From: Candidatus Omnitrophota bacterium
Lineage (GTDB): Bacteria; Omnitrophota; Gorgyraeia; 2-01-FULL-45-10
Direction of reading: 5' to 3'
Assembly (NCBI GenBank): GCA_026387175.1
Contig: JAPLME010000012.1
Location: forward strand, 139,429 to 203,428
Length of the DNA: 64,000 nucleotides
Shown here: positions 1 to 64,000 of the stretch, piece by piece
Position numbering within the stretch: position 1 is the first letter of the stretch
Layout of the letters: each line of letters begins with the position of its first letter
Position numbers and translations under genes: made by a program
The notes under the pieces: generated by a model
The model's input: the letters and a program-made list of their open reading frames with translations, nothing else
Told to the model about the DNA's origin: nothing
Database searches by the model: none

Positions 1-1300
1 TTTCGGAAAAGGCCGCCGCGCAACTGAAGGCCGAAGCAGATACCATCATACTGAACCACGCAAAAGGTTTGTTGGCGGAATGGTTTGAAGTAAATCCCAC
101 AGCCACCTTAGATGAAATAAACGCCAAGGCGGATGAAATCATCGGTGAGTTTAGGCTTTCAGAAAATAAAAAAAGCATAGACGATTTTAAAACCAAGATT
201 GCCGCAGCCGTATTGAATCACGCCAGAACAATATTGGCTAAATGGATTAAAGAAAATCCCGCGGCTAACATAGCGGATATAAATAAAAAAGTAAGAGAAA
301 TTATCGACGATTATAAAATTTCGGGAAGAGAGAAAGACGTCGTACATTTTAGGGCCGAAGCTTCCAGGATAATATTGAGCCGGGCGGGAGAACTATTTAT
401 GAATTGGTTCAAAGCTAATCCCGCAGCCACCATAGATGAAATAAACGCTATGGTAAATGAAACTATTAAAACGTTCAAATTTCCGCAGGAGGATGTCTCT
501 TTGGGAAAAGGGCCCACGCAGCCAAAAGCCACAGCTATCGAAGCCGTATTAAATAACGCAAAAAAATTATTAATGAAGTGGTTCAGGGTAAAACGCAAAG
601 TCACCATAGCTGAAATAAACGCCATGGTAAATAAAATTATCGGTGAAGGCATGCTTTCGAAAGAAGACACGGTACAATTCAGGACTGGGTCCATTATGGA
701 CTGCGCAAAAGAATTATTTAAGAAATGGCTTAAAGAAAGCCCCGCAGCCGCTATAGTTGAGATAAACGCTGAGATAGATAAAATTATTGATAATTATAAA
801 TTTTCGAAAGAAGCCTCTATAAAATTTAAAGCCGAAGCTTCCAAAATTATATTAAGCCATGCGGAAGAACTATTGATGAATTGGTTCAAGGCTAATCCCG
901 CAGTCGCTATAGATGAGATAAACGCAATGTTAGAGGGTAGCATAGAGAGGTTCGGCTTCTCGGGAAAAACCGCAAGCCGCTTTAAAGCTGAATCCTTCAT
1001 AAGCTGCGCAAAAGAATTGTTAACGAAATGGCTTGAAGAAAATCCCAATGTTGCCATAAAAGAGATAAAAGCCGAGAAAAATAAAATTATCGGCAACCTT
1101 AAATTGTCGGAAGAAGCTGCCAAGCAATTTAGAGCCGAAGCTTCTAAAATTATATCAAATCACGCGGAAAAGTTATTAATGAGTTGGGTCAGGGCTAATC
1201 CCACAGTTGCTAAAGATGAAGCACACGCCAAGGTAATGGAAATTACCGGAAGACTGGGCATTTCTCCAAAGGAAGCCAGACGATTAACGGTCAAAATAAT
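1..1300 (+). repeat. Imperfect in-frame tandem coding repeats (~150-175 nt, at least 8 copies, continuing upstream of the window).
   Basis: Repeated nt blocks such as aattggttcaaagctaatcccgcagccaccatagatgaaataaacgc (around 409, 886 and diverged copies). Protein periodicity WFKANPAA.IDEINAM...FRAEAS.IIL.HAEELLM. Confidence 0.75.
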
Positions 1301-4300
1301 GAACGAGCTAAATGTTCAAAAGCAAAAAGGAGAAGCTCCTAAGACAGCGCCAATCGTGATGCACGCCGGCACTCCCGAAGGCCGATATGACGTAGCTACC
1401 GTGAAAGTCATTGATGGGAAGCTACAGGATTACAAAGGCATAGATAATGGCATGCAGGAGGCCCTGACAACGCTATTGAAAAGAATCACGAATAAGGACA
1501 TTGAAGCGAAAGTCGCCGAGCTTCTTGGCGATGAAGCCGCAAGAAAAGGACTATTAGAAGGTAAGGCCATAAGAATAGTTCAGGATAATGACCGGCTAAT
1601 GCACTTTACGGAAGGTCCGGATGTCATAACTATAGATATAGATGCACTAAGATATAGCGAACTTCTATTCATGGAATTCATTCACGAATTATTGCACGCA
1701 AAACTTGCCGCGATTCCGACCAGAGCAGGACCTATCGAGGAAGAGATAACTGTTACTACGCTCGAAATCGAGCTCTTCCTGATATTCCCGCAAGATATTC
1801 AGACTAAAATCCTCGAGACCCTCAAAGCAGATAATGACTTAGATGACCAGCAATTCTATAAGATCCTGGAAAAAGCCCAAGTTCAGGGCGCTGCTGCCAT
1901 AACAGGCGATATACGAGGATACGTAATAGGCCTTACTGCGATCAATCAATCGATGACCGCCGAAGAGATATGGGCGGCGTTGTGCGCAATGGATGGTTCG
2001 GAGCTTCCGGAGCTTAAAAAGTTTTCAACAAGGCAGGGCCAGACCATATTTGATCATGTCTACGGTCTAGTCACATTTGAAGAGGAATTGAATATAGCTG
2101 TAAATATGGCTGATACTGTTCAGGGAGAAGCCAGGGCCATGGAAGCTGTAATTTCGAAAAAGGATGCCCGCACCGATGCAACAGGTAAGCCTTCGGTTGA
2201 GCGCTTGGATCCGGCTAAAGTAGACGCATTCATTAGATATTATAATAATATCGTCAAGGGCCCGGATGGCGCTAGAAAGCTCTTCCTGTTAAGACTCGCT
2301 ATCGCGCTTCATGATATAGGCAAGGTAGAGGGTAGAGGCGAAGACAGAGCCGCGCATTATAGGCATGCCGCACCAGTTATAGAAAAGCTCTATAAGGATG
2401 GGATTATTACAGATGAAGAAGCGCGTTTTGTTCTAGCGCTCATTTATCTGCACGATACTTTTAACACGCTGCACTTCGGCGAGGTGCTACCAGCTCATAT
2501 AAAAGAATATCTCCAAGGGCCCAACGTCAACGTCTCTGAAGCGAAGTATTATGAGCTAGCACCGCTCCTTTATATATTCGATGTCGGCTCAGTCGAGAAA
2601 GGCTTGATATCGGATAGCCATCTCGCTAATGCGGTCTATCTCTCCAGCCCTGCCAATATAGCGAATCTTATGGATAATTGGGACGCTATACGTTTTTACG
2701 AAGGTTTCTGCGGAGAGGGAAATAAAGTCATAGATTTCTCCGCGCCTCGTGGCTCAACTATGTCGTTTAATCTGGATCCGGCGCTTAATTCACTTAGCTC
2801 GGTAGATAAAGCGCGTCTAAGCAGATTTTTAAGAGAGAAGGTGGCGTTTACCGGCCAGGCCATATTCATTTTCAGGTACATGAACGAATTGGCTAAGAAC
2901 GATCCTGATAAGCCGGGTGCGCTTGTGAAATTCTTACTTTTAATGGAGCGGGTATTGGCGGCCAACCCGAGTATAAATATTATACACTTTACACCGACCG
3001 GAGATCGGACTACAAAAGAATTTGCGGAACTATTATATAACCATGTAAAGAGCATGACACCGGCCCTTGCGGCGCCGGATCAGCTTACGCAAAATATCGC
3101 GGCACAGCTCGATCTGCCGATCACAGTAGAAGACGGAATGCTCGTCATAAATACTCAGTTAGCAATGGCTGCTAAGGCGGCTGCAATTGAAGCTCTTCCC
3201 CAGGCGATGTCGGTGGTAGAGGAGGAGAAACCGCTGGAAATCACGGATATAGGGACGACCGGCACTCATAACGATAAATATAGGGATCGGCATACTAAGA
3301 GTAGGATACTGGTCGATATTACTAACGGAAGATATATAAGGGTGACCTATAATAATGGAGAGCTGCAGATAGCGGGTGTCGATATAGGAAAGAATGCCTC
3401 TCCGATAGATCATGTCCTGCAAGACCGGCTCAGCGAGCTTAATAAGAGCAAAACATTCAAAGATTTCCTGGGCGCCAATAAAGATTTACTCGGAAACCTC
3501 TCTTTCTACCTGCTTGAGGCCGATGCCGCCGCAAAATATTCTAAATACCCGCATATCCTGACGGTTATCGGTGATCAGTATGATTTCGCATGGTCCGGAA
3601 CCCACGATGGCAGCGAACAGGCGGTTTATATAACAAGGGCATTCTTCACCGATATCGATATGAAGCTCATTATTGATGTCCTGAAGAATCAGATACTGCT
3701 GGCGAGTGTGCGATATGATGCATGGCAGAAGAGCAGGAAGCTGCCGTTCGGCGATATAAATTCGAAAAAAGTCCATGAGATCATGGCTCGCCTTCGCGAA
3801 ACATCAATAGTAAAGAAGGACCTGAAGGCCATCTATAGATATGATGTAGAAATAAGCAGGGTGTATTTTATAAATATACATACTTGCAACGAGATTATTA
3901 AACTTATGAAGAAGGTAAGAGACAGTATGCCGGCCTTCGCGCCCGCGGCCATGAACTACGAGACCGCGGCTAAATTCAAAGAGGCCATCATTAAGCATGA
4001 TTTCGACAGTGCTATACACGAATGGGGTATTCTGACCTATGACCTCAGAGAACTTGCTTTAAATAGCGATCAAATGTCGAAGGAGTTACTGGAAAAGAAG
4101 GAAGTAAAGCTTTTCCTTGCGCTGGCGGGAGGCATAAACAGCATCTTCAATAAGTATATGCTTAACCAGGGCATATCCAATCAAGAGGGCCTGGAAACAG
4201 GCAAGGTTGTCGGCAGGGTCAGGGTGGTGGCCGATATAGATAAAATAGAGAAAGAGTTCAAGAATGCCAAGGGCGACGAGATATGGGTTATACCGTATTT

Positions 4301-7300
4301 GCCTTTCCGCTCCGATATACCCGGCGTGGGCTGTATCATAAGCATCGCCGGAAACAGGCATGCTATCGATAGCGCCAAAGTCCAGGGCATACCTCTTGCG
4401 GTCGTTCCTAATGCAGTTGAGCTCTTGCGTGATTTTGAGCTTTCGACAGGCATGCTGCGTGTCGATTCTGACGGAGGCGCCCACTTCAGGAAAGCATTCC
4501 AAGGAGAAACAGGCGAGCCTGCGGTCAAGGAGAAGGTGCATATAACCGTTCCAAAAGCCAAAGTGGGAAAGAAGCTTATCTATAGACTTGATGAAGTGGA
4601 TCGTAACTTTGTCAGCTATGTGGGCTCTAAAACGGCTAACCTTGGAGAGATGATAAGCAATGGCGTGAATATACCGGAGGGTATCGCGCCCACAGTCGCT
4701 TTCTGGGACAAATTCAGTAAATATAACGGGCTCGATGAAAAGATAACCGCCCTGAGGCAGAAAATAGAGGTAAAGTCAGGAAAGATTGTAACGCCGCCTG
4801 ATAAAGTAAGAGAGACGTTGGCGGAAATAAAGAAAGTTATAATGAACGGTTCATTCCCCAAAGAGATCGAAGAAGTATTATTTACCGAAATAAATAAGAT
4901 GCGCGATAAATATGGCAGAGTAAGTTTCTATGTTCGTTCTTCGTTCAATTTCGAAGATCTGCCGGAGAATTCTATGGCGGGTCATTATGATTCTTATCCG
5001 TCAGATGAACAGATGGATACTAACTCGGATGAGGGCATACTTCGAGCGATTAAGTTAGTCTTTGCCTCGAAATGGAATGAGATAGCGTTTAATACGCGTG
5101 CATCGAACCGTGTTGACGATGGGGATGTTGAGCCTGCCCTTATTATTCAGGTGCCGGTGAAGGCGAAATATGCGGGTATCATGTATACTGCCGATCCCGT
5201 ATCTTCTAATTTTAACAAGATATCGATTATGGCAAGCCATGGACAGGGCGCCAGCGTGGTCGATAAGAAGGGAAGGCCAGCCGAGGTCAGCGTAGACAAA
5301 ACACTTACGGTAGATCAGGGCACATGGGTTGTTCAGGAGACATCACGCGTTCCCAGGGCGTACCGTTTTAAAGACGGCATTATCGAAGATACATATGTGA
5401 CCGCGGAAGAGCAGCGAGAGCATATACTTACCCCAAAACTTATTTCGATCCTGAAGAAAGCGAGTGAGCAGATAGAGGAGCTCTACGGTTTCTGGCCGCA
5501 GGATATAGAGTGGGTGCTTGACCAATCCGGCTGTTTATGGATAGTCCAGTCCAGGCCTATGCGTACGAATGTTTTACCTGCGGATAACATGATCAAAAAC
5601 GGTATGGACGCCAAAGTATATCAGGTGAATGAAGATGCCCTTATAGGCTTAAAAGAGTCGCTTCGTGAACCTGCGAACCCTGCCACCGCAGAGAAATTGA
5701 TAAATGCTCTCCACCTGGATATACCTACAAGAGAACTTATAAGTAAAATGCCGGTAAAGTACGGAGAGAGGATCGTTTCCGCGCGATATCTCGAGTTTAT
5801 GGCAGGTAACCACAAATTCGCGAATACCTTTACGCCCGAAATGATCAACGCGATTATAAAAAATATATCCGAAGATAGAAAGGCCATAATAGTCGATGCC
5901 GGGGCCATGCCTCAAATACTTGCCGCGCTAAGGAAGATAGCGCTTAATAGCGATAATACCGAAGTGAAAGAAGCGATAAAGGAATTCTTTATTAAGTATC
6001 TAGGAACGATGAATACCATAGCGGTGTCTCATACAATAAATATAGAAATAGCGAAAGCTCTTGTCGAATATCGGGAGTATGATCTGGCGCTAGCTAAGTT
6101 AAGGTCAGCGGAAAACTGTGAAGGGCAGCCGGATGTCGCCGATCTTACCATAAGAGTCCTGGCGGATATACCGACCAAAGAGTCCATAGAAAGGCTCGAA
6201 GGGTTCTTGTCAATCAATGGCGCTAACAGCTGGGTGGCAGAGTATGCCCGGAGAGTAATAAACAGATTGAAGATTTCTATAAGTGAGGCAGAAAGCACCG
6301 CCGCTCGAAAAGCGGCTGCAAGTGCGGCTTATGATGCCGCACTTGAGCAGAGAATGCTTCTTCTTCCGCCTGCGCCGGTTGCACTGCAGCTTCCCGCTCC
6401 GGAATTTATCATCGCCTTGCCGAAAGTAAATGAGGCGACTGATGCTAAAAATATGCAGATTATCAAAGATACTATTGAAGGAGCTCCGGCGCTTAAAGGA
6501 ATCGCGAAGATAGAGTTCGTCCCGAATGTTGATGCGTTTAACTCACGTATTGTGGGTGGCAATGTTAATGGTATCTTCCTTGATCTGAGCATGCTCGAAA
6601 ATGGCACTCTAAAAGAGCTACAGAGCGTATTGAATGAAGTTACAATTAGCGCCTCAGCCATCTTTGTAAGCCCAAGGACCAGAGAAGAGCTTGAGCGCAT
6701 ATTGAAAGATATCGCCGCCACACTCGATGAGATAGCCAAATTTGATATTGATGAAGCTGCCCGAGCTCAGCGTGGGGCCGATTATAAAGATCAGTTGCAA
6801 CATAGGCTTGCAGGCCAAATTAAGTCGTTAGGGACAGCCCTGGCAGTCAGAAAAGAAGCCGTAGCTCCTGTTTATAATTCCGCGCCTTTCGTTGATAAAG
6901 CTACGCTCGCGAACAAGACTTATGCGCTGGCTACAACCGAGAAGGTGGCGCTCTCCAATATGTTCGCCGCCGGCAATATGCAGAAGGCCGGAGATATGGG
7001 TGTGATTAACTGCTTTGTCTACGGTGAGATATTAAAAACCGAAGGTGAGGCGCGAGCATTCTTAATGGCGTCAGGCTATGAAGGCGATATTAACAATGTC
7101 AAGTTCGTGGATAAGCGTGGTCTCTCATACGAAGGCGTGAGAACCGCTATTATGACTAAAACGGGTGTGGAGTCGGTGAATATGGGTATAGCATACGCTA
7201 AAGATGAGCTGGGTGCGGTGGCTGCAGTCAAAGGCGAGAAGCTCCTCGAGATGAAGGAGATAGACATGGGCGGCGTGAAGGTTGTTGCCTCCATCAACTA

Positions 7301-7502
7301 CTATCAGACGCTCTTGCAGATGGTCACTACATCTACAGATCTACTGGATAAGATGATAGCTGACGGACAGCTGCCTCCGGGCGTCACCTATGACAGCGTT
7401 AAGCGCATATTCACATATCTGCCCAAAGCCCTGCCGATAGACTACGGCAGAGAGATCGAGACTTACAGGAATGCCGTAAATGCGATACGCACCGCGGCGT
7501 AA
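1..7502 (+). CDS. Giant secreted multidomain protein, 5'-truncated (>2477 aa). It has N-terminal tandem ~50-58 aa repeats, an HExxH module, an HD phosphohydrolase domain, and a PEP-utilising/PPDK-N-like ATP-grasp domain.
   Basis: The frame is open from nt 3, so the ORF runs off the 5' edge. Repeat signature W[FL]KxNPxxxIxEINA recurs about every 150-175 nt between 1 and ~1300. FIHELLH (HExxH) at 1683-1697. LHDIGK...YLHD (HD) around 2310. GSKTANLGEM, ALIIQVPV and PQDIEWVLDQSGCLWIVQSRP (4620-5555) match pyruvate phosphate dikinase/PEP synthase N-domain motifs. Confidence 0.8.
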   Translation, partial: SEKAAAQLKAEADTIILNHAKGLLAEWFEVNPTATLDEINAKADEIIGEFRLSENKKSIDDFKTKIAAAVLNHARTILAKWIKENPAANIADINKKVREIIDDYKISGREKDVVHFRAEASRIILSRAGELFMNWFKANPAATIDEINAMVNETIKTFKFPQEDVSLGKGPTQPKATAIEAVLNNAKKLLMKWFRVKRKVTIAEINAMVNKIIGEGMLSKEDTVQFRTGSIMDCAKELFKKWLKESPAAAIVEINAEIDKIIDNYKFSKEASIKFKAEASKIILSHAEELLMNWFKANPAVAIDEINAMLEGSIERFGFSGKTASRFKAESFISCAKELLTKWLEENPNVAIKEIKAEKNKIIGNLKLSEEAAKQFRAEASKIISNHAEKLLMSWVRANPTVAKDEAHAKVMEITGRLGISPKEARRLTVKIMNELNVQKQKGEAPKTAPIVMHAGTPEGRYDVATVKVIDGKLQDYKGIDNGMQEALTTLLKRITNKDIEAKVAELLGDEAARKGLLEGKAIRIVQDNDRLMHFTEGPDVITIDIDALRYSELLFMEFIHELLHAKLAAIPTRAGPIEEEITVTTLEIELFLIFPQDIQTKILETLKADNDLDDQQFYKILEKAQVQGAAAITGDIRGYVIGLTAINQSMTAEEIWAALCAMDGSELPELKKFSTRQGQTIFDHVYGLVTFEEELNIAVNMADTVQGEARAMEAVISKKDARTDATGKPSVERLDPAKVDAFIRYYNNIVKGPDGARKLFLLRLAIALHDIGKVEGRGEDRAAHYRHAAPVIEKLYKDGIITDEEARFVLALIYLHDTFNTLHFGEVLPAHIKEYLQGPNVNVSEAKYYELAPLLYIFDVGSVEKGLISDSHLANAVYLSSPANIANLMDNWDAIRFYEGFCGEGNKVIDFSAPRGSTMSFNLDPALNSLSSVDKARLSRFLREKVAFTGQAIFIFRYMNELAKNDPDKPGALVKFLLLMERVLAANPSINIIHFTPTGDRTTKEFAELLYNHVKSMTPALAAPDQLTQNIAAQLDLPITVEDGMLVINTQLAMAAKAAAIEALPQAMSVVEEEKPLEITDIGTTGTHNDKYRDRHTKSRILVDITNGRYIRVTYNNGELQIAGVDIGKNASPIDHVLQDRLSELNKSKTFKDFLGANKDLLGNLSFYLLEADAAAKYSKYPHILTVIGDQYDFAWSGTHDGSEQAVYITRAFFTDIDMKLIIDVLKNQILLASVRYDAWQKSRKLPFGDINSKKVHEIMARLRETSIVKKDLKAIYRYDVEISRVYFINIHTCNEIIKLMKKVRDSMPAFAPAAMNYETAAKFKEAIIKHDFDSAIHEWGILTYDLRELALNSDQMSKELLEKKEVKLFLALAGGINSIFNKYMLNQGISNQEGLETGKVVGRVRVVADIDKIEKEFKNAKGDEIWVIPYLPFRSDIPGVGCIISIAGNRHAIDSAKVQGIPLAVVPNAVELLRDFELSTGMLRVDSDGGAHFRKAFQGETGEPAVKEKVHITVPKAKVGKKLIYRLDEVDRNFVSYVGSKTANLGEMISNGVNIPEGIAPTVAFWDKFSKYNGLDEKITALRQKIEVKSGKIVTPPDKVRETLAEIKKVIMNGSFPKEIEEVLFTEINKMRDKYGRVSFYVRSSFNFEDLPENSMAGHYDSYPSDEQMDTNSDEGILRAIKLVFASKWNEIAFNTRASNRVDDGDVEPALIIQVPVKAKYAGIMYTADPVSSNFNKISIMASHGQGASVVDKKGRPAEVSVDKTLTVDQGTWVVQETSRVPRAYRFKDGIIEDTYVTAEEQREHILTPKLISILKKASEQIEELYGFWPQDIEWVLDQSGCLWIVQSRPMRTNVLPADNMIKNGMDAKVYQVNEDALIGLKESLREPANPATAEKLINALHLDIPTRELISKMPVKYGERIVSARYLEFMAGNHKFANTFTPEMINAIIKNISEDRKAIIVDAGAMPQILAALRKIALNSDNTEVKEAIKEFFIKYLGTMNTIAVSHTINIEIAKALVEYREYDLALAKLRSAENCEGQPDVADLTIRVLADIPTKESIERLEGFLSINGANSWVAEYARRVINRLKISISEAESTAARKAAASAAYDAALEQRMLLLPPAPVALQLPAPEFIIALPKVNEATDAKNMQIIKDTIEGAPALKGIAKIEFVPNVDAFNSRIVGGNVNGIFLDLSMLENGTLKELQSVLNEVTISASAIFVSPRTREELERILKDIAATLDEIAKFDIDEAARAQRGADYKDQLQHRLAGQIKSLGTALAVRKEAVAPVYNSAPFVDKATLANKTYALATTEKVALSNMFAAGNMQKAGDMGVINCFVYGEILKTEGEARAFLMASGYEGDINNVKFVDKRGLSYEGVRTAIMTKTGVESVNMGIAYAKDELGAVAAVKGEKLLEMKEIDMGGVKVVASINYYQTLLQMVTTSTDLLDKMIADGQLPPGVTYDSVKRIFTYLPKALPIDYGREIETYRNAVNAIRTAA

Positions 7503-7578
7503 TCCTTCTATATACAATCTAGCCAAAGGCAAACCTATGGTGACATAGGGGCGCAAAGCGATTGGGTCTAGATATCCT

Positions 7579-7625
7579 AGATAGCCAAGCTGCCTGGAAC
7601 AAAGGTAGCTTGGCTATCTATTTAA
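7579..7625 (+). terminator. Probable rho-independent terminator after the first giant gene.
   Basis: Stem atagccaagct / agcttggctat with a 15-nt loop, followed by ctattt. The T-tract is weak. Confidence 0.5.
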
Positions 7626-7660
7626 AGCTTCAAAAACCAGCCTAATAAAAAGGACTTTGT

Positions 7661-10600
7661 ATGAGTAGAGCAAAAAACTCAAACTTGTTTAAAGCCCTAT
7701 CTCTCATCTTAATAAGCACATTTCTATCTCTTGATATATCATATGCATATCCTCCCGAACATAATGCCAATGATTCCACGTTAGCTATTCCTTCTGTTTT
7801 GCAACAAACGCCTATAAATGAGCAAGCTGCACAATTACAACAGACTGTATTATCCCAAGGCAAGTTATTGGGCGCTGTTTGCAGTATAGGTAAATATCTT
7901 TTAGAAGATAAGCTCCCGATTAAGTATTTAAGGCAGGTTATCTCAGCGGAACTTGGCAAGGCCATTGAGGATATAGACTTGTCTCAAGTTACTGTTAAAG
8001 ATGGTGCTGCGTTCATCCCGTGCGTGATAAACAACAGAAAGCGCATCGTTCAGCTGGCTCTGAAAAATAGCCTTGCTGTAAAAAACTTAACGGGTGATGA
8101 ATGGGCCGCATCTGAGAGATATACAATAAAAATTGCTCCAGAGAAGAAGGAGCAATCGAATAGAACAATAGAGCCCCATTCACCAAAAAATATTGACGAA
8201 CAGAATATAGGATTATTTCAATCCACCCTGATAAAACGAATAGTGCAAGAGTTTGATTTAGGTGAGATTTTGAATATTGATTTCATAAACGGTGGTGGCG
8301 GAAGAATAAGCAGCCCCATTCCCAGAATCAAAACGGCAAAAGGCGTATTTTTGATAAAAAAACTGAAGAGAATGCGGGCGGATCAAAAAGGAGGCGAAGA
8401 AGACGCCTCCTTTATTATGGATTATGTGCATTATCTTATTCATCAAGGCATATCCATCCCCAGCGTTACTAAAAATGATTCAAACGGAAATGATCCCCGA
8501 GATTATTTTACAACATTTGATGTTACCACGCCCGGGGACAAAAATAAGAGATATGAATTTTATACCGTAGATAAATTTGTAGAAGGAAGATCTATCCTTC
8601 GTGAGGATTGTCCGCCGGAGACGCTTAAAGCGATCGGTAAAACGCTTGGGAAAATTCATAAAGTATCCGAAAATTTCCCCATCCGATTCAAGCTCGGCCC
8701 AGGACATTATAGTTTCTTATATTCAGTGAATGGAACGCTAGATCCTAAAGCGACTTGGTACGATAATTTGGACTCATACCTTAATCCTACAGAAAAGAAT
8801 ATCATAAGCGAAGCAATGAAAGAGATAAGAAATTATTGGAGTGAGCATGATATTAATAAAATTTCCAAACCCCAGACCATACCAAGCGATATGAATATGG
8901 CAAATATCATTTTTAACGAAAGCGGTACCGAAATACGCGCTATCTTTGATTGGGATAACGCGCGTCCCAATAGTTATAGGATAGAGGACTTTTTTGCTAC
9001 GTTATGTCATGGAGGAAGACCCCGAACCGCCAAATCATATGGCATTGCCGAAGACCTGCAGTATCTTTTACAAGGGTGGGAAGAGGGTTATGGCGGAAAA
9101 CTTGGAAAAAATGAGGAGGATTCGATTCCTCACCTCTTTGTTACAATCGTAATGGACCATATTCATGATTCTGCAGAAATATTAGCAAAGAAGGACCCGA
9201 ACGATAAATATACCGAGGATAATTTACATAACATTCTTGTGCCGGCATTGGCTAGTTTGATTAAAGGCATGATCGATAAAAAAAATACGCAGCAATATAC
9301 CCGCGAAGGCATTAAGTTGTGGTATGAACAATCAAGAAAAACTGAAAAACCGATAAAGGATTCGACATTTAATTTGACGTTGACAACTCTTTTTGGGGTT
9401 GAGTATAAGCCGGGGAGCGACGCAAGAGAAAATGCGGAATATGTCGTATCGGTGATGAATAAGTACCCCGATCGCATGGATGGGTTTATAAAAGATCTCT
9501 TCGAAGCCCTCGATAGAGGCGGACATTCGGCGACATGGTCCGGCAGATACGCGCCGCTTGCATTAGCCATGCATAATATATTGAAAGGTGGTAACGTTAA
9601 CCTCTATGATGTAGATGAGAGTTTTAATAAACTGAGCAAAGATATTCCTGAGATAGCATATCTGCTGAGTGCGTATCCTTTAACTGCCCGCGATCGCGCC
9701 GGACTTCCGCCATCCCCTGAATTCAAATTTAACGGAAATGTGCTCGCAAGCACACCTATAAAGATAATTGATTTCGGTAGCGCTCCGAAAGAGGACGGGC
9801 CTCCCGTTTTTACAACCTTGTTGAGCGTTCTGGAGCTTCTGCATCCCGGTAGATTTGATGCGGTTATAACTGATATTGTTTATCCTAAGTATCGTATTAC
9901 CGATACCGATGATATAGAGCCCGGTAGATATCAGTTTGTTGATGGAAAGGCTGATATAACGGTAAAGAAATACGGCGCTGACTGTAAGATTACGTGTTTC
10001 GATGCCTTAGCGGATGGTACCGATGGCAAATATAATGTCGTATCAGATTCATACAACTCATCTGAAAAGTATGATTTTGTGATTGCGAGCAACCTTGTAG
10101 CAGGATATATGGGCCCTAAATATCAAGGACAAACAGGGCGAGGAATAGAAGTTAACGGCAAGCGCCTGCTAAGAGAAGACGGCAATGATCAAAAGTACGA
10201 TCTTAATGACGACCAGGAAAGAATAATAAAGAATCTTCTTAAGAGTCTTAAGCCTAATGGAATACTGTTCTTTAACCCGAGCGGAACGGCCATCGACCGT
10301 AGCACAGATCACGTATTTCAGGTGATCCAAAATAAAGACGGTAGCTATGTCGTTTTTGATAACGTTATCCCATACACAACAAGCCCCGAATGCCTGATGA
10401 CGCCTTTCAATAATCTTGCCGATTATCTGCCTAAGGAAAAACGGCATTTGATAGAAGAAATCCTTCCTAAGGACAAAGCCTCATCAGACGAAATAAAAAA
10501 ATTGTTTACTCACGCCTTCTCGCTTGCTTACCATTATCAGAATAATGGCCATTCAATATGGGCCAATATGTCAAAGGCTTCTTGCGCGATCGGCATGGGG

Positions 10601-13600
10601 AGGGGGTTTATAAAGGTATTTAATACGATTATGGAGTATGTGCCGGACAAATATAGGAATCCAGTAATGGATCAGGTCAAAGATATCCTGCACAAGGAGC
10701 ACGTCTCGATCATTGACGACACCGTGAACCCTGAGCAGATATTGGATCATTACACCTCCCTTACCGATAAGAAATTAAAGGAAGAAGCAGTTTGTACTAG
10801 AGATCATATGGAGCGCGTGGGAGGAATAGTTTCAAGAATAGGTGTGAAGATAGGGCTTTCGCCGGATGACATGAAAATATTGATGGCCGCCGCATATGGT
10901 CACGACGCCGGAACAGACATGCTTTCGTCAGTATGGAAAAATATAAATGACGCGAAAGTTGATACTAATCTCGAAAAAACCCGTGCTAACATTAAAAGGA
11001 ATCCAGGTAAGGCAAATACTTTATTATCCCTTCCGGACTTTATTGTCTATGCGGAAAAGCTTATTACGGAAAGAAAGGGCGTACCGCTGACAGATGAAGA
11101 AAAGTATTTAATCGAACTCATGATCGAAGATGATTATAGGCATGGAGAAAATTCCGTAGAATTTCTGAGCAATTTTTACATAATACCCGAAGAAGTCGCG
11201 ATATTGATCAGAGAGCATAAAGACTATGAAAGCTTTTTGGAAAATATCGGTAATATTAAAGATTCTGATCGGATGGAGCGGCTGTTATCAATATTGATAA
11301 CAGCAGATGCCTTTGAGGCCATAAATGCCCGGACATCTAAAGCATTTAAAGAAACATTTGATGATATCAGGAAAAAAGGCCTCAATGAAGAGCCGTTAAA
11401 TGCGCTTTTAGCGCTCTTGGAAAAAAAAGACAAAGAATTATTAGATATTATTTTCGAAGCCAGAAAAACAGATAAATTAACCCCTGAAGACGAAGTATTT
11501 CTTAAGTTATCAGGTGAGAAAGAATTTAAAAAGATTTTCAGTTCCTACCCGACTATCAAAGAGGCGGAAGCTAACGGGTGGCTTGGGATAGCGATTCCGC
11601 GCTGGAAAGAGCTAAAGATAATGCAGCAATGGGGGCCGCATGACGATACGGTCGCTGCTCATACCCTGGGGGTATTAGAGGCTTTGAGTCAAAATGAAGC
11701 ATTAAGGAATCTTAAGAATCCTGAAGATGCTTTCACCATGGCATTTTTCCACGATTTCGGCAAAGATTTTTACAATCCTAATTATAAAAAGTCATCGGAT
11801 CAAAAACATTCAGATACTCATAATATAATAAGCGCAAAGCTTGTTTTGGATATACTTCCCGGGTTTGGTTTTAGCGAAGAGTATGCAAAGAAGATCGCAT
11901 GGTATGTGAAGTATCACCATGTTATGTGGCATCTGGCATATAAGGGAGGAATAGAGGCTAATATAACAGACGCTAACGGAAAGGAAACAACATCGTCTTT
12001 TCTTGATGAACTGACCGAAAGAGACATAGATATATTTACGATGTTTTTCTGCGCCGAAATGAAACAGGTGGGAACGTGGGATCTCGGATCGAATAGTGAA
12101 AGCATACTGAAGGTATCGGATCAATTAAAGAGGTTCGTGAATGAAACAAAAGATATTCAAGGAAAGGATCGTAAACAAAAAATAGCGCAATTTATGAAAG
12201 AGTTGATAAATGCAGCGAGTGAACGTAAGCCATGGGTAGAAAAATCAATTCGTTTTATATCTCCGAGCGTAATGGAATATCCTAACCCTGATCAAATTGA
12301 AGAAGTTTTTAGGAGTTTGGATGAAGAGATTGTCAATCATGGTATTTTTGGCATTATCCCTACATACAGATATAACTACATAAAATTATTAATGGATAAC
12401 ATGAGTCTTATAGATGAGTCAAAATATCTGTCCGCTGCATGCAAAAATGACTTACGCAAACTTTCCGCCGAAGATAGAAAAAGTTTCGCGATTGTCGCCA
12501 ATCGCGTATTGTTAGATATCTTAAATAGATCAAGTAACGGCGAGGAAGGATATTCCTTACCGGTTGTTTCCAATTTAGACTATATGCCAAATAGCCCGAC
12601 TATATTACTGGTTGCCCCTTTTGAAAAAAAAGAATTAAAGGCAGGATCGTTCCTTGCCCCGCCGCTCGGAATTTATAGGTTGGCAAATTATTTAAGATTA
12701 TTCGGGATAAAAGTCGATATATTTGACCCGAATCTTAATGGCGGCAAAGAGAAGGGCGCTGAAGAGCTTTGCGATTTTGTAAAAAAACAAACCACAAACG
12801 GAGGATATGATTTTATAGGATTCAGCATATATGCGCCGACATTGGAAAATGACTTAGAGCTTGCAGGAGAATTAAAGAAGATTTCCGCTAAATCTATTTT
12901 TATAGCCGGAGGCGAGGGTGCTTTTTATAATTCAGAAAAATTACTGACGCCCGATACGTCTTTTAATGCCATATATAAAGGATTTGGAGAAGCTTCTCTT
13001 CTTGACACTTTAATTTTATATATGCAAAACGGCAAAGGAAATCTCTATGATAAAGAAGGGGCTAGAGAGATAAAAAGCGCTATCGTAAAATTAAAGACCG
13101 GCGAAGTTATCGAAACGCCTCCGCAATCTATGGTAACAAAGGATGAGTACAGAGTTATGTCCTTATTTTTTGACAGTACGATCGTACCATATGAAGGCTA
13201 TTGGAGTTTTATGGAAGAATTATATGTTTGCGGATCCGCGGAAGTCAAGCCGATCATAGACGTAGACGCTATAAAAACGGTTAGATTAATAACCAGCAGC
13301 CATTGCCCCATGGGGTGTTCATTCTGTTCTTCCACGAATTTTCTTAATGACTCGATCGGCGAGAAAAGGCAACGGGTTCTTTCTTTGGCTCCCCAGGAAA
13401 TAATAGAAATTTTAAGGAATATAAAAAAATATCATCCGGAGACCAGAACCATATTCTTTAACGACGATGATTTTATGATCTACCCAAAGCGGGTTAAAGA
13501 ATTATGCGGTTTAATTAAGAAAGAGTTCGGAGGAAATGGATTCCGGTTTATTGCGCTTGGGAGGGTGGACAAGGTCGATAAAGAATTGCTTGAAAAAATG

Positions 13601-16600
13601 CAGGAGGCCGGATTTATTCAGATAAATTATGGCATCGAGAGCTTTTCAGACAAAGTCTTACTGGATATGAATAAAAATATTAAGAGCAGTAAGAATATTA
13701 CGGGGCTCGACATTACTTTAAATAGCGGGATAGTTCCTCTGATCAATCTCATATTATTTTACCCGACAGCTACAAAAGAAGATGTACTGTCTACTATGCG
13801 AACATCCGTTGAATTTGTCGCTAAAGGAGCCGAGTTGAGTTATTGGCCGTTTGTAGAAGCGTTCAAAGGGGCTTCTATAATGAAAAAAGTTAAAAATGGC
13901 AAAAATCCCGAAGGCGAGTATGAGTTATCGGAAAATGGAAAAGATATCTCGCCGGTTGATATAGAAGTTAGAAACCTTGCAAAAGAAGCCATTAGAAATA
14001 AAGAAACGGTAATCCAGGAGATAAAGACAAAATATGCCATAAAAGGAAAGATCCCGCATGTCGTAGATGTACTAGCCTTCTTTATCGCGTTTTATAGAGC
14101 TTCCGGTGAGCCTACGCAACGTATCGAACAAGTGATCAATGATAGGCTTGGCGCGCATGCGCAAAAGATTAAAACTATTGAAGTAGGGAAAACCTCATTA
14201 AATGTTATAGTTGCCGAAAGAATTAATACCGGTTTAATTGAGTTTCAGAAGCCGATAATTGTTACGACAGGAGAAGAAGGAGAAGCTGAAAGGCGTGCCG
14301 ATAAAGAGTTACGAGCAGGTCATGTAGGTGTGATTACGGTGGCCGGCGGCGAAGCTTCAAGGGCAGGGATTGGGTATCCTAAGGGGATGCATCCGATTAT
14401 GCCGGTTTCAGATAAAACGCTGTTTGAAACCCGCGCCGAAGAAATAAAAGTTGCCGAGGAATACTATGGTAAGACGATTCCCTGGTATATTATGATTTCA
14501 GAAAACACCGGTAAGGCCACCCAGAGTTACTTCGGAGAAAATAAATTTTTTGGTTTAAGGAAGGAAGATGTTATTTTTGTTCAGGCGGAAAGCGTACCGG
14601 CGTTCTTGGCGGGTACGCAACGAGTAGCCATGAAGGATGCCGAGCACATATTAACGATGCCGGGTGGACATGGCAACATATATAAGGCCATGCAGAACAA
14701 ACAGGCACGCACGGATGGAGGAAAGATAAGCGCGCTAGAAGATGCTAAGCAAAGAGGCATAGAAACGTTTGTATACTGTCAAATTGATAATGCGATGCCG
14801 GTTATGAATAGACGGGCTTTAGGGGTACATCTGAAAGAGAATTCGGATTTTACGATCGTCTCAGTGCGCAAAAGAGATCAAGAGGAAAACCTCGGCATTC
14901 CTGTTCTGGATACTTTAAACGGGAATAACTTTTTTGTTGAATACAATCAGCCCGGAGGCGAGGAGCTTAAGCATAAAAAGGGTTTTGATTATGGCGCGTG
15001 CGGTATATTTATTCTCGCGCGCAGTTTTATGGAGAAAATGGATCAGCCTCCATATCATCTGGTCCGCAACAAAAAATCTAAAATATATAAAGACGGTAAA
15101 ATTCAGCAAGGCCTTATCGACAAATATGAAAATTTTATGTTCGATGTTTTACCGTATGCAAAAAAATCAGTTAATATTTTATTTCCCAGAGAAGAATGTT
15201 TTGCTCCGTTTAAGAGCATGGAAGGGCCTGATTCTTATGAGGCCGCTGCCAAGACCGTATCAAATTACTGGAAAATAATAATTGGAAGGGCATTTCCTGA
15301 GCTTGAAATTCCTCAGACAACGATTATTGAATTACCCAGGCGTTCAGAATACATGAAACCGCGAGAACTTAGAAGAGCATTATTGGCTATAAATTTTCCA
15401 AATTTTTTGGAAGGAAACGCAAGCTTGCTTGTTTCGTCTGATTTCATGAAAGTGACTAAAAAGATATTGAATCTATCGGGAAATTCCCGCGCGCTGTCCG
15501 GCAGGCTGCTTACTGGTAAATTATCCCGATATGAAAGAGAAATATTAAAGAGGGCTATACTGGAAAAGTATAGAGAAGAGCAAAAAGTAGGGGCGATCGA
15601 AAAAATTCGGTATCCGCAGGATAGCAGTGATTGGGAATCGGCCGGTAATGCTTTGGCAAAAGCCCGGGAAAAATATGCAGAAACCGGCAAGCCGTTATTT
15701 TTAGAAGGAGTTACTTTAATTTACAGGCCTAGAGACAACAAATATGGACTATTTCGAGAAGCAATTGAAAAAATGAATAACTGGAATACAGCGGAAGAAA
15801 AACCTCTTGTTGCCACCGTCGCCGCAGGATCAGAGCATATAACACTCTATGATCTTGCTTGTATGCTTGACTGGGAGAGGAAATATAAAAATCAATTTAA
15901 TGATTCTACGAAACACGAAATTGATAAAAGAACCGAAGAGCTTCTTGGGGCAGGTGGGTTTGAGACAGGGGATCATGCCTGCGAGCAAGCCACATATGAA
16001 ATATTAACCAAGAAGGTTGATAAAATATTAAAAGATTTTAAAGCGGATAGAGCGCCTGTTTTTAAACCGTGCAATATCGCTATATCAATGCCACCATGCG
16101 GGCCGTTTGCCGTTCTTTTAAGCATGGAGCCTAAGACCGCGGAAGATTTAGCGATTGTCACTAAGATTCAGGATGCTATCAGGGATGAAACCGGAATTGA
16201 AAACACAGGAGCTGTTAAAGTCCATATAACATTGGGGTATATTGTTAATTCTATTTATAAGGATGAAAAGGTATTTGGAGAATTCATGCGGCATATTACC
16301 GAATTAGACGCGTATATAAGAGGGAAAGGCGCTTTACCGGAGCACGAATTTACCTCCCCTCAAATGGAACTAAGCTATCTCGACAATCTGGACAATTATA
16401 AACCTATCTCTACTTTTGGATGGATAGGCTCGAATATAAATTCTGCAACTTCGTCAGTAGCAGCGCCGGTCGCAATCCGTGCCGGCACTCCCGAAGGCCG
16501 ATATGACGTAGCCACCGCGAAAGTCATTAATGGAGAATTGCAGGATTACAAAGGTATAGATAATGGGATGCAGGCGGCCCTGTCAACGCTATTGGAAAGA

Positions 16601-18862
16601 ATCACGAATAAGGACATTGAAACGAAAGTCGCCGAGCTTCTTGGCGACGATGTCGCGAGAATAAAGCTATTAGAAGGCAAAACCATAAGAATCGTCCAGG
16701 ACAACGACCGGTTAATGCACTTTACGGAAGATCCTAATGTCATAACTATAGATATAGACGCACTAAAGTATAACGAACTTTTATTCATGGAATTCATCCA
16801 CGAATTATTACATGCGAAGCTTGCGGCAATGCCTACGAGAGCAGGACCTATCGAGGAAGAGATAACTGTTACTACACTGGAAGTCGAACTCTTCCTGACA
16901 TTCCCGCAAGATATCCAGAATAAGATCCTCGAAACACTCAAAGCAGATAATGACTTAGATGACCAGCAATTCTATAAAATCCTCGAAAAAGCTAAAACCA
17001 ATGCCGATATCAATAGCGTAAGAGACGATATTATAAATTATGTCCTTTCAAACCTCCCCGATCATGGTATAGGCATCCCCATTGCTGTATCATATGATAC
17101 CGGAGAATATCTGGCGCATGTGGCATTTCAGCAGGAATATAGCGACACAGCCACCTATGACGGCAAGGACAGGCAATTCCTACACAGAACTCCCGATGGC
17201 AAAATCAAGACAGGCCCTTGTACAGACTTTTTATTGACGAAGCGGAAACCGATAAATGAATATATCAAAGAGTTTAAGGCCGCTCACAGTGAATTAGAGA
17301 TTATTGCCGTACTGCCGCATGGCAATGCCATGACGAACGAAGGATTTGTAATATTCTCCGGAGGTAAGCTCTATCATACAATTAAGGAAATAGAACAACC
17401 GGATGCAAAAGGCAAAACCTACACCTGCTTTGTGTCGTGGAAGGATAAATGGGAAGGAAAAAAATATTCAGTCAAGGAATTGGAATTCAGAGGTAATGAA
17501 GTATTCGTGTCCGGGACGGCCTCGCCAATTACAGATAAGATCAACTATGCCGTATCGGGCCAACAACTTGTCAAAGGCTCAGAAGCTGTGCCTATAGCCA
17601 GTCTTTATGATAAATTAGTGGACCCAAAACAGATATTTATTTACCCACACTTTAAATACAAAGATTCCGAAGGCAATGACCGCGATCTATTCTTCGGTAT
17701 GGCCGCTATGTACAAGAATAAAGAATTGTTCGAAAAAGTTCTGAAACCTGAACCGGAATTCATCGAATTCAGTAGGGCAGAGCTTGTCGACCTGGGGATT
17801 AATGCAAATGACGTGATAAAAACGGCTATGGATGAGCTTGGCTACAAAGAAGAGGCCGATTACATACTTACACCGAGTATGATAAAAATACGGCTTAAAC
17901 TAAACCCTTATGCCCACAACCTGATAGGTGTAAACGATAAAGGGGATATAGTCACCATAACATGCACAGGCGATTCCAAAAAGCATAAAGGTATAACCAT
18001 AACGGATCTCCAGGATTTTGTAATTAAGAACGGCGTGAAGGACATGATAATGCTATCTAACGGCACGGACATACAGATCCTAGATGGAAACGGTAAAAGG
18101 CTTGTCGAATCCGCCAATAAAGCTCGCACTGAAATGCCGGCAGTAATAATAATTGCGAAGAAACGCTTGTCGGTATCCAAAACAGTGGAATTCTCATTGA
18201 ATAATGAAAATAATCTTAACCAATTCGAAGCAGATAGTGCGGTCGGAGATTTGATAATTCTCGCAAGGCGTGCTCAAAGAGAGAACCAAAAACTTATAAT
18301 CGGCCTTGAGACGGATTGGATACCCGGAATGAATGTGAAGGGCAGCCTGCAGAGAAATGCAATTGCCGCGCTAATGAAAGAAATAGATGGAATTGGCGAA
18401 ACCTTAAAATCTATGGGCTTGGATAATGTAGAGGTTATCCGCGGGAGTGGGAATGATTTAGCAAATACATTGCTGACTGAAGCCGATAAAACCCATACCA
18501 GTTTGCATAACATCGTTGTGATGGCATCGACAAACACTATAAATTCTAATAGCTTTACGGCGTTAAAGGATGCGAATGAGAATGATAGACCATTCCTTGC
18601 CGGTATAGACCCTACGGAACTGATGAAACTTTACGACGAATTTGGCGAGACTACCAGTAAACAGCTCTATATACGACTGATGCAGATGCTCTATATGACA
18701 TTGGAGCTTGCGTCAGGTAAGGAGCCGCCTCAGATTCCCTTAATCATGTCATATGATAAGAAGACGAGAACTGTTATATTCCTGCCAAAAGCAGAGCCTA
18801 GAGATTATGAAATGTTAAAGAACGTCTATGCGGCTGAGAAGATGGCGTTAGCAGCGGCATAG
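7661..18862 (+). CDS. Giant secreted multidomain protein (3733 aa). Contains a signal-peptide-like N-terminus, a PKL/APH-like kinase fold with a degenerate catalytic motif, two HD domains, a B12-binding + radical SAM domain, a UDP-sugar pyrophosphorylase-like nucleotidyltransferase, an HExxH module, and a C-terminal domain shared with the 21211 gene.
   Basis: No in-frame stop for 11.2 kb. RBS-poor but AT-rich upstream. SDMNMAN...FDWD (8885-8968). AYGHDAG (10901) and FFHDFGKDF (11750). SHCPMGCSFCSS gives CxxxCxxC at 13304-13327, preceded by a Rossmann-like B12-binding region (DFIGFSIYAP). VITVAGGEASRAG...MPGGHGNIY (14320-14700) UDPGP-like. FIHELLH at 16798-16812. Confidence 0.85.
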   Translation: MSRAKNSNLFKALSLILISTFLSLDISYAYPPEHNANDSTLAIPSVLQQTPINEQAAQLQQTVLSQGKLLGAVCSIGKYLLEDKLPIKYLRQVISAELGKAIEDIDLSQVTVKDGAAFIPCVINNRKRIVQLALKNSLAVKNLTGDEWAASERYTIKIAPEKKEQSNRTIEPHSPKNIDEQNIGLFQSTLIKRIVQEFDLGEILNIDFINGGGGRISSPIPRIKTAKGVFLIKKLKRMRADQKGGEEDASFIMDYVHYLIHQGISIPSVTKNDSNGNDPRDYFTTFDVTTPGDKNKRYEFYTVDKFVEGRSILREDCPPETLKAIGKTLGKIHKVSENFPIRFKLGPGHYSFLYSVNGTLDPKATWYDNLDSYLNPTEKNIISEAMKEIRNYWSEHDINKISKPQTIPSDMNMANIIFNESGTEIRAIFDWDNARPNSYRIEDFFATLCHGGRPRTAKSYGIAEDLQYLLQGWEEGYGGKLGKNEEDSIPHLFVTIVMDHIHDSAEILAKKDPNDKYTEDNLHNILVPALASLIKGMIDKKNTQQYTREGIKLWYEQSRKTEKPIKDSTFNLTLTTLFGVEYKPGSDARENAEYVVSVMNKYPDRMDGFIKDLFEALDRGGHSATWSGRYAPLALAMHNILKGGNVNLYDVDESFNKLSKDIPEIAYLLSAYPLTARDRAGLPPSPEFKFNGNVLASTPIKIIDFGSAPKEDGPPVFTTLLSVLELLHPGRFDAVITDIVYPKYRITDTDDIEPGRYQFVDGKADITVKKYGADCKITCFDALADGTDGKYNVVSDSYNSSEKYDFVIASNLVAGYMGPKYQGQTGRGIEVNGKRLLREDGNDQKYDLNDDQERIIKNLLKSLKPNGILFFNPSGTAIDRSTDHVFQVIQNKDGSYVVFDNVIPYTTSPECLMTPFNNLADYLPKEKRHLIEEILPKDKASSDEIKKLFTHAFSLAYHYQNNGHSIWANMSKASCAIGMGRGFIKVFNTIMEYVPDKYRNPVMDQVKDILHKEHVSIIDDTVNPEQILDHYTSLTDKKLKEEAVCTRDHMERVGGIVSRIGVKIGLSPDDMKILMAAAYGHDAGTDMLSSVWKNINDAKVDTNLEKTRANIKRNPGKANTLLSLPDFIVYAEKLITERKGVPLTDEEKYLIELMIEDDYRHGENSVEFLSNFYIIPEEVAILIREHKDYESFLENIGNIKDSDRMERLLSILITADAFEAINARTSKAFKETFDDIRKKGLNEEPLNALLALLEKKDKELLDIIFEARKTDKLTPEDEVFLKLSGEKEFKKIFSSYPTIKEAEANGWLGIAIPRWKELKIMQQWGPHDDTVAAHTLGVLEALSQNEALRNLKNPEDAFTMAFFHDFGKDFYNPNYKKSSDQKHSDTHNIISAKLVLDILPGFGFSEEYAKKIAWYVKYHHVMWHLAYKGGIEANITDANGKETTSSFLDELTERDIDIFTMFFCAEMKQVGTWDLGSNSESILKVSDQLKRFVNETKDIQGKDRKQKIAQFMKELINAASERKPWVEKSIRFISPSVMEYPNPDQIEEVFRSLDEEIVNHGIFGIIPTYRYNYIKLLMDNMSLIDESKYLSAACKNDLRKLSAEDRKSFAIVANRVLLDILNRSSNGEEGYSLPVVSNLDYMPNSPTILLVAPFEKKELKAGSFLAPPLGIYRLANYLRLFGIKVDIFDPNLNGGKEKGAEELCDFVKKQTTNGGYDFIGFSIYAPTLENDLELAGELKKISAKSIFIAGGEGAFYNSEKLLTPDTSFNAIYKGFGEASLLDTLILYMQNGKGNLYDKEGAREIKSAIVKLKTGEVIETPPQSMVTKDEYRVMSLFFDSTIVPYEGYWSFMEELYVCGSAEVKPIIDVDAIKTVRLITSSHCPMGCSFCSSTNFLNDSIGEKRQRVLSLAPQEIIEILRNIKKYHPETRTIFFNDDDFMIYPKRVKELCGLIKKEFGGNGFRFIALGRVDKVDKELLEKMQEAGFIQINYGIESFSDKVLLDMNKNIKSSKNITGLDITLNSGIVPLINLILFYPTATKEDVLSTMRTSVEFVAKGAELSYWPFVEAFKGASIMKKVKNGKNPEGEYELSENGKDISPVDIEVRNLAKEAIRNKETVIQEIKTKYAIKGKIPHVVDVLAFFIAFYRASGEPTQRIEQVINDRLGAHAQKIKTIEVGKTSLNVIVAERINTGLIEFQKPIIVTTGEEGEAERRADKELRAGHVGVITVAGGEASRAGIGYPKGMHPIMPVSDKTLFETRAEEIKVAEEYYGKTIPWYIMISENTGKATQSYFGENKFFGLRKEDVIFVQAESVPAFLAGTQRVAMKDAEHILTMPGGHGNIYKAMQNKQARTDGGKISALEDAKQRGIETFVYCQIDNAMPVMNRRALGVHLKENSDFTIVSVRKRDQEENLGIPVLDTLNGNNFFVEYNQPGGEELKHKKGFDYGACGIFILARSFMEKMDQPPYHLVRNKKSKIYKDGKIQQGLIDKYENFMFDVLPYAKKSVNILFPREECFAPFKSMEGPDSYEAAAKTVSNYWKIIIGRAFPELEIPQTTIIELPRRSEYMKPRELRRALLAINFPNFLEGNASLLVSSDFMKVTKKILNLSGNSRALSGRLLTGKLSRYEREILKRAILEKYREEQKVGAIEKIRYPQDSSDWESAGNALAKAREKYAETGKPLFLEGVTLIYRPRDNKYGLFREAIEKMNNWNTAEEKPLVATVAAGSEHITLYDLACMLDWERKYKNQFNDSTKHEIDKRTEELLGAGGFETGDHACEQATYEILTKKVDKILKDFKADRAPVFKPCNIAISMPPCGPFAVLLSMEPKTAEDLAIVTKIQDAIRDETGIENTGAVKVHITLGYIVNSIYKDEKVFGEFMRHITELDAYIRGKGALPEHEFTSPQMELSYLDNLDNYKPISTFGWIGSNINSATSSVAAPVAIRAGTPEGRYDVATAKVINGELQDYKGIDNGMQAALSTLLERITNKDIETKVAELLGDDVARIKLLEGKTIRIVQDNDRLMHFTEDPNVITIDIDALKYNELLFMEFIHELLHAKLAAMPTRAGPIEEEITVTTLEVELFLTFPQDIQNKILETLKADNDLDDQQFYKILEKAKTNADINSVRDDIINYVLSNLPDHGIGIPIAVSYDTGEYLAHVAFQQEYSDTATYDGKDRQFLHRTPDGKIKTGPCTDFLLTKRKPINEYIKEFKAAHSELEIIAVLPHGNAMTNEGFVIFSGGKLYHTIKEIEQPDAKGKTYTCFVSWKDKWEGKKYSVKELEFRGNEVFVSGTASPITDKINYAVSGQQLVKGSEAVPIASLYDKLVDPKQIFIYPHFKYKDSEGNDRDLFFGMAAMYKNKELFEKVLKPEPEFIEFSRAELVDLGINANDVIKTAMDELGYKEEADYILTPSMIKIRLKLNPYAHNLIGVNDKGDIVTITCTGDSKKHKGITITDLQDFVIKNGVKDMIMLSNGTDIQILDGNGKRLVESANKARTEMPAVIIIAKKRLSVSKTVEFSLNNENNLNQFEADSAVGDLIILARRAQRENQKLIIGLETDWIPGMNVKGSLQRNAIAALMKEIDGIGETLKSMGLDNVEVIRGSGNDLANTLLTEADKTHTSLHNIVVMASTNTINSNSFTALKDANENDRPFLAGIDPTELMKLYDEFGETTSKQLYIRLMQMLYMTLELASGKEPPQIPLIMSYDKKTRTVIFLPKAEPRDYEMLKNVYAAEKMALAAA

Positions 18863-19002
18863 TTAAGATGAAAAAAGGTAGCAGCATTTATATTGACCTA
18901 ACAGTATCTTGATGGTAAACTTAAACATATTCTTTTAAGAGAATAAAATATGACAAGACACAGGTTCAGGTTAAAACGAATAGATAATGAGCTTCATTTT
19001 AA

Positions 19003-19028
19003 AGCCAGCAAATAGCCTGGCTTTTTTA
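19003..19028 (+). terminator. Rho-independent terminator.
   Basis: AGCCAG-caaatagc-CTGGCT followed by TTTTTT. Confidence 0.7.
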
Positions 19029-19071
19029 TTTAAAGATTTAAAAAGCTATTCTTGAAACAAAGAGACTTCCG

Positions 19072-21195
19072 ATGGAAAGATTAAAGAAGATAGTTGCGAT
19101 TCTAATTATCATATGTTTCGGCTTAAATAATGTTTCTTATGCCTTTGAGATCAATGCATTTAAGCTGGCCGTGCCAAGCAGTTTTTCTAACTTTAAGGAC
19201 CAGGGATTCAAAGAAGCCGCGCAAATACAGATCGGTATGCGCATGGCTTTAAAAGACCTGGCATCACTTGACCTATCTTCTTTAAATGCACTAGGAAAGC
19301 GACAATTTGCTGAAAAAACTATTTTTACCCGAAAAATATCAGGCACCATGTATTTTGATGAGGCCCAAGCATGTAAGCCTAACGATCAAAAGCTTTATGC
19401 TGAATCAGGCAGCTATCTGGTTAAGGCACAAACAGCAAGCGGCATAACATATTACTGTTTTATCTCAAACAAGAGAAATGAGAAAGGTTATGATGTCTCG
19501 GTCGTGCCTGAAAAAGTGCTTGCCGAAGCGCTGCGAAATGATTATGCGGCGAAGGGCACTAAAAAGAAAAGCATGTTTAGGGGAGGCATATCTATAGTTA
19601 TTGCAGGCGCCCTGATGATAGGCGCCTATTCTTACTTCCATGGAGAATCAAATAAAGATGCGCTATCAGAAGTAATGAACGCTATAAATGAATGGCATAA
19701 ATACGAATACGCTGCTCCCGCTACTTACCAGGATAATCTGGTCAAAATAGCGCGCGAAAAAATAATAGAAAGATTGGTAAGTGCATTAGGTGAATATCGG
19801 CACAATAAGAGATTTGGCGATTATTTTGAGGACGACTCGGGGCTTCAGGAAGATAAGGAAACATTCGACTGCACTGTCCCCGAAATCGCGGCTAATGCTT
19901 TTGGCGAAATAGGTAAGCCAGCCGTTCCGAAACTCATAAAAGCACTAAATGAAAAGGTAGTGAAAAAATCAGATTTCAAGCGCCGTGAATATGTAGCAAA
20001 AGCATTAGGTATGACGGGTGATGCAGAAGTGGTAGAGCCGTTAATTCAAACCTTAAAACAATTGGCAGATAGCGGTTGTGGGGCCAGCGATTACAAGCAC
20101 AATAAGTCCGTATTTGACGGTTTAGTTAGAGTAGGTAAACCGGCCGTCCCGGCGCTTATAGAAGTTCTAAATGATAATACAAGGGATCCCAAAAAAACCT
20201 TAGAGACTCACCGCGGTCCGCTTTGCAGCTATGAATGCTTCAACCGTGCTAAATTTGCCGCCGAAGCGTTAGGTGTTATAGGCGATGGAAGAGCCGTAGA
20301 GCCTTTAATTCAAGCTCTAAAACGGTTATCAAACGTATACTGGGTGGATACGATTTCCGCAAATCATAACATAGTAATTGCTTTAGGAAGGTTAGGAGAT
20401 AAGCGGGCAATCGAGCCGCTCATGGTACACATGAAGAATAACGAATGGAACCCTAGCCGCGTTAAAATCGTAAAAAAGGCTATCGAAAGAATCGAAAAGA
20501 GGCAGGGGGGCACATCGGCTCCGGAGACGTCGTCTCAAGGGCTGGCAATGGCTGGTTCAGTGGTGTTAGGTTTAGTAGGGAAGCCTAGGGAAAAGTATGC
20601 AAAACCGGCAAACGAAGACATCCGTCTTATAGCATCGCGAATAAAAGAAGCGGGCATAGAAGTATTTATTCCTAAATCTCAATTCCTGGGTGACACGATA
20701 GCTAAATATAGGGGCGTTGTGGAATCTATAGGAGGCAAGCTTAGGGTATACCAGAATATCGAAGCCTTGCAAGGCATGGTGGAGTATCCCGCTAAGTCAA
20801 TAATAATGACCGCCGGTATTTCAGAAGGCGACATGGCATTGTTGCAAAGTTTAAAAGCAAGCATGGGGCAGCTTAGATTCATGAATTTTGCAAAGATGGA
20901 GGATTTAAGTACGATGTCAGTAGAAGAGGTTGATAATTATCAGGCTGATATTTTAAGCATTCTCCTTATAGCAAGAATAATTACGCCCGAAGATTTTCAA
21001 GATAAGGGCAGTCCCACCTATCGGATGCTTGCGCATCTATTGGAAGACTACATGCCTGAAGGCGTAGCAGTGGAAAATTATATACAGGATATAGTTACAA
21101 ATGCGGCTAGACTGGTTAAGACGATATTGAAGGCCTTACCAGTAGCAGCATACAAAGTTATGAGGCAATCTGTTGAAGTTCTCTGGGCAGCGTAA
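19072..21195 (+). CDS. Secreted/membrane HEAT-repeat (PBS-lyase-type) protein, 707 aa.
   Basis: N-terminal hydrophobic leader MERLKKIVAILIIICFGLNNVSYAFE. Repeated A.ALG.IGD..AVEPLIQALK motifs (19900-20420), typical of HEAT_2/PBS lyase repeats. Ends ...VLWAA. Confidence 0.7.
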   Translation: MERLKKIVAILIIICFGLNNVSYAFEINAFKLAVPSSFSNFKDQGFKEAAQIQIGMRMALKDLASLDLSSLNALGKRQFAEKTIFTRKISGTMYFDEAQACKPNDQKLYAESGSYLVKAQTASGITYYCFISNKRNEKGYDVSVVPEKVLAEALRNDYAAKGTKKKSMFRGGISIVIAGALMIGAYSYFHGESNKDALSEVMNAINEWHKYEYAAPATYQDNLVKIAREKIIERLVSALGEYRHNKRFGDYFEDDSGLQEDKETFDCTVPEIAANAFGEIGKPAVPKLIKALNEKVVKKSDFKRREYVAKALGMTGDAEVVEPLIQTLKQLADSGCGASDYKHNKSVFDGLVRVGKPAVPALIEVLNDNTRDPKKTLETHRGPLCSYECFNRAKFAAEALGVIGDGRAVEPLIQALKRLSNVYWVDTISANHNIVIALGRLGDKRAIEPLMVHMKNNEWNPSRVKIVKKAIERIEKRQGGTSAPETSSQGLAMAGSVVLGLVGKPREKYAKPANEDIRLIASRIKEAGIEVFIPKSQFLGDTIAKYRGVVESIGGKLRVYQNIEALQGMVEYPAKSIIMTAGISEGDMALLQSLKASMGQLRFMNFAKMEDLSTMSVEEVDNYQADILSILLIARIITPEDFQDKGSPTYRMLAHLLEDYMPEGVAVENYIQDIVTNAARLVKTILKALPVAAYKVMRQSVEVLWAA

Positions 21196-21210
21196 AGAAA
21201 GGATCCGATT

Positions 21211-24200
21211 ATGAATACAATAAAGAACCACAGATTTTTTAAAATAATATGTTTTGCTCTAGTCATTACGTTTATCTCACTCGACATATCATATGCTTAT
21301 CCCGCTGAACACACAGCGCAGAATTCCACACTTGCTACCCCATCGGTATTTCAAACGCAGCCTATTACTACACATGCTGAAGCATTTCAAAGGTCGATGC
21401 TTGCGGACGGCAATCTTTTAGGTACAGTTTGCAGTATAGGTAAGTTTCTATTGGAAGACGGCATCAAACTTCGTCATCTTGCCAGAGTATTAGGCGAGGA
21501 ACTGGGAGACGCCGCTAAGTATGTAGACCTGTCGCGAGTAAGCGTGACGATTATGTATGATGGCAGACTGGTAAAACTCGATCCATCATTATCGGTAGAT
21601 ACCCCCCAGAGCGCTGTCGTATTAATTCCATATAATAAAGACGGGAAGAATGGGATAATCGAGATTGCGTTAAAGAACAATCCGTTTATCGATAAGTTAG
21701 CCGGATATCAGTGGGTTGTGTCGGATAAGTACGTTATTAAGGACCTGCCTGCCGATTATAAAGAGCCTGCATTACGGCCCGCACCAGAAGTTAAAACGGA
21801 AGCGCCTGTTCAACCGACTATAAGCGGGCCTATAGCGCGGGTCGAGGCTCCGACTACTGAAGCAGAAAAGTCCAAAGGTATTCTGACGAGGGTATTCAGT
21901 ATAAGGGCAATTACGACGTTTACATTAGCCATTATTCTGCTATTTACACAGACTGCGCTTGCCGCATCAGGTGACAGCACAAACCTCTTTTCTTCCAGCA
22001 ACATGTTTCGACTAGTCACAGGAATAGCGGTCCTCATAACCGTTTACCATTTTGCTAAGAAACGGCTTATGTTGGCAAAGGCGCAAGCTATAATAAATGA
22101 AATTGGCACATTGGTATCCATGCGGACGGAATTTTCGAAAGTTTATGTTGTTGATAATCCAGGCCAGGCGCTATTTTCTATTGGGACCAAAAGCGGAGAA
22201 ATGCCGGATATGTGGAATTCCGCACTATTTATCAACGCATCCATAATAAGACAGATGAGATTTATATGGCTTTGGGATAATCATAACGATTTGATTAGGC
22301 AGATAATGTCGGTAGATTTATATCAGAGAGCTGTGTCTGTAAATGAGAGTGAAAGCATAGATAGTAGTTTAAAAACACAAGGATATGCGGGCAGAGACGA
22401 TCCAAATGCAAAAAACGCCTACTTTTCCGAAATAAATAAAAGAGCATATTCAAAAGTGGGCCCAAGAGGAGTTGCGTTGGAGGCTTGGTTTTACCAAATT
22501 TATTCAGATCCTTTATATGCCATAAAGCATGCAAACAGGGATTGGATTGCAAGCGAAGTTGGAATATATTTAGCCAAAAGATATTTATGGATGAACAATA
22601 GGCAGATCAAAGAAGTTATTAAAGAGATATTTAAAATAAACGAATATTTTTTCAATCCGAAAAAATCAAAAAGCATAACGTTTAAATCTATCAATCCATT
22701 CGCCGCCATATTCGGCATTGCAGCATTAAACTCGACATTCTCTGTAGTAAAAGATTTCATCTTCGCGATAACCAAAGATAATGTGATAGACGCCGCGATG
22801 ATAGGCACGACGCTTGTGCTATCCATCTCTGTGTGGCGGTCAGATTTTCCTGTCAGCTGGCATTTGTTCTGGGCGAGATTCACCAAAATTAGTAACGCGC
22901 ATATAAATGCGTTAATTAAAATGGACAGGATGGCTGTCCCCGATCTTATAAAAAATGTATTAGGGTCTAAAAATCGCGGTACCCGTTGGCTTGCACTGTA
23001 CATCCTTGGCGAGATCGGTCCTGTAACGCCTGAAGTTATACCCGCCTTTGTAAAAGCATTAGGAGATAGTGATAGCGGCATTCGCGCTCTTGCCGCAGAC
23101 TTAATTATTGAAGCAGACGATATCCGTCTTTCATTCATGCGCGATTATCTAAAGATGGTTAGATACGCGAAAGATGAAGGCGATAGATATTATGAAGTTC
23201 TAAACCGGGAAGAGATAAACTATATTGTCGAATGCCTTAATAATAACATGGCTATAAAAGGCCAATATATCTCCCATGTTCTCAGCAATGGTTCGTTGGC
23301 GAAATTGATTATAAATATGAACGCGCCGGTAGTTCCTACTGCGAAAGGGACAGAGCAAAAGTTGGGTGCAGCCGAACTAAAATCCAAATGGTCTGAAAAA
23401 ATGAAGAGCGCGGACGAGATAGGGATAAAAGTTAACATAGGCCAGCTTGACGAAATAACTGCCACTAAAAAAGAAATTAACGGAATAGAATATTTTGAAT
23501 CGAATACACATAATATGAAAGTTAGCGGTGATAATCGGTGGCATAGAGAAGATGCTGTAGTATGTTCTTTCGATGCAGCAGAATTTAATTTCACAAAACT
23601 ATATGAAGATGTAAAACCGCGGCATTTAATAGACGAAATTAAATTGGAGAATGATGATTGGTATATCGGTATGGATTACATGCCGATATTGAAATATCAT
23701 ATGATCATCGCCCCGAAGCAGGCGCGCCAACAGCTGGCGACGCCGAAAGACATGGCCGATATGCAGCAGTTTTTGGCGCAAATGGGAGATGAAAAGGCCA
23801 CGCTTCTGCATAATAGCTTATTGGCCGGAGCGGGCATAAATAGCTTACATTATCATTTATTCTTTTATGATTTTCCGATTTTTAAAGAAGGATTCCCGAT
23901 TTATAGAGGGACAGAGAAATTTAACACAAAAACATTTACAGGAAAAAATTGCGCCCAAGAAGCAGGGGCATATTTAGAGGAGTTACAAGGCGCTAATCAG
24001 CCGTATAATTTGGTAATGAGATATGAAAAGATCATTATTATACCGCGCCCTCGCGATATAGAATTTGGATATGGAGCCGATGCGTTAGCAGGCGTTGTTT
24101 TCTATGGCAATGATCGATCGCTGGAAGCGGCAACCTGGTATAAGCCGGAACTGATGCAGGTTTCTAATGCCGCCCAGCTATTCGAAATAGTAGAATCCTC

Positions 24201-25068
24201 TCTGAACAGTAGAATGGCGCAGTTTATTAAGGCCGGGAATAACCTTATTAATTTGGCCAACACAAGAATGGCCTTGGAAGGCCGTCCCAGTATCGGTAAT
24301 CTCGATCAAAGAATGACTACGGCCGGAATAATACAGAAGGTTGAGTGGGCTATTGAAAGTTTGGATAAGGAAGGCATTGCGCCGGAAATTAAATCCGCCG
24401 TCGAATCACTGAAGAAAAATCTCACCCAATTCGAAGCAGATAGCACGGTCGGGTCACTGATCGTTCTAGCCAGAAGAGCAAAAAGAGAGGATCAGAAGCT
24501 TATAATAGGCCTTGAGACAGACTGGATACCCGGCATGAACATAAAGGACAGTTGTCAAAAACAGGCAATATTCGCGCTTATGAAAGAGATAGACTCTATA
24601 GGTGATGCGTTAAAGTCCATGAGACTCGATAACGTAGAGATCATCCGCGGGAGCGGCAAAGAGCTGGCCGACACATTGCTGGATAAGGCAGGGAAGACGC
24701 GCACCAATCTGCATAACGTAGTAGTCATGGCCTCCAGCGACACTATAAACTCCGAGAACTTCGCTAAATTAAGGAACGTTGACGATAACGACAGGCCGTT
24801 CTTAGCCGGTATTGACCCTAAAGATCTCATTAAGTTTTACTCCGAATATGGCGAAAGCACCAGCAATCAGCTCTATGTGAAACTGACGCAACTGCTTTAT
24901 ATGACGCTTGAACTTGCGTCGGGGAAAGAACCTATGTATACGCCAATAATCGATTCTTATGACAGGAAGATGAGAATTGTTATATTCATGCCAAGAGCAG
25001 AGGCAAAAGATTATGAGGCGCTTAAGAACACTTATGCAGCTGAAAAGACTGCATTAATGGCAGCCTAA
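21211..25068 (+). CDS. Large secreted multidomain protein (1285 aa). Its N-terminal leader domain and C-terminal 210-aa domain are homologous to those of the 3733-aa protein. It also has internal TM segments and HEAT repeats.
   Basis: RBS aaagga 8 nt upstream. N-terminus ...SLDISYAYPAEH... is ~55% identical to 7661-8000. C-terminus 24418-25068 is ~75% aa / ~80% nt identical to 18215-18862. HEAT-like VPDLIKNVLGS...IGPVTPEVIPAFVKALGDSDSGIRALAA (22925-23110). Confidence 0.8.
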   Translation: MNTIKNHRFFKIICFALVITFISLDISYAYPAEHTAQNSTLATPSVFQTQPITTHAEAFQRSMLADGNLLGTVCSIGKFLLEDGIKLRHLARVLGEELGDAAKYVDLSRVSVTIMYDGRLVKLDPSLSVDTPQSAVVLIPYNKDGKNGIIEIALKNNPFIDKLAGYQWVVSDKYVIKDLPADYKEPALRPAPEVKTEAPVQPTISGPIARVEAPTTEAEKSKGILTRVFSIRAITTFTLAIILLFTQTALAASGDSTNLFSSSNMFRLVTGIAVLITVYHFAKKRLMLAKAQAIINEIGTLVSMRTEFSKVYVVDNPGQALFSIGTKSGEMPDMWNSALFINASIIRQMRFIWLWDNHNDLIRQIMSVDLYQRAVSVNESESIDSSLKTQGYAGRDDPNAKNAYFSEINKRAYSKVGPRGVALEAWFYQIYSDPLYAIKHANRDWIASEVGIYLAKRYLWMNNRQIKEVIKEIFKINEYFFNPKKSKSITFKSINPFAAIFGIAALNSTFSVVKDFIFAITKDNVIDAAMIGTTLVLSISVWRSDFPVSWHLFWARFTKISNAHINALIKMDRMAVPDLIKNVLGSKNRGTRWLALYILGEIGPVTPEVIPAFVKALGDSDSGIRALAADLIIEADDIRLSFMRDYLKMVRYAKDEGDRYYEVLNREEINYIVECLNNNMAIKGQYISHVLSNGSLAKLIINMNAPVVPTAKGTEQKLGAAELKSKWSEKMKSADEIGIKVNIGQLDEITATKKEINGIEYFESNTHNMKVSGDNRWHREDAVVCSFDAAEFNFTKLYEDVKPRHLIDEIKLENDDWYIGMDYMPILKYHMIIAPKQARQQLATPKDMADMQQFLAQMGDEKATLLHNSLLAGAGINSLHYHLFFYDFPIFKEGFPIYRGTEKFNTKTFTGKNCAQEAGAYLEELQGANQPYNLVMRYEKIIIIPRPRDIEFGYGADALAGVVFYGNDRSLEAATWYKPELMQVSNAAQLFEIVESSLNSRMAQFIKAGNNLINLANTRMALEGRPSIGNLDQRMTTAGIIQKVEWAIESLDKEGIAPEIKSAVESLKKNLTQFEADSTVGSLIVLARRAKREDQKLIIGLETDWIPGMNIKDSCQKQAIFALMKEIDSIGDALKSMRLDNVEIIRGSGKELADTLLDKAGKTRTNLHNVVVMASSDTINSENFAKLRNVDDNDRPFLAGIDPKDLIKFYSEYGESTSNQLYVKLTQLLYMTLELASGKEPMYTPIIDSYDRKMRIVIFMPRAEAKDYEALKNTYAAEKTALMAA

Positions 25069-25098
25069 TTAAGATATAAAAAAGTTAGTATAGAGCTA

Positions 25099-25127
25099 TT
25101 GACTTGTGTGTCTACATATGATATTAT
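25099..25127 (+). promoter_or_regulatory. Sigma70-like promoter for the 25201 giant gene.
   Basis: TTGACT (25099-25104), 17 nt spacer, then TATTAT (25122-25127), in an AT-rich intergenic region about 75 nt upstream of the start. Confidence 0.5.
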
Positions 25128-25200
25128 TATGCATAGTCTATTAGAAAGCCAGTTAAAAATTGAATACAAAATCACATAACATTATAACGGAGGATGGGAT

Positions 25201-28200
25201 ATGAGATTCTGGAAGAAGACAATTTCGATTTTATTGATCCACGCATTTTTGTTATCGAGCCTGCCGGCGGGAGCATTGCAGCCGGCTTTCGCCGCTGCGC
25301 TCGATAATACCCCAACTGCAACTAAAGAAATAACCACCAATCCGGAAAATATAATAATATCCAGAGATTACGGCATTGTAAAATCCAAATTCACAGGCAA
25401 GAGCGATAAACTCATAATCCACATCCAGGACGCTCACTGTAACTATGAAGCCCAGTCCAATATAGCGAAAATTATAGAAAGTCTCGTTAAGAATGACTCC
25501 TTAAGTTTCGTATCCGTCGAAGGAGCCGACGGCCTTATAGACACCTCATGGTTTAAGGCATTCCCGGACGCCGAAGTGAGAAAGGAAGTCGCCAATTATT
25601 TCATGAAGAAGGGCGAGATCACCGGGCCAGAATTTCTTTCGATCACTACAGACTACCCGATAAAGCTTTTTGGCGCGGAGACGCGTGAATATTATATCCA
25701 GAACCTCAATGCTTTCACCGCTAGTTATCCTTCAAAAGAAGAGACTGAGAAATATCTAAACGGCATAAAAGCTGTCCTGAATAAGCTCCAGAGCTTTATC
25801 TACAATGACGATTTAAAGGCCATGGATGCCAAGTCACGGGAACATGAATCTAAGAAGATCCAATTCAATGAATATGTGCGTTTCCTGCAGTCTGAGGCCG
25901 AGAAGCATAAGATCAATTTAAGGCAGTATGAAAATCTTTTTAAACTGATCAATGTCCTTACATATGAGAAGAAGATAGATTTCAGCGTGACTGATAAAGA
26001 GAGAAGCGCCGTTATAGATGAATTTAGCAAAGTTCTGCCAAAAGACATTCTGACGGAGCTTGTCAATAAATCGATATCTTTCAAAGTCGGCAAGATAGCT
26101 TCATCGGAATATTATGAATATCTAAGAAACCTCGCCGCGAAGAACGGTATAGAGCTTTTGAAGAATTATCCCAACCTCAGCAACTACATAATATATAACT
26201 CAGTATATTCGAAGATCGACAATGAGAAACTCTTCAATGATATAAAGGAAGTCGAGAGCGTGATAAAGGAGAAATTATTCGAAAATGAAGACCAGAGGAC
26301 CCTCGAGAAACTCTCACGTCACATAGACACTCTCCTCGGCCTCATTAATATAAAACTTCTTAACGGAGAATTTGACTACTATAAGACACATAAGGAAGAG
26401 TTTACGCCTGAAAGCTTTACGGATTTCATGAAGGCTAAGTCTATACAATTCGGCTTGGCTTATGAGACGGAACCTCCAGCCGCCACGGTCGCGGACAGCA
26501 TAACGAAGCTTGAGGATTTCTACGCTATTGCCATAAAGCGCGATAAGGCGCTTGTGGATAACACTCTGGAAGGGATGAAGAAGGCCGACCAGAAGATAGC
26601 TGTCCTCGTTACAGGCGGATTCCATTCCGAAGGCATGGCTAAGCTTCTGGAGAAACAGGGCATCTCTTACGTGGTCGTTTGCCCGAACATAACAAAGGAT
26701 GTTCCCACTCCATATATTCAGATTCTTACCAATCAACGAACCTCTTTTGAAGATATACTGTCTACTCCGCAAGAGCCTGTGAAACAGAACATGCTTGCGC
26801 CTGCGCTCCTATCGTGGACGATGGGATTGAAGCCGGAGGAATTCAATAGGCTATTTAAAAACTTTGCCGGCCTGAAAGATAGGGTGGGGGATGTTCAAGA
26901 TGCGTGGGTAAAAGAACACTTATTGCTATGGCTTCACAAGGCACTTCAGTATATGGGCCAGCATCGTATGGCACATGATAAGAATGTGCTGAAAGATGCT
27001 TATAGGATGGCTATTGAGCGTACGGCTCAGGCTGCAGGGCGTAGTATTGCGGAAGCAAAGGATACGGCAGAAGCTATTATCTCTTCCGAGGTATTTATCG
27101 CGGCATTCGACGCGGCATATTCTACTCTGACTGTGCCTGCTGTAGTAGACATAGCGCATAAGGCTGCCGGTTCCGATACGTCTGAGGAAGGAGAGGATAT
27201 CCCTGAGGACGAGAATATTCGGGAAAAGACCCATGGCGCCACCCTTACTAATGCGGTAATTAACCGTTCCATGGAGGCCCCCGGGACGCAATTTCTGACG
27301 ATATTTGACGCCAATAATCCTTCAGCTATGTTAAATGCACAAAAGATCAATACCAAATTTGCCGACATAGTTTATGATCTCGAGTCCGTTATTAAGGGGC
27401 TCGAGGATTCCGATATCAAGAATATAGTGCGCACTATCGAAGAGATAGGGTTCAATACCACCGAATTTGAAAAAGCTTTCACTAAAGAAAACCTTTTGGG
27501 AGTCCTAAAGTCTGGATCGGGATTTAAAATAAATCTTGTCCAGCCCAAAGAGGAGATAACGGGCTTGAAAGTTCCGGGAATAGCTATGCTACGAATGGGC
27601 TCGAACTATGGGCATTACAGTGTGAATAATAATTCCATCTACTGCGCGTGGGGTGCGGTCAATGCGTTACTCGAAGAAAATACCGGGCTGTCACGGCGTC
27701 TGATAGTGGCGCTTGCTCTGCATGAGCTTACGGAATACGCGGTTCTAAAGAAGATGTTTCCCGGAAAATCTGTAGCCGATGACGTTAATAGCGCTGAACG
27801 GATAGTGCACGAAGCCGCTCAACGTCTTGAAAAACTCGTCGTCGGCCTTGGCAGTACGGACAAAGTAAGTAAACTTGATGATAAACTTGCCCAGATCACA
27901 ACCGAATATTATAATGAATTTTCCCAGAGGCTCCTTGATATAGTGGTTAAGAATGCTAAATTGAACTCTGCAGACAAAGGGTACCTGTGGAGTATGTGGA
28001 AACAGCATATCGTGCGTTATACTTCATCCGGCGGCAGGAAGCAACTAAGGATCATAACGGATCGAAAATTGCTTGATAGCCCGAAATTCGATCCGCTTGT
28101 AGATGGCAACTTCCTGCTTGCGTCGATGCTTTCTGACAAAGAGAGAGAGACGATCCTGGGCGCTTTCGAATATTCAGATCTTAAAAATGACGAAGCGAAC

Positions 28201-31200
28201 GCCGAAGCGGCAAGACAGGTGGTTGTAACCGCTAACTCAATGGACGGCGGCCTCGGTGAAAGTACTGGACGCATGAAGTTCCTTCAAATGATGGCTGTGG
28301 AAAACGGTCTGTCTCCGAAGGTAGAAATGGGTGCGAAAGGGACGGACTTTGGATATTTTATGACTTATAAAGGCCATAAAGTGTTTGTAAGTATAGCAGA
28401 GGCGAAGCTTCTACAGTTATATCTGGCCGCTACGGCAACAGATATTGCCGGTAATAAAAAATTCGGCGGCATAAATTTCCAGCCGCTTGTGAATAAGGAC
28501 TCAAAAAAATCGTATAAAAACCTATTAAATAAGGTTTGTATATTTGACAGTCTTGACCCTAATGTGGAGCTTAAGCGGAGCTACAAGGATCTGCTTGAGG
28601 CCGCCGGGGTGAAAGTGTTCGATGATATGCTCGAGCAGGCCGATCTTCCCTGGATAGACATGGCGACTCATAATATAACATTGGGCTTAGATGAAGAGAG
28701 GCGCCAACCGGGCGGACACGGCCAGTGGGGTTTTTACTTTCTGTACGACGCCTATTCCTCGAAACCTCCCGATGACGGGAAGACGCATGTCAGGGTTTTT
28801 TATAATGGAGATAACCTCAATAGCAGGATCAATGAAAATATTGCCGGGGCCATGGTGAGAAATAGGTGGCCGATCGTGAAACTGACGACTATAGCGACCG
28901 GAATAGATAAGAAGGGCGGCAAGGACGGCGTCAGAATAAAGAAGGTAGGAGACAAGACTGTCTACATACCTGACCAAATGGAAGAGGCGGAGGCCAAAAG
29001 AGCCGGCCAGCTCGAAGAGTTCTATGGTGCCGGACTGGAAGGTGGCCTCGGGGAAAATAATAAACAGCCTTTCAATACTAATATGTTCTACATGAACATT
29101 ACATTGATTCATAGCGTAATGCGGGAACTGATGGAACAGGGATTGATCTCGGAAGAAAAATTCTATGACATCATCTCGCCTATATTGATACCTAGGGAGA
29201 AAGAGGATCCGGTGACTAAAGCTAAAGGTGCGTATGCCCCTATTGATGGAGCGATAGGCGTCGCTATGCACCATTTTAATGAATTTTTCCTGTTGAATAC
29301 CGATCCAAAGGTAAAAGCAGTGCTTGATAAATACGGAATCAAAAGGATGCTCTATTTTGTTAATGTTCCGCGGACGGAGTTCTTTACACCGGTAAAAAAA
29401 TGCTATGATATGTGGCTTCAGGCCTATAGCGACTATTATACTAAGATCGATACCGGAAGCTGGTCGCTGAAAGATTCCGAAGGAGCTGTAACGCCACCTG
29501 GCTTTGTTCTTATAGAACCACCGTTTGAGGAAAAAGATACGAAGAGTTATTGGAATGAAATGCAGAATGTTATCGATTCGTTCGGGCATGCCAGCACCAT
29601 ACAATTGAAATCATTAACCATCGTAGGTAAAATAATTGCGAAAGACGCCAAATTCATCGGCACCGTAGTTATAGAAAACAAAAATTCTCAGATTGTAGAT
29701 CTAAATCAACTGAGGGCTACTAATCCAGAGCTTGAAGCGCTCTATAGTGGGGACAAAGCTATCCTTAAAGATGTGCGAATCGTTATAAATAAGGATCTTT
29801 CGGTGACCGTAGAACCCATTAGCAAAGATGCCCGAATCACTGTAAATGAAGATTTCTCAGTGACCATCGAACCCAGCAGCACGAATGGGGACGTCGGCGC
29901 GATACGCGGTAACGGCGAAGGTGTCTCGGCGGAAGAACATGGCACGAGGACTCTCGGAAATGCTAATTATGACAGAGTCAAGGCCGCCCAGGAATATAGC
30001 CTGAACGGAATAATTGCGCGAAGATTTGATTCCGATAATGGAAACGGCAGCGTTGTTTACACCCTTTCTACCGAAAGAGATTATCGTCCATTCATGGGGG
30101 ATAAGAAAGTAGCAGGAATAAATATCGCTGATTTTAATAAAGACGGCGAACAGGCCAAACTTGAGCTGATCAAGAGGAGCCTCGTCGGAGAAAATATCAC
30201 ATTTTATATTATCAAAGGCTTAAAGGATAAGCTATTACAAAGCGGCATAGTTCCGGATCTGATGTTCCATCCGGGCGTGACGAGACGCGCCATATATATG
30301 GATGAAGGCGATTTCAGGTATCTGCTCTCTTTGGAAAACGGCGTCGATATCATAGCAGAGGCTGTGAAGCACGAAAAGGCTCACATGAAAGATTCTTCAG
30401 CAACAGAAGCAGCGGTTGAGAAAATAGCCCCGATCTATAACGTGAGGTTGGCGTTTACTTTAAGGGATGTGGCCCAGAATAGGGCTAAGATGGAGATTGA
30501 AAACAGACAATTCGAAGTCGGTAAGGAGTATGAACCGGGCAAAGTTTATCAGAAGCCTCTTCCAAAGTTCGCGAAGTTTGGGACGAGCGGCGTCAGGTGG
30601 CTGACATGGGATATATTTGAACAATTCAGACAGGCCGCGGAAAAAGTTAAAGCAGGCAAGGCTGATATCACCGCGCAAGACAGAGAGTTTGCAAGGAAGT
30701 ACGATGTCCTTGTGTCGAACGGTTACACGCAGGCGGACTTTACTATGCCTAACATCGGACTCGTAACGAAATCGATAGCTCTTTACAATTTAAAGAAAGC
30801 TCAAGGATTGTATGAGACCGTTTCCGGGACGACCGATGATTTCAGGAAGAAACTCGAGGAGAAGGGCTTGCTCCTATTCTACGATAACCGCCCGGGGAAT
30901 TTTGAATATGTAAAAGAGATGGCGCGGATACTTGTCTCATACGGTATAAAGGTAACATTAAATAAATTCGAAAATAAATTTACTCCGGTACTCATAGCAT
31001 CCATGAGCTTACTCATAAAGAGAGAAGGGTATGCGGGCGGATTATATTTAACAGCCAGCCATAACGGCGATGAGTGGAACGGTATTAAATTTAACGCGGA
31101 AGACGGCGCGCCGTCAATGCCTAAAGTTACTGACGCTATAGGCGCGATACTTGCGGAGGAGATCGGCCGCGAAAAGCCGGGATACGATAGAGCCAAAAAA

Positions 31201-34200
31201 GATGTGGAAGGCCTTATGGCCGACGGCAAAATAGCGGCCATGGACGCCACGCGATATTATGTTGATGCCGTCCTGAACTATATGGGGCCGGAGAGAGTAG
31301 AGGCCGTAAAACAGGCGATCAGGGAGAAGAGAGTTACATTCATATACAGCGCGTTTTATGGAAGTTCCGGCCTTGCCATGAAGATGCTCTGTGAGCGTCT
31401 CGGAATGTCGGAAGAGACTATAGAAAAAAATATAATTGAGATCGAAAAACCAGGTGAGGGCGTTTACGTCGCAAGTTACGAACCTACGCTGGAGAAGCTC
31501 GAAGTTCTTAAAGCGAAAGTTGATAAAGTGGTAGCTGATATAAAGGATCAGGGTGGAACTCCGATAGTAATAGGAGGTTCAGCCGATAATGACGCTGACA
31601 GATTCCAGGTTAACGAGAATGGAGAAGAGTATATACCCGGGAGGCTTACGGCTATACTTGGTCACTACCTTGTTACTTCGAGAAACTTGCGCGGTAAAGA
31701 TGTGCTGTGGGGCAGAAGCTTCGTATCCAGTCACTACCCGGACGAAGTAGCGATGCTTTTCGGGCAGAAGACGCAAGTAGAGCCCACAGGATTCAAATTT
31801 TCCCCGTCCGTTTTGGCTAAAGGCGGCGTAATATTTTACGAAGAAAGCTATGGCCAGTCATTCTGGGACTGGACACTCGATAAGGACGGTGTCTTACCGG
31901 CAATATTAGCGCTTGAACTTGTAGCGACTACAGGCAAGAGCCTCGCGGAATATGAAAAAGGTATTAAGAATGAACTGAAGGCGGCAGGATTACTGTCAGA
32001 ATTTCATTTCGAACGGGATGACAAGCGTTTACCCGGAGATGTTAAAGACAATGCCGTAAAATTATTTAAAGAATTCTTTAACGGTATTGTGGTAAACCAG
32101 ACCACCTTCGCCGGAAAGAAGATAACCGAAAAATATGATTCTGCTAAATTCGGCGGGATGAAATTTGTTATGGAGGACGGCAGTTGGATCGCTCTGCGCT
32201 CATCCGGGACTGAGCCGGTCATACGTGTCTATATGGAAGCTAAGGATGCTGCGGCAGTCAACGTATTGCGTCAGGCGGCCCTTGTATTGATGGCGCTTAA
32301 TGCAGAGAGATCCAAAACAGAGACTGCAGGTGCTGTAGAGGGCGGAAAGAAACTGCACACGCCTCTCGACGCAAAAGGCGATAAGGCGCTCGCGGCCGGC
32401 TTCCTGAAAGCAGGATATAATAAGGAAGGCAAGACCGCCAACATCGGGTATGGTGTCGAAGAAGGGGCGGTAATCGATGGATCGTTCGCCACAGAGGGCG
32501 AAGGCATCCAGGGTTATTATGTCGATAAAGGAAAGCAATTTCTAGCTACCATTAAGGATATGAGAGATTTCTTTGCCAGACGCGCGCAAATATTAGGTAA
32601 GAATATAAAATATGTAATAAAACCGGGTATTGGCGGCCAGCACACGCCGTTCCAGGGTATCGCTGAAGTCTTTCAGGTGATCGATACGGAAACCGGAATG
32701 GTCGTAGGCGAATACGAGCTGGGTAAGAATTACGAAGAAGCGCTTGGTAAAGTGTTGGCAGGGCTTGGTGCCGACTGGGACCAGATTGCGGTGATCCCGA
32801 GCTCGAAATCAGGCTCCACCGATGAGACGATGATGATATTCAGCGAAATCTTCTACACGCTCCTTAAGAAGATAGCCGAGAAGCAGGGCCTTAACGGCGA
32901 ACAGTTCTCCGACACCTTCTTTAATACATTGCATGATATAAATTTCGAGAATGGCGTCGAACGGAAGGGCGCGGATCTCTTTAAGGGATTCAGTTTGACG
33001 CTCCTTACGAATAATCTGAAAGCCGTTCCGGGATTCAAGACAGACTATGAACAGGTGAGAAATGTGTTCCGTGTTGTATTGGGAAACATGTTCTTTGAGA
33101 CTACCGATAGGCCCTCACAGAGCCGTCTCGCGGCCTTTATTAAAAACTCGGGCCTCGATAAGGAGCTGGGTGAAAAATACGCGCCCGGATTCGGCGCGAT
33201 GTTCGACAATGTCGGCGGACGCTGGACAGCGGACCTTCATATGATGACCTTCCTGGCATATCATAATATGACCGATGAAGAGATAATGGCGTATTGGCAG
33301 AGCCGGTATAACGGCATAAATGAAGTCCGTAACGGTACGCATCTGGCTAATAGTCTCGCGAAGAAGATACTCGACGAAGGGATCACCGATATAGCTCTGG
33401 TCGTTCCGAACGAGCTATTCTGGTTCGGTAAGTCCATAGAGCAGAACTTTAACGAATCTATCTGGCAGGAAGGTTTCGCTAATCTGGTCGCCGTTAAAGC
33501 GAGTAATTGGGAATACCAAAAAGCTAACTATTCCGGTAAATCGAAACGGCTTGTCGTGGATATTACCGGAGCAGAACTCGATATGAAAGGCTGCGATCTC
33601 TTTAAAGTGCCCGCGCTTTATAGCGGTACAGCGGCAGCCAAGACAAAAGAAAATTTGGCTATAGAGCTCGGAAGGCTGTCTACAACATTCTATGGCACCA
33701 CATACACCGTCGGGACGAGGCTCATAGATAGAGCGTTGGCGCGCGAAGGATATACGTGGGCCGATGTCGATATCAATAATCTGAATAATCCGGCAACGAG
33801 GATCATACAGCGCAATCTCTATTTGCGGCAGCCGTATGTAGAACTCGGCAAAGGGCTATTAGAACAGAAGATGGGTCTTTTTCAAGAGGCAGGCCCTAAA
33901 GCTATACAGGCAGAAGTTGCTAACATACAGGATGACGCCAAGCGCGGCAAACTTATCTCTAATATTGAAGAGTTAGGGCTTCCTGATAATGTAACTGATA
34001 TGCGGACACTGGCCAAGACTATATTTAAGGCTGTCAAATTTGCCGAGAAGGAGAATCGTAAGTTCGTGCCGTTCATATATCTGGAAGGCGAGAAGTTCTA
34101 TGAATTACGGGAGGCTCTTGTAAAACTCGGCATCGAATGGGTTATGCAGGGTACCGGCGACCAGCATATCAGTTATCAGCAGGTCCTGGCGCAGCCGCAA

Positions 34201-35151
34201 AAGTATCTGCCGTTCATAATTTCATTCGTTCCTGAGAAGATGCTCCCGGGCAGGCCCGCGATCGGATTCGCCAAAGGCTACCTGAATAATGTAAGCTCGA
34301 ATATGGTGAGGGACCTTTTCGCGGAGGCATCCTATAGGGCATTGACAGAGCCGAGAACGGACGAGGCAGGACAAAGCGTCCAGGGCGCGATGGGCATCTT
34401 CCTTCGCTTACAGGATTCGCAAGAGAACAGGACTATGCTTAAAGAGTCGTTCAAAGAGGCGATCACAGGCCCGCGCGTAGTAGAAATGACGATAACACCT
34501 AGGGCAGCAGCGAATAAGCCGGAGGCCGCACGTGAGGAGTATATTTACGATACCTATGTTAAAAATGACGCGGCAGCGCTTCACCAGACTCTCGTCGGAC
34601 TTGGGGTCAATACTGAGTTGACGAAAAACAAACAGGTGCTGATACTCTACGATACGGCGATAGATCCGACGGTGGATACAACTCATGTAGCGCACGCGGG
34701 TGAGGTTGCCGTAAAAAAATACATGAATGAGGCGATAATAGAAGTTCGCGGCACAGGTAAGGCTCTTTACGAAGCGGCCAAAGCGCAAGCTGGAAATTTG
34801 AAAGGGCCATACGCGATTGTTACGATAGCCGGGGACGTGACTTTGAGGGAGATAGGCACGGAAGGCTTGAAGGACCTCGGCAAGGTAATCAATGTGCAGA
34901 ATCCTGATAACAGGTATATCCCGGTCATTGGATTGTATGATCTTGCGCTCAGGATCGCATATGATCTCGGTGATGAAAAGATACTCGAATGTTTAAACAG
35001 GATCGCTACAAAGGATCCTAATTTTACGCCGTTTACCTTAGAAGATCTAAGGAAAGGTATGATAACAATACTGCCGAAGATCAGGCCTGTCGATATGGCC
35101 GAGGCTGTTGAAGCCTATAAGGCTGCGCAGGCAGCTCTTAAGTCGCTGTAA
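25201..35151 (+). CDS. Giant secreted multidomain protein (3316 aa) embedding a UTP-glucose-1-P uridylyltransferase-like domain, an alpha-D-phosphohexomutase (PGM/PMM) domain and a phosphoglucose isomerase domain.
   Basis: RBS ggagga. Signal-like N-terminus MRFWKKTISILLIHAFLLSSLPAGALQPAFAAA. TANSMDGGLGESTGRMKF (28221-28280) UGPase-like. FGTSGVRW (30578), TASHNGDEWNGIKF (31051-31095) and RSSGTEPVIRVY (32197-32235) are PGM signatures. KPGIGGQ (32622) and SSKSGSTDET (32800-32830) are PGI signatures. Confidence 0.85.
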   Translation: MRFWKKTISILLIHAFLLSSLPAGALQPAFAAALDNTPTATKEITTNPENIIISRDYGIVKSKFTGKSDKLIIHIQDAHCNYEAQSNIAKIIESLVKNDSLSFVSVEGADGLIDTSWFKAFPDAEVRKEVANYFMKKGEITGPEFLSITTDYPIKLFGAETREYYIQNLNAFTASYPSKEETEKYLNGIKAVLNKLQSFIYNDDLKAMDAKSREHESKKIQFNEYVRFLQSEAEKHKINLRQYENLFKLINVLTYEKKIDFSVTDKERSAVIDEFSKVLPKDILTELVNKSISFKVGKIASSEYYEYLRNLAAKNGIELLKNYPNLSNYIIYNSVYSKIDNEKLFNDIKEVESVIKEKLFENEDQRTLEKLSRHIDTLLGLINIKLLNGEFDYYKTHKEEFTPESFTDFMKAKSIQFGLAYETEPPAATVADSITKLEDFYAIAIKRDKALVDNTLEGMKKADQKIAVLVTGGFHSEGMAKLLEKQGISYVVVCPNITKDVPTPYIQILTNQRTSFEDILSTPQEPVKQNMLAPALLSWTMGLKPEEFNRLFKNFAGLKDRVGDVQDAWVKEHLLLWLHKALQYMGQHRMAHDKNVLKDAYRMAIERTAQAAGRSIAEAKDTAEAIISSEVFIAAFDAAYSTLTVPAVVDIAHKAAGSDTSEEGEDIPEDENIREKTHGATLTNAVINRSMEAPGTQFLTIFDANNPSAMLNAQKINTKFADIVYDLESVIKGLEDSDIKNIVRTIEEIGFNTTEFEKAFTKENLLGVLKSGSGFKINLVQPKEEITGLKVPGIAMLRMGSNYGHYSVNNNSIYCAWGAVNALLEENTGLSRRLIVALALHELTEYAVLKKMFPGKSVADDVNSAERIVHEAAQRLEKLVVGLGSTDKVSKLDDKLAQITTEYYNEFSQRLLDIVVKNAKLNSADKGYLWSMWKQHIVRYTSSGGRKQLRIITDRKLLDSPKFDPLVDGNFLLASMLSDKERETILGAFEYSDLKNDEANAEAARQVVVTANSMDGGLGESTGRMKFLQMMAVENGLSPKVEMGAKGTDFGYFMTYKGHKVFVSIAEAKLLQLYLAATATDIAGNKKFGGINFQPLVNKDSKKSYKNLLNKVCIFDSLDPNVELKRSYKDLLEAAGVKVFDDMLEQADLPWIDMATHNITLGLDEERRQPGGHGQWGFYFLYDAYSSKPPDDGKTHVRVFYNGDNLNSRINENIAGAMVRNRWPIVKLTTIATGIDKKGGKDGVRIKKVGDKTVYIPDQMEEAEAKRAGQLEEFYGAGLEGGLGENNKQPFNTNMFYMNITLIHSVMRELMEQGLISEEKFYDIISPILIPREKEDPVTKAKGAYAPIDGAIGVAMHHFNEFFLLNTDPKVKAVLDKYGIKRMLYFVNVPRTEFFTPVKKCYDMWLQAYSDYYTKIDTGSWSLKDSEGAVTPPGFVLIEPPFEEKDTKSYWNEMQNVIDSFGHASTIQLKSLTIVGKIIAKDAKFIGTVVIENKNSQIVDLNQLRATNPELEALYSGDKAILKDVRIVINKDLSVTVEPISKDARITVNEDFSVTIEPSSTNGDVGAIRGNGEGVSAEEHGTRTLGNANYDRVKAAQEYSLNGIIARRFDSDNGNGSVVYTLSTERDYRPFMGDKKVAGINIADFNKDGEQAKLELIKRSLVGENITFYIIKGLKDKLLQSGIVPDLMFHPGVTRRAIYMDEGDFRYLLSLENGVDIIAEAVKHEKAHMKDSSATEAAVEKIAPIYNVRLAFTLRDVAQNRAKMEIENRQFEVGKEYEPGKVYQKPLPKFAKFGTSGVRWLTWDIFEQFRQAAEKVKAGKADITAQDREFARKYDVLVSNGYTQADFTMPNIGLVTKSIALYNLKKAQGLYETVSGTTDDFRKKLEEKGLLLFYDNRPGNFEYVKEMARILVSYGIKVTLNKFENKFTPVLIASMSLLIKREGYAGGLYLTASHNGDEWNGIKFNAEDGAPSMPKVTDAIGAILAEEIGREKPGYDRAKKDVEGLMADGKIAAMDATRYYVDAVLNYMGPERVEAVKQAIREKRVTFIYSAFYGSSGLAMKMLCERLGMSEETIEKNIIEIEKPGEGVYVASYEPTLEKLEVLKAKVDKVVADIKDQGGTPIVIGGSADNDADRFQVNENGEEYIPGRLTAILGHYLVTSRNLRGKDVLWGRSFVSSHYPDEVAMLFGQKTQVEPTGFKFSPSVLAKGGVIFYEESYGQSFWDWTLDKDGVLPAILALELVATTGKSLAEYEKGIKNELKAAGLLSEFHFERDDKRLPGDVKDNAVKLFKEFFNGIVVNQTTFAGKKITEKYDSAKFGGMKFVMEDGSWIALRSSGTEPVIRVYMEAKDAAAVNVLRQAALVLMALNAERSKTETAGAVEGGKKLHTPLDAKGDKALAAGFLKAGYNKEGKTANIGYGVEEGAVIDGSFATEGEGIQGYYVDKGKQFLATIKDMRDFFARRAQILGKNIKYVIKPGIGGQHTPFQGIAEVFQVIDTETGMVVGEYELGKNYEEALGKVLAGLGADWDQIAVIPSSKSGSTDETMMIFSEIFYTLLKKIAEKQGLNGEQFSDTFFNTLHDINFENGVERKGADLFKGFSLTLLTNNLKAVPGFKTDYEQVRNVFRVVLGNMFFETTDRPSQSRLAAFIKNSGLDKELGEKYAPGFGAMFDNVGGRWTADLHMMTFLAYHNMTDEEIMAYWQSRYNGINEVRNGTHLANSLAKKILDEGITDIALVVPNELFWFGKSIEQNFNESIWQEGFANLVAVKASNWEYQKANYSGKSKRLVVDITGAELDMKGCDLFKVPALYSGTAAAKTKENLAIELGRLSTTFYGTTYTVGTRLIDRALAREGYTWADVDINNLNNPATRIIQRNLYLRQPYVELGKGLLEQKMGLFQEAGPKAIQAEVANIQDDAKRGKLISNIEELGLPDNVTDMRTLAKTIFKAVKFAEKENRKFVPFIYLEGEKFYELREALVKLGIEWVMQGTGDQHISYQQVLAQPQKYLPFIISFVPEKMLPGRPAIGFAKGYLNNVSSNMVRDLFAEASYRALTEPRTDEAGQSVQGAMGIFLRLQDSQENRTMLKESFKEAITGPRVVEMTITPRAAANKPEAAREEYIYDTYVKNDAAALHQTLVGLGVNTELTKNKQVLILYDTAIDPTVDTTHVAHAGEVAVKKYMNEAIIEVRGTGKALYEAAKAQAGNLKGPYAIVTIAGDVTLREIGTEGLKDLGKVINVQNPDNRYIPVIGLYDLALRIAYDLGDEKILECLNRIATKDPNFTPFTLEDLRKGMITILPKIRPVDMAEAVEAYKAAQAALKSL

Positions 35152-35172
35152 CACTGTAGACCATATATTAAG

Positions 35173-35210
35173 AAGAGGCGTAGGGAAAGCCCTACGCCTC
35201 TTTTCTATTT
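35173..35210 (+). terminator. Rho-independent terminator of the giant gene.
   Basis: gaggcgtaggg-aaag-ccctacgcctc followed by ttttctattt. Confidence 0.75.
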
Positions 35211-35213
35211 GGA

Positions 35214-35440
35214 GAGCGAAGGCGAAAATATCATGGCGGCTATGACGGCAGCAGGGATTTTTTAGGGGTGACGCTCTTTCCAGCCTTTTTTCGAATAAGA
35301 GGCGGTACGTAGTGGGGCTTATCACGATCGACTAGTGTTACGTGCAAGAGTCGGACACAGCCTCGCATAGGAAAAAAGGCGAAAGAGCGGCAGGACCCCT
35401 AAAAAATTTGTGGTATCGGTATGTGAGGACCCGAAGAATA
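35214..35440. ncRNA. Structured intergenic element A (candidate ncRNA or MITE-like repeat), closed by a long-range stem.
   Basis: GGCGAAAATAT (35216-35226) is the exact reverse complement of ATATTTTCGCC (35427-35437). Nested inner helix ATTTTTTAGGGG (35250-35261) / CCCCTAAAAAAT (35395-35406). Homologous element at 62086-62375. Confidence 0.4.
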
Positions 35441-35460
35441 TTTTCGCCGGGGCTGAGATA

Positions 35461-35488
35461 TTGCCTATTTGCCGTTATATGATATACT
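35461..35488 (+). promoter_or_regulatory. Sigma70-like promoter upstream of the conserved leader.
   Basis: TTGCCT, 16 nt spacer, TATACT. This places the TSS about 10 nt before the palindromic leader. Confidence 0.45.
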
Positions 35489-35503
35489 TATATACAAATA
35501 TAA

Positions 35504-35560
35504 GGCCGATGTCAGAGACATCGGCACTTAGCTATCACTATGGCAGAATAAACTAGGAGA
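35504..35560 (+). promoter_or_regulatory. Conserved palindromic leader element, copy 1.
   Basis: GCCGATGTC-AGAG-ACATCGGC perfect dyad (35505-35525), then ACTTAGC...ATGGCAGAATAAACTAGGAG. Near-identical copies at 47588 and 59813. Confidence 0.6.
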
Positions 35561-35564
35561 TAAA

Positions 35565-36245
35565 ATGCCAAAGATGCCTAAAAGAAGAAATTATTTCATA
35601 AATAGAAAGTTCCAGCTAAGATACACCCTATCGATAGTCGCTATACTTGCCGTAGTGATGATCGCCAGCGGTGTAGGTATCTATTTCGGCATGTGGGGTT
35701 CGATCATAGAGAATTTCTCCCAATTTAAAGTCTCGCAAAATCTCGAGACTGCCAAACGCATAACTGATTATGAAGACGTTCGATACAGGAAAGGCGACTA
35801 TCGTCTTGAAAAGATATTCAGGGAGGCGGAACTGTTGAGCGCCCAGCAACAGGACGCTCTTAAGAACGCTCTGAAGGCGGTTAACCACTCTCTCTTCCCG
35901 AAGATAGCAGTGCTCGCCGTCATAATATTCATCGCCGGCATATTTATTTCCCATAAGATAGCCGGCCCGATGTACAGGATAGAAAAATCGGCCGAGTCTA
36001 TACGTGACGGAGACCTTTCCGTCAGCTTCAGGGTGCGAAAAGGCGACGAGATGAAAGAGGCCTCCACCGCGCTTGAGGAGATGGTGGACTCCCTGCAGGC
36101 AGATTTCGTCAAGATAAAGACAGCCGGTAAGGCGCTCGACGAGAGAATAGGGTTCATCGAGCCTCAGATAAAAGGAGAGGACGCGCGGCGGCTGAAAGAC
36201 ATAGTCAAGGTGATAGATGAGGTACTCTCCAAATATAAGACATGA
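35565..36245 (+). CDS. Small membrane protein: two TM segments plus a HAMP domain and no output domain.
   Basis: RBS aggag. TM1 LSIVAILAVVMIASGVGIYFG and TM2 IAVLAVIIFIAGIFI. HAMP-like IAGPMYRIEKSAESIRDGDLSVSFRVRKGDEMKEASTALEEMVDSL. The stop overlaps the next start (ATGA). Confidence 0.7.
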   Translation: MPKMPKRRNYFINRKFQLRYTLSIVAILAVVMIASGVGIYFGMWGSIIENFSQFKVSQNLETAKRITDYEDVRYRKGDYRLEKIFREAELLSAQQQDALKNALKAVNHSLFPKIAVLAVIIFIAGIFISHKIAGPMYRIEKSAESIRDGDLSVSFRVRKGDEMKEASTALEEMVDSLQADFVKIKTAGKALDERIGFIEPQIKGEDARRLKDIVKVIDEVLSKYKT

Positions 36246-37522
36246 AGAAAACATTTATCTCCGTCTTAGTGCTTTCGCTTTGGCTCCCGCTGACCATTAT
36301 GCCAATAAATGAAGCGGCCACACACGATGAAGAGTTCCTGGATAAACTCCAATATGACAGCATTCTCTATTTCGCCGAACAGGCGAACCCCAAGAACGGA
36401 CTCGTAAAAGACAGTTCCCGTCCCGGAGCTCCCTGCAGCGTCGCGGCCGTCGGTTTCAGCCTGGCCGCCATGTGTATAGGGGAATCTAGGGGATGGATTG
36501 ACGGCGACAAGGCCTATGAGCGGGTCATCAGGACGCTCAGGACTTTCAGGGACGACGTGCCGAACGAACACGGCTTTTTCTACCATTTCCTCGATATGCG
36601 CACGGGATCCAGGACCTGGAGCTCGGAATTATCATCTATAGATACCGCCCTTTTTCTGGCCGGCGCGTTATTCGCTGGTGAATATTTTAAAGGTACCGAG
36701 GCCGAAGAGATAGCGCATCAACTTTATGAGCGGGTGGACTGGCCCTGGATGATGAACGGTAAGTCCGTCATGTGTATGGGTTGGAAGCCGGAATCGGGTT
36801 TTTTGTGGTATTATTGGGATTCCTATAATGAAGGCATGCTATTATACGCTCTCGCCATAGGTTCTCCGACCCACCCTATCCCGAAAGAAGCATGGAGGGC
36901 CTGGAGGAGAGAGGCGGATTCGTATAAAGACTATGATATCGTATATTGTATTACGGGCAGCCTCTTCACGTACCAGTATCCGCATGCCTGGATCGATTTT
37001 CGCGACCTGTATGACGGCAAGATTAACTATTTTGAGAACTCTGTAAATGCTACGAAGGCAAATCGAGAGTTCTGTATCGATAATGCCTCAGAACATAAGA
37101 CTTATGGAGAGAATTCCTGGGGCCTTACCGCTTCTCTTGGTCCGGATGGTTACAGAGGATACGGCGCGAAACCCGGTGAAGGGTTAAATGACGGCACCAT
37201 AGCTCCATGTGGAATGGCCGGCTCGATCGTATTCGACTCTCAGGCGTCTTTGAGCGGGCTGAAATATCTATATGATAATTATAGAAACTTTTTATATGGG
37301 AGATACGGTTTTAAAGACGCTTTTAACCTGGATAAGGGCTGGTGGGCCGAGGAAAATTTGGGCATAGATGTGGGGATCACCCTTGTGATGGTCGAAAATT
37401 TCCGCTCAGAGCTTATCTGGAAGAAATTTATGAAATTAGACGCTATAAAAAGATGGATCGACCTGTGTATGACGAAGGAGACACCTGTAAATTCACAGAG
37501 CCAGATACCCGTTGACAAATAG
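36242..37522 (+). CDS. Secreted (alpha/alpha)6 glycoside hydrolase-like protein of the GH144/DUF3131 (beta-1,2-glucanase-like) type.
   Basis: Signal peptide MKKTFISVLVLSLWLPLTIM. Paralogous to the C-terminal half of 43451 (shared GFFYHFLDM, YQYPHAWIDFRDL, FENS.NAT.ANR.FCIDNA). Family assignment is from memory of similar proteins and is unverified. Confidence 0.55.
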   Translation: MKKTFISVLVLSLWLPLTIMPINEAATHDEEFLDKLQYDSILYFAEQANPKNGLVKDSSRPGAPCSVAAVGFSLAAMCIGESRGWIDGDKAYERVIRTLRTFRDDVPNEHGFFYHFLDMRTGSRTWSSELSSIDTALFLAGALFAGEYFKGTEAEEIAHQLYERVDWPWMMNGKSVMCMGWKPESGFLWYYWDSYNEGMLLYALAIGSPTHPIPKEAWRAWRREADSYKDYDIVYCITGSLFTYQYPHAWIDFRDLYDGKINYFENSVNATKANREFCIDNASEHKTYGENSWGLTASLGPDGYRGYGAKPGEGLNDGTIAPCGMAGSIVFDSQASLSGLKYLYDNYRNFLYGRYGFKDAFNLDKGWWAEENLGIDVGITLVMVENFRSELIWKKFMKLDAIKRWIDLCMTKETPVNSQSQIPVDK

Positions 37523-37590
37523 TCTCTGTATGATAATATAACCCTAATATCGGGATTATCGCTGTACAGCGGAAAACCAGGAGAGATGAC

Positions 37591-39165
37591 ATGCGAAGAG
37601 CGAGGGCTTCATATGTGTTTGCGGTTATTGCGATAATTTCATTTCTTTTCAGCTTTGCCATAATCGGATCCGCTTTAGCCGAAGACGCTCTCGTGCGGGA
37701 TACTTCCGCGCAGGATGATCCGCAGGATACCCTTACACCTAATACTCCGCAGGATGCTCCTGCGCCCGGTACCCGACAGCATTATCCCGCACCTTATGAT
37801 CCGCAGGATCCTCCCGCGCCTACCGCTCCGCAGGATCCTCCTGCACCCGCCGTTCCACAAGATCCGCCGGCGCCGGCTGCCAAAGAAGAGATCAACGTAG
37901 TCCAGCCCGTCGAAAAGAAGATAGATGTGCCTACAGTCGAGACGCCCGAAGAGATATATCAATTAAAGAGGATAGACCCTAATAAGATAGGCGCTGAGGC
38001 GTCATATACCACATTCGGAGGGTTCCGGCCGGTCGATTACATTATGAAGAGCCCTGCTTTGGGAGTGGGACAAAGGGTTGAAATATATCAGGAACCGAAG
38101 CCAATCGACGCATATATAACAATGTTTAAGGAGATGCAGCATACCTATAGCGACTTTAACAGCTACTGGATAGGCAATCACTCCGAGTTTCAGCCGGTTG
38201 ATTTTAGAAGCATAGTGCAGCCGCTCTTCGTAAGGGCTTACGGAACGGAATTTACGCTAAGCGATCCGAAGGAGTCCGCGCAGGATATCAAAGGGCAGAT
38301 AAGGTATACTATAGATTACCGCGATGTCTATAGAGAGTACTATCCTAAATTTATCGATCTTAAAGTCTCGAGATGGTTCCAGAACGATATAATGTTCATA
38401 ACCACTGCGAAGATACAGCCGCTTAACTGGCTGTATACGTCCAACGTCGGTTACAGGTATTCAAACGTAGATTACAAAATGATCGATCCCAGGTTTAACT
38501 TCCATCAGGCTACGGAGATGAGGAGCACGTATTATATTAATCAGGCGCTTGCGCCGAACCCGAGGTTTGAGGTCTTTGTGCAGGGAGAGTATTTTAAATC
38601 CAATCATTTCGATTGCGACTGGGCAAACTCCCCGGACCACTACTTCGGCGCCACCGAACTAAGGTTTAAATCAAAGGATATGAAGACCAGTTACACCGGG
38701 CGCTTCAGCTATTCGCTCGATATATATTCTCCTTTCAGCAACACATATGAAAAGTATGAGATATGGGCAAGGATCGGCCGCGACTTCAACGACCGTCTTA
38801 ACGCCTACGCTATGTTAAAATACATATACGGTCATACCCGCTCCGAAGATAATGGCAATTTTCTCGTTCCGCCCGGATGGACAGGGAGCGCTCCGCTGCC
38901 GTTTCCATTCGATGTCACCGCGATTGCGATCATCTCGGAGAACAGGGCCCAGTATAGGGTCTATGACAAATTGTGGGTTCAGGGCGGGCTCGATCTCTCC
39001 ACTGGTGTTAATATGTCAGATTTTGATAACATCGGGTTGCTTGCCGGCCTCGAATATTACGCTCCCGGCATAATAAGAGTCGATGTCGGTTGGAGAGGGA
39101 ACCAGTTTTACAATATAGACGATTTCCTCACAACCGTATATTTCAAGTGCTACCTCTTCATGTAA
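37591..39165 (+). CDS. Secreted protein with N-terminal proline-rich PQDPPAP repeats. The C-terminal ~400 aa may be an outer-membrane beta-barrel-like region.
   Basis: RBS aggaga. Signal MRRARASYVFAVIAIISFLFSFAIIGSALA. Repeats PQDAPAP / PQDPPAP x5 (37711-37880). Alternating hydrophobic pattern with an aromatic-rich C-terminus. Confidence 0.6.
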   Translation: MRRARASYVFAVIAIISFLFSFAIIGSALAEDALVRDTSAQDDPQDTLTPNTPQDAPAPGTRQHYPAPYDPQDPPAPTAPQDPPAPAVPQDPPAPAAKEEINVVQPVEKKIDVPTVETPEEIYQLKRIDPNKIGAEASYTTFGGFRPVDYIMKSPALGVGQRVEIYQEPKPIDAYITMFKEMQHTYSDFNSYWIGNHSEFQPVDFRSIVQPLFVRAYGTEFTLSDPKESAQDIKGQIRYTIDYRDVYREYYPKFIDLKVSRWFQNDIMFITTAKIQPLNWLYTSNVGYRYSNVDYKMIDPRFNFHQATEMRSTYYINQALAPNPRFEVFVQGEYFKSNHFDCDWANSPDHYFGATELRFKSKDMKTSYTGRFSYSLDIYSPFSNTYEKYEIWARIGRDFNDRLNAYAMLKYIYGHTRSEDNGNFLVPPGWTGSAPLPFPFDVTAIAIISENRAQYRVYDKLWVQGGLDLSTGVNMSDFDNIGLLAGLEYYAPGIIRVDVGWRGNQFYNIDDFLTTVYFKCYLFM

Positions 39166-39192
39166 TACTTAAAATATATAGGGGGACAAAAA

Positions 39193-40512
39193 ATGAGGCC
39201 TAATAAGCTTATAACTATATTGTTATTTCCGATCCTTTCTTTTTCGTTATGTCTCGCCGGGTGCGCTCCCGACCATGCCAAGGCCGACAGCGGAAAAACT
39301 CCCGAAGGTAAATCGCCTGTCGAAATAAAAGTCGCTTTCTGGGGATCTCCCGACGAAGTCAATATAACCACAGAGATAATAAGCCAGTGGCAGAAGGCGC
39401 ACCCCGATATAATGGTGAGGCTTGAGCATACTCCTTACAGGGGATATGTCGATAAGCTTCTGACGCGCATAGCGGGCCGCGCCGAGCCCGATATCATCTG
39501 CACCGAAGTGGACCTCTTTGTGACATTCCAGTCGAAGAATGTCCTCCTCGATCTCACGCCTTATATCGGCGGCGATCCGGAGTTCGACCTGAAAGATTTT
39601 TACCCCCAAATAATAAGCCGTTTTACGGTGAAGGATAAGCTCTATGCCGTGCCCCGGGATACGGCGCCTTTCGCGTGCGTATATTACAATAAGAAATTAT
39701 TCGATGAAGTTAAAGTGCCATATCCAACAGATGATTGGGATATGAATGACATGCTCGATAAGGCGAAGAAGCTTACCAAGGTCGATAGTGACGGCCGGGT
39801 CATTCAATATGGTTTTTATGCATGGGCATGGATGAACTTCGTATACTCTTTCGATGGCAGCCTGGTGGACGATGTAAAGAACCCGACAGTTTGCACGTTA
39901 AATTCCAAGGAATCGGTAGAGGGCCTCCAGTTTTATTCCGACCTTATTAATAAATACAACGTACAGCCTTCGACCACCGCTATGACGAACCTGGCCATGG
40001 GCGTGCAGGGGATGTTTATGACGGGACGGCTGGCGATGTTCGCCTCAGGTATATGGGAGACGCCGGGGCTGCGCAAGATACAGGACTTCGAGTGGGATGT
40101 CGCCATGTTCCCTAAGGGGCCCACCGGTAAACGCGGTTTCGGCACAGGCGGGTCAGGATATTGCATATTAAAGGGCTCAAAGCATCCTAAGGAGGCATTC
40201 GAGGTGATAAAAGCCCTGGCCGGGAGAAACGCCCAGATGAAGCTTGCCGAGACGGGCCTCGCGCAGCCCGCGATAATGTCGATCGCGATGAGCAACCTTT
40301 GGGCAAACGACGGCAAGGTCCCGTATAATAAGAAGATGTTGGATGGGGCCATGAAATATGTAGTATATGATCCCTTTACCCCCGTATGGCGGGAGGCCAA
40401 GGAGATGTATATAATACCGGAATTAGATCTTCTGTTCGGAGGAAAGAAGACGGCCCAGGAGGCGGTCGCGGCTTTCATAAACAAGGTGAACGCTCTTATA
40501 AAGAGGCAGTAG
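39193..40512 (+). CDS. ABC transporter extracellular solute-binding lipoprotein (carbohydrate family).
   Basis: RBS aggggga. Lipobox LAGC. Typical SBP_bac_1 composition (WGSPDE, YYNKKLFDE, W-rich). Confidence 0.75.
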   Translation: MRPNKLITILLFPILSFSLCLAGCAPDHAKADSGKTPEGKSPVEIKVAFWGSPDEVNITTEIISQWQKAHPDIMVRLEHTPYRGYVDKLLTRIAGRAEPDIICTEVDLFVTFQSKNVLLDLTPYIGGDPEFDLKDFYPQIISRFTVKDKLYAVPRDTAPFACVYYNKKLFDEVKVPYPTDDWDMNDMLDKAKKLTKVDSDGRVIQYGFYAWAWMNFVYSFDGSLVDDVKNPTVCTLNSKESVEGLQFYSDLINKYNVQPSTTAMTNLAMGVQGMFMTGRLAMFASGIWETPGLRKIQDFEWDVAMFPKGPTGKRGFGTGGSGYCILKGSKHPKEAFEVIKALAGRNAQMKLAETGLAQPAIMSIAMSNLWANDGKVPYNKKMLDGAMKYVVYDPFTPVWREAKEMYIIPELDLLFGGKKTAQEAVAAFINKVNALIKRQ

Positions 40513-40534
40513 CGTAAAAGCGGTGACGAAGTAG

Positions 40535-41206
40535 ATGCGAATATTAGTGGTGGAAGACGAGAAGAAGATAGCCGACTTTATAAGACGCGGCCTTAAAGAA
40601 GAAGGTTATGCCGTAGATACCGCTTATGACGGCGAAGAAGGCCTGTTTCTAGCCAAGACCAATGATTATGACTTGATCCTCCTTGACCTGATGCTCCCCA
40701 AGCTCGACGGGCTCACTCTCTGTAAAAAACTTAAAGAGGCCAAGGTAAAATCCCGCGTCATAATGCTTACCGCGAAGGAGACCGTAAAGGATAAAGTCCT
40801 CGGGCTCGATTCGGGAGCCGACGATTATCTCACCAAGCCTTTCGCTTTCGAGGAGCTCCTGGCCAGGATCCGCGCGATCCTCAGGAAGAAAGAGACCCAG
40901 GCCCCTACGAAGCTTAAGATCGCCGATCTCGAGCTTGATCTCCTCACCCATAAGGTGATAAGAGGATCTAAAGAGATCGAACTTACCGCCAAAGAATATT
41001 CCCTGCTTGAATACCTGATGCGCAATGAAGGGTCCATCGTCACGCGTACGATGATATCCGAGCACGTCTGGGATATAGATTTCGATACTTTCACAAACGT
41101 TATAGATGTTTACATTAATTATCTCCGCAACAAGATCGATTCAGGATTTAAGAAGAAGCTTATCCATACGGTCCGCGGCAGGGGATATATATTAAAAGAA
41201 GAATAG
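40535..41206 (+). CDS. OmpR/PhoB-family response regulator.
   Basis: MRILVVEDE...DLILLDLMLP.LDG...LTAK (REC) and a winged-helix C-terminus VIRGSKEIELTAKEYSLLEYL...TVRGRGY. Confidence 0.9.
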   Translation: MRILVVEDEKKIADFIRRGLKEEGYAVDTAYDGEEGLFLAKTNDYDLILLDLMLPKLDGLTLCKKLKEAKVKSRVIMLTAKETVKDKVLGLDSGADDYLTKPFAFEELLARIRAILRKKETQAPTKLKIADLELDLLTHKVIRGSKEIELTAKEYSLLEYLMRNEGSIVTRTMISEHVWDIDFDTFTNVIDVYINYLRNKIDSGFKKKLIHTVRGRGYILKEE

Positions 41207-41215
41207 AGCCGACGC

Positions 41216-42682
41216 ATGTTTTATAGGTCGATACGCTTCAAAATGACGATCGTTTACATGGCGGTGCTGGCTCTCACGCTTTCCGCTTTCAGCGCCATCC
41301 TGTATCACTATGTCAGCCGGAGCCTGTATGAGAATATGGATACGCTATTGCGCTCCAAGGCGGAAGGCATAGTCCACGCCATAGGAACGTATTGGGAGGC
41401 CGAGAGGCTGGGCCCGAACCGTTTCGGCGCCAGAGTAGATGATAGCCAGGGTAATATTAATTTTGCCACAATAGCCCAGCGCTGGGTCCAGGAACGCTCG
41501 AAAGACCCCAAACTCCTCGATATTATCGTGCAGATTTACGATCCGAACGGTACGGTTGTGGCCTCCTCGAAGAGCACCCAGGGCATAGCCAGCATTTCAG
41601 AAGAAAGCCTTATATATGTGCTATACGGGAATAGCATGTTCGATACGCTCACGCCTTCGTTCCCGACAAAAAAGATAGTGAAATTCAGGGTCTTCGTGAC
41701 CCCTGCCGTTAAAAATGCCCAGGTCGAGTATGTCGTTCAGGTTGCGAGCCCCCTTACCTCTATACAGACAACTCTCGATACGATGAAGTTCGCGCTCTTC
41801 ATACTTTTTCCATTGACGGTCTTTCTGACAGGCATAATAGGGGCCCTTCTGGCCAAGATGACGCTGCGGCCGGTCGATAGCATGATAAAGACGATCCATG
41901 GCATCACGGCCGAGAATATGAAATTAAAGCTGAAGGTGCCCGGGACACGCGATGAGATAGATAAGCTTGCCGATACGTTCAATGATATGCTTGAGCGCCT
42001 TGACCATGCCTTCGCTTCCCAGAAGAGGCTATCCGAGGACCTCTCTCACGATCTCAAGACCCCGCTTACTATCATGAAAGGCGAGTTCGAGGTCTCCCTG
42101 AAGAAGCTGCGCCGGCAGGAGGAATATGAAGCGGTGTTACGCTCGAGCCTCGAGGAAGTAAATAAGATAATCAGGCTTGCCGATAACATGCTTATGCTGG
42201 CGAGCTTTGAGGCGCAGAATATAATACCTGATAGAAAAGCGCTTGATCTCAATCTTCTGGTACAGAGCGCTCTTAACAGTATAAAGAAGCTTGCTGACGA
42301 GAAACGCATAGAGATCAGCTTATCGCATGATGAGGGCATAACCTTAAAAGGCGATGAACGGCAGCTGAAGCAGCTCTTTCTCAACCTGCTCGATAACGCC
42401 ATAAAGTATACGCCGGAGGGCGGTAAGGTGACTATAAGCGTGCGCCAGGAAAAAGAAGGCGTAAGAATAAAGATACAGGATACAGGGCGCGGTATTGCCG
42501 CTGACCAGATAGATAGGATATTCGACCGCTTCTATCGAGCGGATAAATCCAGGGCCGGACAGGGGTTCGGACTGGGACTCAGCATAGTTAAATCGGTAGT
42601 GGACGCGCATGGAGGCAAGATAGGGGTTGAAAGCTCTCCCGGCCTGGGCACCGCTTTTATTGTGTTTTTTCCCGCCGCCTAA
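41216..42682 (+). CDS. Sensor histidine kinase (two TM, HAMP, HisKA, HATPase_c).
   Basis: LSHDLKTPLT H-box. N/G boxes LLDNAIKYTPEGG and DTGRGI...GLGLSIVK. Adjacent to the response regulator. Confidence 0.9.
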   Translation: MFYRSIRFKMTIVYMAVLALTLSAFSAILYHYVSRSLYENMDTLLRSKAEGIVHAIGTYWEAERLGPNRFGARVDDSQGNINFATIAQRWVQERSKDPKLLDIIVQIYDPNGTVVASSKSTQGIASISEESLIYVLYGNSMFDTLTPSFPTKKIVKFRVFVTPAVKNAQVEYVVQVASPLTSIQTTLDTMKFALFILFPLTVFLTGIIGALLAKMTLRPVDSMIKTIHGITAENMKLKLKVPGTRDEIDKLADTFNDMLERLDHAFASQKRLSEDLSHDLKTPLTIMKGEFEVSLKKLRRQEEYEAVLRSSLEEVNKIIRLADNMLMLASFEAQNIIPDRKALDLNLLVQSALNSIKKLADEKRIEISLSHDEGITLKGDERQLKQLFLNLLDNAIKYTPEGGKVTISVRQEKEGVRIKIQDTGRGIAADQIDRIFDRFYRADKSRAGQGFGLGLSIVKSVVDAHGGKIGVESSPGLGTAFIVFFPAA

Positions 42683-42766
42683 GATTAATTTTTTTTAATT
42701 TGCCATTAACCTGATTTTAATCGACCATATAGTATATTTAATGTAGAAAAACGAAAGGAGGAGGTC

Positions 42767-43378
42767 ATGGCAAAGAAATTGGTTTTTGCCGCAATGTTAG
42801 TGGCCGCGGCGGTAGCTTTAGCGGCCGGCGTTTCCAGCGCAGCCGATGCGGTGGCTGGCGGAAGCGAGTTTATGATCGCTGATTTTAATACCGGAGAAAA
42901 GCCTAATAATATAGGCGGGGACTTTGGAGCGTGGAGCAAGGATCCCACAGATTTCTCTCAGGGGTGCAGCGAGTCGTTTGACACTGTAAACAGGCACGGC
43001 ACTACGGGTTTCGCGATGAAGCTGGACTATTCGGTCGATTCGAAGAATCCCGCGTATAACGGGTTCTGGATGTTCCTGCAGAACTTCGATGCTTCGAAGT
43101 ACGATAATATCGCTCTATGGATAAAGGGTGACGGTAAGATCGGCTATACCACTGTATTTAAGGTAGAGCTGAAGAACGCCTCCAAGCAGGTAGGGCGTTA
43201 TTACGTTACCAACATCACCGACGCCTGGCAGGATATCGTTATTCCGCTTAAGGACTTCAAAGGGATAACGGATCTGTCAAACCTGTCGGAGTTTGTTATC
43301 GTATTCGAAGACAGGATAGCTTCGAATAAGAAAGGTGTCGTCTATATAGATGACATTAGATTCACGAAGAACAAGTAA
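42767..43378 (+). CDS. Secreted stand-alone CBM11/CIA30-like beta-sandwich carbohydrate-binding module protein.
   Basis: RBS aaaggaggagg. Signal peptide. Ends with the VVYIDDIRF motif that recurs in four other proteins of this locus. Confidence 0.6.
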   Translation: MAKKLVFAAMLVAAAVALAAGVSSAADAVAGGSEFMIADFNTGEKPNNIGGDFGAWSKDPTDFSQGCSESFDTVNRHGTTGFAMKLDYSVDSKNPAYNGFWMFLQNFDASKYDNIALWIKGDGKIGYTTVFKVELKNASKQVGRYYVTNITDAWQDIVIPLKDFKGITDLSNLSEFVIVFEDRIASNKKGVVYIDDIRFTKNK

Positions 43379-43394
43379 CAGTTATTAAAAATTC

Positions 43395-43421
43395 GATGGG
43401 CGCGGATAACTTCCGCGCCCA
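43395..43421 (+). terminator. GC hairpin (possible terminator or attenuator; no T-tract).
   Basis: atgggcgcgga-taact-tccgcgcccat. Confidence 0.35.
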
Positions 43422-43450
43422 TCCTTATATCATGTATAAGGAAGCTCTTC

Positions 43451-45742
43451 ATGAGACTCATTCCGGCATTAAAAAAGATAGTTGCCGTTACCTCTCTCCA
43501 GATAATCTGCGGTATAATTCTAAATAGCGTAGCGATAGCCCAGGGGCTTCCGCAGAAACCCACCAAGTTCATTAAGCCAATAATTTTAGCCGACTACAAC
43601 GGCGGCTCCCTGTATACGAATCTCGGCGGACTTTCCGGAGGGGATGATAATAAGCCCGGCACGGTCTTTGCGGCCATGATCCAGGATGAAGGCTATGTGA
43701 GAGGTAATACCGGAAGCGCGGTGATGCTCGATTATGACGTTGAAAGGCTGGGCGAATATACTTTTTACTGGATAAAGCTGGGCAAAGAGATCCCGGGCAA
43801 GACCGGCTCTACGGAATCTCTCAACCTTACGGAATATAATTATTTATCATTCTGGATAAAAGGCGTGCCGGAAGTCAGCGACATTAAGATAGAACTGCAT
43901 CAGGACGTAAATGGAGACGGGATATTTACATACGGCCAGGATATAACCAGTTATGTTTATGCGAATGCCTACATTAACGGCGGAATAATATCGAGGGAGT
44001 GGAACAAGGTGGTCATACCCCTTAAGGTGTTCAATAAAATAACCGATTGGTCGAAAATGCTGGAACTTGTTTTCGTATTTGAAAATAAAGCGGGTGATAA
44101 GAAAGGCGTGGTATATATTGACGACATCCTTTTTGGCAGTCGCCCGGAGGGTGACACGTTTTCCCGTAAGCCTGAGGACATCAAAGAGATAAAGCCCCCC
44201 GACGAGGCATCGTTTAAAGTCAACGGCAAAAGCGCAAAGAATTGTATCACCTTTAACGGCGTCAATGAGCTTGAAATAAGCGCCGAGAGTTTTTATCAAA
44301 ACCCTTTTTTAGAGAGTGTCAGGTTTGAATATTCCGTGGACAAGGGGCATACCTGGAGGACCATAGGCATAGACTACGATATAAGCGGCAATGTTCACAA
44401 GACGGATTGGCAGCCGGATAACTCCAGAGAGCTCTATAGCTATCAGCTGAGAGCTGTCGCCACCGATATAATGGGAAACGAGAAGGCCACGGGAGCGCTT
44501 ATCGACTGCGGCGTCCAGCCGATTACCGATGACGAATTTTTAAATTTGATAGAGAAGAAAGCCTTTGAATTTTTTAAAGAACATCAGGACCCGGATACAG
44601 GGCTCTTTGCCGATACATCCGGCGGAGGCGACGCCAGTATAGCCTCTACCGGAATAGGGCTTGCCGCGCTATGTATAGGAGCGGAAAGAGGATGGCTGGA
44701 CAAAGATGAGGCCAGGAAGAGAGTTTTGACGGCGCTTAATACCTTTCTGCCCAAATCGCCGGAGGAGGAAGCCCTCGCGGAAGGCAGATTCGGGTTCTTC
44801 TATCATTTTTTAAATATGCATACGGCAAAGCGCGCCGGAAAGAGCGAGATATCGACGGTCGATACGGCGATACTGATTTGCGGCGCCATCGCCTCCGGCG
44901 AATATTTTGGCGGTGAAATTAAACAGAAGGCCGAGGAGATATATAAAAGGGTCGAGTGGGGGAAGTTCTTATGCCAGGAGAAGGGGCCGTGGTTCAATAA
45001 TTTTTCTATGGGTTGGTCTCCTGAGCGGGGGTTCCTGGATTCATATTGGGACTTTTATACGGATGAGGCCATACTTGTCAGCCTGCTCGCCATAGGCTCT
45101 CCGACATTCCCTACCGGTCCGGAAGTATTCTATGCATGGACCAGGCATTCGGCAGCCTATGAGACAGGCAAGCCGTTCATATTCACATGGCACGGAGCTC
45201 TCTTCTCTTATCAGTACGCTCATCTCTGGTTTGATCTGCGAAATATGGCCGATAAACAGGGGATCGACTGGTTTGAAAATTCCACGAATGCCACCCTGGC
45301 TAACAGGCAGTTTTGCATTGACAATGCCGATAATTTTAAAGGGTATGGCCCGAACAGCTGGGGCATAACATCTATGGCCAGGCCGGGCGGTTACGTAATG
45401 CATTTCGGCATTCCCCCTACAGGAAGCGGCGAACCGCAATATGACGGCACCGTATCTCCGACCGGCCCTGCCGGATCCATAGTTTTTACTCCTTATTTAT
45501 CGACATCCGCGTTAAAATATATGTATATGACGCATCCCAGGCTCTGGGGGCAGTACGGCCTTAAAGACTCTTTCAATTTCGATATGAATTGGTATGCCCC
45601 TACCTATTATGGAATAGGGGTGGGGATGATACTATTGCCCATAGAGAATTTTCGCACGGGATTTATCTGGAATAATTTTATGAAGAATAAGTATGTTCAG
45701 GATGCGCTGGTGAAAGCGGGATTTACCAAGAAGAAAGGGTGA
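43451..45742 (+). CDS. Secreted two-domain protein: an N-terminal CBM11/CIA30-like module plus a C-terminal GH144/DUF3131-like (alpha/alpha)6 hydrolase domain.
   Basis: RBS aaggaag. N-terminal half ...VVYIDDILF. C-terminal half paralogous to 36242 (GFFYHFLNM, YQYAHLWFDLRNM). Confidence 0.6.
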   Translation: MRLIPALKKIVAVTSLQIICGIILNSVAIAQGLPQKPTKFIKPIILADYNGGSLYTNLGGLSGGDDNKPGTVFAAMIQDEGYVRGNTGSAVMLDYDVERLGEYTFYWIKLGKEIPGKTGSTESLNLTEYNYLSFWIKGVPEVSDIKIELHQDVNGDGIFTYGQDITSYVYANAYINGGIISREWNKVVIPLKVFNKITDWSKMLELVFVFENKAGDKKGVVYIDDILFGSRPEGDTFSRKPEDIKEIKPPDEASFKVNGKSAKNCITFNGVNELEISAESFYQNPFLESVRFEYSVDKGHTWRTIGIDYDISGNVHKTDWQPDNSRELYSYQLRAVATDIMGNEKATGALIDCGVQPITDDEFLNLIEKKAFEFFKEHQDPDTGLFADTSGGGDASIASTGIGLAALCIGAERGWLDKDEARKRVLTALNTFLPKSPEEEALAEGRFGFFYHFLNMHTAKRAGKSEISTVDTAILICGAIASGEYFGGEIKQKAEEIYKRVEWGKFLCQEKGPWFNNFSMGWSPERGFLDSYWDFYTDEAILVSLLAIGSPTFPTGPEVFYAWTRHSAAYETGKPFIFTWHGALFSYQYAHLWFDLRNMADKQGIDWFENSTNATLANRQFCIDNADNFKGYGPNSWGITSMARPGGYVMHFGIPPTGSGEPQYDGTVSPTGPAGSIVFTPYLSTSALKYMYMTHPRLWGQYGLKDSFNFDMNWYAPTYYGIGVGMILLPIENFRTGFIWNNFMKNKYVQDALVKAGFTKKKG

Positions 45743-45747
45743 CCTTT

Positions 45748-47571
45748 ATGAGTAACTCGAAATCGATTACAATAGCGGTGCTTGCGTTTGTTTTAACTGC
45801 CGCTCTGGCGTTTTCCGCCGCGTATTCGCAGGAAGAACCCAAGGAAGACCTGACGGCTACAGACGCGCAGAAAAAAGTTATACCGCCCTGCAAGTGCAAC
45901 GGCATTATCCAGGACATAATCTCATCCAAGGATGAGGCGGCCCTGCGAAACCTTATCGAGGACGCTTTCTCCGAACATTGCTCTTACGAAAATTATGAAA
46001 AGTTCGTGGCCGACGCCAGGACGGCGCTTGCCGGGGGCGCTGAGGTCAATAACAAAGACTACCTTAACTATGCCATCGCGCTGGCAAGGATCGACCAGCT
46101 TTCGGCCCTTTCTAAAGATAATGATATCGAGGCCGGGCGCTTGTATATGTCGGTGAGCGATAAATATTTTAACGAGGCCATCGAGTGCCTGGATACCGTA
46201 GGAACCTCTACCAGATCGAAGGGTCTCGCTATCGATAATAATCTGTTGAAATTCCTCGTGTTTAAGGAAAAGTTCCAGCCCCAGAAGTCGGATGCGGTCT
46301 TTGACCTCATCGCCTCGCAGATCGCGAAATACAGCGATGACGCGAAAGCCAATAAGAATGAACTTGAAAATATTTTTGAAAAGCTGAAGAGGCTCGGTCT
46401 TTCGAAATATGCCATAAAATTAAAGATCCTTTACGCCTCAAAAGTCGATCCCGAAACAGCAAGGGAAGTGCTGGATGAGCTAAGGATATCGGCTGACCAG
46501 TATTTTGAGCAAAACGATATGAAGGCGGCTGCCAATCTGTACGAGCAATATATGGCCTCGGCCCCGGCCTATTATAATAAGGAGGAGATGGGAGCCAGGA
46601 TAATGGAGGTAGGGGAAAAATATTTCACGGCCGGAAAATATAGAGAGGCGAAGAAATATTACAGTCTTTATATGGAGAAATATTCCGACCTGCCGCCCGC
46701 CGATTATTGCAGCTACAAGCTCGCGCTCTCCTCGTATTATATGAAGGACCACATAAAGACCATATCGCAGCTGGAAGGTTTCCTCGAGAAGTATAAAACG
46801 AGCGCATGGTTCGATAAGGCCTTTGAAATGCTCGCGAGAGTCTATTATGAGAATTTGCCCCGCGATAAGGCAATAGAGAGCATCCAGTCCATCATCGATA
46901 AATATTACAGGAAGGATACCGGCGATTATGCCAGAGTGCTAATGGCGATGCTTTACTATGGGGCCAAAAATTACGACTCTGCCGGGGATGCGCTGAAGAA
47001 GGTAGAACCCTCCAGCAGTTATTCCTATACCGCGCGGATGATTACGGATGATATCAAAGAGATAAGGAAGAATAAGACCGCTCCCGCGTTCGGGACCGAC
47101 GCTACCGAGACTTATAAAGTATGGGACCCTTACCAGAGCATCGACGTTAAGATAGTGCCGACGGTGGCCGGTTCTTCAGGGGAAAAAGGAGCTATCGCGA
47201 TCACAATGACAGAAGGCGGCCAACAGCAGATAGAAGTGAATAAAGGCGCCAAGATACAATTTGCCCTTCAGGGGCTGGTGGACGAGGACAGGTTTAATGA
47301 ATATACGATTGATAAGGACGACCAGTCGCGCCTTCCGAAGATGATAAAGGAAGAGACCGAAAAAGACCTGCTGAGCTTGAGATGGTCCGTCGATGGCGGC
47401 AATTTTGCCGATGATAAAGAGACGGACGTTAAAGTCTGGCAGGCGCCGAAGGATCCAGGCACTTATAAAATGACCGTCAAGGTCGATGACTTCGGCCTTG
47501 TGCGCGTTCCGAATAAAGGCGTGAAGAAAGATTTGGCCAAGGATACGGTTCTTAATATAGTTGTCAAATAA
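45748..47571 (+). CDS. Secreted TPR-like repeat protein.
   Basis: Signal MSNSKSITIAVLAFVLTAALAFSAAYSQE. Helical repeat composition rich in Y/A/K/E/L. The ATG at 45748 is preferred over the track's upstream GTG. Confidence 0.55.
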   Translation: MSNSKSITIAVLAFVLTAALAFSAAYSQEEPKEDLTATDAQKKVIPPCKCNGIIQDIISSKDEAALRNLIEDAFSEHCSYENYEKFVADARTALAGGAEVNNKDYLNYAIALARIDQLSALSKDNDIEAGRLYMSVSDKYFNEAIECLDTVGTSTRSKGLAIDNNLLKFLVFKEKFQPQKSDAVFDLIASQIAKYSDDAKANKNELENIFEKLKRLGLSKYAIKLKILYASKVDPETAREVLDELRISADQYFEQNDMKAAANLYEQYMASAPAYYNKEEMGARIMEVGEKYFTAGKYREAKKYYSLYMEKYSDLPPADYCSYKLALSSYYMKDHIKTISQLEGFLEKYKTSAWFDKAFEMLARVYYENLPRDKAIESIQSIIDKYYRKDTGDYARVLMAMLYYGAKNYDSAGDALKKVEPSSSYSYTARMITDDIKEIRKNKTAPAFGTDATETYKVWDPYQSIDVKIVPTVAGSSGEKGAIAITMTEGGQQQIEVNKGAKIQFALQGLVDEDRFNEYTIDKDDQSRLPKMIKEETEKDLLSLRWSVDGGNFADDKETDVKVWQAPKDPGTYKMTVKVDDFGLVRVPNKGVKKDLAKDTVLNIVVK

Positions 47572-47587
47572 GAGTTTAAAAAATACA

Positions 47588-47650
47588 GGCCGATATCAGG
47601 GATATCGGCACTTAGCATACAATATGGCTGAATAAACTAGGAGCGATCTT
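47588..47650 (+). promoter_or_regulatory. Conserved palindromic leader element, copy 2.
   Basis: GCCGATATC-AGGG-ATATCGGC (47589-47609) with compensatory G>A/C>T changes relative to copy 1, then ACTTAGC...ATGGCTGAATAAACTAGGAG. ATG at 47652. Confidence 0.6.
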
Positions 47651-47651
47651 T

Positions 47652-50600
47652 ATGGGGCAGGGCAATAAAACTTTGTTCAAAAACGTTATTCGTGTCGGTT
47701 GTCTTACTGCATATACCCTGATTACGCTATCGGCCGGATTTATTTTACCGCTTGCCGGTGCCGAGGAGCGTCTTGCCGCGGTAAACGATCCGACCGGTTT
47801 TAGTATACTGGAGGCCGAAGAGAACGGGATGTTTAATATCGGCCCCGCGATAGGAGGCGTCGATACCGAGGCCGACGCGTCGCTCAAGAAAAATGTATTT
47901 AAATTCGACTATACGATATTCCCCGGGGCCATCGTTGGCCTTTGGACGAAGACTTATCCCGCTAAGTTCAGGGCAGACATAGTTGACGCGGTCAAGGCCG
48001 GCGTAAAAGTGCAGAATCCCGTTCAACTCGATGAGGTTACGGTTAAGCTTGAGATAAAGGGCGATAGGGGGGTGCAAAGCGCGCCGGTACATCTGGAAGA
48101 ATCGGGATGGAGCTATATAAATGAGCAGGTGGATTGGGAGAGGATAGGAAAGCTTACTGAAGTCGTTTTTGTAGTCAGTCCGAAAGACAGCAAGAAACGC
48201 CTCGAAGGAATAATTTATTTCGATCTTAATTTTTACAAATTGACGTTCCTGCAGAAGTACGTTATAGCGATAAAAGCCGGGCTGGTCCTTTTAGCGGGAC
48301 TTATACTGGCGCTTATAGCGGCGATTGCCGGTATGCTCTTTGGTAAAAAGCCCGCTCCGGAGGAGAAGAAACCGGCCCTATCCGGCATTGGCAGGGATAT
48401 TCTCTACGGCATAGTTGTGGTAATGACTTTAGGCGCCGCGATGAAGATATATTATCTTGGGATGGCCAACCCTCTGAATGCGGGTTTTAGTTACGCGTTC
48501 CTCGCGGTAGGATTAATAGGCGTCCTTATCGCCGAAGTTTTGAAATTTGTCCTGGCCGGCAGACACCTTACGGCAGCTGAGGTTTTCCAAAATGTCCTGG
48601 TTTCGGGTCTTCTGGCGGCTTCATCGAGCAGGTTTGAGCTTTTACAGGCGCCGGCATCGTGGGTCCAGCTCTTGATGTTAAGTAATCTTATATCGGCGCT
48701 TGCCTTCATAATTTACCATTTTGCCAATGCCAGGTCGATAGTCTCTTCCGGCAGGCACTTAAAAGTGATTAGTGGTTCGCTGATAGCCGGAACGCCGTAT
48801 CTTTTCAACTGGCTGCTTCTTCTGGGAAGCGTCGGCATGCTCAGGATAATAGGTAACGGCGCAACCTTTGGGCTCATCGCGACATGGCCGGCCATATCCG
48901 AACTGACAGGCAGGCTGCTTGTCATGTTCGTCTTTAATGAAATTGTCACCAACAGCATTTCCATCGCGACTAAAAATAAGGTTGTTAAGACTCTAAGGGC
49001 CCATCTGATAATGTTGTTGGTCTCTTTAGGAGTTGTTATAGCTCCGGTGATAGCGAATTTCGGTTCCGGTGCGTTGATCGCAAAACTGCCTATGGTTCTG
49101 AGAGCCTTTGCCGCTATCCTGACGACGGCTCTTTCCTACGGCGGCCTGTGGGGCGAGGTTTATCTGATAACGGGCGCTCTGCTCGACGCCGGCAAACATA
49201 TAGCTCCTTCAGCCGATATCATCTCTAAACATGTCAGCACAGGTATAAAAAAAGGTATGGCATATAGCGCTATATTGATGGGGATGATGTATGCGCTCAG
49301 CATCATATTGAACGCGCCGATGTCGCAGAAGGTGATGACAAGCGCGCCTATAATAATCGGGATCTTCGCAGGCGCGGCTCTCTTCCCGCTGGTTAAGACC
49401 ATAATCGAGAGCTTTGACGGCAGTATACGGTTCTTTGAAAGAGTTAAATATAGCTACGAGGATCTGACTTTATGCGCCAGGGGCGCTGTCGCAGGTTTCG
49501 GGTTCGCCTATATGGCCACTAATAACCTGTTCGCGCATAATATGCCCGACAGGATCCTATTCGGCCTTTTGGTAGGCCTATTGGCGTCCGGCGGTGTCAG
49601 CATCCTGAGGGATGGATGGTATGCGCTAAGAGGCCGCGGGAAGATACAGTCCTGGAGGCTCTATTTTGTCGATTCGCTTCTGGGAATTTTCGTGGGAAGC
49701 GCCGCGGCATTCTATATGGATTCTCTGCAGGTTCCGGTGGTTGTCGAAAAGTTCAGGCTATATCTCAGCTCGAATCTTCCGCCGGCCGATTATATAACTT
49801 ACCCTCTGGTCAACAAATGGGGCCGCATAGATCTCGGAAGCTATACCGGCGGAGTTAAGCTGCTTTACACCGAGTCGGTAGCCGGAGTCATCAACTGGTC
49901 GATCGCCGCATGGCTATTCGCTATAAACAAAGTATTTTTACAGGCATTTTTTGAGAAGGACAAGACCCCCATTAAGTTCTTTTTCTCGAAGGCCGGGTTC
50001 GCCCAGCTGATCGAACATATGATATATGTATTGCGATGGGGTCTATGGATGTCGCCCATCATATTCACGTTCCTGCGTATGATGCCGGACCCGACCTGGT
50101 ATAACCAGGACGGTGCTATCCATACGGTCTTTGCCGTTTTTAATAATATGACGATGACTCCGGAGGCGTTCAGGGCATGGAGCCTGCAGGTCTTCGTATG
50201 GATACTGGCCCTCGACTGGTTCCGCATTCTTATATGGATGGACCATATGGGACTGCGCGTAGCCACTCTCGTTAACTTAAGCTTCATCGGAATGGACAGG
50301 CTCGATGAGAGGATAGGGCGCTTTATCGGCCCGGCGTCGGCCCAGCGGTATATTCCGGAAGGCGTGAAACGTTTCGCGACATGGGCGCCGCTACTCATTC
50401 CTTTTTATCTTCCCAGAGGAAAAGAATGGGACTATGCCTGGAACACCTCGGTGGCGATGCAGAACGCCTCCGAAGGCAAGGGAATACTTTTTGCAATACA
50501 GCGCCTTGCGTTGCCGCAGATGATCATCCTGATATGTTCGGCCATACTTGCATGCACTGTCATTTCCTTCGTTGTGCGCGCGTTAAGCCGGAGATCGCGC

Positions 50601-53600
50601 AAGCGCCGCATCACCTCTTATGAGCTCGTCAACAGAGAATACAAGGTTGTGATCAGGGAGTCCGGCGATATATACAGCGAGGTCACCGGCAGAGAGAGCG
50701 ATGTCAGCAGGCGTTCTTATGACACGATAGACCCGTGCGGCAGGATATTGTATGTGGTAGATGCTTCCGAAAGATCCGCCGCCAATAAACGCGCATGGCC
50801 GGTAGTGGGTAACTTCCCGGCCGGCAAGTTCGAAGCGTCCAACATCGAGAAATGCGGCGATGCTTTCAGAATAATTAATACCAGTAACGGCGTCAAGACG
50901 ACTGTGGAGATCAGCCTGCCCGACCAGGATTCCACGGCGGAGGTGTGGAAGGTAACGGTCGAAAATATGACCGATAAGCCGCGCCAGTTAAAGGTCGTCC
51001 CGTATCTGGAGTGGGTATTGAACGGCGGCATTCATGACAGGTTCCATACGCAGTATGCGAGGCTCTACCCGGAGATGGAATATATCAGCAGGGCAAATGC
51101 CGTGCTGTCATGGCAGAAGGCCACCAAATCGATGGGCATACTGGCCTCGGAGATGCCTACGGAAGGGTTTACGGCTTCGCGCGTCGATTTCATCGGCCGC
51201 GCCAGAAGCATCTGGAACCCGCGCATAATGGATAACCTGGACTTTATGCCGAGCCGCGACACTTCCGGCTATCCGACGTTCGATCCCATCGGAAGCCTTA
51301 TCGTAAATGCCGCAGTGGGGCCAAGGGCTTTCGCGACGATGCGGTTTATGATAGGTTATTCGAAGGATCGGGATAAAGCTCTGGAGCTTATTAAGAAACA
51401 CCTGAACACCCAGAGCGGAGACGCTCTCCCTGCTCCGGAAAAGAAGAAGAGGGCGCTCTTGATCGGCCACGGCGAGATACCGCCCGGGACTCCGCAGCCG
51501 TATTCTACATTTTCCGGAAATGGAAACTCGCTGATCGTCCATACGCCGTATACGCCCAGGCCCATCGACCATGCCATGTCGAATGCCATACATTCCGTGA
51601 TGGTGACCAACCGCGGCCTTCACACATCCTGCAACGGCAATTCACAGCAGAACCGTCTTACGCCGGATTGGGCCGATACGGTTACAAGGGAGATCCCTTC
51701 GGAGGCGATCTATCTTTTCGACCAGGACCATAATGAATGGTACTCGCCGACATATCATCCTTTGAACGACGGAAGCGCCAAATATGAATCTGAGTTCAGC
51801 GTAGACGGAAGCGCGATATTCCGCATGTCCAAAGGGACCATCTCGACGGAGCTGACCATATTTGTGCCGCCGGAAGATACGACGGGAGTCTATCTATTGA
51901 CCGTAAAAAATAACGCGGACAGCTCCAGGCGCATAAGAGTATCCCCTTATTTCCAGATGGTGATGGGTTTCATGCCTGAAAAGTCCGGCCCCCTGGGAGG
52001 GCGTTACGATAAAGCGTTAGACGCTTTATTCTATGAGAACCCCCGCAACATATTCCGTTCAGGGCGGGCGTTCGTTTCGATGTCCATCCCGAGCCAGGGC
52101 TTCGAGGTGAAGCGGGGAAGGTACTTCGGTTCCAGGTGCGCCGTCGCGCATCCGTTCATGGTGGAGAACGGCATGCCGGACGCCGCTCAACTTACCGATG
52201 AGGCCCAGATAGCTGGGCTTCTCGGGACCATCGAGGTCCCCGCGCACGGAGAGCAAACGGTCGCGATCATCCTCGGACAAGCCGACGACAAGAAGGCCTG
52301 CGCCGCGATAATCCGGAAATATAAAGACATCGAAAAGGTCAGGAAATCTCTTGAAGATACCCGCAAATGGTGGCTCAGCCTGATGGCAACGGTTAAGGTT
52401 GAGACCAATAGCCCTGAGTTCGATCGGTATCAGAACTGGCTCAAATATCAGGCGCTGGCCGAACGTATATGGGCAAGAAAAGGTTTCTATCAGACCAGCG
52501 GCGCGTATGGTTTCCGCGATCAGCTCCAGGATACCGTTAACTTGATCTGGATCGATCCGGCCCTTGCGCGCAAACAGATAATCCTGCATGCGTCCCAGCA
52601 GTTCATCCAGGGAGACGTTTTCCACTGGTTCTTCACATTGACGGACGGCCGTACGGCGTTCTCCTGCCGCTCGCATGCCTCCGATAACCCGGTATGGCTG
52701 TCGTGGGGAGTAGCCGAATACATCAGGACCACGGGAGACCATTCGATATTGGATGAGATGACCTCTTATGTGGAGTCGGAGTTTCCTTTCGCGAAACTTC
52801 CTAAGAATAAACAAGGGTGGGGGCATCTGTATCACAGGACGACGAGATCCGATACGGTTTACAGGCACTGCATGAGGTCGATAGATCTTATCCTGAACGA
52901 CCGGACAGGTAAAAGCGGATTGCCGCTTATCCAGGTCGGAGACTGGAACGACGGTCTCGATGAGATAGGATCGGAAGGCAGGGGCGAGAGCGTATGGCTG
53001 GGATTCTTCCTGTACTATATCCTTAATGAGATGGTGGATATTATAGAAGCCAAAGACGGCCCCGCGCGCAAGAACCATTATGTAAAGAAGATGGATGCGC
53101 TTAAGAACGCTCTGGAAAAGACCTGGAGAGAAGACAGATATCTGCGTGCCATCCACGATGACGGCACGGAGATAGGCATTAAAGGAAGCGGAGTATGGGA
53201 GATAGATGCGCTGACGGCATCGTGGGCGGTAATAAGCGGTATCAATTTCGAGCGGGGACTTGCAATATTTAATACCGCTCTCAAGATACTCGAAAAAGAT
53301 AACGCTATATTGCTGGGATGGCCGGCCCTGCGCGAAGATACTAAGCCGTATCTGGGCAGGAGCAGCAAATATCCCGAAGGCGTACGCGAGAACGGTATGT
53401 ACTGCCACGGCGTTCAATGGCTTGTAAGGGCCGCGCGCATTCTTGCGGAGGAGTTCGAAAAACAGGGGAATCACGCCAAAGCCGATGAGTACAGGGCAAC
53501 CGCATACAGGTTATGGCTCAAGATATCGCCGATCGCCCATATGAAGCCGGGAGAGATCGAGATCTACGGAGGCCAGCCCAATAAACAGGCGGCGGATGTC

Positions 53601-53804
53601 TTGACAAACTTTGAGCCCGGACGAATGATATGGCACGGGTATACCGGCGCCGCCGGATGGATGCTGCGTCAGGCCATGGAAGGCGTAGTGGGAGCGTCTC
53701 TGGCAAAGAATGAGATGATCCTGCCGAAAGACCTGGATCGTCCGAGAGGCGGTTTAAAAATAAAGAGCGTGCAGAGGGACGTGAGCAAGAGCCCTTTTAA
53801 GTAA
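47652..53804 (+). CDS. Giant membrane protein (2050 aa): N-terminal CBM-like module, about 20 TM helices, and a C-terminal GH94-family glycoside phosphorylase domain (cellobiose / beta-1,2-oligoglucan phosphorylase-like).
   Basis: Strong RBS. Hydrophobic helices from aa ~200-980. C-terminal region has GH94 hallmarks including the catalytic GDWNDGLD (near 52930) and NGMYCHGVQW. Confidence 0.7.
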   Translation: MGQGNKTLFKNVIRVGCLTAYTLITLSAGFILPLAGAEERLAAVNDPTGFSILEAEENGMFNIGPAIGGVDTEADASLKKNVFKFDYTIFPGAIVGLWTKTYPAKFRADIVDAVKAGVKVQNPVQLDEVTVKLEIKGDRGVQSAPVHLEESGWSYINEQVDWERIGKLTEVVFVVSPKDSKKRLEGIIYFDLNFYKLTFLQKYVIAIKAGLVLLAGLILALIAAIAGMLFGKKPAPEEKKPALSGIGRDILYGIVVVMTLGAAMKIYYLGMANPLNAGFSYAFLAVGLIGVLIAEVLKFVLAGRHLTAAEVFQNVLVSGLLAASSSRFELLQAPASWVQLLMLSNLISALAFIIYHFANARSIVSSGRHLKVISGSLIAGTPYLFNWLLLLGSVGMLRIIGNGATFGLIATWPAISELTGRLLVMFVFNEIVTNSISIATKNKVVKTLRAHLIMLLVSLGVVIAPVIANFGSGALIAKLPMVLRAFAAILTTALSYGGLWGEVYLITGALLDAGKHIAPSADIISKHVSTGIKKGMAYSAILMGMMYALSIILNAPMSQKVMTSAPIIIGIFAGAALFPLVKTIIESFDGSIRFFERVKYSYEDLTLCARGAVAGFGFAYMATNNLFAHNMPDRILFGLLVGLLASGGVSILRDGWYALRGRGKIQSWRLYFVDSLLGIFVGSAAAFYMDSLQVPVVVEKFRLYLSSNLPPADYITYPLVNKWGRIDLGSYTGGVKLLYTESVAGVINWSIAAWLFAINKVFLQAFFEKDKTPIKFFFSKAGFAQLIEHMIYVLRWGLWMSPIIFTFLRMMPDPTWYNQDGAIHTVFAVFNNMTMTPEAFRAWSLQVFVWILALDWFRILIWMDHMGLRVATLVNLSFIGMDRLDERIGRFIGPASAQRYIPEGVKRFATWAPLLIPFYLPRGKEWDYAWNTSVAMQNASEGKGILFAIQRLALPQMIILICSAILACTVISFVVRALSRRSRKRRITSYELVNREYKVVIRESGDIYSEVTGRESDVSRRSYDTIDPCGRILYVVDASERSAANKRAWPVVGNFPAGKFEASNIEKCGDAFRIINTSNGVKTTVEISLPDQDSTAEVWKVTVENMTDKPRQLKVVPYLEWVLNGGIHDRFHTQYARLYPEMEYISRANAVLSWQKATKSMGILASEMPTEGFTASRVDFIGRARSIWNPRIMDNLDFMPSRDTSGYPTFDPIGSLIVNAAVGPRAFATMRFMIGYSKDRDKALELIKKHLNTQSGDALPAPEKKKRALLIGHGEIPPGTPQPYSTFSGNGNSLIVHTPYTPRPIDHAMSNAIHSVMVTNRGLHTSCNGNSQQNRLTPDWADTVTREIPSEAIYLFDQDHNEWYSPTYHPLNDGSAKYESEFSVDGSAIFRMSKGTISTELTIFVPPEDTTGVYLLTVKNNADSSRRIRVSPYFQMVMGFMPEKSGPLGGRYDKALDALFYENPRNIFRSGRAFVSMSIPSQGFEVKRGRYFGSRCAVAHPFMVENGMPDAAQLTDEAQIAGLLGTIEVPAHGEQTVAIILGQADDKKACAAIIRKYKDIEKVRKSLEDTRKWWLSLMATVKVETNSPEFDRYQNWLKYQALAERIWARKGFYQTSGAYGFRDQLQDTVNLIWIDPALARKQIILHASQQFIQGDVFHWFFTLTDGRTAFSCRSHASDNPVWLSWGVAEYIRTTGDHSILDEMTSYVESEFPFAKLPKNKQGWGHLYHRTTRSDTVYRHCMRSIDLILNDRTGKSGLPLIQVGDWNDGLDEIGSEGRGESVWLGFFLYYILNEMVDIIEAKDGPARKNHYVKKMDALKNALEKTWREDRYLRAIHDDGTEIGIKGSGVWEIDALTASWAVISGINFERGLAIFNTALKILEKDNAILLGWPALREDTKPYLGRSSKYPEGVRENGMYCHGVQWLVRAARILAEEFEKQGNHAKADEYRATAYRLWLKISPIAHMKPGEIEIYGGQPNKQAADVLTNFEPGRMIWHGYTGAAGWMLRQAMEGVVGASLAKNEMILPKDLDRPRGGLKIKSVQRDVSKSPFK

Positions 53805-53813
53805 GGAGCTTTT

Positions 53814-55880
53814 TTGAAAAAGAGCCTTAGAGTCGCATTATCGGTCCTCGTCATCTCATCTATTCTTGCGATGGGCGGCCTGCCGGCGTTATACTGCTCG
53901 GCGGATAAACGCCCCATACCTAAGGAATTCCCATCGGAAACTATCGCGGATTTTAACGGGGCGGGCCCTATAAATAATTTGGGCGGAGAATCGGGGACAT
54001 GGGAAAAGAACCCGGAAGATAATGCCCAGTCTATAGCCCTCTCTTTCGATAATGTGGTAAAACACGGCGCCGCCGGCGTATCGCTTAAACTGGAATATAA
54101 CGTCAACTCTCCTAAAGATACCGCTAACGGCTTCTGGACGCAGCTCAATGATTTTGACGCCTCATCGTATGATCATTTTGAATTCTGGGTCAAAGGCGAT
54201 GGGGAAAAGGGCTTTACGACGGTCTTCAAGATAGAATTTAAAAAGATCCAGAAAGATTCGGAGGGCCGCGACGAAACGATAAAAGCAAGCTATATCGTGA
54301 AAGGCGTTACCGACAGATGGCAGAAGGTCTCGATACCGCTGAACGTCATGAACGGAATCCGGAACTGGCGCGAGCTGAAGGAGTTCGTCGTATCTTTTGA
54401 GAAGAGGCGCGTCGATAATCCCGCGGGAACCTTATATTTTGATGACCTGGCTTTCGTGAAGACAGGCGAGCCCGGGCCCAAGATCACCGATATAGTCCCT
54501 CATAAGAAAAAGAAGACCGACAAAGAGGGCAACAGCGAAGACTTTGCCAGATTCCTCATAGCCAGGCTGTACGGATTTCCGAAAGAGACCTTTGTTAAAA
54601 AAGAATTCCCGAAAGATGACCGCGATTTTCTCCTGACGATAGCCAAAGATACCTGGAAGTACTTCGATAAGATCGTCGATAAGGAGTACGGCCTTCCGCT
54701 CGATAATATAAAATTCAGCGAAAGAGCCACAGTTTCCTCGGATACCCGTGTCGGGGACTATACCAATGTCACCAATGTCGGCGTGTATCTTATGTGTGTC
54801 ATATCGGCATATGATTTCGGGTTTATTTCCAAAGAAGAGGCGATAAGGCGCCTCGAAGCCACCATAGATTCTGTGGAAAAATTGGAAAAGTATAACGGAT
54901 TTCCTTACAATTATTACGATGTCACGATATTCCAGAGAACAAGCAACTTTATCTCTTTTGTCGACAGCGGCTGGCTCGCCGCCGGCATTATCGTCGCAAG
55001 GAACGCGTTTCCCGAAGAGCTGAGCCAAAAATGCGGTAAACTGCTGGATGAAATGAACTTCGCATTCTTTTATGACCCCGTTGAGGGCCATATGTATCAC
55101 GGTTTCTACACTAATATAAACTACTACTCGGAATATCAATACGGCGCTTTTTACACCGAGCCCAGAGCGATAAGCTATATTGCCATAGGCAAAGGAGATG
55201 TACCTAAAGAGCACTGGTTTCGCATGCCAAGGACTTTCCCTGAGGAATGGCCATGGCAGACTCAAAGCCCCCTGAACAGAAAAGAGAAGACGTATCTCGG
55301 ATATAAAGTATGGGGCGGTTACTATGAATATGAAGGCATGAAATTTGTGCCGAGCTGGGGCGGGAGCATGTTCGAGGCTCTGATGCCCACGGTCATCATA
55401 GATGAGAAGGGGCTTTCGCCGAAGAGCCTGGGATTGAATGACGAAAGGCATGCCAAGATACAGGTGAAATACGCATTAGAAAAGCTGGGTTACCCGATTT
55501 TCGGCATGTCCCCGGCTTGCGTTCCGGGCGACGGGTATTCCGAATATGGCGTAAAAGTTCTCGGCATAAAAGGATATAAGCCCGGAGTCATTACGCCCCA
55601 TGCGACGTTTCTGGCTCTTGAATTCGTGCCTGAGGAATCGATTAAAAATTTAAGAACCATGGCAGTTAAATACAATGCGTATGGCGAGTATGGCTTTTAT
55701 GATGCCATAAATATAGCTACAGGTAAAGTCGCGATGGAGTACCTTTGCCTGGACCAGGCGATGAGTTTTATTGCACTTAATAACTACCTGAATGACGGCG
55801 CGATAAGAAAAAGGTTCCATAACGACCCGATAGCTAAAAACGCCGAAGAATTGATAAAAGTTGAAGATTTCTTTGAATAA
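53814..55880 (+). CDS. Secreted protein with an N-terminal CBM11/CIA30-like module and a C-terminal putative six-hairpin glycosidase-like domain.
   Basis: TTG start with RBS aaggag. Signal MKKSLRVALSVLVISSILAMG. CBM region ends TLYFDDLAFV. The C-terminal domain family is unverified. Confidence 0.55.
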   Translation: MKKSLRVALSVLVISSILAMGGLPALYCSADKRPIPKEFPSETIADFNGAGPINNLGGESGTWEKNPEDNAQSIALSFDNVVKHGAAGVSLKLEYNVNSPKDTANGFWTQLNDFDASSYDHFEFWVKGDGEKGFTTVFKIEFKKIQKDSEGRDETIKASYIVKGVTDRWQKVSIPLNVMNGIRNWRELKEFVVSFEKRRVDNPAGTLYFDDLAFVKTGEPGPKITDIVPHKKKKTDKEGNSEDFARFLIARLYGFPKETFVKKEFPKDDRDFLLTIAKDTWKYFDKIVDKEYGLPLDNIKFSERATVSSDTRVGDYTNVTNVGVYLMCVISAYDFGFISKEEAIRRLEATIDSVEKLEKYNGFPYNYYDVTIFQRTSNFISFVDSGWLAAGIIVARNAFPEELSQKCGKLLDEMNFAFFYDPVEGHMYHGFYTNINYYSEYQYGAFYTEPRAISYIAIGKGDVPKEHWFRMPRTFPEEWPWQTQSPLNRKEKTYLGYKVWGGYYEYEGMKFVPSWGGSMFEALMPTVIIDEKGLSPKSLGLNDERHAKIQVKYALEKLGYPIFGMSPACVPGDGYSEYGVKVLGIKGYKPGVITPHATFLALEFVPEESIKNLRTMAVKYNAYGEYGFYDAINIATGKVAMEYLCLDQAMSFIALNNYLNDGAIRKRFHNDPIAKNAEELIKVEDFFE

Positions 55881-55960
55881 TTATGATATAATATAGCTAG
55901 TTCCGGTGTTTTTTATTGACCGGTTATTATAAACATTATAAAAGAAAGAAGGAGAATTCT

Positions 55961-56905
55961 TTGGCAAGGATAAGAGGCTCCGAAAAAGAAGCAGTAGCGG
56001 GTTACCTCTTTCTACTCCCGAACTTATTGGGATTTATGGTATTTACGCTTGTGCCGGTCGCGCTTTCTCTCGCACTTAGTTTTATCGACTGGGACATGTT
56101 ATCCGCGCCAAAGTTCGTAGGGTTGCAGAATTTTATAAATCTTCTCGGTTTCCACATGGAAACCGGGCATATCACCGCTAACGATCCTCTTTTTTGGAAA
56201 TGTGTTGGCAACACCCTCTTTTTAATGATGATAATCCCGATCGAGATAATGGCGTCGCTCGCTCTGGCGCTGGTTATGAACCAGAAGGTGAGATTAATTA
56301 ATATATTCAGAGCGGTATACTTTTTGCCTACCATAACCAACGGTGTGGCGGTGTGCCTTCTCTGGGCGTGGCTGTACAATTCGGAATTCGGGCTCTTCAA
56401 TACTCTGCTTCTTAAGGCAGGCGGAATACTCTCTATACCCATTCATAGGGTGGAATGGCTTACTTCAACGGTATGGGCAAAGCCGTCACTTATGTTTATG
56501 GGCCTTTGGATAATGCTCGGCGGATATAATATGATACTTTTTATGGCAGCCCTCCAGGGCGTGCCAAGGGAGCTTTATGAAGCCGCCGAGATGGATGGCG
56601 CGGGCAGCTGGCATAAATTTTGGAACGTGACATGGCCCATGATAAGCCCCACCACATTCTTTGTCTTTGTAATGGCGGTTATAGGAGGGTTCCAGGGCGG
56701 TTTCATGCAGGCTTATATCATGACAGGCGGCGGCCCTGACCGGTCGACCACTACGCTCGAGTATCTGATATATAATCATCTTTACAGCTGGCAGCACGTC
56801 GGATATGCGGCGAGCATCGCCTGGTTCGTATTCATAGTGGTATTTATCGCTACGATATTTAACTGGAGATTCGGCGGCAAACTGGTTCAATATTCGCACT
56901 ATTGA
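55961..56905 (+). CDS. Carbohydrate ABC transporter permease (MalF/UgpA-like).
   Basis: AAGGAG RBS 6 nt before the TTG at 55961; the track's upstream 55916 start lacks an RBS. Six TM segments. YLFLLPNLLGFMVF N-terminal motif. Confidence 0.75.
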   Translation: MARIRGSEKEAVAGYLFLLPNLLGFMVFTLVPVALSLALSFIDWDMLSAPKFVGLQNFINLLGFHMETGHITANDPLFWKCVGNTLFLMMIIPIEIMASLALALVMNQKVRLINIFRAVYFLPTITNGVAVCLLWAWLYNSEFGLFNTLLLKAGGILSIPIHRVEWLTSTVWAKPSLMFMGLWIMLGGYNMILFMAALQGVPRELYEAAEMDGAGSWHKFWNVTWPMISPTTFFVFVMAVIGGFQGGFMQAYIMTGGGPDRSTTTLEYLIYNHLYSWQHVGYAASIAWFVFIVVFIATIFNWRFGGKLVQYSHY

Positions 56906-56957
56906 TTTCAAAAAGGCTTAAGGGATGCTATACAGCTCAGACGAAATAGGGAAGGTA

Positions 56958-57809
56958 ATGGATAAAAGAGTATCAGGCTTTTTAAAGAAGGCCTGCATAT
57001 ACGCTTTTCTGATAATTGGCGGCGCGACGATGATCATCCCTTTTATATGGATGCTCTCGACATCTCTCAAGTCTTACTCGTCCGTATTTATATTTAATAT
57101 CAAAGACATACAATGGTTTCCGCAGCCTGTATATTGGAAAAATTATATAGATGTCTGGAAGGTCGTGCCTTTTGCGAGGTTCTACGCGAACAGCGTATTC
57201 GTAGTGGTCCTGGTGACATTAGGGCAGGTAGTGACGAGCGCAGGCGCGGCATACGCGTTCTCTCGCTTGAGGTTCCCCGGCCGCGATAAGATATTCTTCG
57301 CTTACCTTGCCACTATGATGATACCCGGTTCCGTAACGATGATACCGGTATTCGCGCTTATGCGCACGTTTGGCTGGATCGATACGTATAAGGCTCTTAT
57401 AATTCCGGCCATATTCTCCGCGTACGGCACTTTTTTACTCAGGCAGTTCTTCATGACGATACCGAGGGACCTCGAAGATGCCGCAAAGATAGACGGCTGC
57501 AGCCTCTGGGGCATATTCTGGCGCGTCATAATGCCGCTTTCGCATACCGCGATAGCGACGCTTACGATATTTGTATCACTCGGCAACTGGGTAAGTTTTA
57601 TGTGGCCGCTCCTGGTCACGAACTCGATAGAGAAGAGGACCTTGCCCGTGGGTTTGGCGTATTTTCAGGAGCTTTATCAGTATGCCCAGCCCGACTGGGG
57701 ACTTTTGATGGCAGGCTCCCTGATAACGATGGTGCCGGTCATAATCGTCTTCTTATTTAACCAGAGATTCTTTGTGGAAGGAATAAAGCTGACGGGAATG
57801 AAAGGGTAA
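56958..57809 (+). CDS. Carbohydrate ABC transporter permease (MalG/UgpE-like).
   Basis: EAA-loop DLEDAAKIDGCSLWGIFWRVIMPL. The start could be 56925 or 56958 (RBS agggaagg before 56958). Confidence 0.75.
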   Translation: MDKRVSGFLKKACIYAFLIIGGATMIIPFIWMLSTSLKSYSSVFIFNIKDIQWFPQPVYWKNYIDVWKVVPFARFYANSVFVVVLVTLGQVVTSAGAAYAFSRLRFPGRDKIFFAYLATMMIPGSVTMIPVFALMRTFGWIDTYKALIIPAIFSAYGTFLLRQFFMTIPRDLEDAAKIDGCSLWGIFWRVIMPLSHTAIATLTIFVSLGNWVSFMWPLLVTNSIEKRTLPVGLAYFQELYQYAQPDWGLLMAGSLITMVPVIIVFLFNQRFFVEGIKLTGMKG

Positions 57810-58589
57810 GTGGCTATTACAGTAAAAGAGATGAATAGAGCAGCCGGTACGAGTAAAAAGATCCATACGAGAGATCTTCAGTCCGCGCTTAATGACGAGA
57901 TCGCGAAAACATTCCTGAGGACCTCGGAGAAATCCTATATCCGGAAGAAGACGACGCTGCGTCTTGCCTGGTCCGTCGCTATTGTGGCTTCGATACTCGC
58001 CGTAGTCGCTTTTATCACGAAGATCAATTTTGACGTAAGGGTCAGGATACTGGGCGAGATGCCTTCGGTGAGCGTAGAGCGGGGCCAGATAAACTTCGAC
58101 AATATGAAGGATAAAGGGGTATTCCTGATAAAGGGCATATCTTCCAACAATGATATTGTAAAATCGACTTTTTTCGACGGAGATGCCAAGATAGGCTCGA
58201 GAACGGCCGATGACCATATACTTTTGTCTAACGCCAAAGGCAGCGGCTGGGGGAACTTCACGATAGATCTTAAAGAGCCCATAGGCCTTAATAAGCTGGA
58301 TCTAAAATTTGTGGCAAGAGGTTCCTCGGGCGGGGAGTACCTTGGCATAGTTATAGTGGATTCTGACAACAAGACGTACAGGATGGAGCGGGGCCTCTCC
58401 ACTAAACTCACAAACGAATGGCAGCTTTACAAGGTGGATTTCCGGCCCATTAAAAAGGCGGTAGATCTGGCCAATATCACCACTATAAAATTTGAATTCG
58501 GAAGCCTGACGGTCGGCAACAGTTCCGGCGCGGCGATATTTCTTAAGGATATATACGTGGCGAAAGCGAGGAGATCAAGATGGCTGTGA
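57810..58589 (+). CDS. Membrane-anchored CBM11/CIA30-like module protein.
   Basis: N-terminal TM LAWSVAIVASILAVVAFI. The C-terminus (...IFLKDIYVAK) is homologous to the other CBM modules. The GTG at 57810 directly abuts the permease stop; an alternative ATG lies at 57831. Confidence 0.55.
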   Translation: MAITVKEMNRAAGTSKKIHTRDLQSALNDEIAKTFLRTSEKSYIRKKTTLRLAWSVAIVASILAVVAFITKINFDVRVRILGEMPSVSVERGQINFDNMKDKGVFLIKGISSNNDIVKSTFFDGDAKIGSRTADDHILLSNAKGSGWGNFTIDLKEPIGLNKLDLKFVARGSSGGEYLGIVIVDSDNKTYRMERGLSTKLTNEWQLYKVDFRPIKKAVDLANITTIKFEFGSLTVGNSSGAAIFLKDIYVAKARRSRWL

Positions 58590-59809
58590 AATCCGAAGGT
58601 ATGTTCACGTACCATATACTGCAGGACAGAGAGCGCAAAAATCTGGCCATACTGGAGCTGATCCGCAAACGCAGCCCTATTTCAAAGGCTGAGATATCGA
58701 GGACTCTGGGCTACAACATAGTTACGATCACGAACTATCTTGACTATTACATTAATAAGAAGATGGTGCTCGAGGTCGGTCTTGATATATCTTCGGGCGG
58801 AAGGCGGCCGGAGCTTTTGGAGCTTAACGCGAAAACAAGGTACGTTGTCGGTGTGGATATCAGTCCTGACACTATATCGGCCATTGTGACGGACCTCAAT
58901 ATAAAAATGATTTCCTCCGCCAGGGCCCCCAGACCGCCGGTCAATATGGAAGCGCTGGTACCGAGCGCTATCAATGTCATAGACGAGGCAATTGTAAAAT
59001 CCGGCATCGAGCATGAGGCCATAAAGACGATAGGCATAGGGATTTCCGGCATCGTCGATTACTATTCAGGCACTATTCGGGATACCGACCCCGCCAGAGG
59101 CAGGACCAAAGTAGATTTTATCAAGTTCATAAAAGCCATTGAACAGAGATTTAGCTCTTCGGTCTTTATCGGTAATGACGCTTCCTGCGCCGCTTTCGGG
59201 GAGAAGGCCCTGAATCCGGGGGCCGATGTAGATAATCTGGTGTACGCCTACTCGGATGTAGGGTGCGGGATAATTGTACACGGGGATGTCTATATAGGTT
59301 CCAGCGGATGCTCGGGAGAGACGCAGATACTGTTTGAGTCGCGCAGGGCGGGAGAGAAGATGCCCCTGGAGAGGCGTACCTTTATGAAGCCGCAAGGAGT
59401 AGACCTCGGTGTCGTGTCCGAGGCCAGAAAATTGGCGGCGAAAGGAACGGCAGCGGAGATATTGGCGCTGGCCGGTGGAAACGCCGCCGCAATAACCAAA
59501 GATAATGTAATAGACGCCGCGAAGAGGAATGACGAAGTTGCCCTGGAGCTTATCCGCTTCGCAGCCAAGAACCTTAGCATAAGAATAGCGTATTTCATCA
59601 ATTTCCTGAATCCGGCCGTAGTTATCATCGGCGGCGGGATGGAAAAGGCGGGAGATATATTCCTGGATCCATTAAAGGCATCCGTAAGAAGATTCGCGTT
59701 CGAAGAGCCAATGAACATCGTGAAGATCGTGCCGAGCCTATTGGGCGAGAACGCTGTTGTTATGGGCGCCTCGGCGCTTGCCGCCAGGGAAGTATTTATA
59801 CAAGCTTAA
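58580..59809 (+). CDS. ROK-family transcriptional regulator (NagC/Mlc/XylR-like).
   Basis: N-terminal wHTH (ILELIRKRSPISKAEISRTLGYNIVTITNYL). ROK sugar-kinase-like core with G-rich motifs and a Cys cluster (VGCG...GCSGE). 10-nt overlap with the upstream gene. Confidence 0.75.
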   Translation: MAVKSEGMFTYHILQDRERKNLAILELIRKRSPISKAEISRTLGYNIVTITNYLDYYINKKMVLEVGLDISSGGRRPELLELNAKTRYVVGVDISPDTISAIVTDLNIKMISSARAPRPPVNMEALVPSAINVIDEAIVKSGIEHEAIKTIGIGISGIVDYYSGTIRDTDPARGRTKVDFIKFIKAIEQRFSSSVFIGNDASCAAFGEKALNPGADVDNLVYAYSDVGCGIIVHGDVYIGSSGCSGETQILFESRRAGEKMPLERRTFMKPQGVDLGVVSEARKLAAKGTAAEILALAGGNAAAITKDNVIDAAKRNDEVALELIRFAAKNLSIRIAYFINFLNPAVVIIGGGMEKAGDIFLDPLKASVRRFAFEEPMNIVKIVPSLLGENAVVMGASALAAREVFIQA

Positions 59810-59812
59810 AGG

Positions 59813-59870
59813 GGCCGATGTCAGAGACATCGGCACCTAGCCTGCAATGCGGCTGAATAAACTTGGAGGA
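59813..59870 (+). promoter_or_regulatory. Conserved palindromic leader element, copy 3.
   Basis: GCCGATGTC-AGAG-ACATCGGC (59814-59834), then ACCTAGC...GCGGCTGAATAAACTTGGAGGA. The true ATG is at 59877. Confidence 0.6.
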
Positions 59871-59876
59871 TTTACA

Positions 59877-60842
59877 ATGTTTGCTTTAAAGTTAAGAATG
59901 ATGCTTGCTACCGCGCTTTTATTCGCGATAATATACGCCGTTATAGCCATGATAGGCACCAGTATGGGGATCTCCAACTTTTATTTCTACCTGGTCCTTT
60001 CTTTCGTGATGATGTTCATTCAATACATGATAGGTCCGAAGATCGTCGAATGGTCTATGAGGGTGAAGTATATAAAAGAGAACGAATATCCGAAGCTTCA
60101 TCAGATGGTGAAAGAGCTTGCCATGAAGGCCAAAATACCCAACCCTAGGATAGGGATCGCGCAGATCTCCGTCCCGAACGCATTCGCATTCGGCCGCTCC
60201 ATGAAGGACGGCAGGATATGTGTTACCGAAGGGATAATGAACCTTTTGGAAGAGAATGAACTGAGGGCCGTGCTGGGTCATGAGATGAGCCATATAAAGA
60301 ACAGAGACGTGCTCACCATTACGCTCCTTTCGGTCATACCGATGATACTTTACAGGATAGCCTGGCAGTTGATGTTCTATAACAGGCGCGACAGCAGAGA
60401 TTCCGGGCCTAACATGGCGTTAGTCGGCCTGGCGGCATTCATATTCTATTTTATAACAAACCTTTTAGTGCTGTATGCCTCCAGGATAAGAGAATATTTC
60501 GCGGATAAAGGCTCTATCGATCTGGGCAGCCGCCCGGCAGATCTTGCTTCGGCCCTGTATAAGCTTGTCTACGGGTCCGCCAGAATGCCGAAAGAGGCCA
60601 TAAAAGACGTGGAAGGCATGAAGGCGTTCTTCGCGACCGATCCGTCGAGGGCGATGAAAGAGCTTAAGGACCTCCGCGACCTTGATCTCGATAAAAACGG
60701 GACAATAGACTCTTCGGAACTTCTGGCTCTCGAGGCTAAGACCGTGCGCCTGGGTTTTGGCGATAAACTGATGGAGATCTTGAGCACCCACCCGAATATG
60801 CTGAAGCGCATAAAGCGCCTGAGCGAGTGGAGAGCATCGTAA
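59877..60842 (+). CDS. htpX: M48-family zinc metalloprotease HtpX.
   Basis: HEMSHIKNRD (HExxH) plus four TM segments. Start placed after the leader and its ggagga RBS; the track's 59847 start lies inside the conserved leader. Confidence 0.8.
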   Translation: MFALKLRMMLATALLFAIIYAVIAMIGTSMGISNFYFYLVLSFVMMFIQYMIGPKIVEWSMRVKYIKENEYPKLHQMVKELAMKAKIPNPRIGIAQISVPNAFAFGRSMKDGRICVTEGIMNLLEENELRAVLGHEMSHIKNRDVLTITLLSVIPMILYRIAWQLMFYNRRDSRDSGPNMALVGLAAFIFYFITNLLVLYASRIREYFADKGSIDLGSRPADLASALYKLVYGSARMPKEAIKDVEGMKAFFATDPSRAMKELKDLRDLDLDKNGTIDSSELLALEAKTVRLGFGDKLMEILSTHPNMLKRIKRLSEWRAS

Positions 60843-60843
60843 A

Positions 60844-61863
60844 TTGAAATTCAATTTCGACGCCACCGGCATCGGCAGCGTACCTTTTAAAGAGCCTTCC
60901 TCCGCGTTATCTCTTATATTCGAGAATTTTAAAAGCATCCCTTTCTGGCCGCAGCTTCCTAAAAGATCGTTCCTGGAGAGCATGTATGCTCAGTATTCGG
61001 AAGGTCTCCCGGGTCTCGTGATCGATGACGCGCGGAAGACCATTCATATCGATACAGCCAGGGCAGCCCAGGAGATAGAGCCCGCCTACGCTAAATACCT
61101 TGAAGGCGATATCGAGTATTTCAAGATATCGAAAGATCATGCCGAGGGGTTATATGCTTTTCTGGCCGAGTTCGGCGCGCGGGCCAAAGATATAAGATGC
61201 GTAAAAGGGCATATCACCGGCCCGATTAGTTTCGCGCTGACCGTAACGAATGAAAATAAACAGTCTATAATGTACGACAGGGATACCTTCGAAGTCCTGA
61301 CTAAAGTCCTGTGCATGAAGGTAAGGTGGCAGATAAGAGAGCTCAAGAAGCTTTTCCCGTCGGTAATGATATTCGTCGACGAGCCGTACCTGGTCTCGAT
61401 AGGTTCAAGTTTCGTTAACATAAATATAGAGGATGCATTCTCGAAGCTCGATGAAGTGATCGCCTCGATAAAGGAAGAGGGCGCGCTGGCCGGGCTCCAC
61501 TGCTGCGGCAATACGGACTGGCCGCTTCTCTTGAAGAGGGATCTCGATATCCTGAATTTTGACGCTTACGCTTTCACGAAAGAGCTTTTGCTCTACGGCG
61601 CCGAGCTTAAGGCCTTTCTGGCGCGGGGCTCCACCATTGCCTGGGGTATAGCGCCAAGTTCAGAGGCGATATACAATGAAAGCGCGGAATCACTTATCAA
61701 GAAACTTTCCGAAGGCCTGAAGGCGCTTGTCGGTAAAGGTATCCCTGTAGAAAAGATATCCTCGATAGTCACTCCTAGCTGCGGCGTGGGCACCCTCAAT
61801 AATGCCGCCGCGCGTAAAGTCTTCGAAACCCTTCGGCTAGTCTCCGCAACCCTACAAAAATAG
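60844..61863 (+). CDS. Cobalamin-independent methionine synthase-like / UroD-superfamily methyltransferase (TIM barrel).
   Basis: Short (339 aa) protein with VDEPYLVS, HCCGNTDW and TPSCGVGT, resembling the MetE C-terminal His/Cys/Cys zinc ligands. TTG start. Confidence 0.45.
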   Translation: MKFNFDATGIGSVPFKEPSSALSLIFENFKSIPFWPQLPKRSFLESMYAQYSEGLPGLVIDDARKTIHIDTARAAQEIEPAYAKYLEGDIEYFKISKDHAEGLYAFLAEFGARAKDIRCVKGHITGPISFALTVTNENKQSIMYDRDTFEVLTKVLCMKVRWQIRELKKLFPSVMIFVDEPYLVSIGSSFVNINIEDAFSKLDEVIASIKEEGALAGLHCCGNTDWPLLLKRDLDILNFDAYAFTKELLLYGAELKAFLARGSTIAWGIAPSSEAIYNESAESLIKKLSEGLKALVGKGIPVEKISSIVTPSCGVGTLNNAAARKVFETLRLVSATLQK

Positions 61864-62085
61864 ATTTTTTGGTCTTCATCACCCGTCCCTTGCGGGGTGG
61901 GTATCTCGCGGGGACGCGAAATTTCCCCTGCGAGGAAATTTCGCTCTGAAAAGATCGCTCGCTCTTTTTGGCATACAGGTATACAAGGGCCAAAAATCCG
62001 TGCCCGCTCGCGACTTTCGACGCCCCGCTCAACACCCACCCCGCAAGGGCCTGCTGAGTAGGCCGAAAAATTTACTGGGGAAGCG

Positions 62086-62375
62086 AAAGCGAAAATATCT
62101 TGGTGGATGAGGTCCCAGGAGAGATCTTCAGGCAGCGGAACTTCTGAGGGAAGCCTGGAGCGACTTTCGTAAAATCTTGATACCTATAGGCGATATACTA
62201 GGACAATGAAACTGCGCGACAGTTTTTTACGTATAGGCAGGTTCATTGGCCATCAAGATTTTACAACAGCGAATTTACATGCCTAATGTAAATTCGCGAC
62301 AAGCGGAAGGCTTACCGCAGAAGTTGCGATGCTGCAGGAAGAATAAAAGGGCAGGACCCGGAAGATATTTTCGCC
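62086..62375. ncRNA. Structured intergenic element B (homologue of element A).
   Basis: GCGAAAATATCTT (62088-62100) is the reverse complement of AAGATATTTTCGC (62360-62372). Shares gcaggaccc and gcgaa[a/g]gcgaaaatatc blocks with element A. Internal helices such as GTAAAATCTTGAT / ATCAAGATTTTAC. Confidence 0.4.
62268..62296. promoter_or_regulatory. Palindromic candidate operator (BirA-box-like) upstream of bioY.
   Basis: CGAATTTACA-tgcctaa-TGTAAATTCG perfect 10-nt arms. BirA operators are TGTAAAC-type dyads in many bacteria. Confidence 0.3.
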
Positions 62376-62453
62376 GTAGCGAAGAGTTTTGAGATTGACA
62401 CGACGGGAGTTTTATAGTAACCTTAATAATCACAAACTTACGAGGGAGAATAT

Positions 62454-63038
62454 ATGAGCTACGCACATTCTTTAGACTATAATAAAGATATAATCAATAA
62501 TAAGAAGCTGACCGCCGCCATAGGCGTCGTATTCTTTATCCTAGCGACCGCCCTCGGGGCATATATAAGGATCCCCGTCCATGGAAGCCCGATCCCGATA
62601 ACTCTGCAGACATTCTTCGTTTTGTTGGCGGGCGCGGTGCTCGGTAAAAAACTCGGTTTATACAGCCAGGCTGGTTACATACTCGCCGGCATATCGGGTT
62701 TGCCGATGTTCCAGGGGGCCTCTTTAGGGGTCTCTTATCTCCTCGGCCCTACGGGCGGATACCTTATAGGCTTTATGATATGCGCTTTTATTATAGGACT
62801 TATCATAGATTCCGCGAGATCGAACATTGTGTCCATAATCGCGGTATTTGCCTTAGGAAGTTTAATTATATACGCTTCGGGGATATTATGGCTTGTCTGT
62901 ATGTATAAAATGAACCTGACAAGCGCTATTATGGCCGGAGCCCTGCCGTTCATTCCCGGAGATATGGCCAAGATAGCCATTGCCTCCGCGATATATTCAA
63001 AGATCTCCAGGCGCTCCAGACAGATATTTTCCGCTTAG
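62454..63038 (+). CDS. bioY: BioY biotin transporter (ECF S-component).
   Basis: PITLQTFFVLLAGAVLG...YLLGPTGGYLIGF matches the BioY core. Five or six TM segments. Confidence 0.8.
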   Translation: MSYAHSLDYNKDIINNKKLTAAIGVVFFILATALGAYIRIPVHGSPIPITLQTFFVLLAGAVLGKKLGLYSQAGYILAGISGLPMFQGASLGVSYLLGPTGGYLIGFMICAFIIGLIIDSARSNIVSIIAVFALGSLIIYASGILWLVCMYKMNLTSAIMAGALPFIPGDMAKIAIASAIYSKISRRSRQIFSA

Positions 63039-63048
63039 AAGAAAAACC

Positions 63049-64000
63049 ATGGACAGAATCTTTACAAAACCGCTAATCGCAGTATCGATACTTATTCTTA
63101 TCTGCGGCTATCTCTTCTTCCCGCAGCTGGGCAAGCTTGCGCTGACAGATCCCGATGAGACTTTTTACGCCGAAACCGCCAAAGAGATGCTGGCCAATGG
63201 GGAATGGGTAACCCCGCATCTCTATGGAAAACCGCAGTTTGAGAAACCGATACTGTTCTATTGGCTGGTCGAGGCCTCCTTCAAAGCGTTCGGAGTAAAT
63301 GAGTTTGCGGCGCGGTTCCCTTCAGCTGTTTTAGGAACGATAGGCGTTATCGCTATATTTTTTCTGGGAGGTATTCTCTTTAACCGCCGCGCGGGGTTCC
63401 TTTCCGCGCTCATACTTGCCACAAACGTCGAATACATCATCTTATCCAGGGCCTGCATTACGGATATGACGCTCTTCGTATTCATGGAGCTTGCGGCGCT
63501 CTTCTTTTTGTACGGTTATATTAAAGAGAAGGGATATTTTTACCTGTTATCGTCGGCATCGATAGCTCTGGCGACGCTTACGAAAGGACCTGTCTATTTT
63601 GTTCTATTCGCCGTGGCGATCCTCGCGTTCCTGGTTTTCGTTAAGGATCTTAAGGCTCTTAAGAAAATGCCTTTATGGCAGGCGGCGCTTGTTTTTCTCG
63701 CGGTGAGCATGCCATGGTATATTGCGATATACAGGCTGCACGGCAAGGCATTTATAGACGGTTTCTTCGGGCTGCATAATGTCACACGATTTCTTGTTTC
63801 CGAGCATAAGACGGGCTCTCAGATCTATTATAATATTCCCATTATACTGGGAGGTATGTTTCCGTGGAGCATATTCTTGCCGGCGGGTTTCTGGCATATA
63901 TGCAAGAAGATCAAAGAGAGGAGCGCCGCGTCCATTTTTCTCGTAGTATCATTTTTCGTGATCTTCGGGTTCTTTACGGTCTCCAGCACAAAGCTTCCGA
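63049..64000 (+). CDS. GT-C fold glycosyltransferase (ArnT/PMT-like, GT83/GT39 family), 3'-truncated by the window end.
   Basis: ORF open from ATG 63049 to the window end; it is not in the supplied track because no stop is reached. DPDETFYAETAKEM (the DE motif of ArnT/PMT family) after the first TM. Multiple TM helices. Confidence 0.65.
   Translation, partial: MDRIFTKPLIAVSILILICGYLFFPQLGKLALTDPDETFYAETAKEMLANGEWVTPHLYGKPQFEKPILFYWLVEASFKAFGVNEFAARFPSAVLGTIGVIAIFFLGGILFNRRAGFLSALILATNVEYIILSRACITDMTLFVFMELAALFFLYGYIKEKGYFYLLSSASIALATLTKGPVYFVLFAVAILAFLVFVKDLKALKKMPLWQAALVFLAVSMPWYIAIYRLHGKAFIDGFFGLHNVTRFLVSEHKTGSQIYYNIPIILGGMFPWSIFLPAGFWHICKKIKERSAASIFLVVSFFVIFGFFTVSSTKLP

Follow-up and report, generated by a model that had tools for sequence, protein, structure and literature searches.

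The gene at 25201–35151 encodes a 3,316-aa protein that, by sequence comparison, belongs to a very large family of modular giants centred on Omnitrophota. This family has constant bookends – a Sec-type signal and a module of Tiki/TraB/ChaN/EreA fold in front, and a ~250-aa C-terminal module behind – with exchangeable sugar-phosphate cassettes between them. As cargo this member has a UGPase/USP-type nucleotidyltransferase, an HExxH module, a mutase of the phosphoglucomutase type, and a divergent, PGI-like isomerase of double-SIS form. The features are listed below by position in the window, the whole 64,000-nucleotide stretch of DNA that was analysed.

25099-25127: promoter-like site (consensus match only)
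25201..35151, + strand: whole gene for the 3,316-aa modular protein, stop codon included (ORF list and translation)
25201..25293, + strand: Sec-type signal peptide or signal anchor, aa 1-31 (MRFWKK, hydrophobic core, A-F-A), as read from the sequence
25315..27069, + strand: family-defining N-module, aa 39-623 (Tiki/TraB/ChaN/EreA-fold alpha/beta core plus a ~300-aa helical insert)
27181..28200, + strand: linker region, aa 661-1000, with a possible degenerate HExxH-type element (HELTE, aa 841-845)
28213..29880, + strand: UGPase/USP-type nucleotidyltransferase, aa ~1005-1560 (Pfam UDPGP PF01704; GGLGESTG loop at aa 1016)
29887..30555, + strand: HExxH module, aa 1563-1785, a putative zincin-like domain (GAIRxxGGxLTxxEHGTR ... 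FHPG.xRxxhYxDE ... HEKAH(x7)E(x3)E)
30556..32310, + strand: alpha-D-phosphohexomutase (PGM) module, aa ~1786-2370 (Pfam PGM_PMM, PDB 2fuv)
32323..34350, + strand: divergent double-SIS, PGI-like module, aa ~2375-3050 (AF2 model, Foldseek, collinear motif blocks)
34405..35148, + strand: conserved C-terminal module, aa 3069-3316, ending ...ILPKIRPVDMAEAVEAYKAAQAALKSL
35505-35525: palindromic hairpin (consensus match only)

Gene and family

The gene is intact, with a 9.9-kb reading frame that runs without interruption. An identical protein is encoded on two NCBI/Logan contigs, the longest of 251 kb, from a Candidatus Omnitrophica MAG; NCBI already has the 3,316-aa protein. All of the motifs quoted in an earlier, sequence-only reading of this DNA are found in one polypeptide and in the order it gave: GGLGESTG (aa 1016), FGTSGVRW (1793), TASHNGDEWNGIKF (1951), SGTEPVIRVY (2335), PGIGGQ (2475), and SSKSGSTDET (2534). 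The enzyme region, which it placed at 28200–34200, lies at about 28213–34350, and three modules matching the consecutive steps F6P–G6P–G1P–UDP-hexose do follow a signal-peptide-like N-terminus on a single chain. More than half of the protein had gone unnoticed – the N-module, the HExxH module and the C-terminal module.

Four homologues with 41–51% identity align in the same order across the N-terminal part (N-module, linker, UGPase-like and HExxH modules), and one of these alignments extends on into the mutase. A first search returned 433 homologues with varied glycolytic, gluconeogenic, pentose-phosphate and nucleotide-sugar domains. In an exhaustive search the N-module was found in 9,329 protein clusters, always at aa ~40–540 and mostly in giants of 2–5.5 kaa with varied sugar-phosphate enzymes. 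Among the homologues that carry them, the N-module is first and the C-terminal module last in every case. The fusion had been called highly unusual, which is true of bacteria generally but not of Omnitrophota, given the ~9,300 N-module clusters and the precedents in preprints. PGI and PGM domains have been described in Omnitrophota giants for which export is predicted (bioRxiv 10.1101/2023.11.21.568195, 10.64898/2026.06.07.730766), and about half of long Omnitrophota proteins, multi-enzyme ones included, have a predicted signal peptide, either alone or together with TM helices (Omnitrophota preprints). The conserved bookends (N-module and C-terminal module), the HExxH module between cassettes and the PGI-like module as an unrecognised family are not in those two preprints, which make no mention of any of them.

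Signal and uncharacterised modules

The N-terminus consists of a K/R-rich stretch, a hydrophobic core of ~18 residues, and then A-F-A. In a hydrophobicity scan of the whole protein no other segment came out as strongly hydrophobic and of membrane-spanning type; aa 631–649 was also flagged, barely over the threshold (1.64 vs 1.6). The tripartite pattern, with its ...SNIAFA ending, recurs in the inspected homologues and in free-standing N-module proteins. The N-module has the invariant motifs HIQDAHCNxEAQ, VEGA and GGFH, and its structural relatives are TraB, ChaN, HopBA1 and RRSP – extracytoplasmic proteins or secreted effectors.

The linker region is kept at full length in a handful of close homologues and is weakly similar to the HExxH module (hhalign E 0.024). 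The HExxH module itself is kept in ~30 homologues, sometimes in two copies; proteins of the family have zero to two of them, between enzyme cassettes. It has no Pfam or PDB match and no detectable relationship to any peptidase family; its motif suggests that it may be a protease. The C-terminal module, which also has no significant Pfam or PDB match, is present in roughly two-thirds of homologues. Two giants encoded nearby, O4 (E 6.7e-6) and O2 (E 4.9e-4), also match its HMM, and [SA][LVAI] is the C-terminal pair in 145 of 158 giant relatives.

Enzyme modules

The three sets of family signatures, taken earlier to be unambiguous, are of unequal strength. The mutase matches Pfam PGM_PMM domains I, III and IV at E 4e-15 to 3e-9 (domain II is under the cut-off) and Salmonella PGM (PDB 2fuv) at E 2.7e-26, which clearly points to an alpha-D-phosphohexomutase. 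It keeps all four active-site loops, including the phosphoserine and the metal-binding DxDxDR; aligned to 2fuv, these read TASHNG / ITPSHNP, DNDADR / DPDYDR, EESYG / EESAG, and RSSGTEP / RPSGTED. The earlier doubt about mutase activity, raised over the TASHNG variant, is not warranted, since the variant retains the Ser and His, and homologues differ among themselves there (TASHNP, TASHNG, TASHNE, TASHLK).

The UGPase-like module matches PF01704 significantly only when scanned alone (E 2.3e-8; 33.6 bits, where the cut-off is 22). It aligns with the Leishmania UDP-glucose pyrophosphorylase at E 0.011 over PGGHG, NGDNL, DKKGG, FNTN, PVK and the C-terminal beta-helix, and the NB-loop is also present.

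For the PGI-like module the claim of a clear signature failed: there is no sequence match in Pfam, NCBIfam or PDB, even with a 12-sequence profile, and an invariant Trp occupies the canonical PGI His position, with the His-bearing motif shifted by ~235 residues. PGI homology is suggested by a medium-confidence AF2 model (pLDDT 74.5, but under 50 in the active-site loops) and by weak alignments. In a Foldseek search of the PDB with this model, all 19 best matches were PGI (E values down to 2e-4, probability 1.0, TM-scores reaching 0.50). Weak collinear motif blocks match canonical PGIs, with alignments that are singly insignificant (hhalign E 0.012). The candidate catalytic residues R2674, E2752, K2884 and H2989 and the phosphate-binding SKSGSTDET are the same in every one of 66 PGI-like modules. 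Catalytic and ligand-binding motifs are intact in all three modules, for the PGI-like one by candidate residues.

The PGI-like module is a member of an unrecognised family. Most members are free-standing, ~700 aa long and without a signal peptide, and one such relative is set among housekeeping genes. Rosetta-stone relatives have the module fused to transaldolase (P0171), to 6PGD and a 6PGL-type domain, or to PGM alone (P0130); P0130 and P0171 have no signal-like N-terminus. These fusion partners act on G6P/F6P or closely related pentose-phosphate intermediates. Giants have 0.35 cysteines per PGI-like module and signal-less free-standing proteins 1.58 (Mann-Whitney p = 2.5e-4, an optimistic value because the sequences share kinship).

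Function

The reading that we favour, at a probability of about one half, is that all three enzyme modules work as catalysts and, through their proximity on the same chain, would interconvert fructose-6-P, glucose-6-P, glucose-1-P and a UDP-hexose. The conserved signal would carry the chain across the cytoplasmic membrane, or tether it there, and the sugar phosphates and nucleotide sugars on which the enzymes act would lie beyond the cytoplasm of the producing cell – in its periplasm, on its surface, or at or inside a prey cell. We infer catalytic activity, substrate identity and flux direction, and, least certainly, location. Export is favoured by the extracytoplasmic structural relatives of the N-module, the fewer cysteines in the giants' PGI-like modules, and the conservation of the signal family-wide. 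Against it, UTP or PPi, sugar phosphates and glucose-1,6-bisphosphate are normally found only in a cytoplasm, and most free-standing PGI-like relatives, as well as the free-standing PGM plus PGI-like protein, lack a signal peptide.

The cytoplasmic substrates and signal-less relatives would fit better if the N-terminal hydrophobic stretch anchored the protein to the inner membrane, or were non-functional, and the cassettes worked in their own cytoplasm; we regard this as possible but doubtful. The modules would then supply upper glycolysis or gluconeogenesis and UDP-glucose, perhaps feeding or draining a neighbouring beta-1,2-glucan system. The beta-glucan-type locus reported downstream is real, with a cyclic-glucan-synthase-type GH94 domain, GH144-like proteins, a sugar ABC importer and a ROK kinase, and a GH94 phosphorylase would release glucose-1-P, the substrate of PGM. 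The functional link that had been drawn to it is circumstantial: GH94 and GH144 neighbours are absent at the two homologous loci examined, and the neighbouring GH94 protein matches cyclic glucan synthase in its GH94 part only, not in the UDP-glucose-using GT domain. Canonical PGI is detected in just 67 of 176 complete Omnitrophota genomes (preprint), so divergent PGI-like modules could be real housekeeping enzymes, but free-standing PGI-like genes could already fill that role. The charge pattern (K/R ahead of the hydrophobic core, with acidic or neutral residues following) and the conserved A-x-A predict an N-in/C-out topology or cleavage rather than a C-in anchor, and the N-module also occurs alone with its own varied signal peptides.

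It is unlikely that the exported chain is a polyprotein cut at module junctions by the HExxH and/or the Tiki/TraB-like N-module, with enzymes freed, possibly into prey, as in MARTX toxins. This would account for the interspersed HExxH copies, one of which, with invariant downstream Glu residues, is directly upstream of the PGM cassette boundary, where the free-standing PGM plus PGI-like protein also starts. Proteolytic processing of Omnitrophota giants has been proposed, but via C39 and S8 domains (West-Roberts et al., 10.1101/2023.11.21.568195). The HExxH module has no detectable kinship to peptidases, many multi-cassette family members lack it, no conserved cleavage motif was identified, and the protein has no translocation domain or RTX repeats. 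Such processing overlaps with the favoured reading and does not exclude it.

Predicted export away from cytoplasmic substrates, the high divergence of the PGI-like module with no His at the canonical position, and coat or adhesin roles suggested in the literature for Omnitrophota giants would also fit pseudoenzymes that bind carbohydrate or phosphate, or serve a structural purpose, within a coat or adhesin outside the cell. This is improbable, as the mutase has its four loops, all UGPase motifs are present, and the 66/66 invariance, which includes free-standing signal-less proteins, is the conservation pattern expected of enzymes. A fusion of separate genes by assembly chimera or by missed stops or frameshifts is very improbable: the source is a metagenome-assembled genome, and assembly errors sometimes yield giant ORFs, but the frame is unbroken, two contigs carry the identical protein, and the bookend architecture recurs in dozens of homologues from independent assemblies, in several of them with the cassettes in the same order.

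Comparison with known systems

The closest published proteins are the 'Archaeovorins' (West-Roberts et al. 2023, 10.1101/2023.11.21.568195) and the 'multi-enzyme metabolic clusters' (10.64898/2026.06.07.730766) of the same phylum. They have the same repertoire (PGM/PMM, glucose-phosphate isomerase, FBPase, aldolase, PPDK, radical SAM, HEAT, HD), the same paradox of predicted signal peptides ahead of cytoplasmic-type enzymes, and, as here, several long genes clustered. Those classes take in proteins of at least 30 kaa or at least 10 kaa, most of them with many TM helices, whereas the giant described here has 3.3 kaa and a single N-terminal hydrophobic segment.

The N-module resembles the Tiki/TraB/PrgY/GumN/ChaN/erythromycin-esterase superfamily at the fold level only, with similarity undetectable by sequence, and differs by its ~300-aa helical insert. 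To our knowledge, no member of that superfamily heads multi-enzyme chains.

MARTX and polymorphic toxins and giant T1SS adhesins are likewise large modular proteins that are exported, with ends for trafficking that stay constant and internal or terminal cargo that can be exchanged, though export of the giant is predicted. MARTX toxins self-process, freeing effector domains, RRSP among them. In the giant no RTX repeats, translocation domain, cysteine protease domain or toxin domain was recognised, no secretion system is linked to it within the window, and its cargo, unlike that of MARTX and polymorphic toxins, is central-metabolism enzymes.

Natural fusions of PGI with neighbouring pathway enzymes exist, such as the bifunctional transaldolase/phosphoglucose isomerase. 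Both it and the giant have consecutive or adjacent sugar-phosphate enzymes on a single chain, but the former is a two-domain protein of ~1 kaa, while the giant has three enzymes amid export-type and uncharacterised modules. AROM, CAD and fatty acid synthase also place consecutive pathway steps on a single chain, an arrangement presumed to favour channelling and fixed stoichiometry. Those proteins are cytosolic, ancient and of fixed composition, whereas the giant family has cassettes that vary from protein to protein and an export signal.

Integrity of the O5 gene

The O5 gene is a single unbroken ORF of 3,316 aa, at 25201..35151 (+). The sequence-only reading had described it as a nucleotidyltransferase, a mutase and an isomerase fused in one signal-bearing protein, and this observation was confirmed: every quoted motif is present in the one ORF and in the order stated, starting at aa 1016 (GGLGESTG), 1793 (FGTSGVRW), 1951 (TASHNG), 2335 (SGTEPVIRVY), 2475 (PGIGGQ) and 2534 (SSKSGSTDET). 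A protein of identical sequence is present in NCBI and Logan under the name UTP--glucose-1-phosphate uridylyltransferase; it occurs on two contigs, the longer of 251 kb, and its source is a Candidatus Omnitrophica MAG. Four homologues (41–51% identity) align over the N-module, linker, UGPase-like module and HExxH module in the same order as in O5, and the alignment of one of the four extends into the mutase. With an uninterrupted ORF, an identical protein on two contigs and collinear homologues, it is therefore very unlikely that the fusion is an assembly artefact.

Two features were noted in and near the gene. An antisense ORF of 305 aa with a TTG start (28687–29604, −) lies within the part of O5 that codes for the UGPase-like module and probably arises as a side effect of the long sense frame. 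A perfect palindrome with a 9-bp stem (35505–35525, GCCGATGTC-TCT-GACATCGGC) follows the O5 gene, within a gap of 413 bp, and may act as a terminator or bind a protein; promoter and terminator scans gave matches at background level only.

Mutase and nucleotidyltransferase modules

Whole-protein Pfam and NCBIfam scans of O5 detected PGM alone. In the mutase module (aa ~1786–2370), PGM_PMM domains I, III and IV scored above the Pfam cut-off (E 4e-15, 3e-11 and 3e-9), and domain II is present below it (18.1 bits, cut-off 29.3 bits). The module also matched Salmonella phosphoglucomutase (PDB 2fuv, E 2.7e-26). The module has the four-domain architecture and all four signature loops of the alpha-D-phosphohexomutase superfamily (PGM/PMM/GlmM): the phosphoserine loop TASHNG (Ser1953) aligned to ITPSHNP of 2fuv, the metal loop DNDADR (aa 2129–2134) to DPDYDR, the sugar loop EESYG to EESAG, and the phosphate loop RSSGTEP to RPSGTED. 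The Gly of TASHNG had earlier been taken as a reason to doubt activity; Gly for Pro is one among several variants at that position in homologues, and the concern is unfounded. Equivalog assignment failed, with NCBIfam scores far under the cut-offs (pgm, 95 vs 778; Arch_GlmM, 108 vs 439), and the sugar specificity of the mutase was therefore not assigned. Specificity for glucose is likely.

The nucleotidyltransferase module (aa ~1005–1560) had a match to UDPGP (PF01704) at aa ~1143–1444 in a segment scan (33.6 bits, cut-off 22; E 2.3e-8), a match absent from the whole-protein Pfam scan, and no match in NCBIfam. Its alignment with Leishmania UDP-glucose pyrophosphorylase (E 0.011) spans PGGHGQ, NGDNL, DKKGG, FNTN, FTPVKK (with the PVK lysine) and the C-terminal beta-helix. 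The UDPGP family motifs are all present – the NB-loop GGLGESTG (aa 1016, by motif only), PGGHG, NxDN, D/EKxGG and the PVK Lys. The Glu of the NB-loop presumably resembles that of the USP-type GGLGERLG.

PGI-like module

The third enzyme module (aa ~2375–3050) had no Pfam or NCBIfam match, either as a segment or as a 12-sequence profile, and nothing significant was found against the PDB with phmmer or the same profile. Alignments by hhalign to E. coli PGI and to five Omnitrophota PF00342 domains (E 0.012) were not significant. An AlphaFold2 model built with 12 homologues (mean pLDDT 74.5, pTM 0.79) predicts a double-SIS fold nearest to PGI. The 19 best Foldseek matches in the PDB were all PGI (E 2e-4 to 6e-3, probability 1.0, TMt 0.35–0.50), with other double-SIS proteins ranking after them.

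Collinear blocks were found by hhalign against Pfam-called Omnitrophota PGI domains and by a 66-sequence HMM against E. coli PGI (sub-threshold). The pairs, each individually insignificant statistically, are GIGGQ/GIGGS, SKSGSTDET/SKTFTTQET, GGRWT/GGRYS, NES/(M)ES and VELGK/VELGK (PGI-like/PGI). SKSGSTDET, GGRWT (R2674), NES (E2752) and VELGK (K2884) are collinear with E. coli PGI 141–230, 240–271 and 497–529. The phosphate-binding motif, Arg, Glu and Lys thus stand in the canonical PGI order, and the motif, R2674, E2752 and K2884 are invariant in all 66 PGI-like modules.

The catalytic His (rabbit His388), expected ~30 residues past the catalytic Glu, is not there. A manual reading of motif spacing places Trp (W2770, 65 of 66 modules) at this position. 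A His388-like motif, GTGDQHISYQQ (H2989, 66 of 66), occurs in an additional C-terminal subdomain, ~235 residues further downstream. In canonical PGI the catalytic His is supplied by the partner subunit of the dimer, and it is an attractive idea that H2989 could be a built-in substitute for it. With no profile match and no His at the canonical position, we describe the module as PGI-like and do not place it in the PGI family; it is probably an isomerase, and is not a demonstrated member of PF00342.

A profile search with the PGI-like module returned 65 relatives (P0121–P0185). Most are free-standing "hypothetical proteins" of 650–790 aa, the majority of which have no signal peptide; they come from Omnitrophota, with a few from Elusimicrobiota MAGs. 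One free-standing copy (locus L005, 8001–10091) is among housekeeping genes and adjoins a GH77 gene. In other relatives the fusion partner is PGM alone, transaldolase, or 6PGD with a 6PGL-type domain. This ~700-aa family is a candidate for a PGI missed by KO-based annotation in most Omnitrophota genomes. Canonical PGI was reported in only 67 of 176 complete Omnitrophota genomes (10.64898/2026.06.07.730766), and the unrecognized family may explain why glucose-6-phosphate isomerase is annotated in only about one-third of them. If it is the missing isomerase, metabolic reconstructions for the phylum would change.

Taking the three enzyme types together, profile matches were found for PGM in the whole protein, for UDPGP in the segment scan only, and not for PGI. 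The PGM loops, the UGPase motifs and the candidate catalytic Arg, Glu and Lys of the PGI-like module are kept, with Trp at the canonical His position, and the reading of the modules as pseudoenzymes was rejected on this conservation.

Signal peptide and non-enzymatic modules

Over half of the O5 chain is not enzyme cargo. Residues 1–31 (MRFWKK / TISILLIHAFLLSSL / ...PAFA-AA) read as a Sec signal peptide, with a basic n-region, a hydrophobic core of ~18 residues and a small-x-small motif (A-F-A), and the same tripartite pattern recurs in the homologues inspected. In a Kyte-Doolittle scan the N-terminus is the sole strongly hydrophobic segment, with aa 631–649 just above threshold.

The N-module (aa 39–623) has ~50–75% identity to all homologues among the matches listed. 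The predicted model, with a pLDDT of 86, combines an alpha/beta core of the Tiki/TraB/ChaN/EreA superfamily fold and a helical insert of ~300 aa. The invariant motifs HIQDAH, VEGA and GGFH come in the expected order and appear to fit the His/Glu/GxxH pattern of the superfamily.

The HExxH module (aa 1563–1785, ~200 aa), a putative zincin-like metallopeptidase domain, has a near-invariant HEKAH with Glu at +8 and +12, and occurs 0–2 times per homologue. No relative was found in a Pfam scan of 20 members or a PDB profile search, and a homologue search with the module alignment as query returned zero matches. Region 760–860 of O5, with the motif HELTE, is a possible degenerate copy (hhalign E 0.024).

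The C-terminal module (aa 3069–3316) is found in about two-thirds of homologues, always last and with the PGI-like module always immediately before it. Its sole match in the PDB, a phosphate acetyltransferase chain (7t85, E 0.076), is not significant.

Homologues of O5

The first search found 433 O5 homologues. Nearly all of the 120 among the matches listed are 1.8–5.6 kaa, and they are mostly from Omnitrophota. Their domains, in varying combinations, include PGM, UDPGP, PGI, cupin-PGI, PFK, CofD/YvcK-type, PGK, transaldolase, NTP-transferase, ROK, aldolase, FBPase, epimerase and others. An exhaustive profile search with the N-module gave 9,329 clusters (50% identity), of which 5,762 had E <= 1e-30. 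Across the clusters the module is always at residues ~40–540, in proteins whose length ranges between ~520 aa and over 5,500 aa. At the short end are free-standing N-modules, each with its own signal peptide. Six of ~535–550 aa (P0196, P0244, P0246, P0249, P0256 and P0263) have differing signal sequences, no enzyme cargo and no C-terminal module. The fusion had been thought highly unusual; given 433 homologues, 9,329 N-module clusters and the published giant proteins, this was not borne out for Omnitrophota.

Neighbouring giant proteins

Five long genes follow one another on the + strand (3–35151), and O5 closes the series.

Long genes O1–O5 in the window
3–7502, +, O1, more than 2,499 aa, PPDK_N; extends past the window start
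7661–18862, +, O2, 3,733 aa; HD, B12-binding/radical-SAM and UDPGP
19072–21195, +, O3, HEAT repeats
21211–25068, +, O4, HEAT repeats and ATP_transf
25201–35151, +, O5, the protein under study

O2 to O5 have signal-like N-termini. The UDPGP domain of O2 (E 1.2e-19) is a second one and scores better than that of O5. At the C-terminus all five proteins have a similar tail, ...[LM]P..(P).D...Y.A...AL.[AS][AL]-COOH, also written ...LPxxxPxD...AL.SL-COOH, and a tail of this kind is also found on giants at other loci (L002, 673–8529; L004, 4942–9873). An HMM of the O5-family C-terminal module matches O4 (E 6.7e-6) and O2 (E 4.9e-4); a short tail-only HMM was too weak for the tails of the neighbouring giants (E 0.5–4). 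The common tail may be a sorting or assembly tag.

By BLAST among the giants of the window, O5 has no similarity to O1–O4 at E 1e-3. Some of the others have segments in common: ~195 aa of O1 (aa 427–620) and O2 (aa 2935–3129) are 80.5% identical, with a HELLH motif inside, and O2 and O4 are 34% identical over the N-terminal ~200 aa and 70% over the last 216 aa. These segments suggest recent module exchange or duplication among neighbouring giants.

Downstream beta-1,2-glucan-type locus

A beta-1,2-glucan-type locus lies downstream of O5, at 36242–58589 (+).

Features of the locus
36242, 43451 and 53814, +, three PF10091 (GH144-like) proteins
39193, +, solute-binding protein (SBP)
40535–42682, +, two-component system (OmpR-type regulator and histidine kinase)
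42767, +, CBM_11 protein
45739, +, TPR protein
47652–53804, +, GH94 protein of 2,050 aa (PDB match of the C-half)
55916 and 56925, +, two ABC permeases
58580–59809, ROK kinase, just past the locus

The C-half of the 2,050-aa protein matches the GH94 domain of cyclic beta-1,2-glucan synthase Cgs/NdvB (PDB 8rf9, E 4e-107). Along the N-half run about a dozen hydrophobic, predicted TM-like segments, with no GT84 domain detected and no match to the glycosyltransferase part of Cgs. The protein may act as a glucan synthase or phosphorylase of a variant, membrane-bound type. A functional link to O5, as the sequence-only reading had proposed, is plausible either way, through glucose-1-P from phosphorolysis or UDP-glucose for synthesis. 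The glucan locus is indeed present. At two homologous loci no GH94 or GH144 gene was found, with sugar importers, GH2 and CBM_11 there instead, and the link is thus unsupported by synteny.

Location of O5 and significance

The odds that O5 is exported or membrane-tethered are about even. The tripartite signal is kept across the family and on free-standing N-modules, and O5 has no second strongly hydrophobic segment. By structure, the N-module is related to extracytoplasmic proteins or effectors. Cysteines per PGI-like module are fewer in giants than in signal-less free-standing proteins (0.35 vs 1.58, p = 2.5e-4), a weak hint only because the sequences are not independent. An RTX-repeat search of O5 was negative. 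Against export, every substrate of the three enzymes is cytoplasmic, and the free-standing relatives of the cargo modules have no signals. The main rival is a metabolon at the cytoplasmic face – if O5 is cytoplasmic, it would be a natural membrane-tethered metabolon with exchangeable parts.

The reading that would join these observations is that the N-terminal signal, the Tiki/TraB-like module and the C-terminal module with its tail form an undescribed export or sorting route for active cassettes of carbon enzymes, and that the PGI-like family is the "missing" PGI of most Omnitrophota. We consider this joint reading doubtful, with a probability of roughly 0.15. Exchangeable cassettes of central-carbon enzymes would be placed outside the cell's own cytoplasm, at the cell surface or in prey; processing of the chain might fall to the HExxH modules; and the cargo would make host sugar phosphates and nucleotide sugars importable by an ultra-small predator. 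If the enzymes are both active and exported, this raises the questions of what central sugar-phosphate metabolism does outside a bacterial cytoplasm, of the means of host exploitation by ultra-small predatory or parasitic Omnitrophota, and of the sorting of proteins of several thousand residues. At 3.3 kaa, O5 is far more tractable than giants of 30–150 kaa: its module boundaries are clear because free-standing homologues exist, and the modules can be expressed and assayed singly.

Comparison with known giant proteins

Giant multi-enzyme proteins of Omnitrophota have been described in two preprints, and the general phenomenon is therefore known. "Archaeovorins" of at least 30 kaa carry glucose-phosphate isomerase, PGM/PMM, FBPase, aldolase, TPI and PPDK, and their metabolic domains were predicted to be extracellular (West-Roberts et al. 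2023, 10.1101/2023.11.21.568195). "Multi-enzyme metabolic clusters" were found among proteins of at least 10 kaa, ~48% of which have signal peptides (10.64898/2026.06.07.730766). The interpretation in the sequence-only reading is supported in part. The fusion of three enzyme types is real, is common in Omnitrophota, and belongs to a phenomenon already reported. The N-module, C-terminal module, HExxH module and PGI-like family are mentioned in neither preprint, and as far as the searched literature shows, the detailed architecture of O5 and the PGI-like family are undescribed.

O5 does not belong with the Archaeovorins. These have at least 30,000 aa, with glycosyl transferases and hydrolases, methyltransferases, peptidases, NUDIX domains and numerous TM regions (West-Roberts et al. 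2023), whereas O5 has 3,316 aa, lacks all of those Pfam domains and has a single segment that is clearly hydrophobic. The two have in common only the less common glycolytic-type domains. O5 is a member of a smaller, uncharacterized architectural class within the giant-protein phenomenon.

Follow-up and report, generated by a model that had tools for sequence, protein, structure and literature searches.

Two intergenic elements, A and B, in the stretch of DNA analyzed here (the window, 64,000 nucleotides at its full length) may well be lineage-restricted, nested, non-autonomous foldback insertion elements resembling MITEs, BOX, and ERIC, and stand about an even chance of forming a small family, non-coding and palindromic, that is restricted to one clade of Omnitrophota. 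The feature itself is real and statistically solid. The window belongs to the genome of an uncultivated member of the Omnitrophota (Candidatus Omnitrophica). All of its ORFs of at least 150 aa that are not nested in a larger ORF lie on the + strand, and giant ORFs of 3733, 3316, 2050, and at least 2477 aa occur in it. Spacers are short with two exceptions, 35152–35564 (413 nt) and 61864–62453 (590 nt), and it is in these two that the elements sit. All features described below lie on the + strand unless marked otherwise.

Element A (35215–35449) is a 235-nt rod that follows the terminator of the 3316-aa ORF and precedes the promoter of a gene for a HAMP-domain protein (35565–36245). Its boundaries were set by the blocks shared with B and by the point where similarity to two related contigs, L151 and L040, resumes. 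On the 5′ side, 12 nt from A, the 3316-aa ORF is followed by an intrinsic-terminator-like hairpin (35173–35202) with a 13-bp perfect stem and a subsequent TTTT. On the 3′ side, again at a distance of 12 nt, lies a promoter-like site of the HAMP gene (35461–35488; TTGCCT-16-TATACT with an extended TG), which is kept in relatives both with and without the element. The conserved 5′ block of A, AGCGAAGGCGAAAATATCATGGCGG (35215–35239), contains the 5′ arm of the closing stem P1, GGCGAAAATAT (35221–35231), and the conserved 3′ block, AGGACCCGAAGAATATTTTCGCCG (35426–35449), contains the 3′ arm, ATATTTTCGCC (35438–35448). Further inside, the helix P2 and the interior enclosed by it, as delimited in the inverted-repeat listing, span 35257–35407, and P2 is kept in the copy of a relative, L119. 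Element B (62082–62376), likewise delimited by the shared blocks, is a 295-nt rod between a further rod, I1, and the promoter of bioY (62454–63038), which encodes BioY. The 5′ arm of its P1, GCGAAAATATCTT (62089–62101), pairs perfectly with 62362–62374 (AAGATATTTTCGC). The bioY promoter block with its TTGACA hexamer, TTGAGATTGACACGACGGGAGTTTTATAGTAACCT (62389–62424), is found in every relative, even where the spacer is empty. Both downstream genes thus have promoters that sit 3′ of the elements and are conserved whether an element is present or absent. Consequently, the elements are not 5′ leaders, and the promoters do not need them. The HAMP-domain protein and BioY themselves each have a 100% identical counterpart among NCBI MAG proteins, on a contig of 251 kb.

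The significance of A and B derives from their shared blocks together with the folds of the whole elements, and not from the inverted repeat by itself. A long-range inverted repeat of 11–13 bp is unremarkable in the window, where 35 pairs of at least 11 nt lie no more than 400 nt apart and several are located in genes. The decamer GCGAAAATAT is found exactly at four sites, 35222–35231 (+) and 35438–35447 (−) in A as well as 62089–62098 (+) and 62365–62374 (−) in B, which form two inverted pairs and bear out the terminal stems of the original prediction. Stem P1 is perfect over 11 bp in A, 13 bp in B, and 13 bp in the L119 copy. Moreover, the 25-nt 5′ block AGCGAARGCGAAAATATCWTGGYGG and the 24-nt 3′ block AGGACCCGRARRATATTTTCGCCG occur at up to three mismatches only at A and B in the window. 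Matches expected by chance amount to 0 (none in 100 shuffles). The consensus of this outer shell reads AGCGAAG-GCGAAAATATC-NTGG in the 5′ block and (G)CAGGACCCGaaG-ATATTTTCGCC in the 3′ block. The nested perfect helices that had been described are present as well, with ATTTTTTAGGGGT/ACCCCTAAAAAAT at 35257–35269/35395–35407 in A and CTTTCGTAAAATCTTGAT/ATCAAGATTTTACAACAG at 62164–62181/62252–62269 in B. The limits first given for the elements, 35214–35440 and 62086–62375, designate the right loci but not the right ends, as the 3′ arm of A runs to 35448/35449 and the 5′ blocks start at 35215 in A and at 62082 in B.

Folding, which had been proposed along with the original prediction, yields a single long rod for each element, with an MFE of −92.9 kcal/mol for A (z −5.5) and of −114.2 kcal/mol for B (z −7.7), and in neither case does a shuffled sequence fold as well. 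Coding controls of equal length range from z −1.4 to +0.5. Among the other spacers of the window, comparable folds are displayed only by the spacer with a riboswitch and a terminator and by one with a terminator-like hairpin, while the spacer 47572–47651 is intermediate (z −3.0).

A third rod, I1 (61862–62074), lies directly upstream of B and had been missed in the original prediction. This 213-nt foldback starts within the stop codon of a 339-aa ORF, has arms at 61866–61921 and 62015–62070, and folds with a z of about −6 to −9. Its core (61906–62047) matches the reverse complement of L038:195–333 with 84% identity over 143 nt (E 1.5e-33); L038 is a relative in which a family-1 rod, that is, one of the A/B family, occupies the HAMP locus. 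The arms and core of I1 thereby constitute, in reverse complement, the interior of the L038 rod, inside its family-1 P1 stem GGGCAAAAATATC/GATATTTTTGCCC, and the arms of I1 match those of L038 with compensating changes. The HAMP proteins of the window and L038 are only 70% identical, compared with 84% for the I1 core, and judged from these sequences the conservation is far above what would be expected of neutral spacer DNA at such a distance. I1 represents a second family, family 2, related to that of A and B.

All three rods share a short foot. Perfect stems of at least 9 bp with the foot GCGAA…TTCGC number four in the window, against 0.04 expected, and all four are located inside the rods. 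They are the P1 stems of A and B, a hairpin in I1 (GCGAAATTTCC cctgcga GGAAATTTCGC, 61916–61944), and a hairpin in B (GCGAATTTACAT gccta ATGTAAATTCGC, 62269–62297). This distribution points to the GCGAA…TTCGC foot as a shared recognition motif.

Comparison with relatives reveals that the elements come and go. Around bioY, relatives have kept the order ROK, M48 peptidase, 339-aa gene, bioY, and PMT; it is complete in L121 and L122, and the remaining contigs of this locus are shorter. In L121, L122, and L123 (BioY 77–80% identical), the spacer before bioY measures 72–81 nt and is empty. It is 153 nt long with a terminator hairpin only in L120 (BioY 89%), 362 nt long with a 47-nt hairpin and a family-1 element in L119 (BioY 91%), and 590 nt long with I1 and B in the window (BioY 100%). 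A further relative, P0122 (BioY 92%), has a 129-nt spacer before bioY according to its gene table, behind a 438-aa gene and not the 339-aa gene. The flanks remain alignable across the gaps (TAA/TAG-ATTTTT … CGGGG … AGTTTTGG-ATTGACA), and the empty site reads TAA-TATTTTTC-TAACGGGG-AGTTTTGGATTGACA. Relative to it, L119 and the window carry one block inserted behind ATTTTT(C/T) and a second behind CGGGG/GGGTG, followed by AGTTTTGAG and the conserved TTGACA promoter block. In L119, only the 47-nt hairpin ATTTTTCGGC…GCCGAAAAAT stands at the position of the 213-nt I1 of the window, and a family-1 element of ~217 nt (L119:1351–1567) stands at that of B, with a 9-bp tandem duplication (AGTTTTGAG) beside it.

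At the HAMP locus, the breakpoints of synteny on the 5′ side of the HAMP gene fall together with the elements. Four relatives with a HAMP protein of 61–65% identity (L042, L043, L044, and L047) retain the giant gene with its terminator, and the promoter follows this terminator directly, with no element in between. L151 (HAMP 91%) has no element either; here, the upstream gene differs, synteny is broken, and similarity to the window starts at ~35450. The L040 contig (HAMP 84%) begins with TTTTCGCCGGGG, the 3′ end of an A-like element, inside P1. L038 (HAMP 70%) carries the 231-nt rod mentioned above, closed by its P1 variant. In L032 and L033, the HAMP protein is identical to that of the window, and the upstream sequence differs and holds other rods. 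The elements are thus absent from L120 and L151, where the flanking proteins are 89–91% identical (with broken synteny in L151), and from all relatives at or below 80% except L038.

Kinship among the copies does not follow the loci. The L119 element, at the bioY site, is closer to A, at the HAMP site, than to B. A and the L119 element are 76–77% identical over ~63 nt at each end, and their interiors are unrelated. Common to both are P1, an asymmetric loop (5′ YTGGCG, 3′ AGGACCCGAAG), P2, and a second GGCAGGACCC motif. P2 is formed by GATTTTTTAGGGGT/ACCCCTAAAAAAT in A and by GATTTTTACGGGT/ACCCGTAAAAATC in L119, which includes a swap of G-C to C-G. Two further helices, P3 and P4, are found at equivalent positions in A and the L119 copy and retain pairing with unrelated sequences. 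B firmly shares only the outer 25 nt per side with the other copies, and a regular expression for AAAATATC…GATATTTT stems matches only B and L038.

Presence and absence in relatives, copies at two loci, replacement of interiors, and an inverted nested copy together indicate DNA that has been gained, lost, and recombined on a short timescale. Such behavior, as read from the compared sequences, is typical of interspersed palindromic repeats of the MITE, BOX, ERIC, or REP type and not of a conserved RNA gene, which leads us to favor, at roughly even odds, non-autonomous foldback insertion elements. The elements are short and devoid of coding capacity, possess perfect inverted repeats, and are polymorphic for presence at orthologous sites, as are MITEs. 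Of the two alternatives left by the original prediction, a structured ncRNA family or a MITE, the latter is therefore the better supported: its MITE-like part holds through presence/absence, the two loci, nesting, and inversion, while the lack of an Rfam or ARAGORN match, the absence from relatives, and the position of the downstream promoters 3′ of the elements speak against the part that posited a conserved RNA gene. The conservation on which that part depended is not borne out at either locus where flanking proteins are 89–91% identical, the upstream gene being a different one in the 91% HAMP relative.

For foldback insertion elements, the following course of events can be envisaged. An element would be a DNA of ~210–300 bp whose halves pair as a long imperfect hairpin, with a conserved outer shell and an exchanged interior. 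It would insert into spacers between the end of a gene and the next promoter, mobilized in trans by an enzyme presumably encoded elsewhere in the genome. New palindromic modules might then enter the apex of a hairpin already present, or take its place, and such apex insertion would give rise to nested rods and let a spacer grow from ~75 nt to ~590 nt. Neighboring genes may be affected by the A/T-rich tract, which would lie at UP-element distance from the −35 hexamer, or by hairpins that could serve RNase III or transcript stability in read-through transcripts.

Neither transposase, integrase, nor reverse transcriptase was detected by Pfam in the scanned ORFs of the 64 kb, and neither a RAYT or TnpA gene nor an autonomous partner with the same inverted repeats was seen in the window. 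Within the elements (235, 295, and 213 nt) there is no credible ORF. The ORFs of at least 60 aa that touch the rods are all antisense and without family support: 35047–35325 (−), 62275–62466 (−), 61593–62039 (−), and 61796–62035 (−). The elements are therefore non-autonomous. The family is narrow, to judge from the sequences searched. Among 185,579 species-representative genomes, none contains a true match to the exact 5′ block; the six matches obtained are all coding, from unrelated phyla, and without the 3′ arm. In IMG/VR, the 3′ block and the I1 core yielded 0 matches each and a looser 5′ block 27, none of them with the 3′ arm. A blastn search in “distant” mode gave no match to I1 plus B in plasmids and phages and none to A in plasmids, and an nhmmer search of ~1.1 Mb of compared loci, mostly from other organisms, with the two shell profiles yielded no additional copy.

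Several observations count against a mobile element. Only two family-1 copies are documented in one genome, within 64 kb, no autonomous partner was found there, and no clear target-site duplication is discernible. GAG or GAAG flanks A, B, and the L119 copy on both sides, and the empty bioY site in L122 has a single GAG; with 3–4 nt in three copies and uncertain element ends, however, this is within chance. All five copies are oriented as their neighboring genes, and the conserved shell motifs, which are unpaired and always on the gene strand, are asymmetric, with GGACCC confined to the 3′ half. Neither the uniform orientation nor the asymmetry is predicted by a symmetric TIR transposon. Finally, pairing is kept through full sequence change, which fits selection on an RNA or single-stranded DNA structure just as well.

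No known system compared here has any sequence similarity to the elements, and likeness is confined to architecture. By this measure, the pneumococcal BOX elements and the MITEs of the TIR type, Correia and ERIC among them, come closest. In Streptococcus pneumoniae, BOX elements are modular intergenic repeats of the form boxA-boxB(n)-boxC. They are non-coding, with paired terminal modules around a variable interior, long hairpins, and no transposase of their own. A and B share all of this, being non-coding and intergenic with paired conserved ends around a variable interior, long hairpins, and no own transposase. In contrast, the BOX interior is a tandem array of one module, whereas unrelated palindromic fillers and one inverted element are found here, and the copy number of BOX is established as high, compared with two family-1 copies documented in 64 kb. 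Correia elements of Neisseria and ERIC/IRU of Enterobacteria resemble the present elements in their size of 100–300 bp, non-coding nature, TIRs, and intergenic position near promoters or terminators. Further, their presence varies among related strains, and ERIC has size variants that arise by internal insertion. However, Correia and ERIC copies are alike over their whole length, while only the outer 25–65 nt are common here. Correia has a defined TA target duplication and none is defined here; moreover, no parent IS is known for the present elements, and all copies have the same orientation.

Hairpin-based systems offer a different set of parallels. REP/BIME/REPIN sequences, mobilized by the Y1 transposase RAYT (TnpA-REP), and IS200/IS605-derived PATEs are alike in hairpin recognition and in a short foot motif, here GCGAA…TTCGC. 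They are also clustered and nested in intergenic spacers, and their strand specificity and asymmetric ends have counterparts here that would fit single-strand transposition. REPs, however, are 20–40 nt long and number in the hundreds, as opposed to four GCGAA-footed hairpins in the window, all in rods, and PATEs have a separate subterminal hairpin at each end, whereas the ends pair with each other here. Integron attC sites have conserved ends, a variable center, structure in preference to sequence, strand specificity, and a location between co-oriented genes in common with the elements. They differ in length (55–141 nt versus 220–300 nt) and in their R″/R′ sites (RYYYAAC/GTTRRRY), which are lacking here, as is an integrase in the window; besides, the flanking genes are syntenic core genes and not cassettes. 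6S and other rod-shaped bacterial RNAs likewise form a long rod with a terminal stem and internal loops. Here, in contrast, there is no Rfam match to 6S at E ≤ 10, no conservation in close relatives, and the copies are divergent with replaced interiors.

The strongest competitor to foldback insertion elements, albeit a distinctly less probable one, is a genuine structured ncRNA with A and B as its copies, either a trans-acting rod RNA or a cis element in read-through or 3′-UTR transcripts. Function would then reside, with a similarly low probability, in the closing stem P1, in helix P2, and in the asymmetric internal loop that carries UGGYG and (G)CAGGACCC, leaving the distal rod free to vary. 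This account draws on the very strong folds, on a shell kept across two loci and two genomes, and on the swapped G-C pair in P2 together with full covariation in P3 and P4. In a comparison of A with the L119 copy by RNAalifold, 14 of 51 pairs carry double-sided changes, yet these are two sequences only, and the same signal arises from palindromic DNA whose interior has been replaced. More generally, with two to four sequences and palindromic helices, covariation is indistinguishable from module replacement. The unpaired, asymmetric, gene-strand motifs suit an RNA too, as does the greater fold stability of the + strand, whose advantage over the − strand is 3–11 kcal/mol in each of the four family-1 copies compared; on the other hand, G-U pairs are equally frequent on both strands (17 versus 16) and carry no strand signal. 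Uniform orientation, asymmetric motifs, and better + strand folds would fit a single-strand intermediate as well as a functional RNA. Some relatives (L119, L040, and L038) do carry an element at these two sites, but its absence from relatives with flanking proteins of 89–91% identity rules out a conserved gene. The gap between the terminator (35173–35202) and the start of A (35215) is too short to hold a promoter, and consensus scans found neither a promoter upstream of A nor a terminator after P1. Interiors are exchanged wholesale, with an inverted copy of a different element as the new interior in L038; this is behavior at the level of DNA. Lastly, no known RNA family matches: Rfam 15, whose models cover 6S, RNase P, tmRNA, SRP, riboswitches, and ribozymes, run on the whole window at gathering score, has no match at A or B, and at E ≤ 10 both loci attract only chance matches, on the neighboring terminator or on small hairpins. 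ARAGORN found no tRNA or tmRNA. The only Rfam match at gathering score in the window is a c-di-GMP riboswitch at 7519–7598, which is unrelated.

It is somewhat more doubtful still that the rods are not mobile at all and grew in situ, by template switching or snap-back synthesis at terminator hairpins, with gene conversion spreading the shared ends. The fine structure of the insertions speaks for such growth: In L119 and the window, each extra segment carries at its distal end an inverted copy of the native sequence beside its proximal end, as with native ATTTTTC, followed later by …GAAAAATC, and with CCCTTGCGG, which is matched by CCGCAAGGG. Rods also begin exactly at a stop codon or terminator, and the 9-bp tandem duplication in L119 is a sign of local slippage. 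Growth in place, however, cannot explain identical asymmetric blocks of 25 and 24 nt at loci 27 kb apart, nor an I1 core that recurs at a different locus in the opposite orientation and in another species at 84% identity, and gene conversion requires pre-existing homology between the copies.

Equally unlikely, in our estimate, is a proposal that cuts across the preceding ones, in which the shell, consisting of P1, the loop with UGGYG and GCAGGACCC, and P2, would be the functional core of a previously undescribed element active as a single strand, be it a rod RNA specific to Omnitrophota or a hairpin-targeting mobile element of a new class. In the latter variant, the folded single strand itself would move and insert into the apex of other hairpins, and the GCGAA-footed stems might be the recognition unit of the mobilizing enzyme.

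Far less probable than any of these is that the P1 arms are operator half-sites for a DNA-looping regulator or a UP-element-like A/T tract, with an incidental interior: The 3′ arm ATATTTTCGCC does end 12–20 nt upstream of the −35 hexamer at both loci, but relatives without the element have kept the promoters, which presumably work there, and the extreme self-complementarity and nesting of the interior would be left unexplained. Other identities were rejected. A biotin riboswitch before bioY is incompatible with the conserved promoter 3′ of B, with the absence of B in relatives, and with A preceding an unrelated operon. A retron msr/msd lacks its reverse transcriptase, the genes downstream being those for a HAMP-domain protein and for BioY. 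For an integron attC site, the conserved blocks contain no R″/R′ core (GTTRRRY), and Pfam reports no integrase in the scanned window ORFs. A group II intron remnant or a self-cleaving ribozyme is at odds with the lack of a reverse transcriptase or integrase and of an Rfam match.

Omnitrophota are an uncultivated phylum whose compact, co-directional genomes contain giant genes; our literature search returned nothing relevant. If confirmed as foldback insertion elements, A, B, and their relatives would be the first interspersed palindromic insertion elements that we found described for this phylum. The nested design of shell and interior and the GCGAA…TTCGC foot would then provide a handle for finding the mobilizing enzyme, with IS, Y1 (TnpA/RAYT), IS110, and HUH genes as candidates when flanked by GGCGAAAATATC or adjoining GCGAA-footed hairpins. 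The elements could also serve as strain markers. As a regulatory or RNA discovery they make a weak case, and their overall importance is modest.

The rods further leave a trace in assemblies. In independent short-read assemblies from many samples, contigs end at or beside them: Logan contigs with the 339-aa gene end at positions corresponding to ~61934–61940 of the window, and nine of the ten with bioY start at 62296, right after the GCGAA-footed hairpin of B. Such breaks could be caused by repeats, by strain-level insertions or deletions, or by loss of coverage at hairpins. As short-read contigs end at or beside the rods, these probably add to the fragmentation of MAGs.

Perfect stems of at least 9 bp with a GCGAA...TTCGC foot occur four times in the window against 0.04 expected, and all four lie inside the rods, the long hairpin-forming intergenic elements. 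One is found at 35222-35447 in rod A and one at 61916-61944 in rod I1, while rod B holds two, at 62089-62374 and 62269-62297. Stems with the same foot recur in relatives, at L119:1358-1566 in a bioY locus and at L038:295-323 in a HAMP locus. Moreover, an A/T-rich run (GCGAAAATAT, GCGAAATTTCC, GCGAATTTACAT) comes after the foot. The GCGAA...TTCGC foot could be a common recognition motif for whatever creates or mobilises the rods.

Independent assemblies of separate sequencing runs (Logan contigs L001-L025 and the JGI contig L040) stop at near-identical bases beside or within the rods. The contigs with the 339-aa gene break off at window position ~61934-61940, whereas those with bioY start at 62296 in nine of ten cases and at 62336 in the remaining one. 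Contigs of the HAMP-domain gene start at 35503-35504, and the start of L040 falls within P1, the closing stem of the family-1 rods. Candidate causes of these coinciding ends are repeats, strain insertions or deletions, and a loss of coverage induced by the hairpins.

In the relatives L032 and L033, the HAMP proteins are identical, but the rods in the spacer are entirely different. The L033 spacer upstream of the HAMP gene (L033:380-960, NCBI JBGGGY010008785.1) is occupied by another repeat family, with two direct copies of GGATGGATAGCCGGCCAGTGGGCCTCGCC... (~509 and ~742) and one inverted copy (~862-902), which make a foldback of ~400 nt. On the opposite strand of this contig, 180-340 contains what look like tRNA genes. 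Further, a 9-bp hairpin, GCCGATGTC aga GACATCGGC (35505-35525), lies in what is presumably the 5' UTR of the window's HAMP gene, and the terminator scan scored it as terminator-like on the minus strand. Since the version in L151, a HAMP locus without an element, is shorter, close relatives differ in this hairpin as well.

Upstream of bioY, a TTGACACGACGG(G/A)...TATAGTAACCT block (window 62389-62424) is much better conserved than its flanking sequence when compared with the orthologous positions in the bioY loci L119-L123, down to 77% BioY identity. This block is probably the bioY promoter and perhaps overlaps a putative operator of a biotin-responsive repressor. The right-hand end of the element in L119 is directly followed by a 9-bp tandem duplication, AGTTTTGAG-AGTTTTGAG (L119:1565-1600), in contrast to the single copy of AGTTTTGAG in the window. 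The duplication could have arisen by slippage, or it could be the footprint left by an excised element that generates 9-bp duplications.

The window also contains four giant ORFs, all co-directional, of at least 2477 aa (69-7502), 3733 aa (7661-18862), 3316 aa (25201-35151), and 2050 aa (47652-53804). The 3733-aa ORF is preceded, at a distance of ~60 nt, by a c-di-GMP-I-GGC variant riboswitch (RF03167; 7519-7598, plus strand; 60.8 bits, gathering cutoff 59, E 7e-12). The 3' end of the riboswitch is overlapped by an 18-bp hairpin with 94% complementarity (7578-7620), which could be its expression platform. A giant Omnitrophota gene behind a cyclic-di-GMP riboswitch may deserve attention. Phosphoglucomutase/phosphomannomutase domains I, III, and IV are embedded in the 3316-aa protein (residues ~1876-2358), and the C-terminal end of the 2050-aa protein carries a GH94 supersandwich domain and a GH94 catalytic domain. 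The giant ORFs have several ‘Glycoamylase’ (PF10091) genes around them, as well as a sugar ABC transporter.

Follow-up and report, generated by a model that had tools for sequence, protein, structure and literature searches.

A 52-nt hairpin repeat directly before ribosome-binding sites in Candidatus Omnitrophota, probably a small insertion family

The window analysed here is a 64,000-nt stretch of contig JAPLME010000012.1 from a Candidatus Omnitrophota bacterium, in which all genes lie on the + strand. The neighbouring genes are broadly those listed in a preliminary description of this DNA, namely a HAMP-domain gene, GH144-type 'Glycoamylase' proteins, a solute-binding protein, a response regulator, a histidine kinase, a GH94 gene (2050 aa), ABC permeases, a ROK gene, and HtpX. 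Four giant + strand ORFs are present in the 64 kb, at 69-7502 (2477 aa), 7661-18862 (3733 aa), 25201-35151 (3316 aa), and 47652-53804 (2050 aa). A c-di-GMP-I-GGC riboswitch (Rfam RF03167; 7519-7598, + strand; 60.8 bits, E 7e-12) was identified directly upstream of the 3733-aa ORF. The 3316-aa protein contains a complete phosphoglucomutase/phosphomannomutase core at residues ~1876-2358, and the GH94 module forms the C-terminal end of the 2050-aa protein.

Three + strand copies of a palindromic element had been reported from this window, and all three were found, at 35504-35559, 47588-47643, and 59813-59868, where none is expected by chance. The dyad GCCGAT[G/A]TC-AG[A/G]-GA[C/T]ATCGGC occupies 35505-35525, 47589-47609, and 59814-59834 (0 matches expected from dinucleotide shuffles), and the 3' block GGC[A/T]GAATAAACT[A/T]GGAG occupies 35542-59, 47626-43, and 59851-68 (0.15 expected from shuffles). 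The compensatory G>A and C>T change noticed earlier in the dyad is real, and lies in copy 2. In an alignment of the three copies, conservation extends from GGCC to GGAG, with the start codon 5-8 nt downstream. A scan of the window with a covariance model, filters off, returned exactly these three copies at 71-75 bits, while everything else scored 15 bits or less. The features are given below, where P1 and P2 denote the first hairpin of the unit and a candidate second one.

35461..35488, + strand: promoter-like TTGCCT-16-TATACT with extended -10, ~16 nt upstream of copy 1; host sequence, outside the repeat
35504..35555, + strand: copy 1 of the 52-nt unit (GGCC...AAACTA), 74.5 bits with the covariance model, in the 5' UTR of the HAMP-domain gene
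35505-35513 and 35517-35525, + strand: P1 arms of copy 1
35528-35533 with 35542-35547, + strand: P2 of copy 1
35556..35567, + strand: Shine-Dalgarno (SD) sequence GGAG (35556-35559) and ATG (35565) of the HAMP gene; host sequence that adjoins the insertion on its 3' side
47588..47639, + strand: copy 2 of the 52-nt unit, 72.8 bits, between the stop of a TPR gene (47571) and the SD of the GH94 gene
47640-47643 and 47652, + strand: SD GGAG and ATG of the GH94 gene (2050 aa), directly 3' of copy 2
59813..59864, + strand: copy 3 of the 52-nt unit, 71.5 bits, between the stop of the ROK gene (59809) and the SD of htpX
59865-59869 and 59877, + strand: SD GGAGG and true start ATG of htpX, directly 3' of copy 3

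The ATG at 59847 in the ORF list falls within copy 3 and is not the true htpX start. A promoter-like sequence had been described before each copy; this is convincing for copy 1, but copy 2 has only a weaker match inside the upstream gene, and copy 3 has none. The further suggestion that the GH94 and htpX genes stand first in their operons is probably wrong, because copies 2 and 3 begin only 16 and 3 nt past the stop of the preceding same-strand gene and the corresponding gaps in relatives are mostly short (16-68 nt; 180 nt in L087, as annotated). All nine HAMP-gene Logan contigs begin ~62 nt upstream of the start codon, at the motif, which is how assemblers treat repeats.

The unit reads, in order, (G)GCC-P1-GGC, AC, P2 (UUAGCCn-loop-nGGCUGA), and AUAAACUU, and is followed by GGAG or another purine-rich SD. 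P1 has a 9-bp stem capped by a loop of 3-4 nt, and its sequence is variable, 22 distinct versions being present among the 27 copies compared. Its GC and CG (two) pairs are invariant, while the upper six pairs change on both sides (GC/UA, GC/AU, UA/GC/CG, CG/UA). These 27 copies had been collected with a pattern that leaves the hairpin unconstrained. Both partners change in six of the nine pairs, pairing is kept in 91% of cells, and the observed covariation score was reached by 0 of 500 shuffles. Pairing falls to 24-41% when the partner columns are slid by 1-3, and RNAalifold predicted both P1 and P2 independently. The hairpin part of the earlier reading is therefore upheld, with P1 conserved as a structure.

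P2 and the tail are near-invariant across copies, though the search pattern itself fixed most P2 positions. At column 34, within P2, 21 copies have C and 5 have U, facing G, and columns 35/42 are AU in 16 copies, GU in 2, GC in 1, UA in 1, and unpaired in 6. G-U wobbles in P2 arise only on the sense strand (U30-G47, plus the C34 to U changes in 5 copies). One P2 pair is broken in each of window copies 1 and 3, and likewise in two copies recovered with a P2-free pattern. Given that the pattern fixed most of P2 and that several copies break one pair, we regard the second hairpin as plausible but not proven. A metagenome scan for P2 covariation, with a pattern leaving P2 unconstrained, yielded 2 true copies among 52 mostly chance loci, so this was a weak test of P2.

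Some 25 positions of the unit are invariant across genomes and distant hosts while P1 covaries; HtpX of the window is 75% identical to that of the genome STD1_87. Copy-to-copy identity was 0.80 within a genome vs 0.80 between genomes. The unit contains the stop codons TAG, TGA, and TAA in three different frames. Terminal inverted repeats are absent, as the 5' end (GGCCGAT...) does not match the reverse complement of the 3' end (CCAAGTTTATTC). A GG dinucleotide flanks the unit on the 5' side in 24 of 27 copies and on the 3' side also in 24 of 27, a pattern in which duplication of GG is indistinguishable from insertion without duplication in front of a GG; at L026, L016, and L027 the 5' and 3' flanking dinucleotides differ. 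The 3' flank in most copies is GGAG, GGGA, GGGG, or GGAA.

Within P1, two groups of variants carry a 2x2 UC/UC internal loop, with UC in the 5' arm where GA would pair. One, CCUCGGUC/GACCUCGG, was seen in three MAGs and the metagenome contig L054, and the other, CCGCUCGU/ACUCGCGG, in STD1_87 and SO_2016_LW1_45. Because they recur in several genomes, we take these variants to be stable sub-families and not sequencing errors. Their positions are as follows.

UC/UC P1 variants, first group: L014 2294-2315; L015 4364-4385 and 4417-4438; L016 730-750; L021 3477-3497; L024 4044-4064; L054 226-246
UC/UC P1 variants, second group: L017 1432-1452; L018 5068-5088; L022 1241-1261

The preliminary description had proposed a search for further copies and for covariation, and both were found in other Omnitrophota genomes. 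One genome per species was scanned with the pattern CACYTAGC-N9-GGCWGAATAAAC, which places no constraint on the hairpin. This returned 18 loci, all in Candidatus Omnitrophota MAGs (STD1_87, SO_2016_LW1_45, fen_1322, STD1_81, and Modern_marine_planktonic.mb.39), and at 18 of 18 a hairpin lies directly upstream of the pattern. Looser matching brought the set to 27 copies, from which the covariance model R1 was built, and R1 identified further copies in L054, L063, and L092. In total the family comprises about 31 copies in at least seven genomes, with 13 copies found in STD1_87 and 8 in SO_2016_LW1_45; each genome has few copies, roughly 10-15.

The genes downstream of these copies are unrelated to one another: nusB, metK, ftsH, parA, a response regulator, moxR, pvlArgDC, degT, ilvC, folD, an acetyltransferase, and small secreted proteins. 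The strand is always that of the gene, and 19 of 22 terminal copies are followed by a start codon 9-19 nt past AAAC. At nine sites the unit starts 0-18 nt after the stop codon of the preceding gene. One further copy sits ~40 nt upstream of the SD of an anti-sigma gene, and one orphan copy (L018 4380-4436) has no gene behind it. In the locus L092 (GCA_041643015.1), the unit at 15986-16043 overlaps the 3' end of a shikimate kinase gene, whose stop is the TAG inside the unit (16013-16015); this insertion has re-tailored the C-terminus of the upstream kinase.

At seven loci, two units are arranged head-to-tail with a 52-nt period, AAACTTGG of the first running directly into CCG of the second, and in six of the seven arrays the adjacent units have different P1 stems. 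In four arrays (L014 2294-2397, L017 1380-1483, L019 1533-1636, and L023 4494-4599), P2 loop and tail are the same in the two units while their P1 hairpins are quite different, and in some of these four the shared P2 loop variant is rare. This combination is predicted by neither simple duplication nor independent insertion.

No Rfam 15 family matched the element at the gathering threshold. At E<=10, three element-bearing loci gave no match to the element, and a 121-nt slice around copy 1 gave chance-level overlaps only (E 0.7-9, 9-17 bits vs gathering thresholds of 45-63). No copy of the unit was found in a scan of viral contigs or by blastn against plasmids and phages. A search of the literature on Omnitrophota repeats or RNA motifs, and on REP elements at SD sites, found nothing relevant.

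Relatives of the window with the same gene order were reached through HtpX and GH144 homologues (L080-L089). The covariance model found the element absent from the positions of all three window copies in these syntenic relatives. Across ~143 kb of syntenic DNA (some loci overlap), the single match was the array before pvlArgDC in STD1_87, which is a different gene. A fourth site could be compared in the gap between ilvH and ilvC. The filled and empty sites are given below, with the unit written as [52 nt].

Copy 1 site: filled in the window with promoter block and element; L086 keeps the promoter block (tatgatatactta), but its UTR is unrelated and element-free, ending in attaca followed directly by GGAG
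Copy 2 site: filled in the window, aaaataca[52 nt]GGAGcgatctttATG; empty in L086 (aaaataca GGAGctatctattATG), L087 (aaataca GGAGttattattATG), and L088 (aaatacg GGAGttattttATG)
Copy 3 site: filled in the window, gcttaaagg[52 nt]GGAGGatttacaATG; empty in L080 (...acaaa GGAGattttcaATG) and L082 (...taaca GGAGGtattcaATG)
ilvH-ilvC gap: filled in L025, aaatgaaa[52 nt]GGAGGaataaggcaATG; empty in L091 (acaaagaaa GGAGcagtaaggcaATG)

The copy 3 site is also empty in L081, L082-84, and L089, and in these and L080 the gap between ROK and htpX measures 16-37 nt. The ilvC site is also empty in L090, L092, and STD1_87. The junctions correspond base for base, ...ACA directly followed by GGAG in the empty state vs ...ACA[52 nt]GGAG in the filled one, most cleanly at copy 2 and the ilvC site. 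The SD is present at empty sites too, and is thus the gene's own. IlvC is 91-93% identical among STD1_87, SO_2016_LW1_45, and the L092 genome, yet these three have none of their known sites in common, and the copies are therefore younger than these lineages. As a separate observation, in the closest relative (L080; HtpX 93% identical) the gap between ROK and htpX holds a different small hairpin, CCCC-UUAU-GGGG, at 5992-6028.

Taken with the dispersal before unrelated genes, this exact presence and absence at four orthologous sites makes it probable, in our judgement, that the unit is one of a family of insertion repeats, each 52 nt long, non-coding, and non-autonomous. The family is carried by a subset of Candidatus Omnitrophota; its members lie directly 5' of the SD's GG, which they would target, and would form a structured leader in the transcript. 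This reading is suggested because the gain is exact, the orientation single, and the termini not inverted, with GG at the junctions and short arrays. Such a unit would spread as DNA through a recombinase supplied in trans. One route would be exchange across the GG dinucleotide, as in IS607-type serine transposases; another would be a hairpin-recognising single-strand (HUH/Y1) enzyme, which would account for the conservation of P1 as a structure. Orientation would be dictated by the target, since GG is asymmetric. Selection would purge insertions within genes, aided by the stops in three frames, and also antisense insertions, where CUCC would sit upstream of the SD, so that SD-adjacent copies would remain. 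The ~430 kb of fetched DNA yielded neither a transposase nor a longer parent element with matching ends; solitary half-elements that could be the ends of a longer element were absent from the fetched loci, and the window has no recombinase genes.

Once in place, the unit would be part of its gene's transcript, forming a leader or intercistronic spacer of two hairpins with the SD left single-stranded. For most copies, folding predictions show both hairpins formed. The SD had a mean unpaired probability of 0.58 at filled vs 0.51 at empty sites in partition-function folds. Because the SD is predicted to be as open as at empty sites, the unit looks tolerated and does not look like a switch. An open SD would allow the unit to be tolerated even before essential genes, where it may at most add a stabilising or insulating hairpin.

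Several known systems resemble the proposed insertion family in part. Classical MITEs are likewise short and non-autonomous, exist in multiple copies, and vary in presence between related genomes, but the unit has no terminal inverted repeats and its sole possible duplication is the ambiguous GG. Elements of the IS607 family have no terminal inverted repeats, make no target duplication, insert at GG, and carry GG at their own termini (PMC6188088). The 52-nt unit is similar in lacking inverted repeats and, apparently, a true duplication, and in having GG at its ends and target, where the asymmetry of GG would fix orientation. However, an IS607 is ~2 kb and encodes tnpA (and tnpB), whereas the unit is 52 nt and geneless, with no serine recombinase found near it. 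IS607 also shows little specificity beyond GG, while the unit was at the SD GG in four of four cases, and IS607 ends carry direct-repeat motifs where the unit has a covarying hairpin.

Palindrome-associated elements (PATEs) derived from IS200/IS605 have hairpins near the ends, no inverted termini or duplication, and strand-specific insertion beside a short fixed motif. The unit may be alike in these respects, since on the minus strand it lies 3' of YYCC. No Y1 transposase with matching ends was found for the unit, however, and its left hairpin, P1, is variable in sequence, whereas in IS608-type elements the recognition hairpins are conserved. Neisserial Correia elements, ERIC, and pneumococcal BOX and RUP are also small non-coding repeats near genes and co-transcribed with them, and their RNA hairpins can alter mRNA stability or processing. 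They differ in having terminal inverted repeats (with a TA duplication in Correia), in measuring 100-150 nt or longer, and in not being tied to the SD, and their sequences are unrelated to the unit.

REP/BIME sequences, which RAYT (Y1) transposases mobilise, share with the unit that they are short, dispersed, extragenic palindromes with a structure-conserved stem, clustered and transcribed with their neighbours. Yet the unit starts with (G)GCC and has no GTAG head, clusters head-to-tail at a fixed 52-nt period and not as inverted pairs, and is found at the SD, 5' of a gene, instead of in a 3' UTR. In contrast to a REPtron arrangement, the two RAYT-like/Y1_Tnp genes found when the fetched loci were searched (L018 and L091) are flanked by their own, different palindromes. 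At L018 1265-1854 (STD1_87, JAQUSB010000005.1), a remnant of a Y1-transposase-like gene lies between the inverted GTAG-head palindromes AGTAGGGCACCTTTAAAGGTGCCCTACT and ATGTAGGTCACCCTTAAGGGTGACCTACAT; this looks like a classical REPtron, unrelated to the 52-nt unit. At L091 470-1290 (GCA_028699255.1), a 211-aa Y1_Tnp gene (497-1132, minus strand) sits amid three copies of a different palindrome, AATTTTCCACCCCGGGGTGGAAA, and is probably a second REPtron-like system in Omnitrophota.

Several observations sit less comfortably with insertion. Invariant positions beside a covarying P1 are what an RNA under selection for function typically shows, as opposed to selfish DNA in decay. Copies from one genome resemble each other no more closely than they resemble those of other genomes, and copy number is low. 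Four of four insertions chose the GG of an SD despite other GGs nearby, which GG preference and purifying selection do not fully explain. The arrays with a shared P2 loop and different P1 hairpins would not be predicted by simple repeated insertion. Finally, a serine recombinase acting on double-stranded DNA gives P1 no reason to stay a hairpin.

Some of these points lend weight to the view, which we hold to be unlikely but worth keeping in sight, that selection maintains the unit as a portable leader or intercistronic cassette, however it arrives, and that the tagged genes form a genome-wide post-transcriptional regulon. P1 would then be a stabilising hairpin or processing site, and either a dedicated protein would bind or cleave the invariant P2 with its AUAAAC tail, or these parts would make up a small ribozyme. 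In addition to the covariation of P1, the near-invariance of P2 and tail in distant genomes, and the equal identity within and between genomes, this is consistent with the confinement of P2 G-U wobbles to the sense strand, the strictly sense orientation, and the fixed distance to the SD. The different P1 stems in six of seven arrays would prevent misfolding between neighbours. Turnover is fast, however: the nearest relatives lack the element at each of the four sites tested, and STD1_87, SO_2016_LW1_45, and the L092 genome have no site in common despite their similar IlvC proteins. Also against a selected RNA are the orphan copy in L018, the unchanged accessibility of the SD, and the lack of a significant Rfam family even at E<=10. 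The constancy of P2 is itself partly set by the search pattern, and copies recovered without it, as well as window copies 1 and 3, break one pair. The invariant core, the 0.80/0.80 identity, and the arrays fit constraint on a functional core, whether for transposition or for an RNA role.

Maintenance as RNA does not exclude an insertion mechanism. A slightly more doubtful, combined possibility is a miniature mobile module with true SD specificity that wires arbitrary genes into shared post-transcriptional control or processing. With equal reserve, the P2/AUAAAC core of such a module might be read by a dedicated Omnitrophota protein or itself act as a small catalytic RNA, P1 might serve as a stabiliser by structure only, and the three-frame stops might insulate translation from that of the upstream gene.

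It is very improbable that P1 acts as a transcription terminator or insulator that ends or pauses upstream transcripts or stops antisense ones. P1 is GC-rich, has 9 bp, and follows an upstream stop by 0-18 nt at the nine sites mentioned above, and copies 1 and 2 gave a terminator-like match on the minus strand, owing to their A-rich 5' flank. Yet the sense strand has no U-tract, the stem being followed by CACUUAGCC, and no + strand terminator matches were obtained. The A-rich flank is missing from array-internal units, the window has no minus-strand genes to terminate, and the predicted transcription start is ~9 nt from copy 1, which is part of a 5' UTR.

Least credible is the main proposal with which this locus was originally presented, a small local regulon of beta-glucan genes and htpX in which a dimeric regulator from the locus, ROK or the OmpR-type response regulator, would bind the dyad as its DNA operator. 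A perfect palindrome near gene starts, just downstream of a promoter at copy 1, does invite that reading. However, the half-sites are not conserved and the arms vary freely, the opposite of a sequence-specific operator, and the same element precedes unrelated genes in other Omnitrophota. In the same-order relatives, ROK is 65-84% and the response regulator 80-87% identical, yet the element is absent at all three sites. Copies 2 and 3 lack a convincing promoter, and OmpR-family regulators are known to bind direct repeats, not palindromes. Because the arms vary, the tagged genes are unrelated, and the sites are absent despite conserved regulators, an operator or regulon of this kind is untenable.

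Other candidates were rejected: a riboswitch or RNA thermometer that sequesters the SD (predicted to be mostly unpaired, mean 0.58 vs 0.51 when empty), including sequestration through CUUAG-CUAGG pairing (lost in copy 3 and unpredicted by the folds); CsrA-type GGA-loop sites (P1 loops are not conserved, being GGA, AGA, AGG, UAAA, AUA, and others); a mini-ORF ATG-GCU-GAA-UAA (an ATG or GTG start is kept in just 20 of the 27 copies, no separate SD precedes it, and it falls within P2); a CRISPR array (a hairpin followed by AUAAAC resembles the tail of a type I-E repeat, but there are at most two units per array, and the variable 20-nt 'spacer' is palindromic and comes from a limited pool of shared sequences); an integron attC site (core sites absent); and known self-cleaving ribozymes (no Rfam match).

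The palindrome common to three neighbouring operons is thus not the mark of a regulon, which corrects a tempting mis-annotation. It is a new family, with no description found in Rfam or the literature searched, within the known class of small interspersed palindromic repeats, from an uncultured phylum. The repeat breaks short-read assemblies of these genomes, and can be used as a marker of strain-level variation. Its unusual trait is its base-precise, single-orientation placement directly before ribosome-binding sites, including those of essential genes. If that specificity is enzymatic, it points to a recombinase recognising GG(AG) beside a folded hairpin, and if the unit is kept by selection, it shows how a portable leader could bring genes under post-transcriptional control. 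Should both apply, as in the combined possibility, the family would represent a new targeting mechanism for mobile DNA together with a new RNA family.
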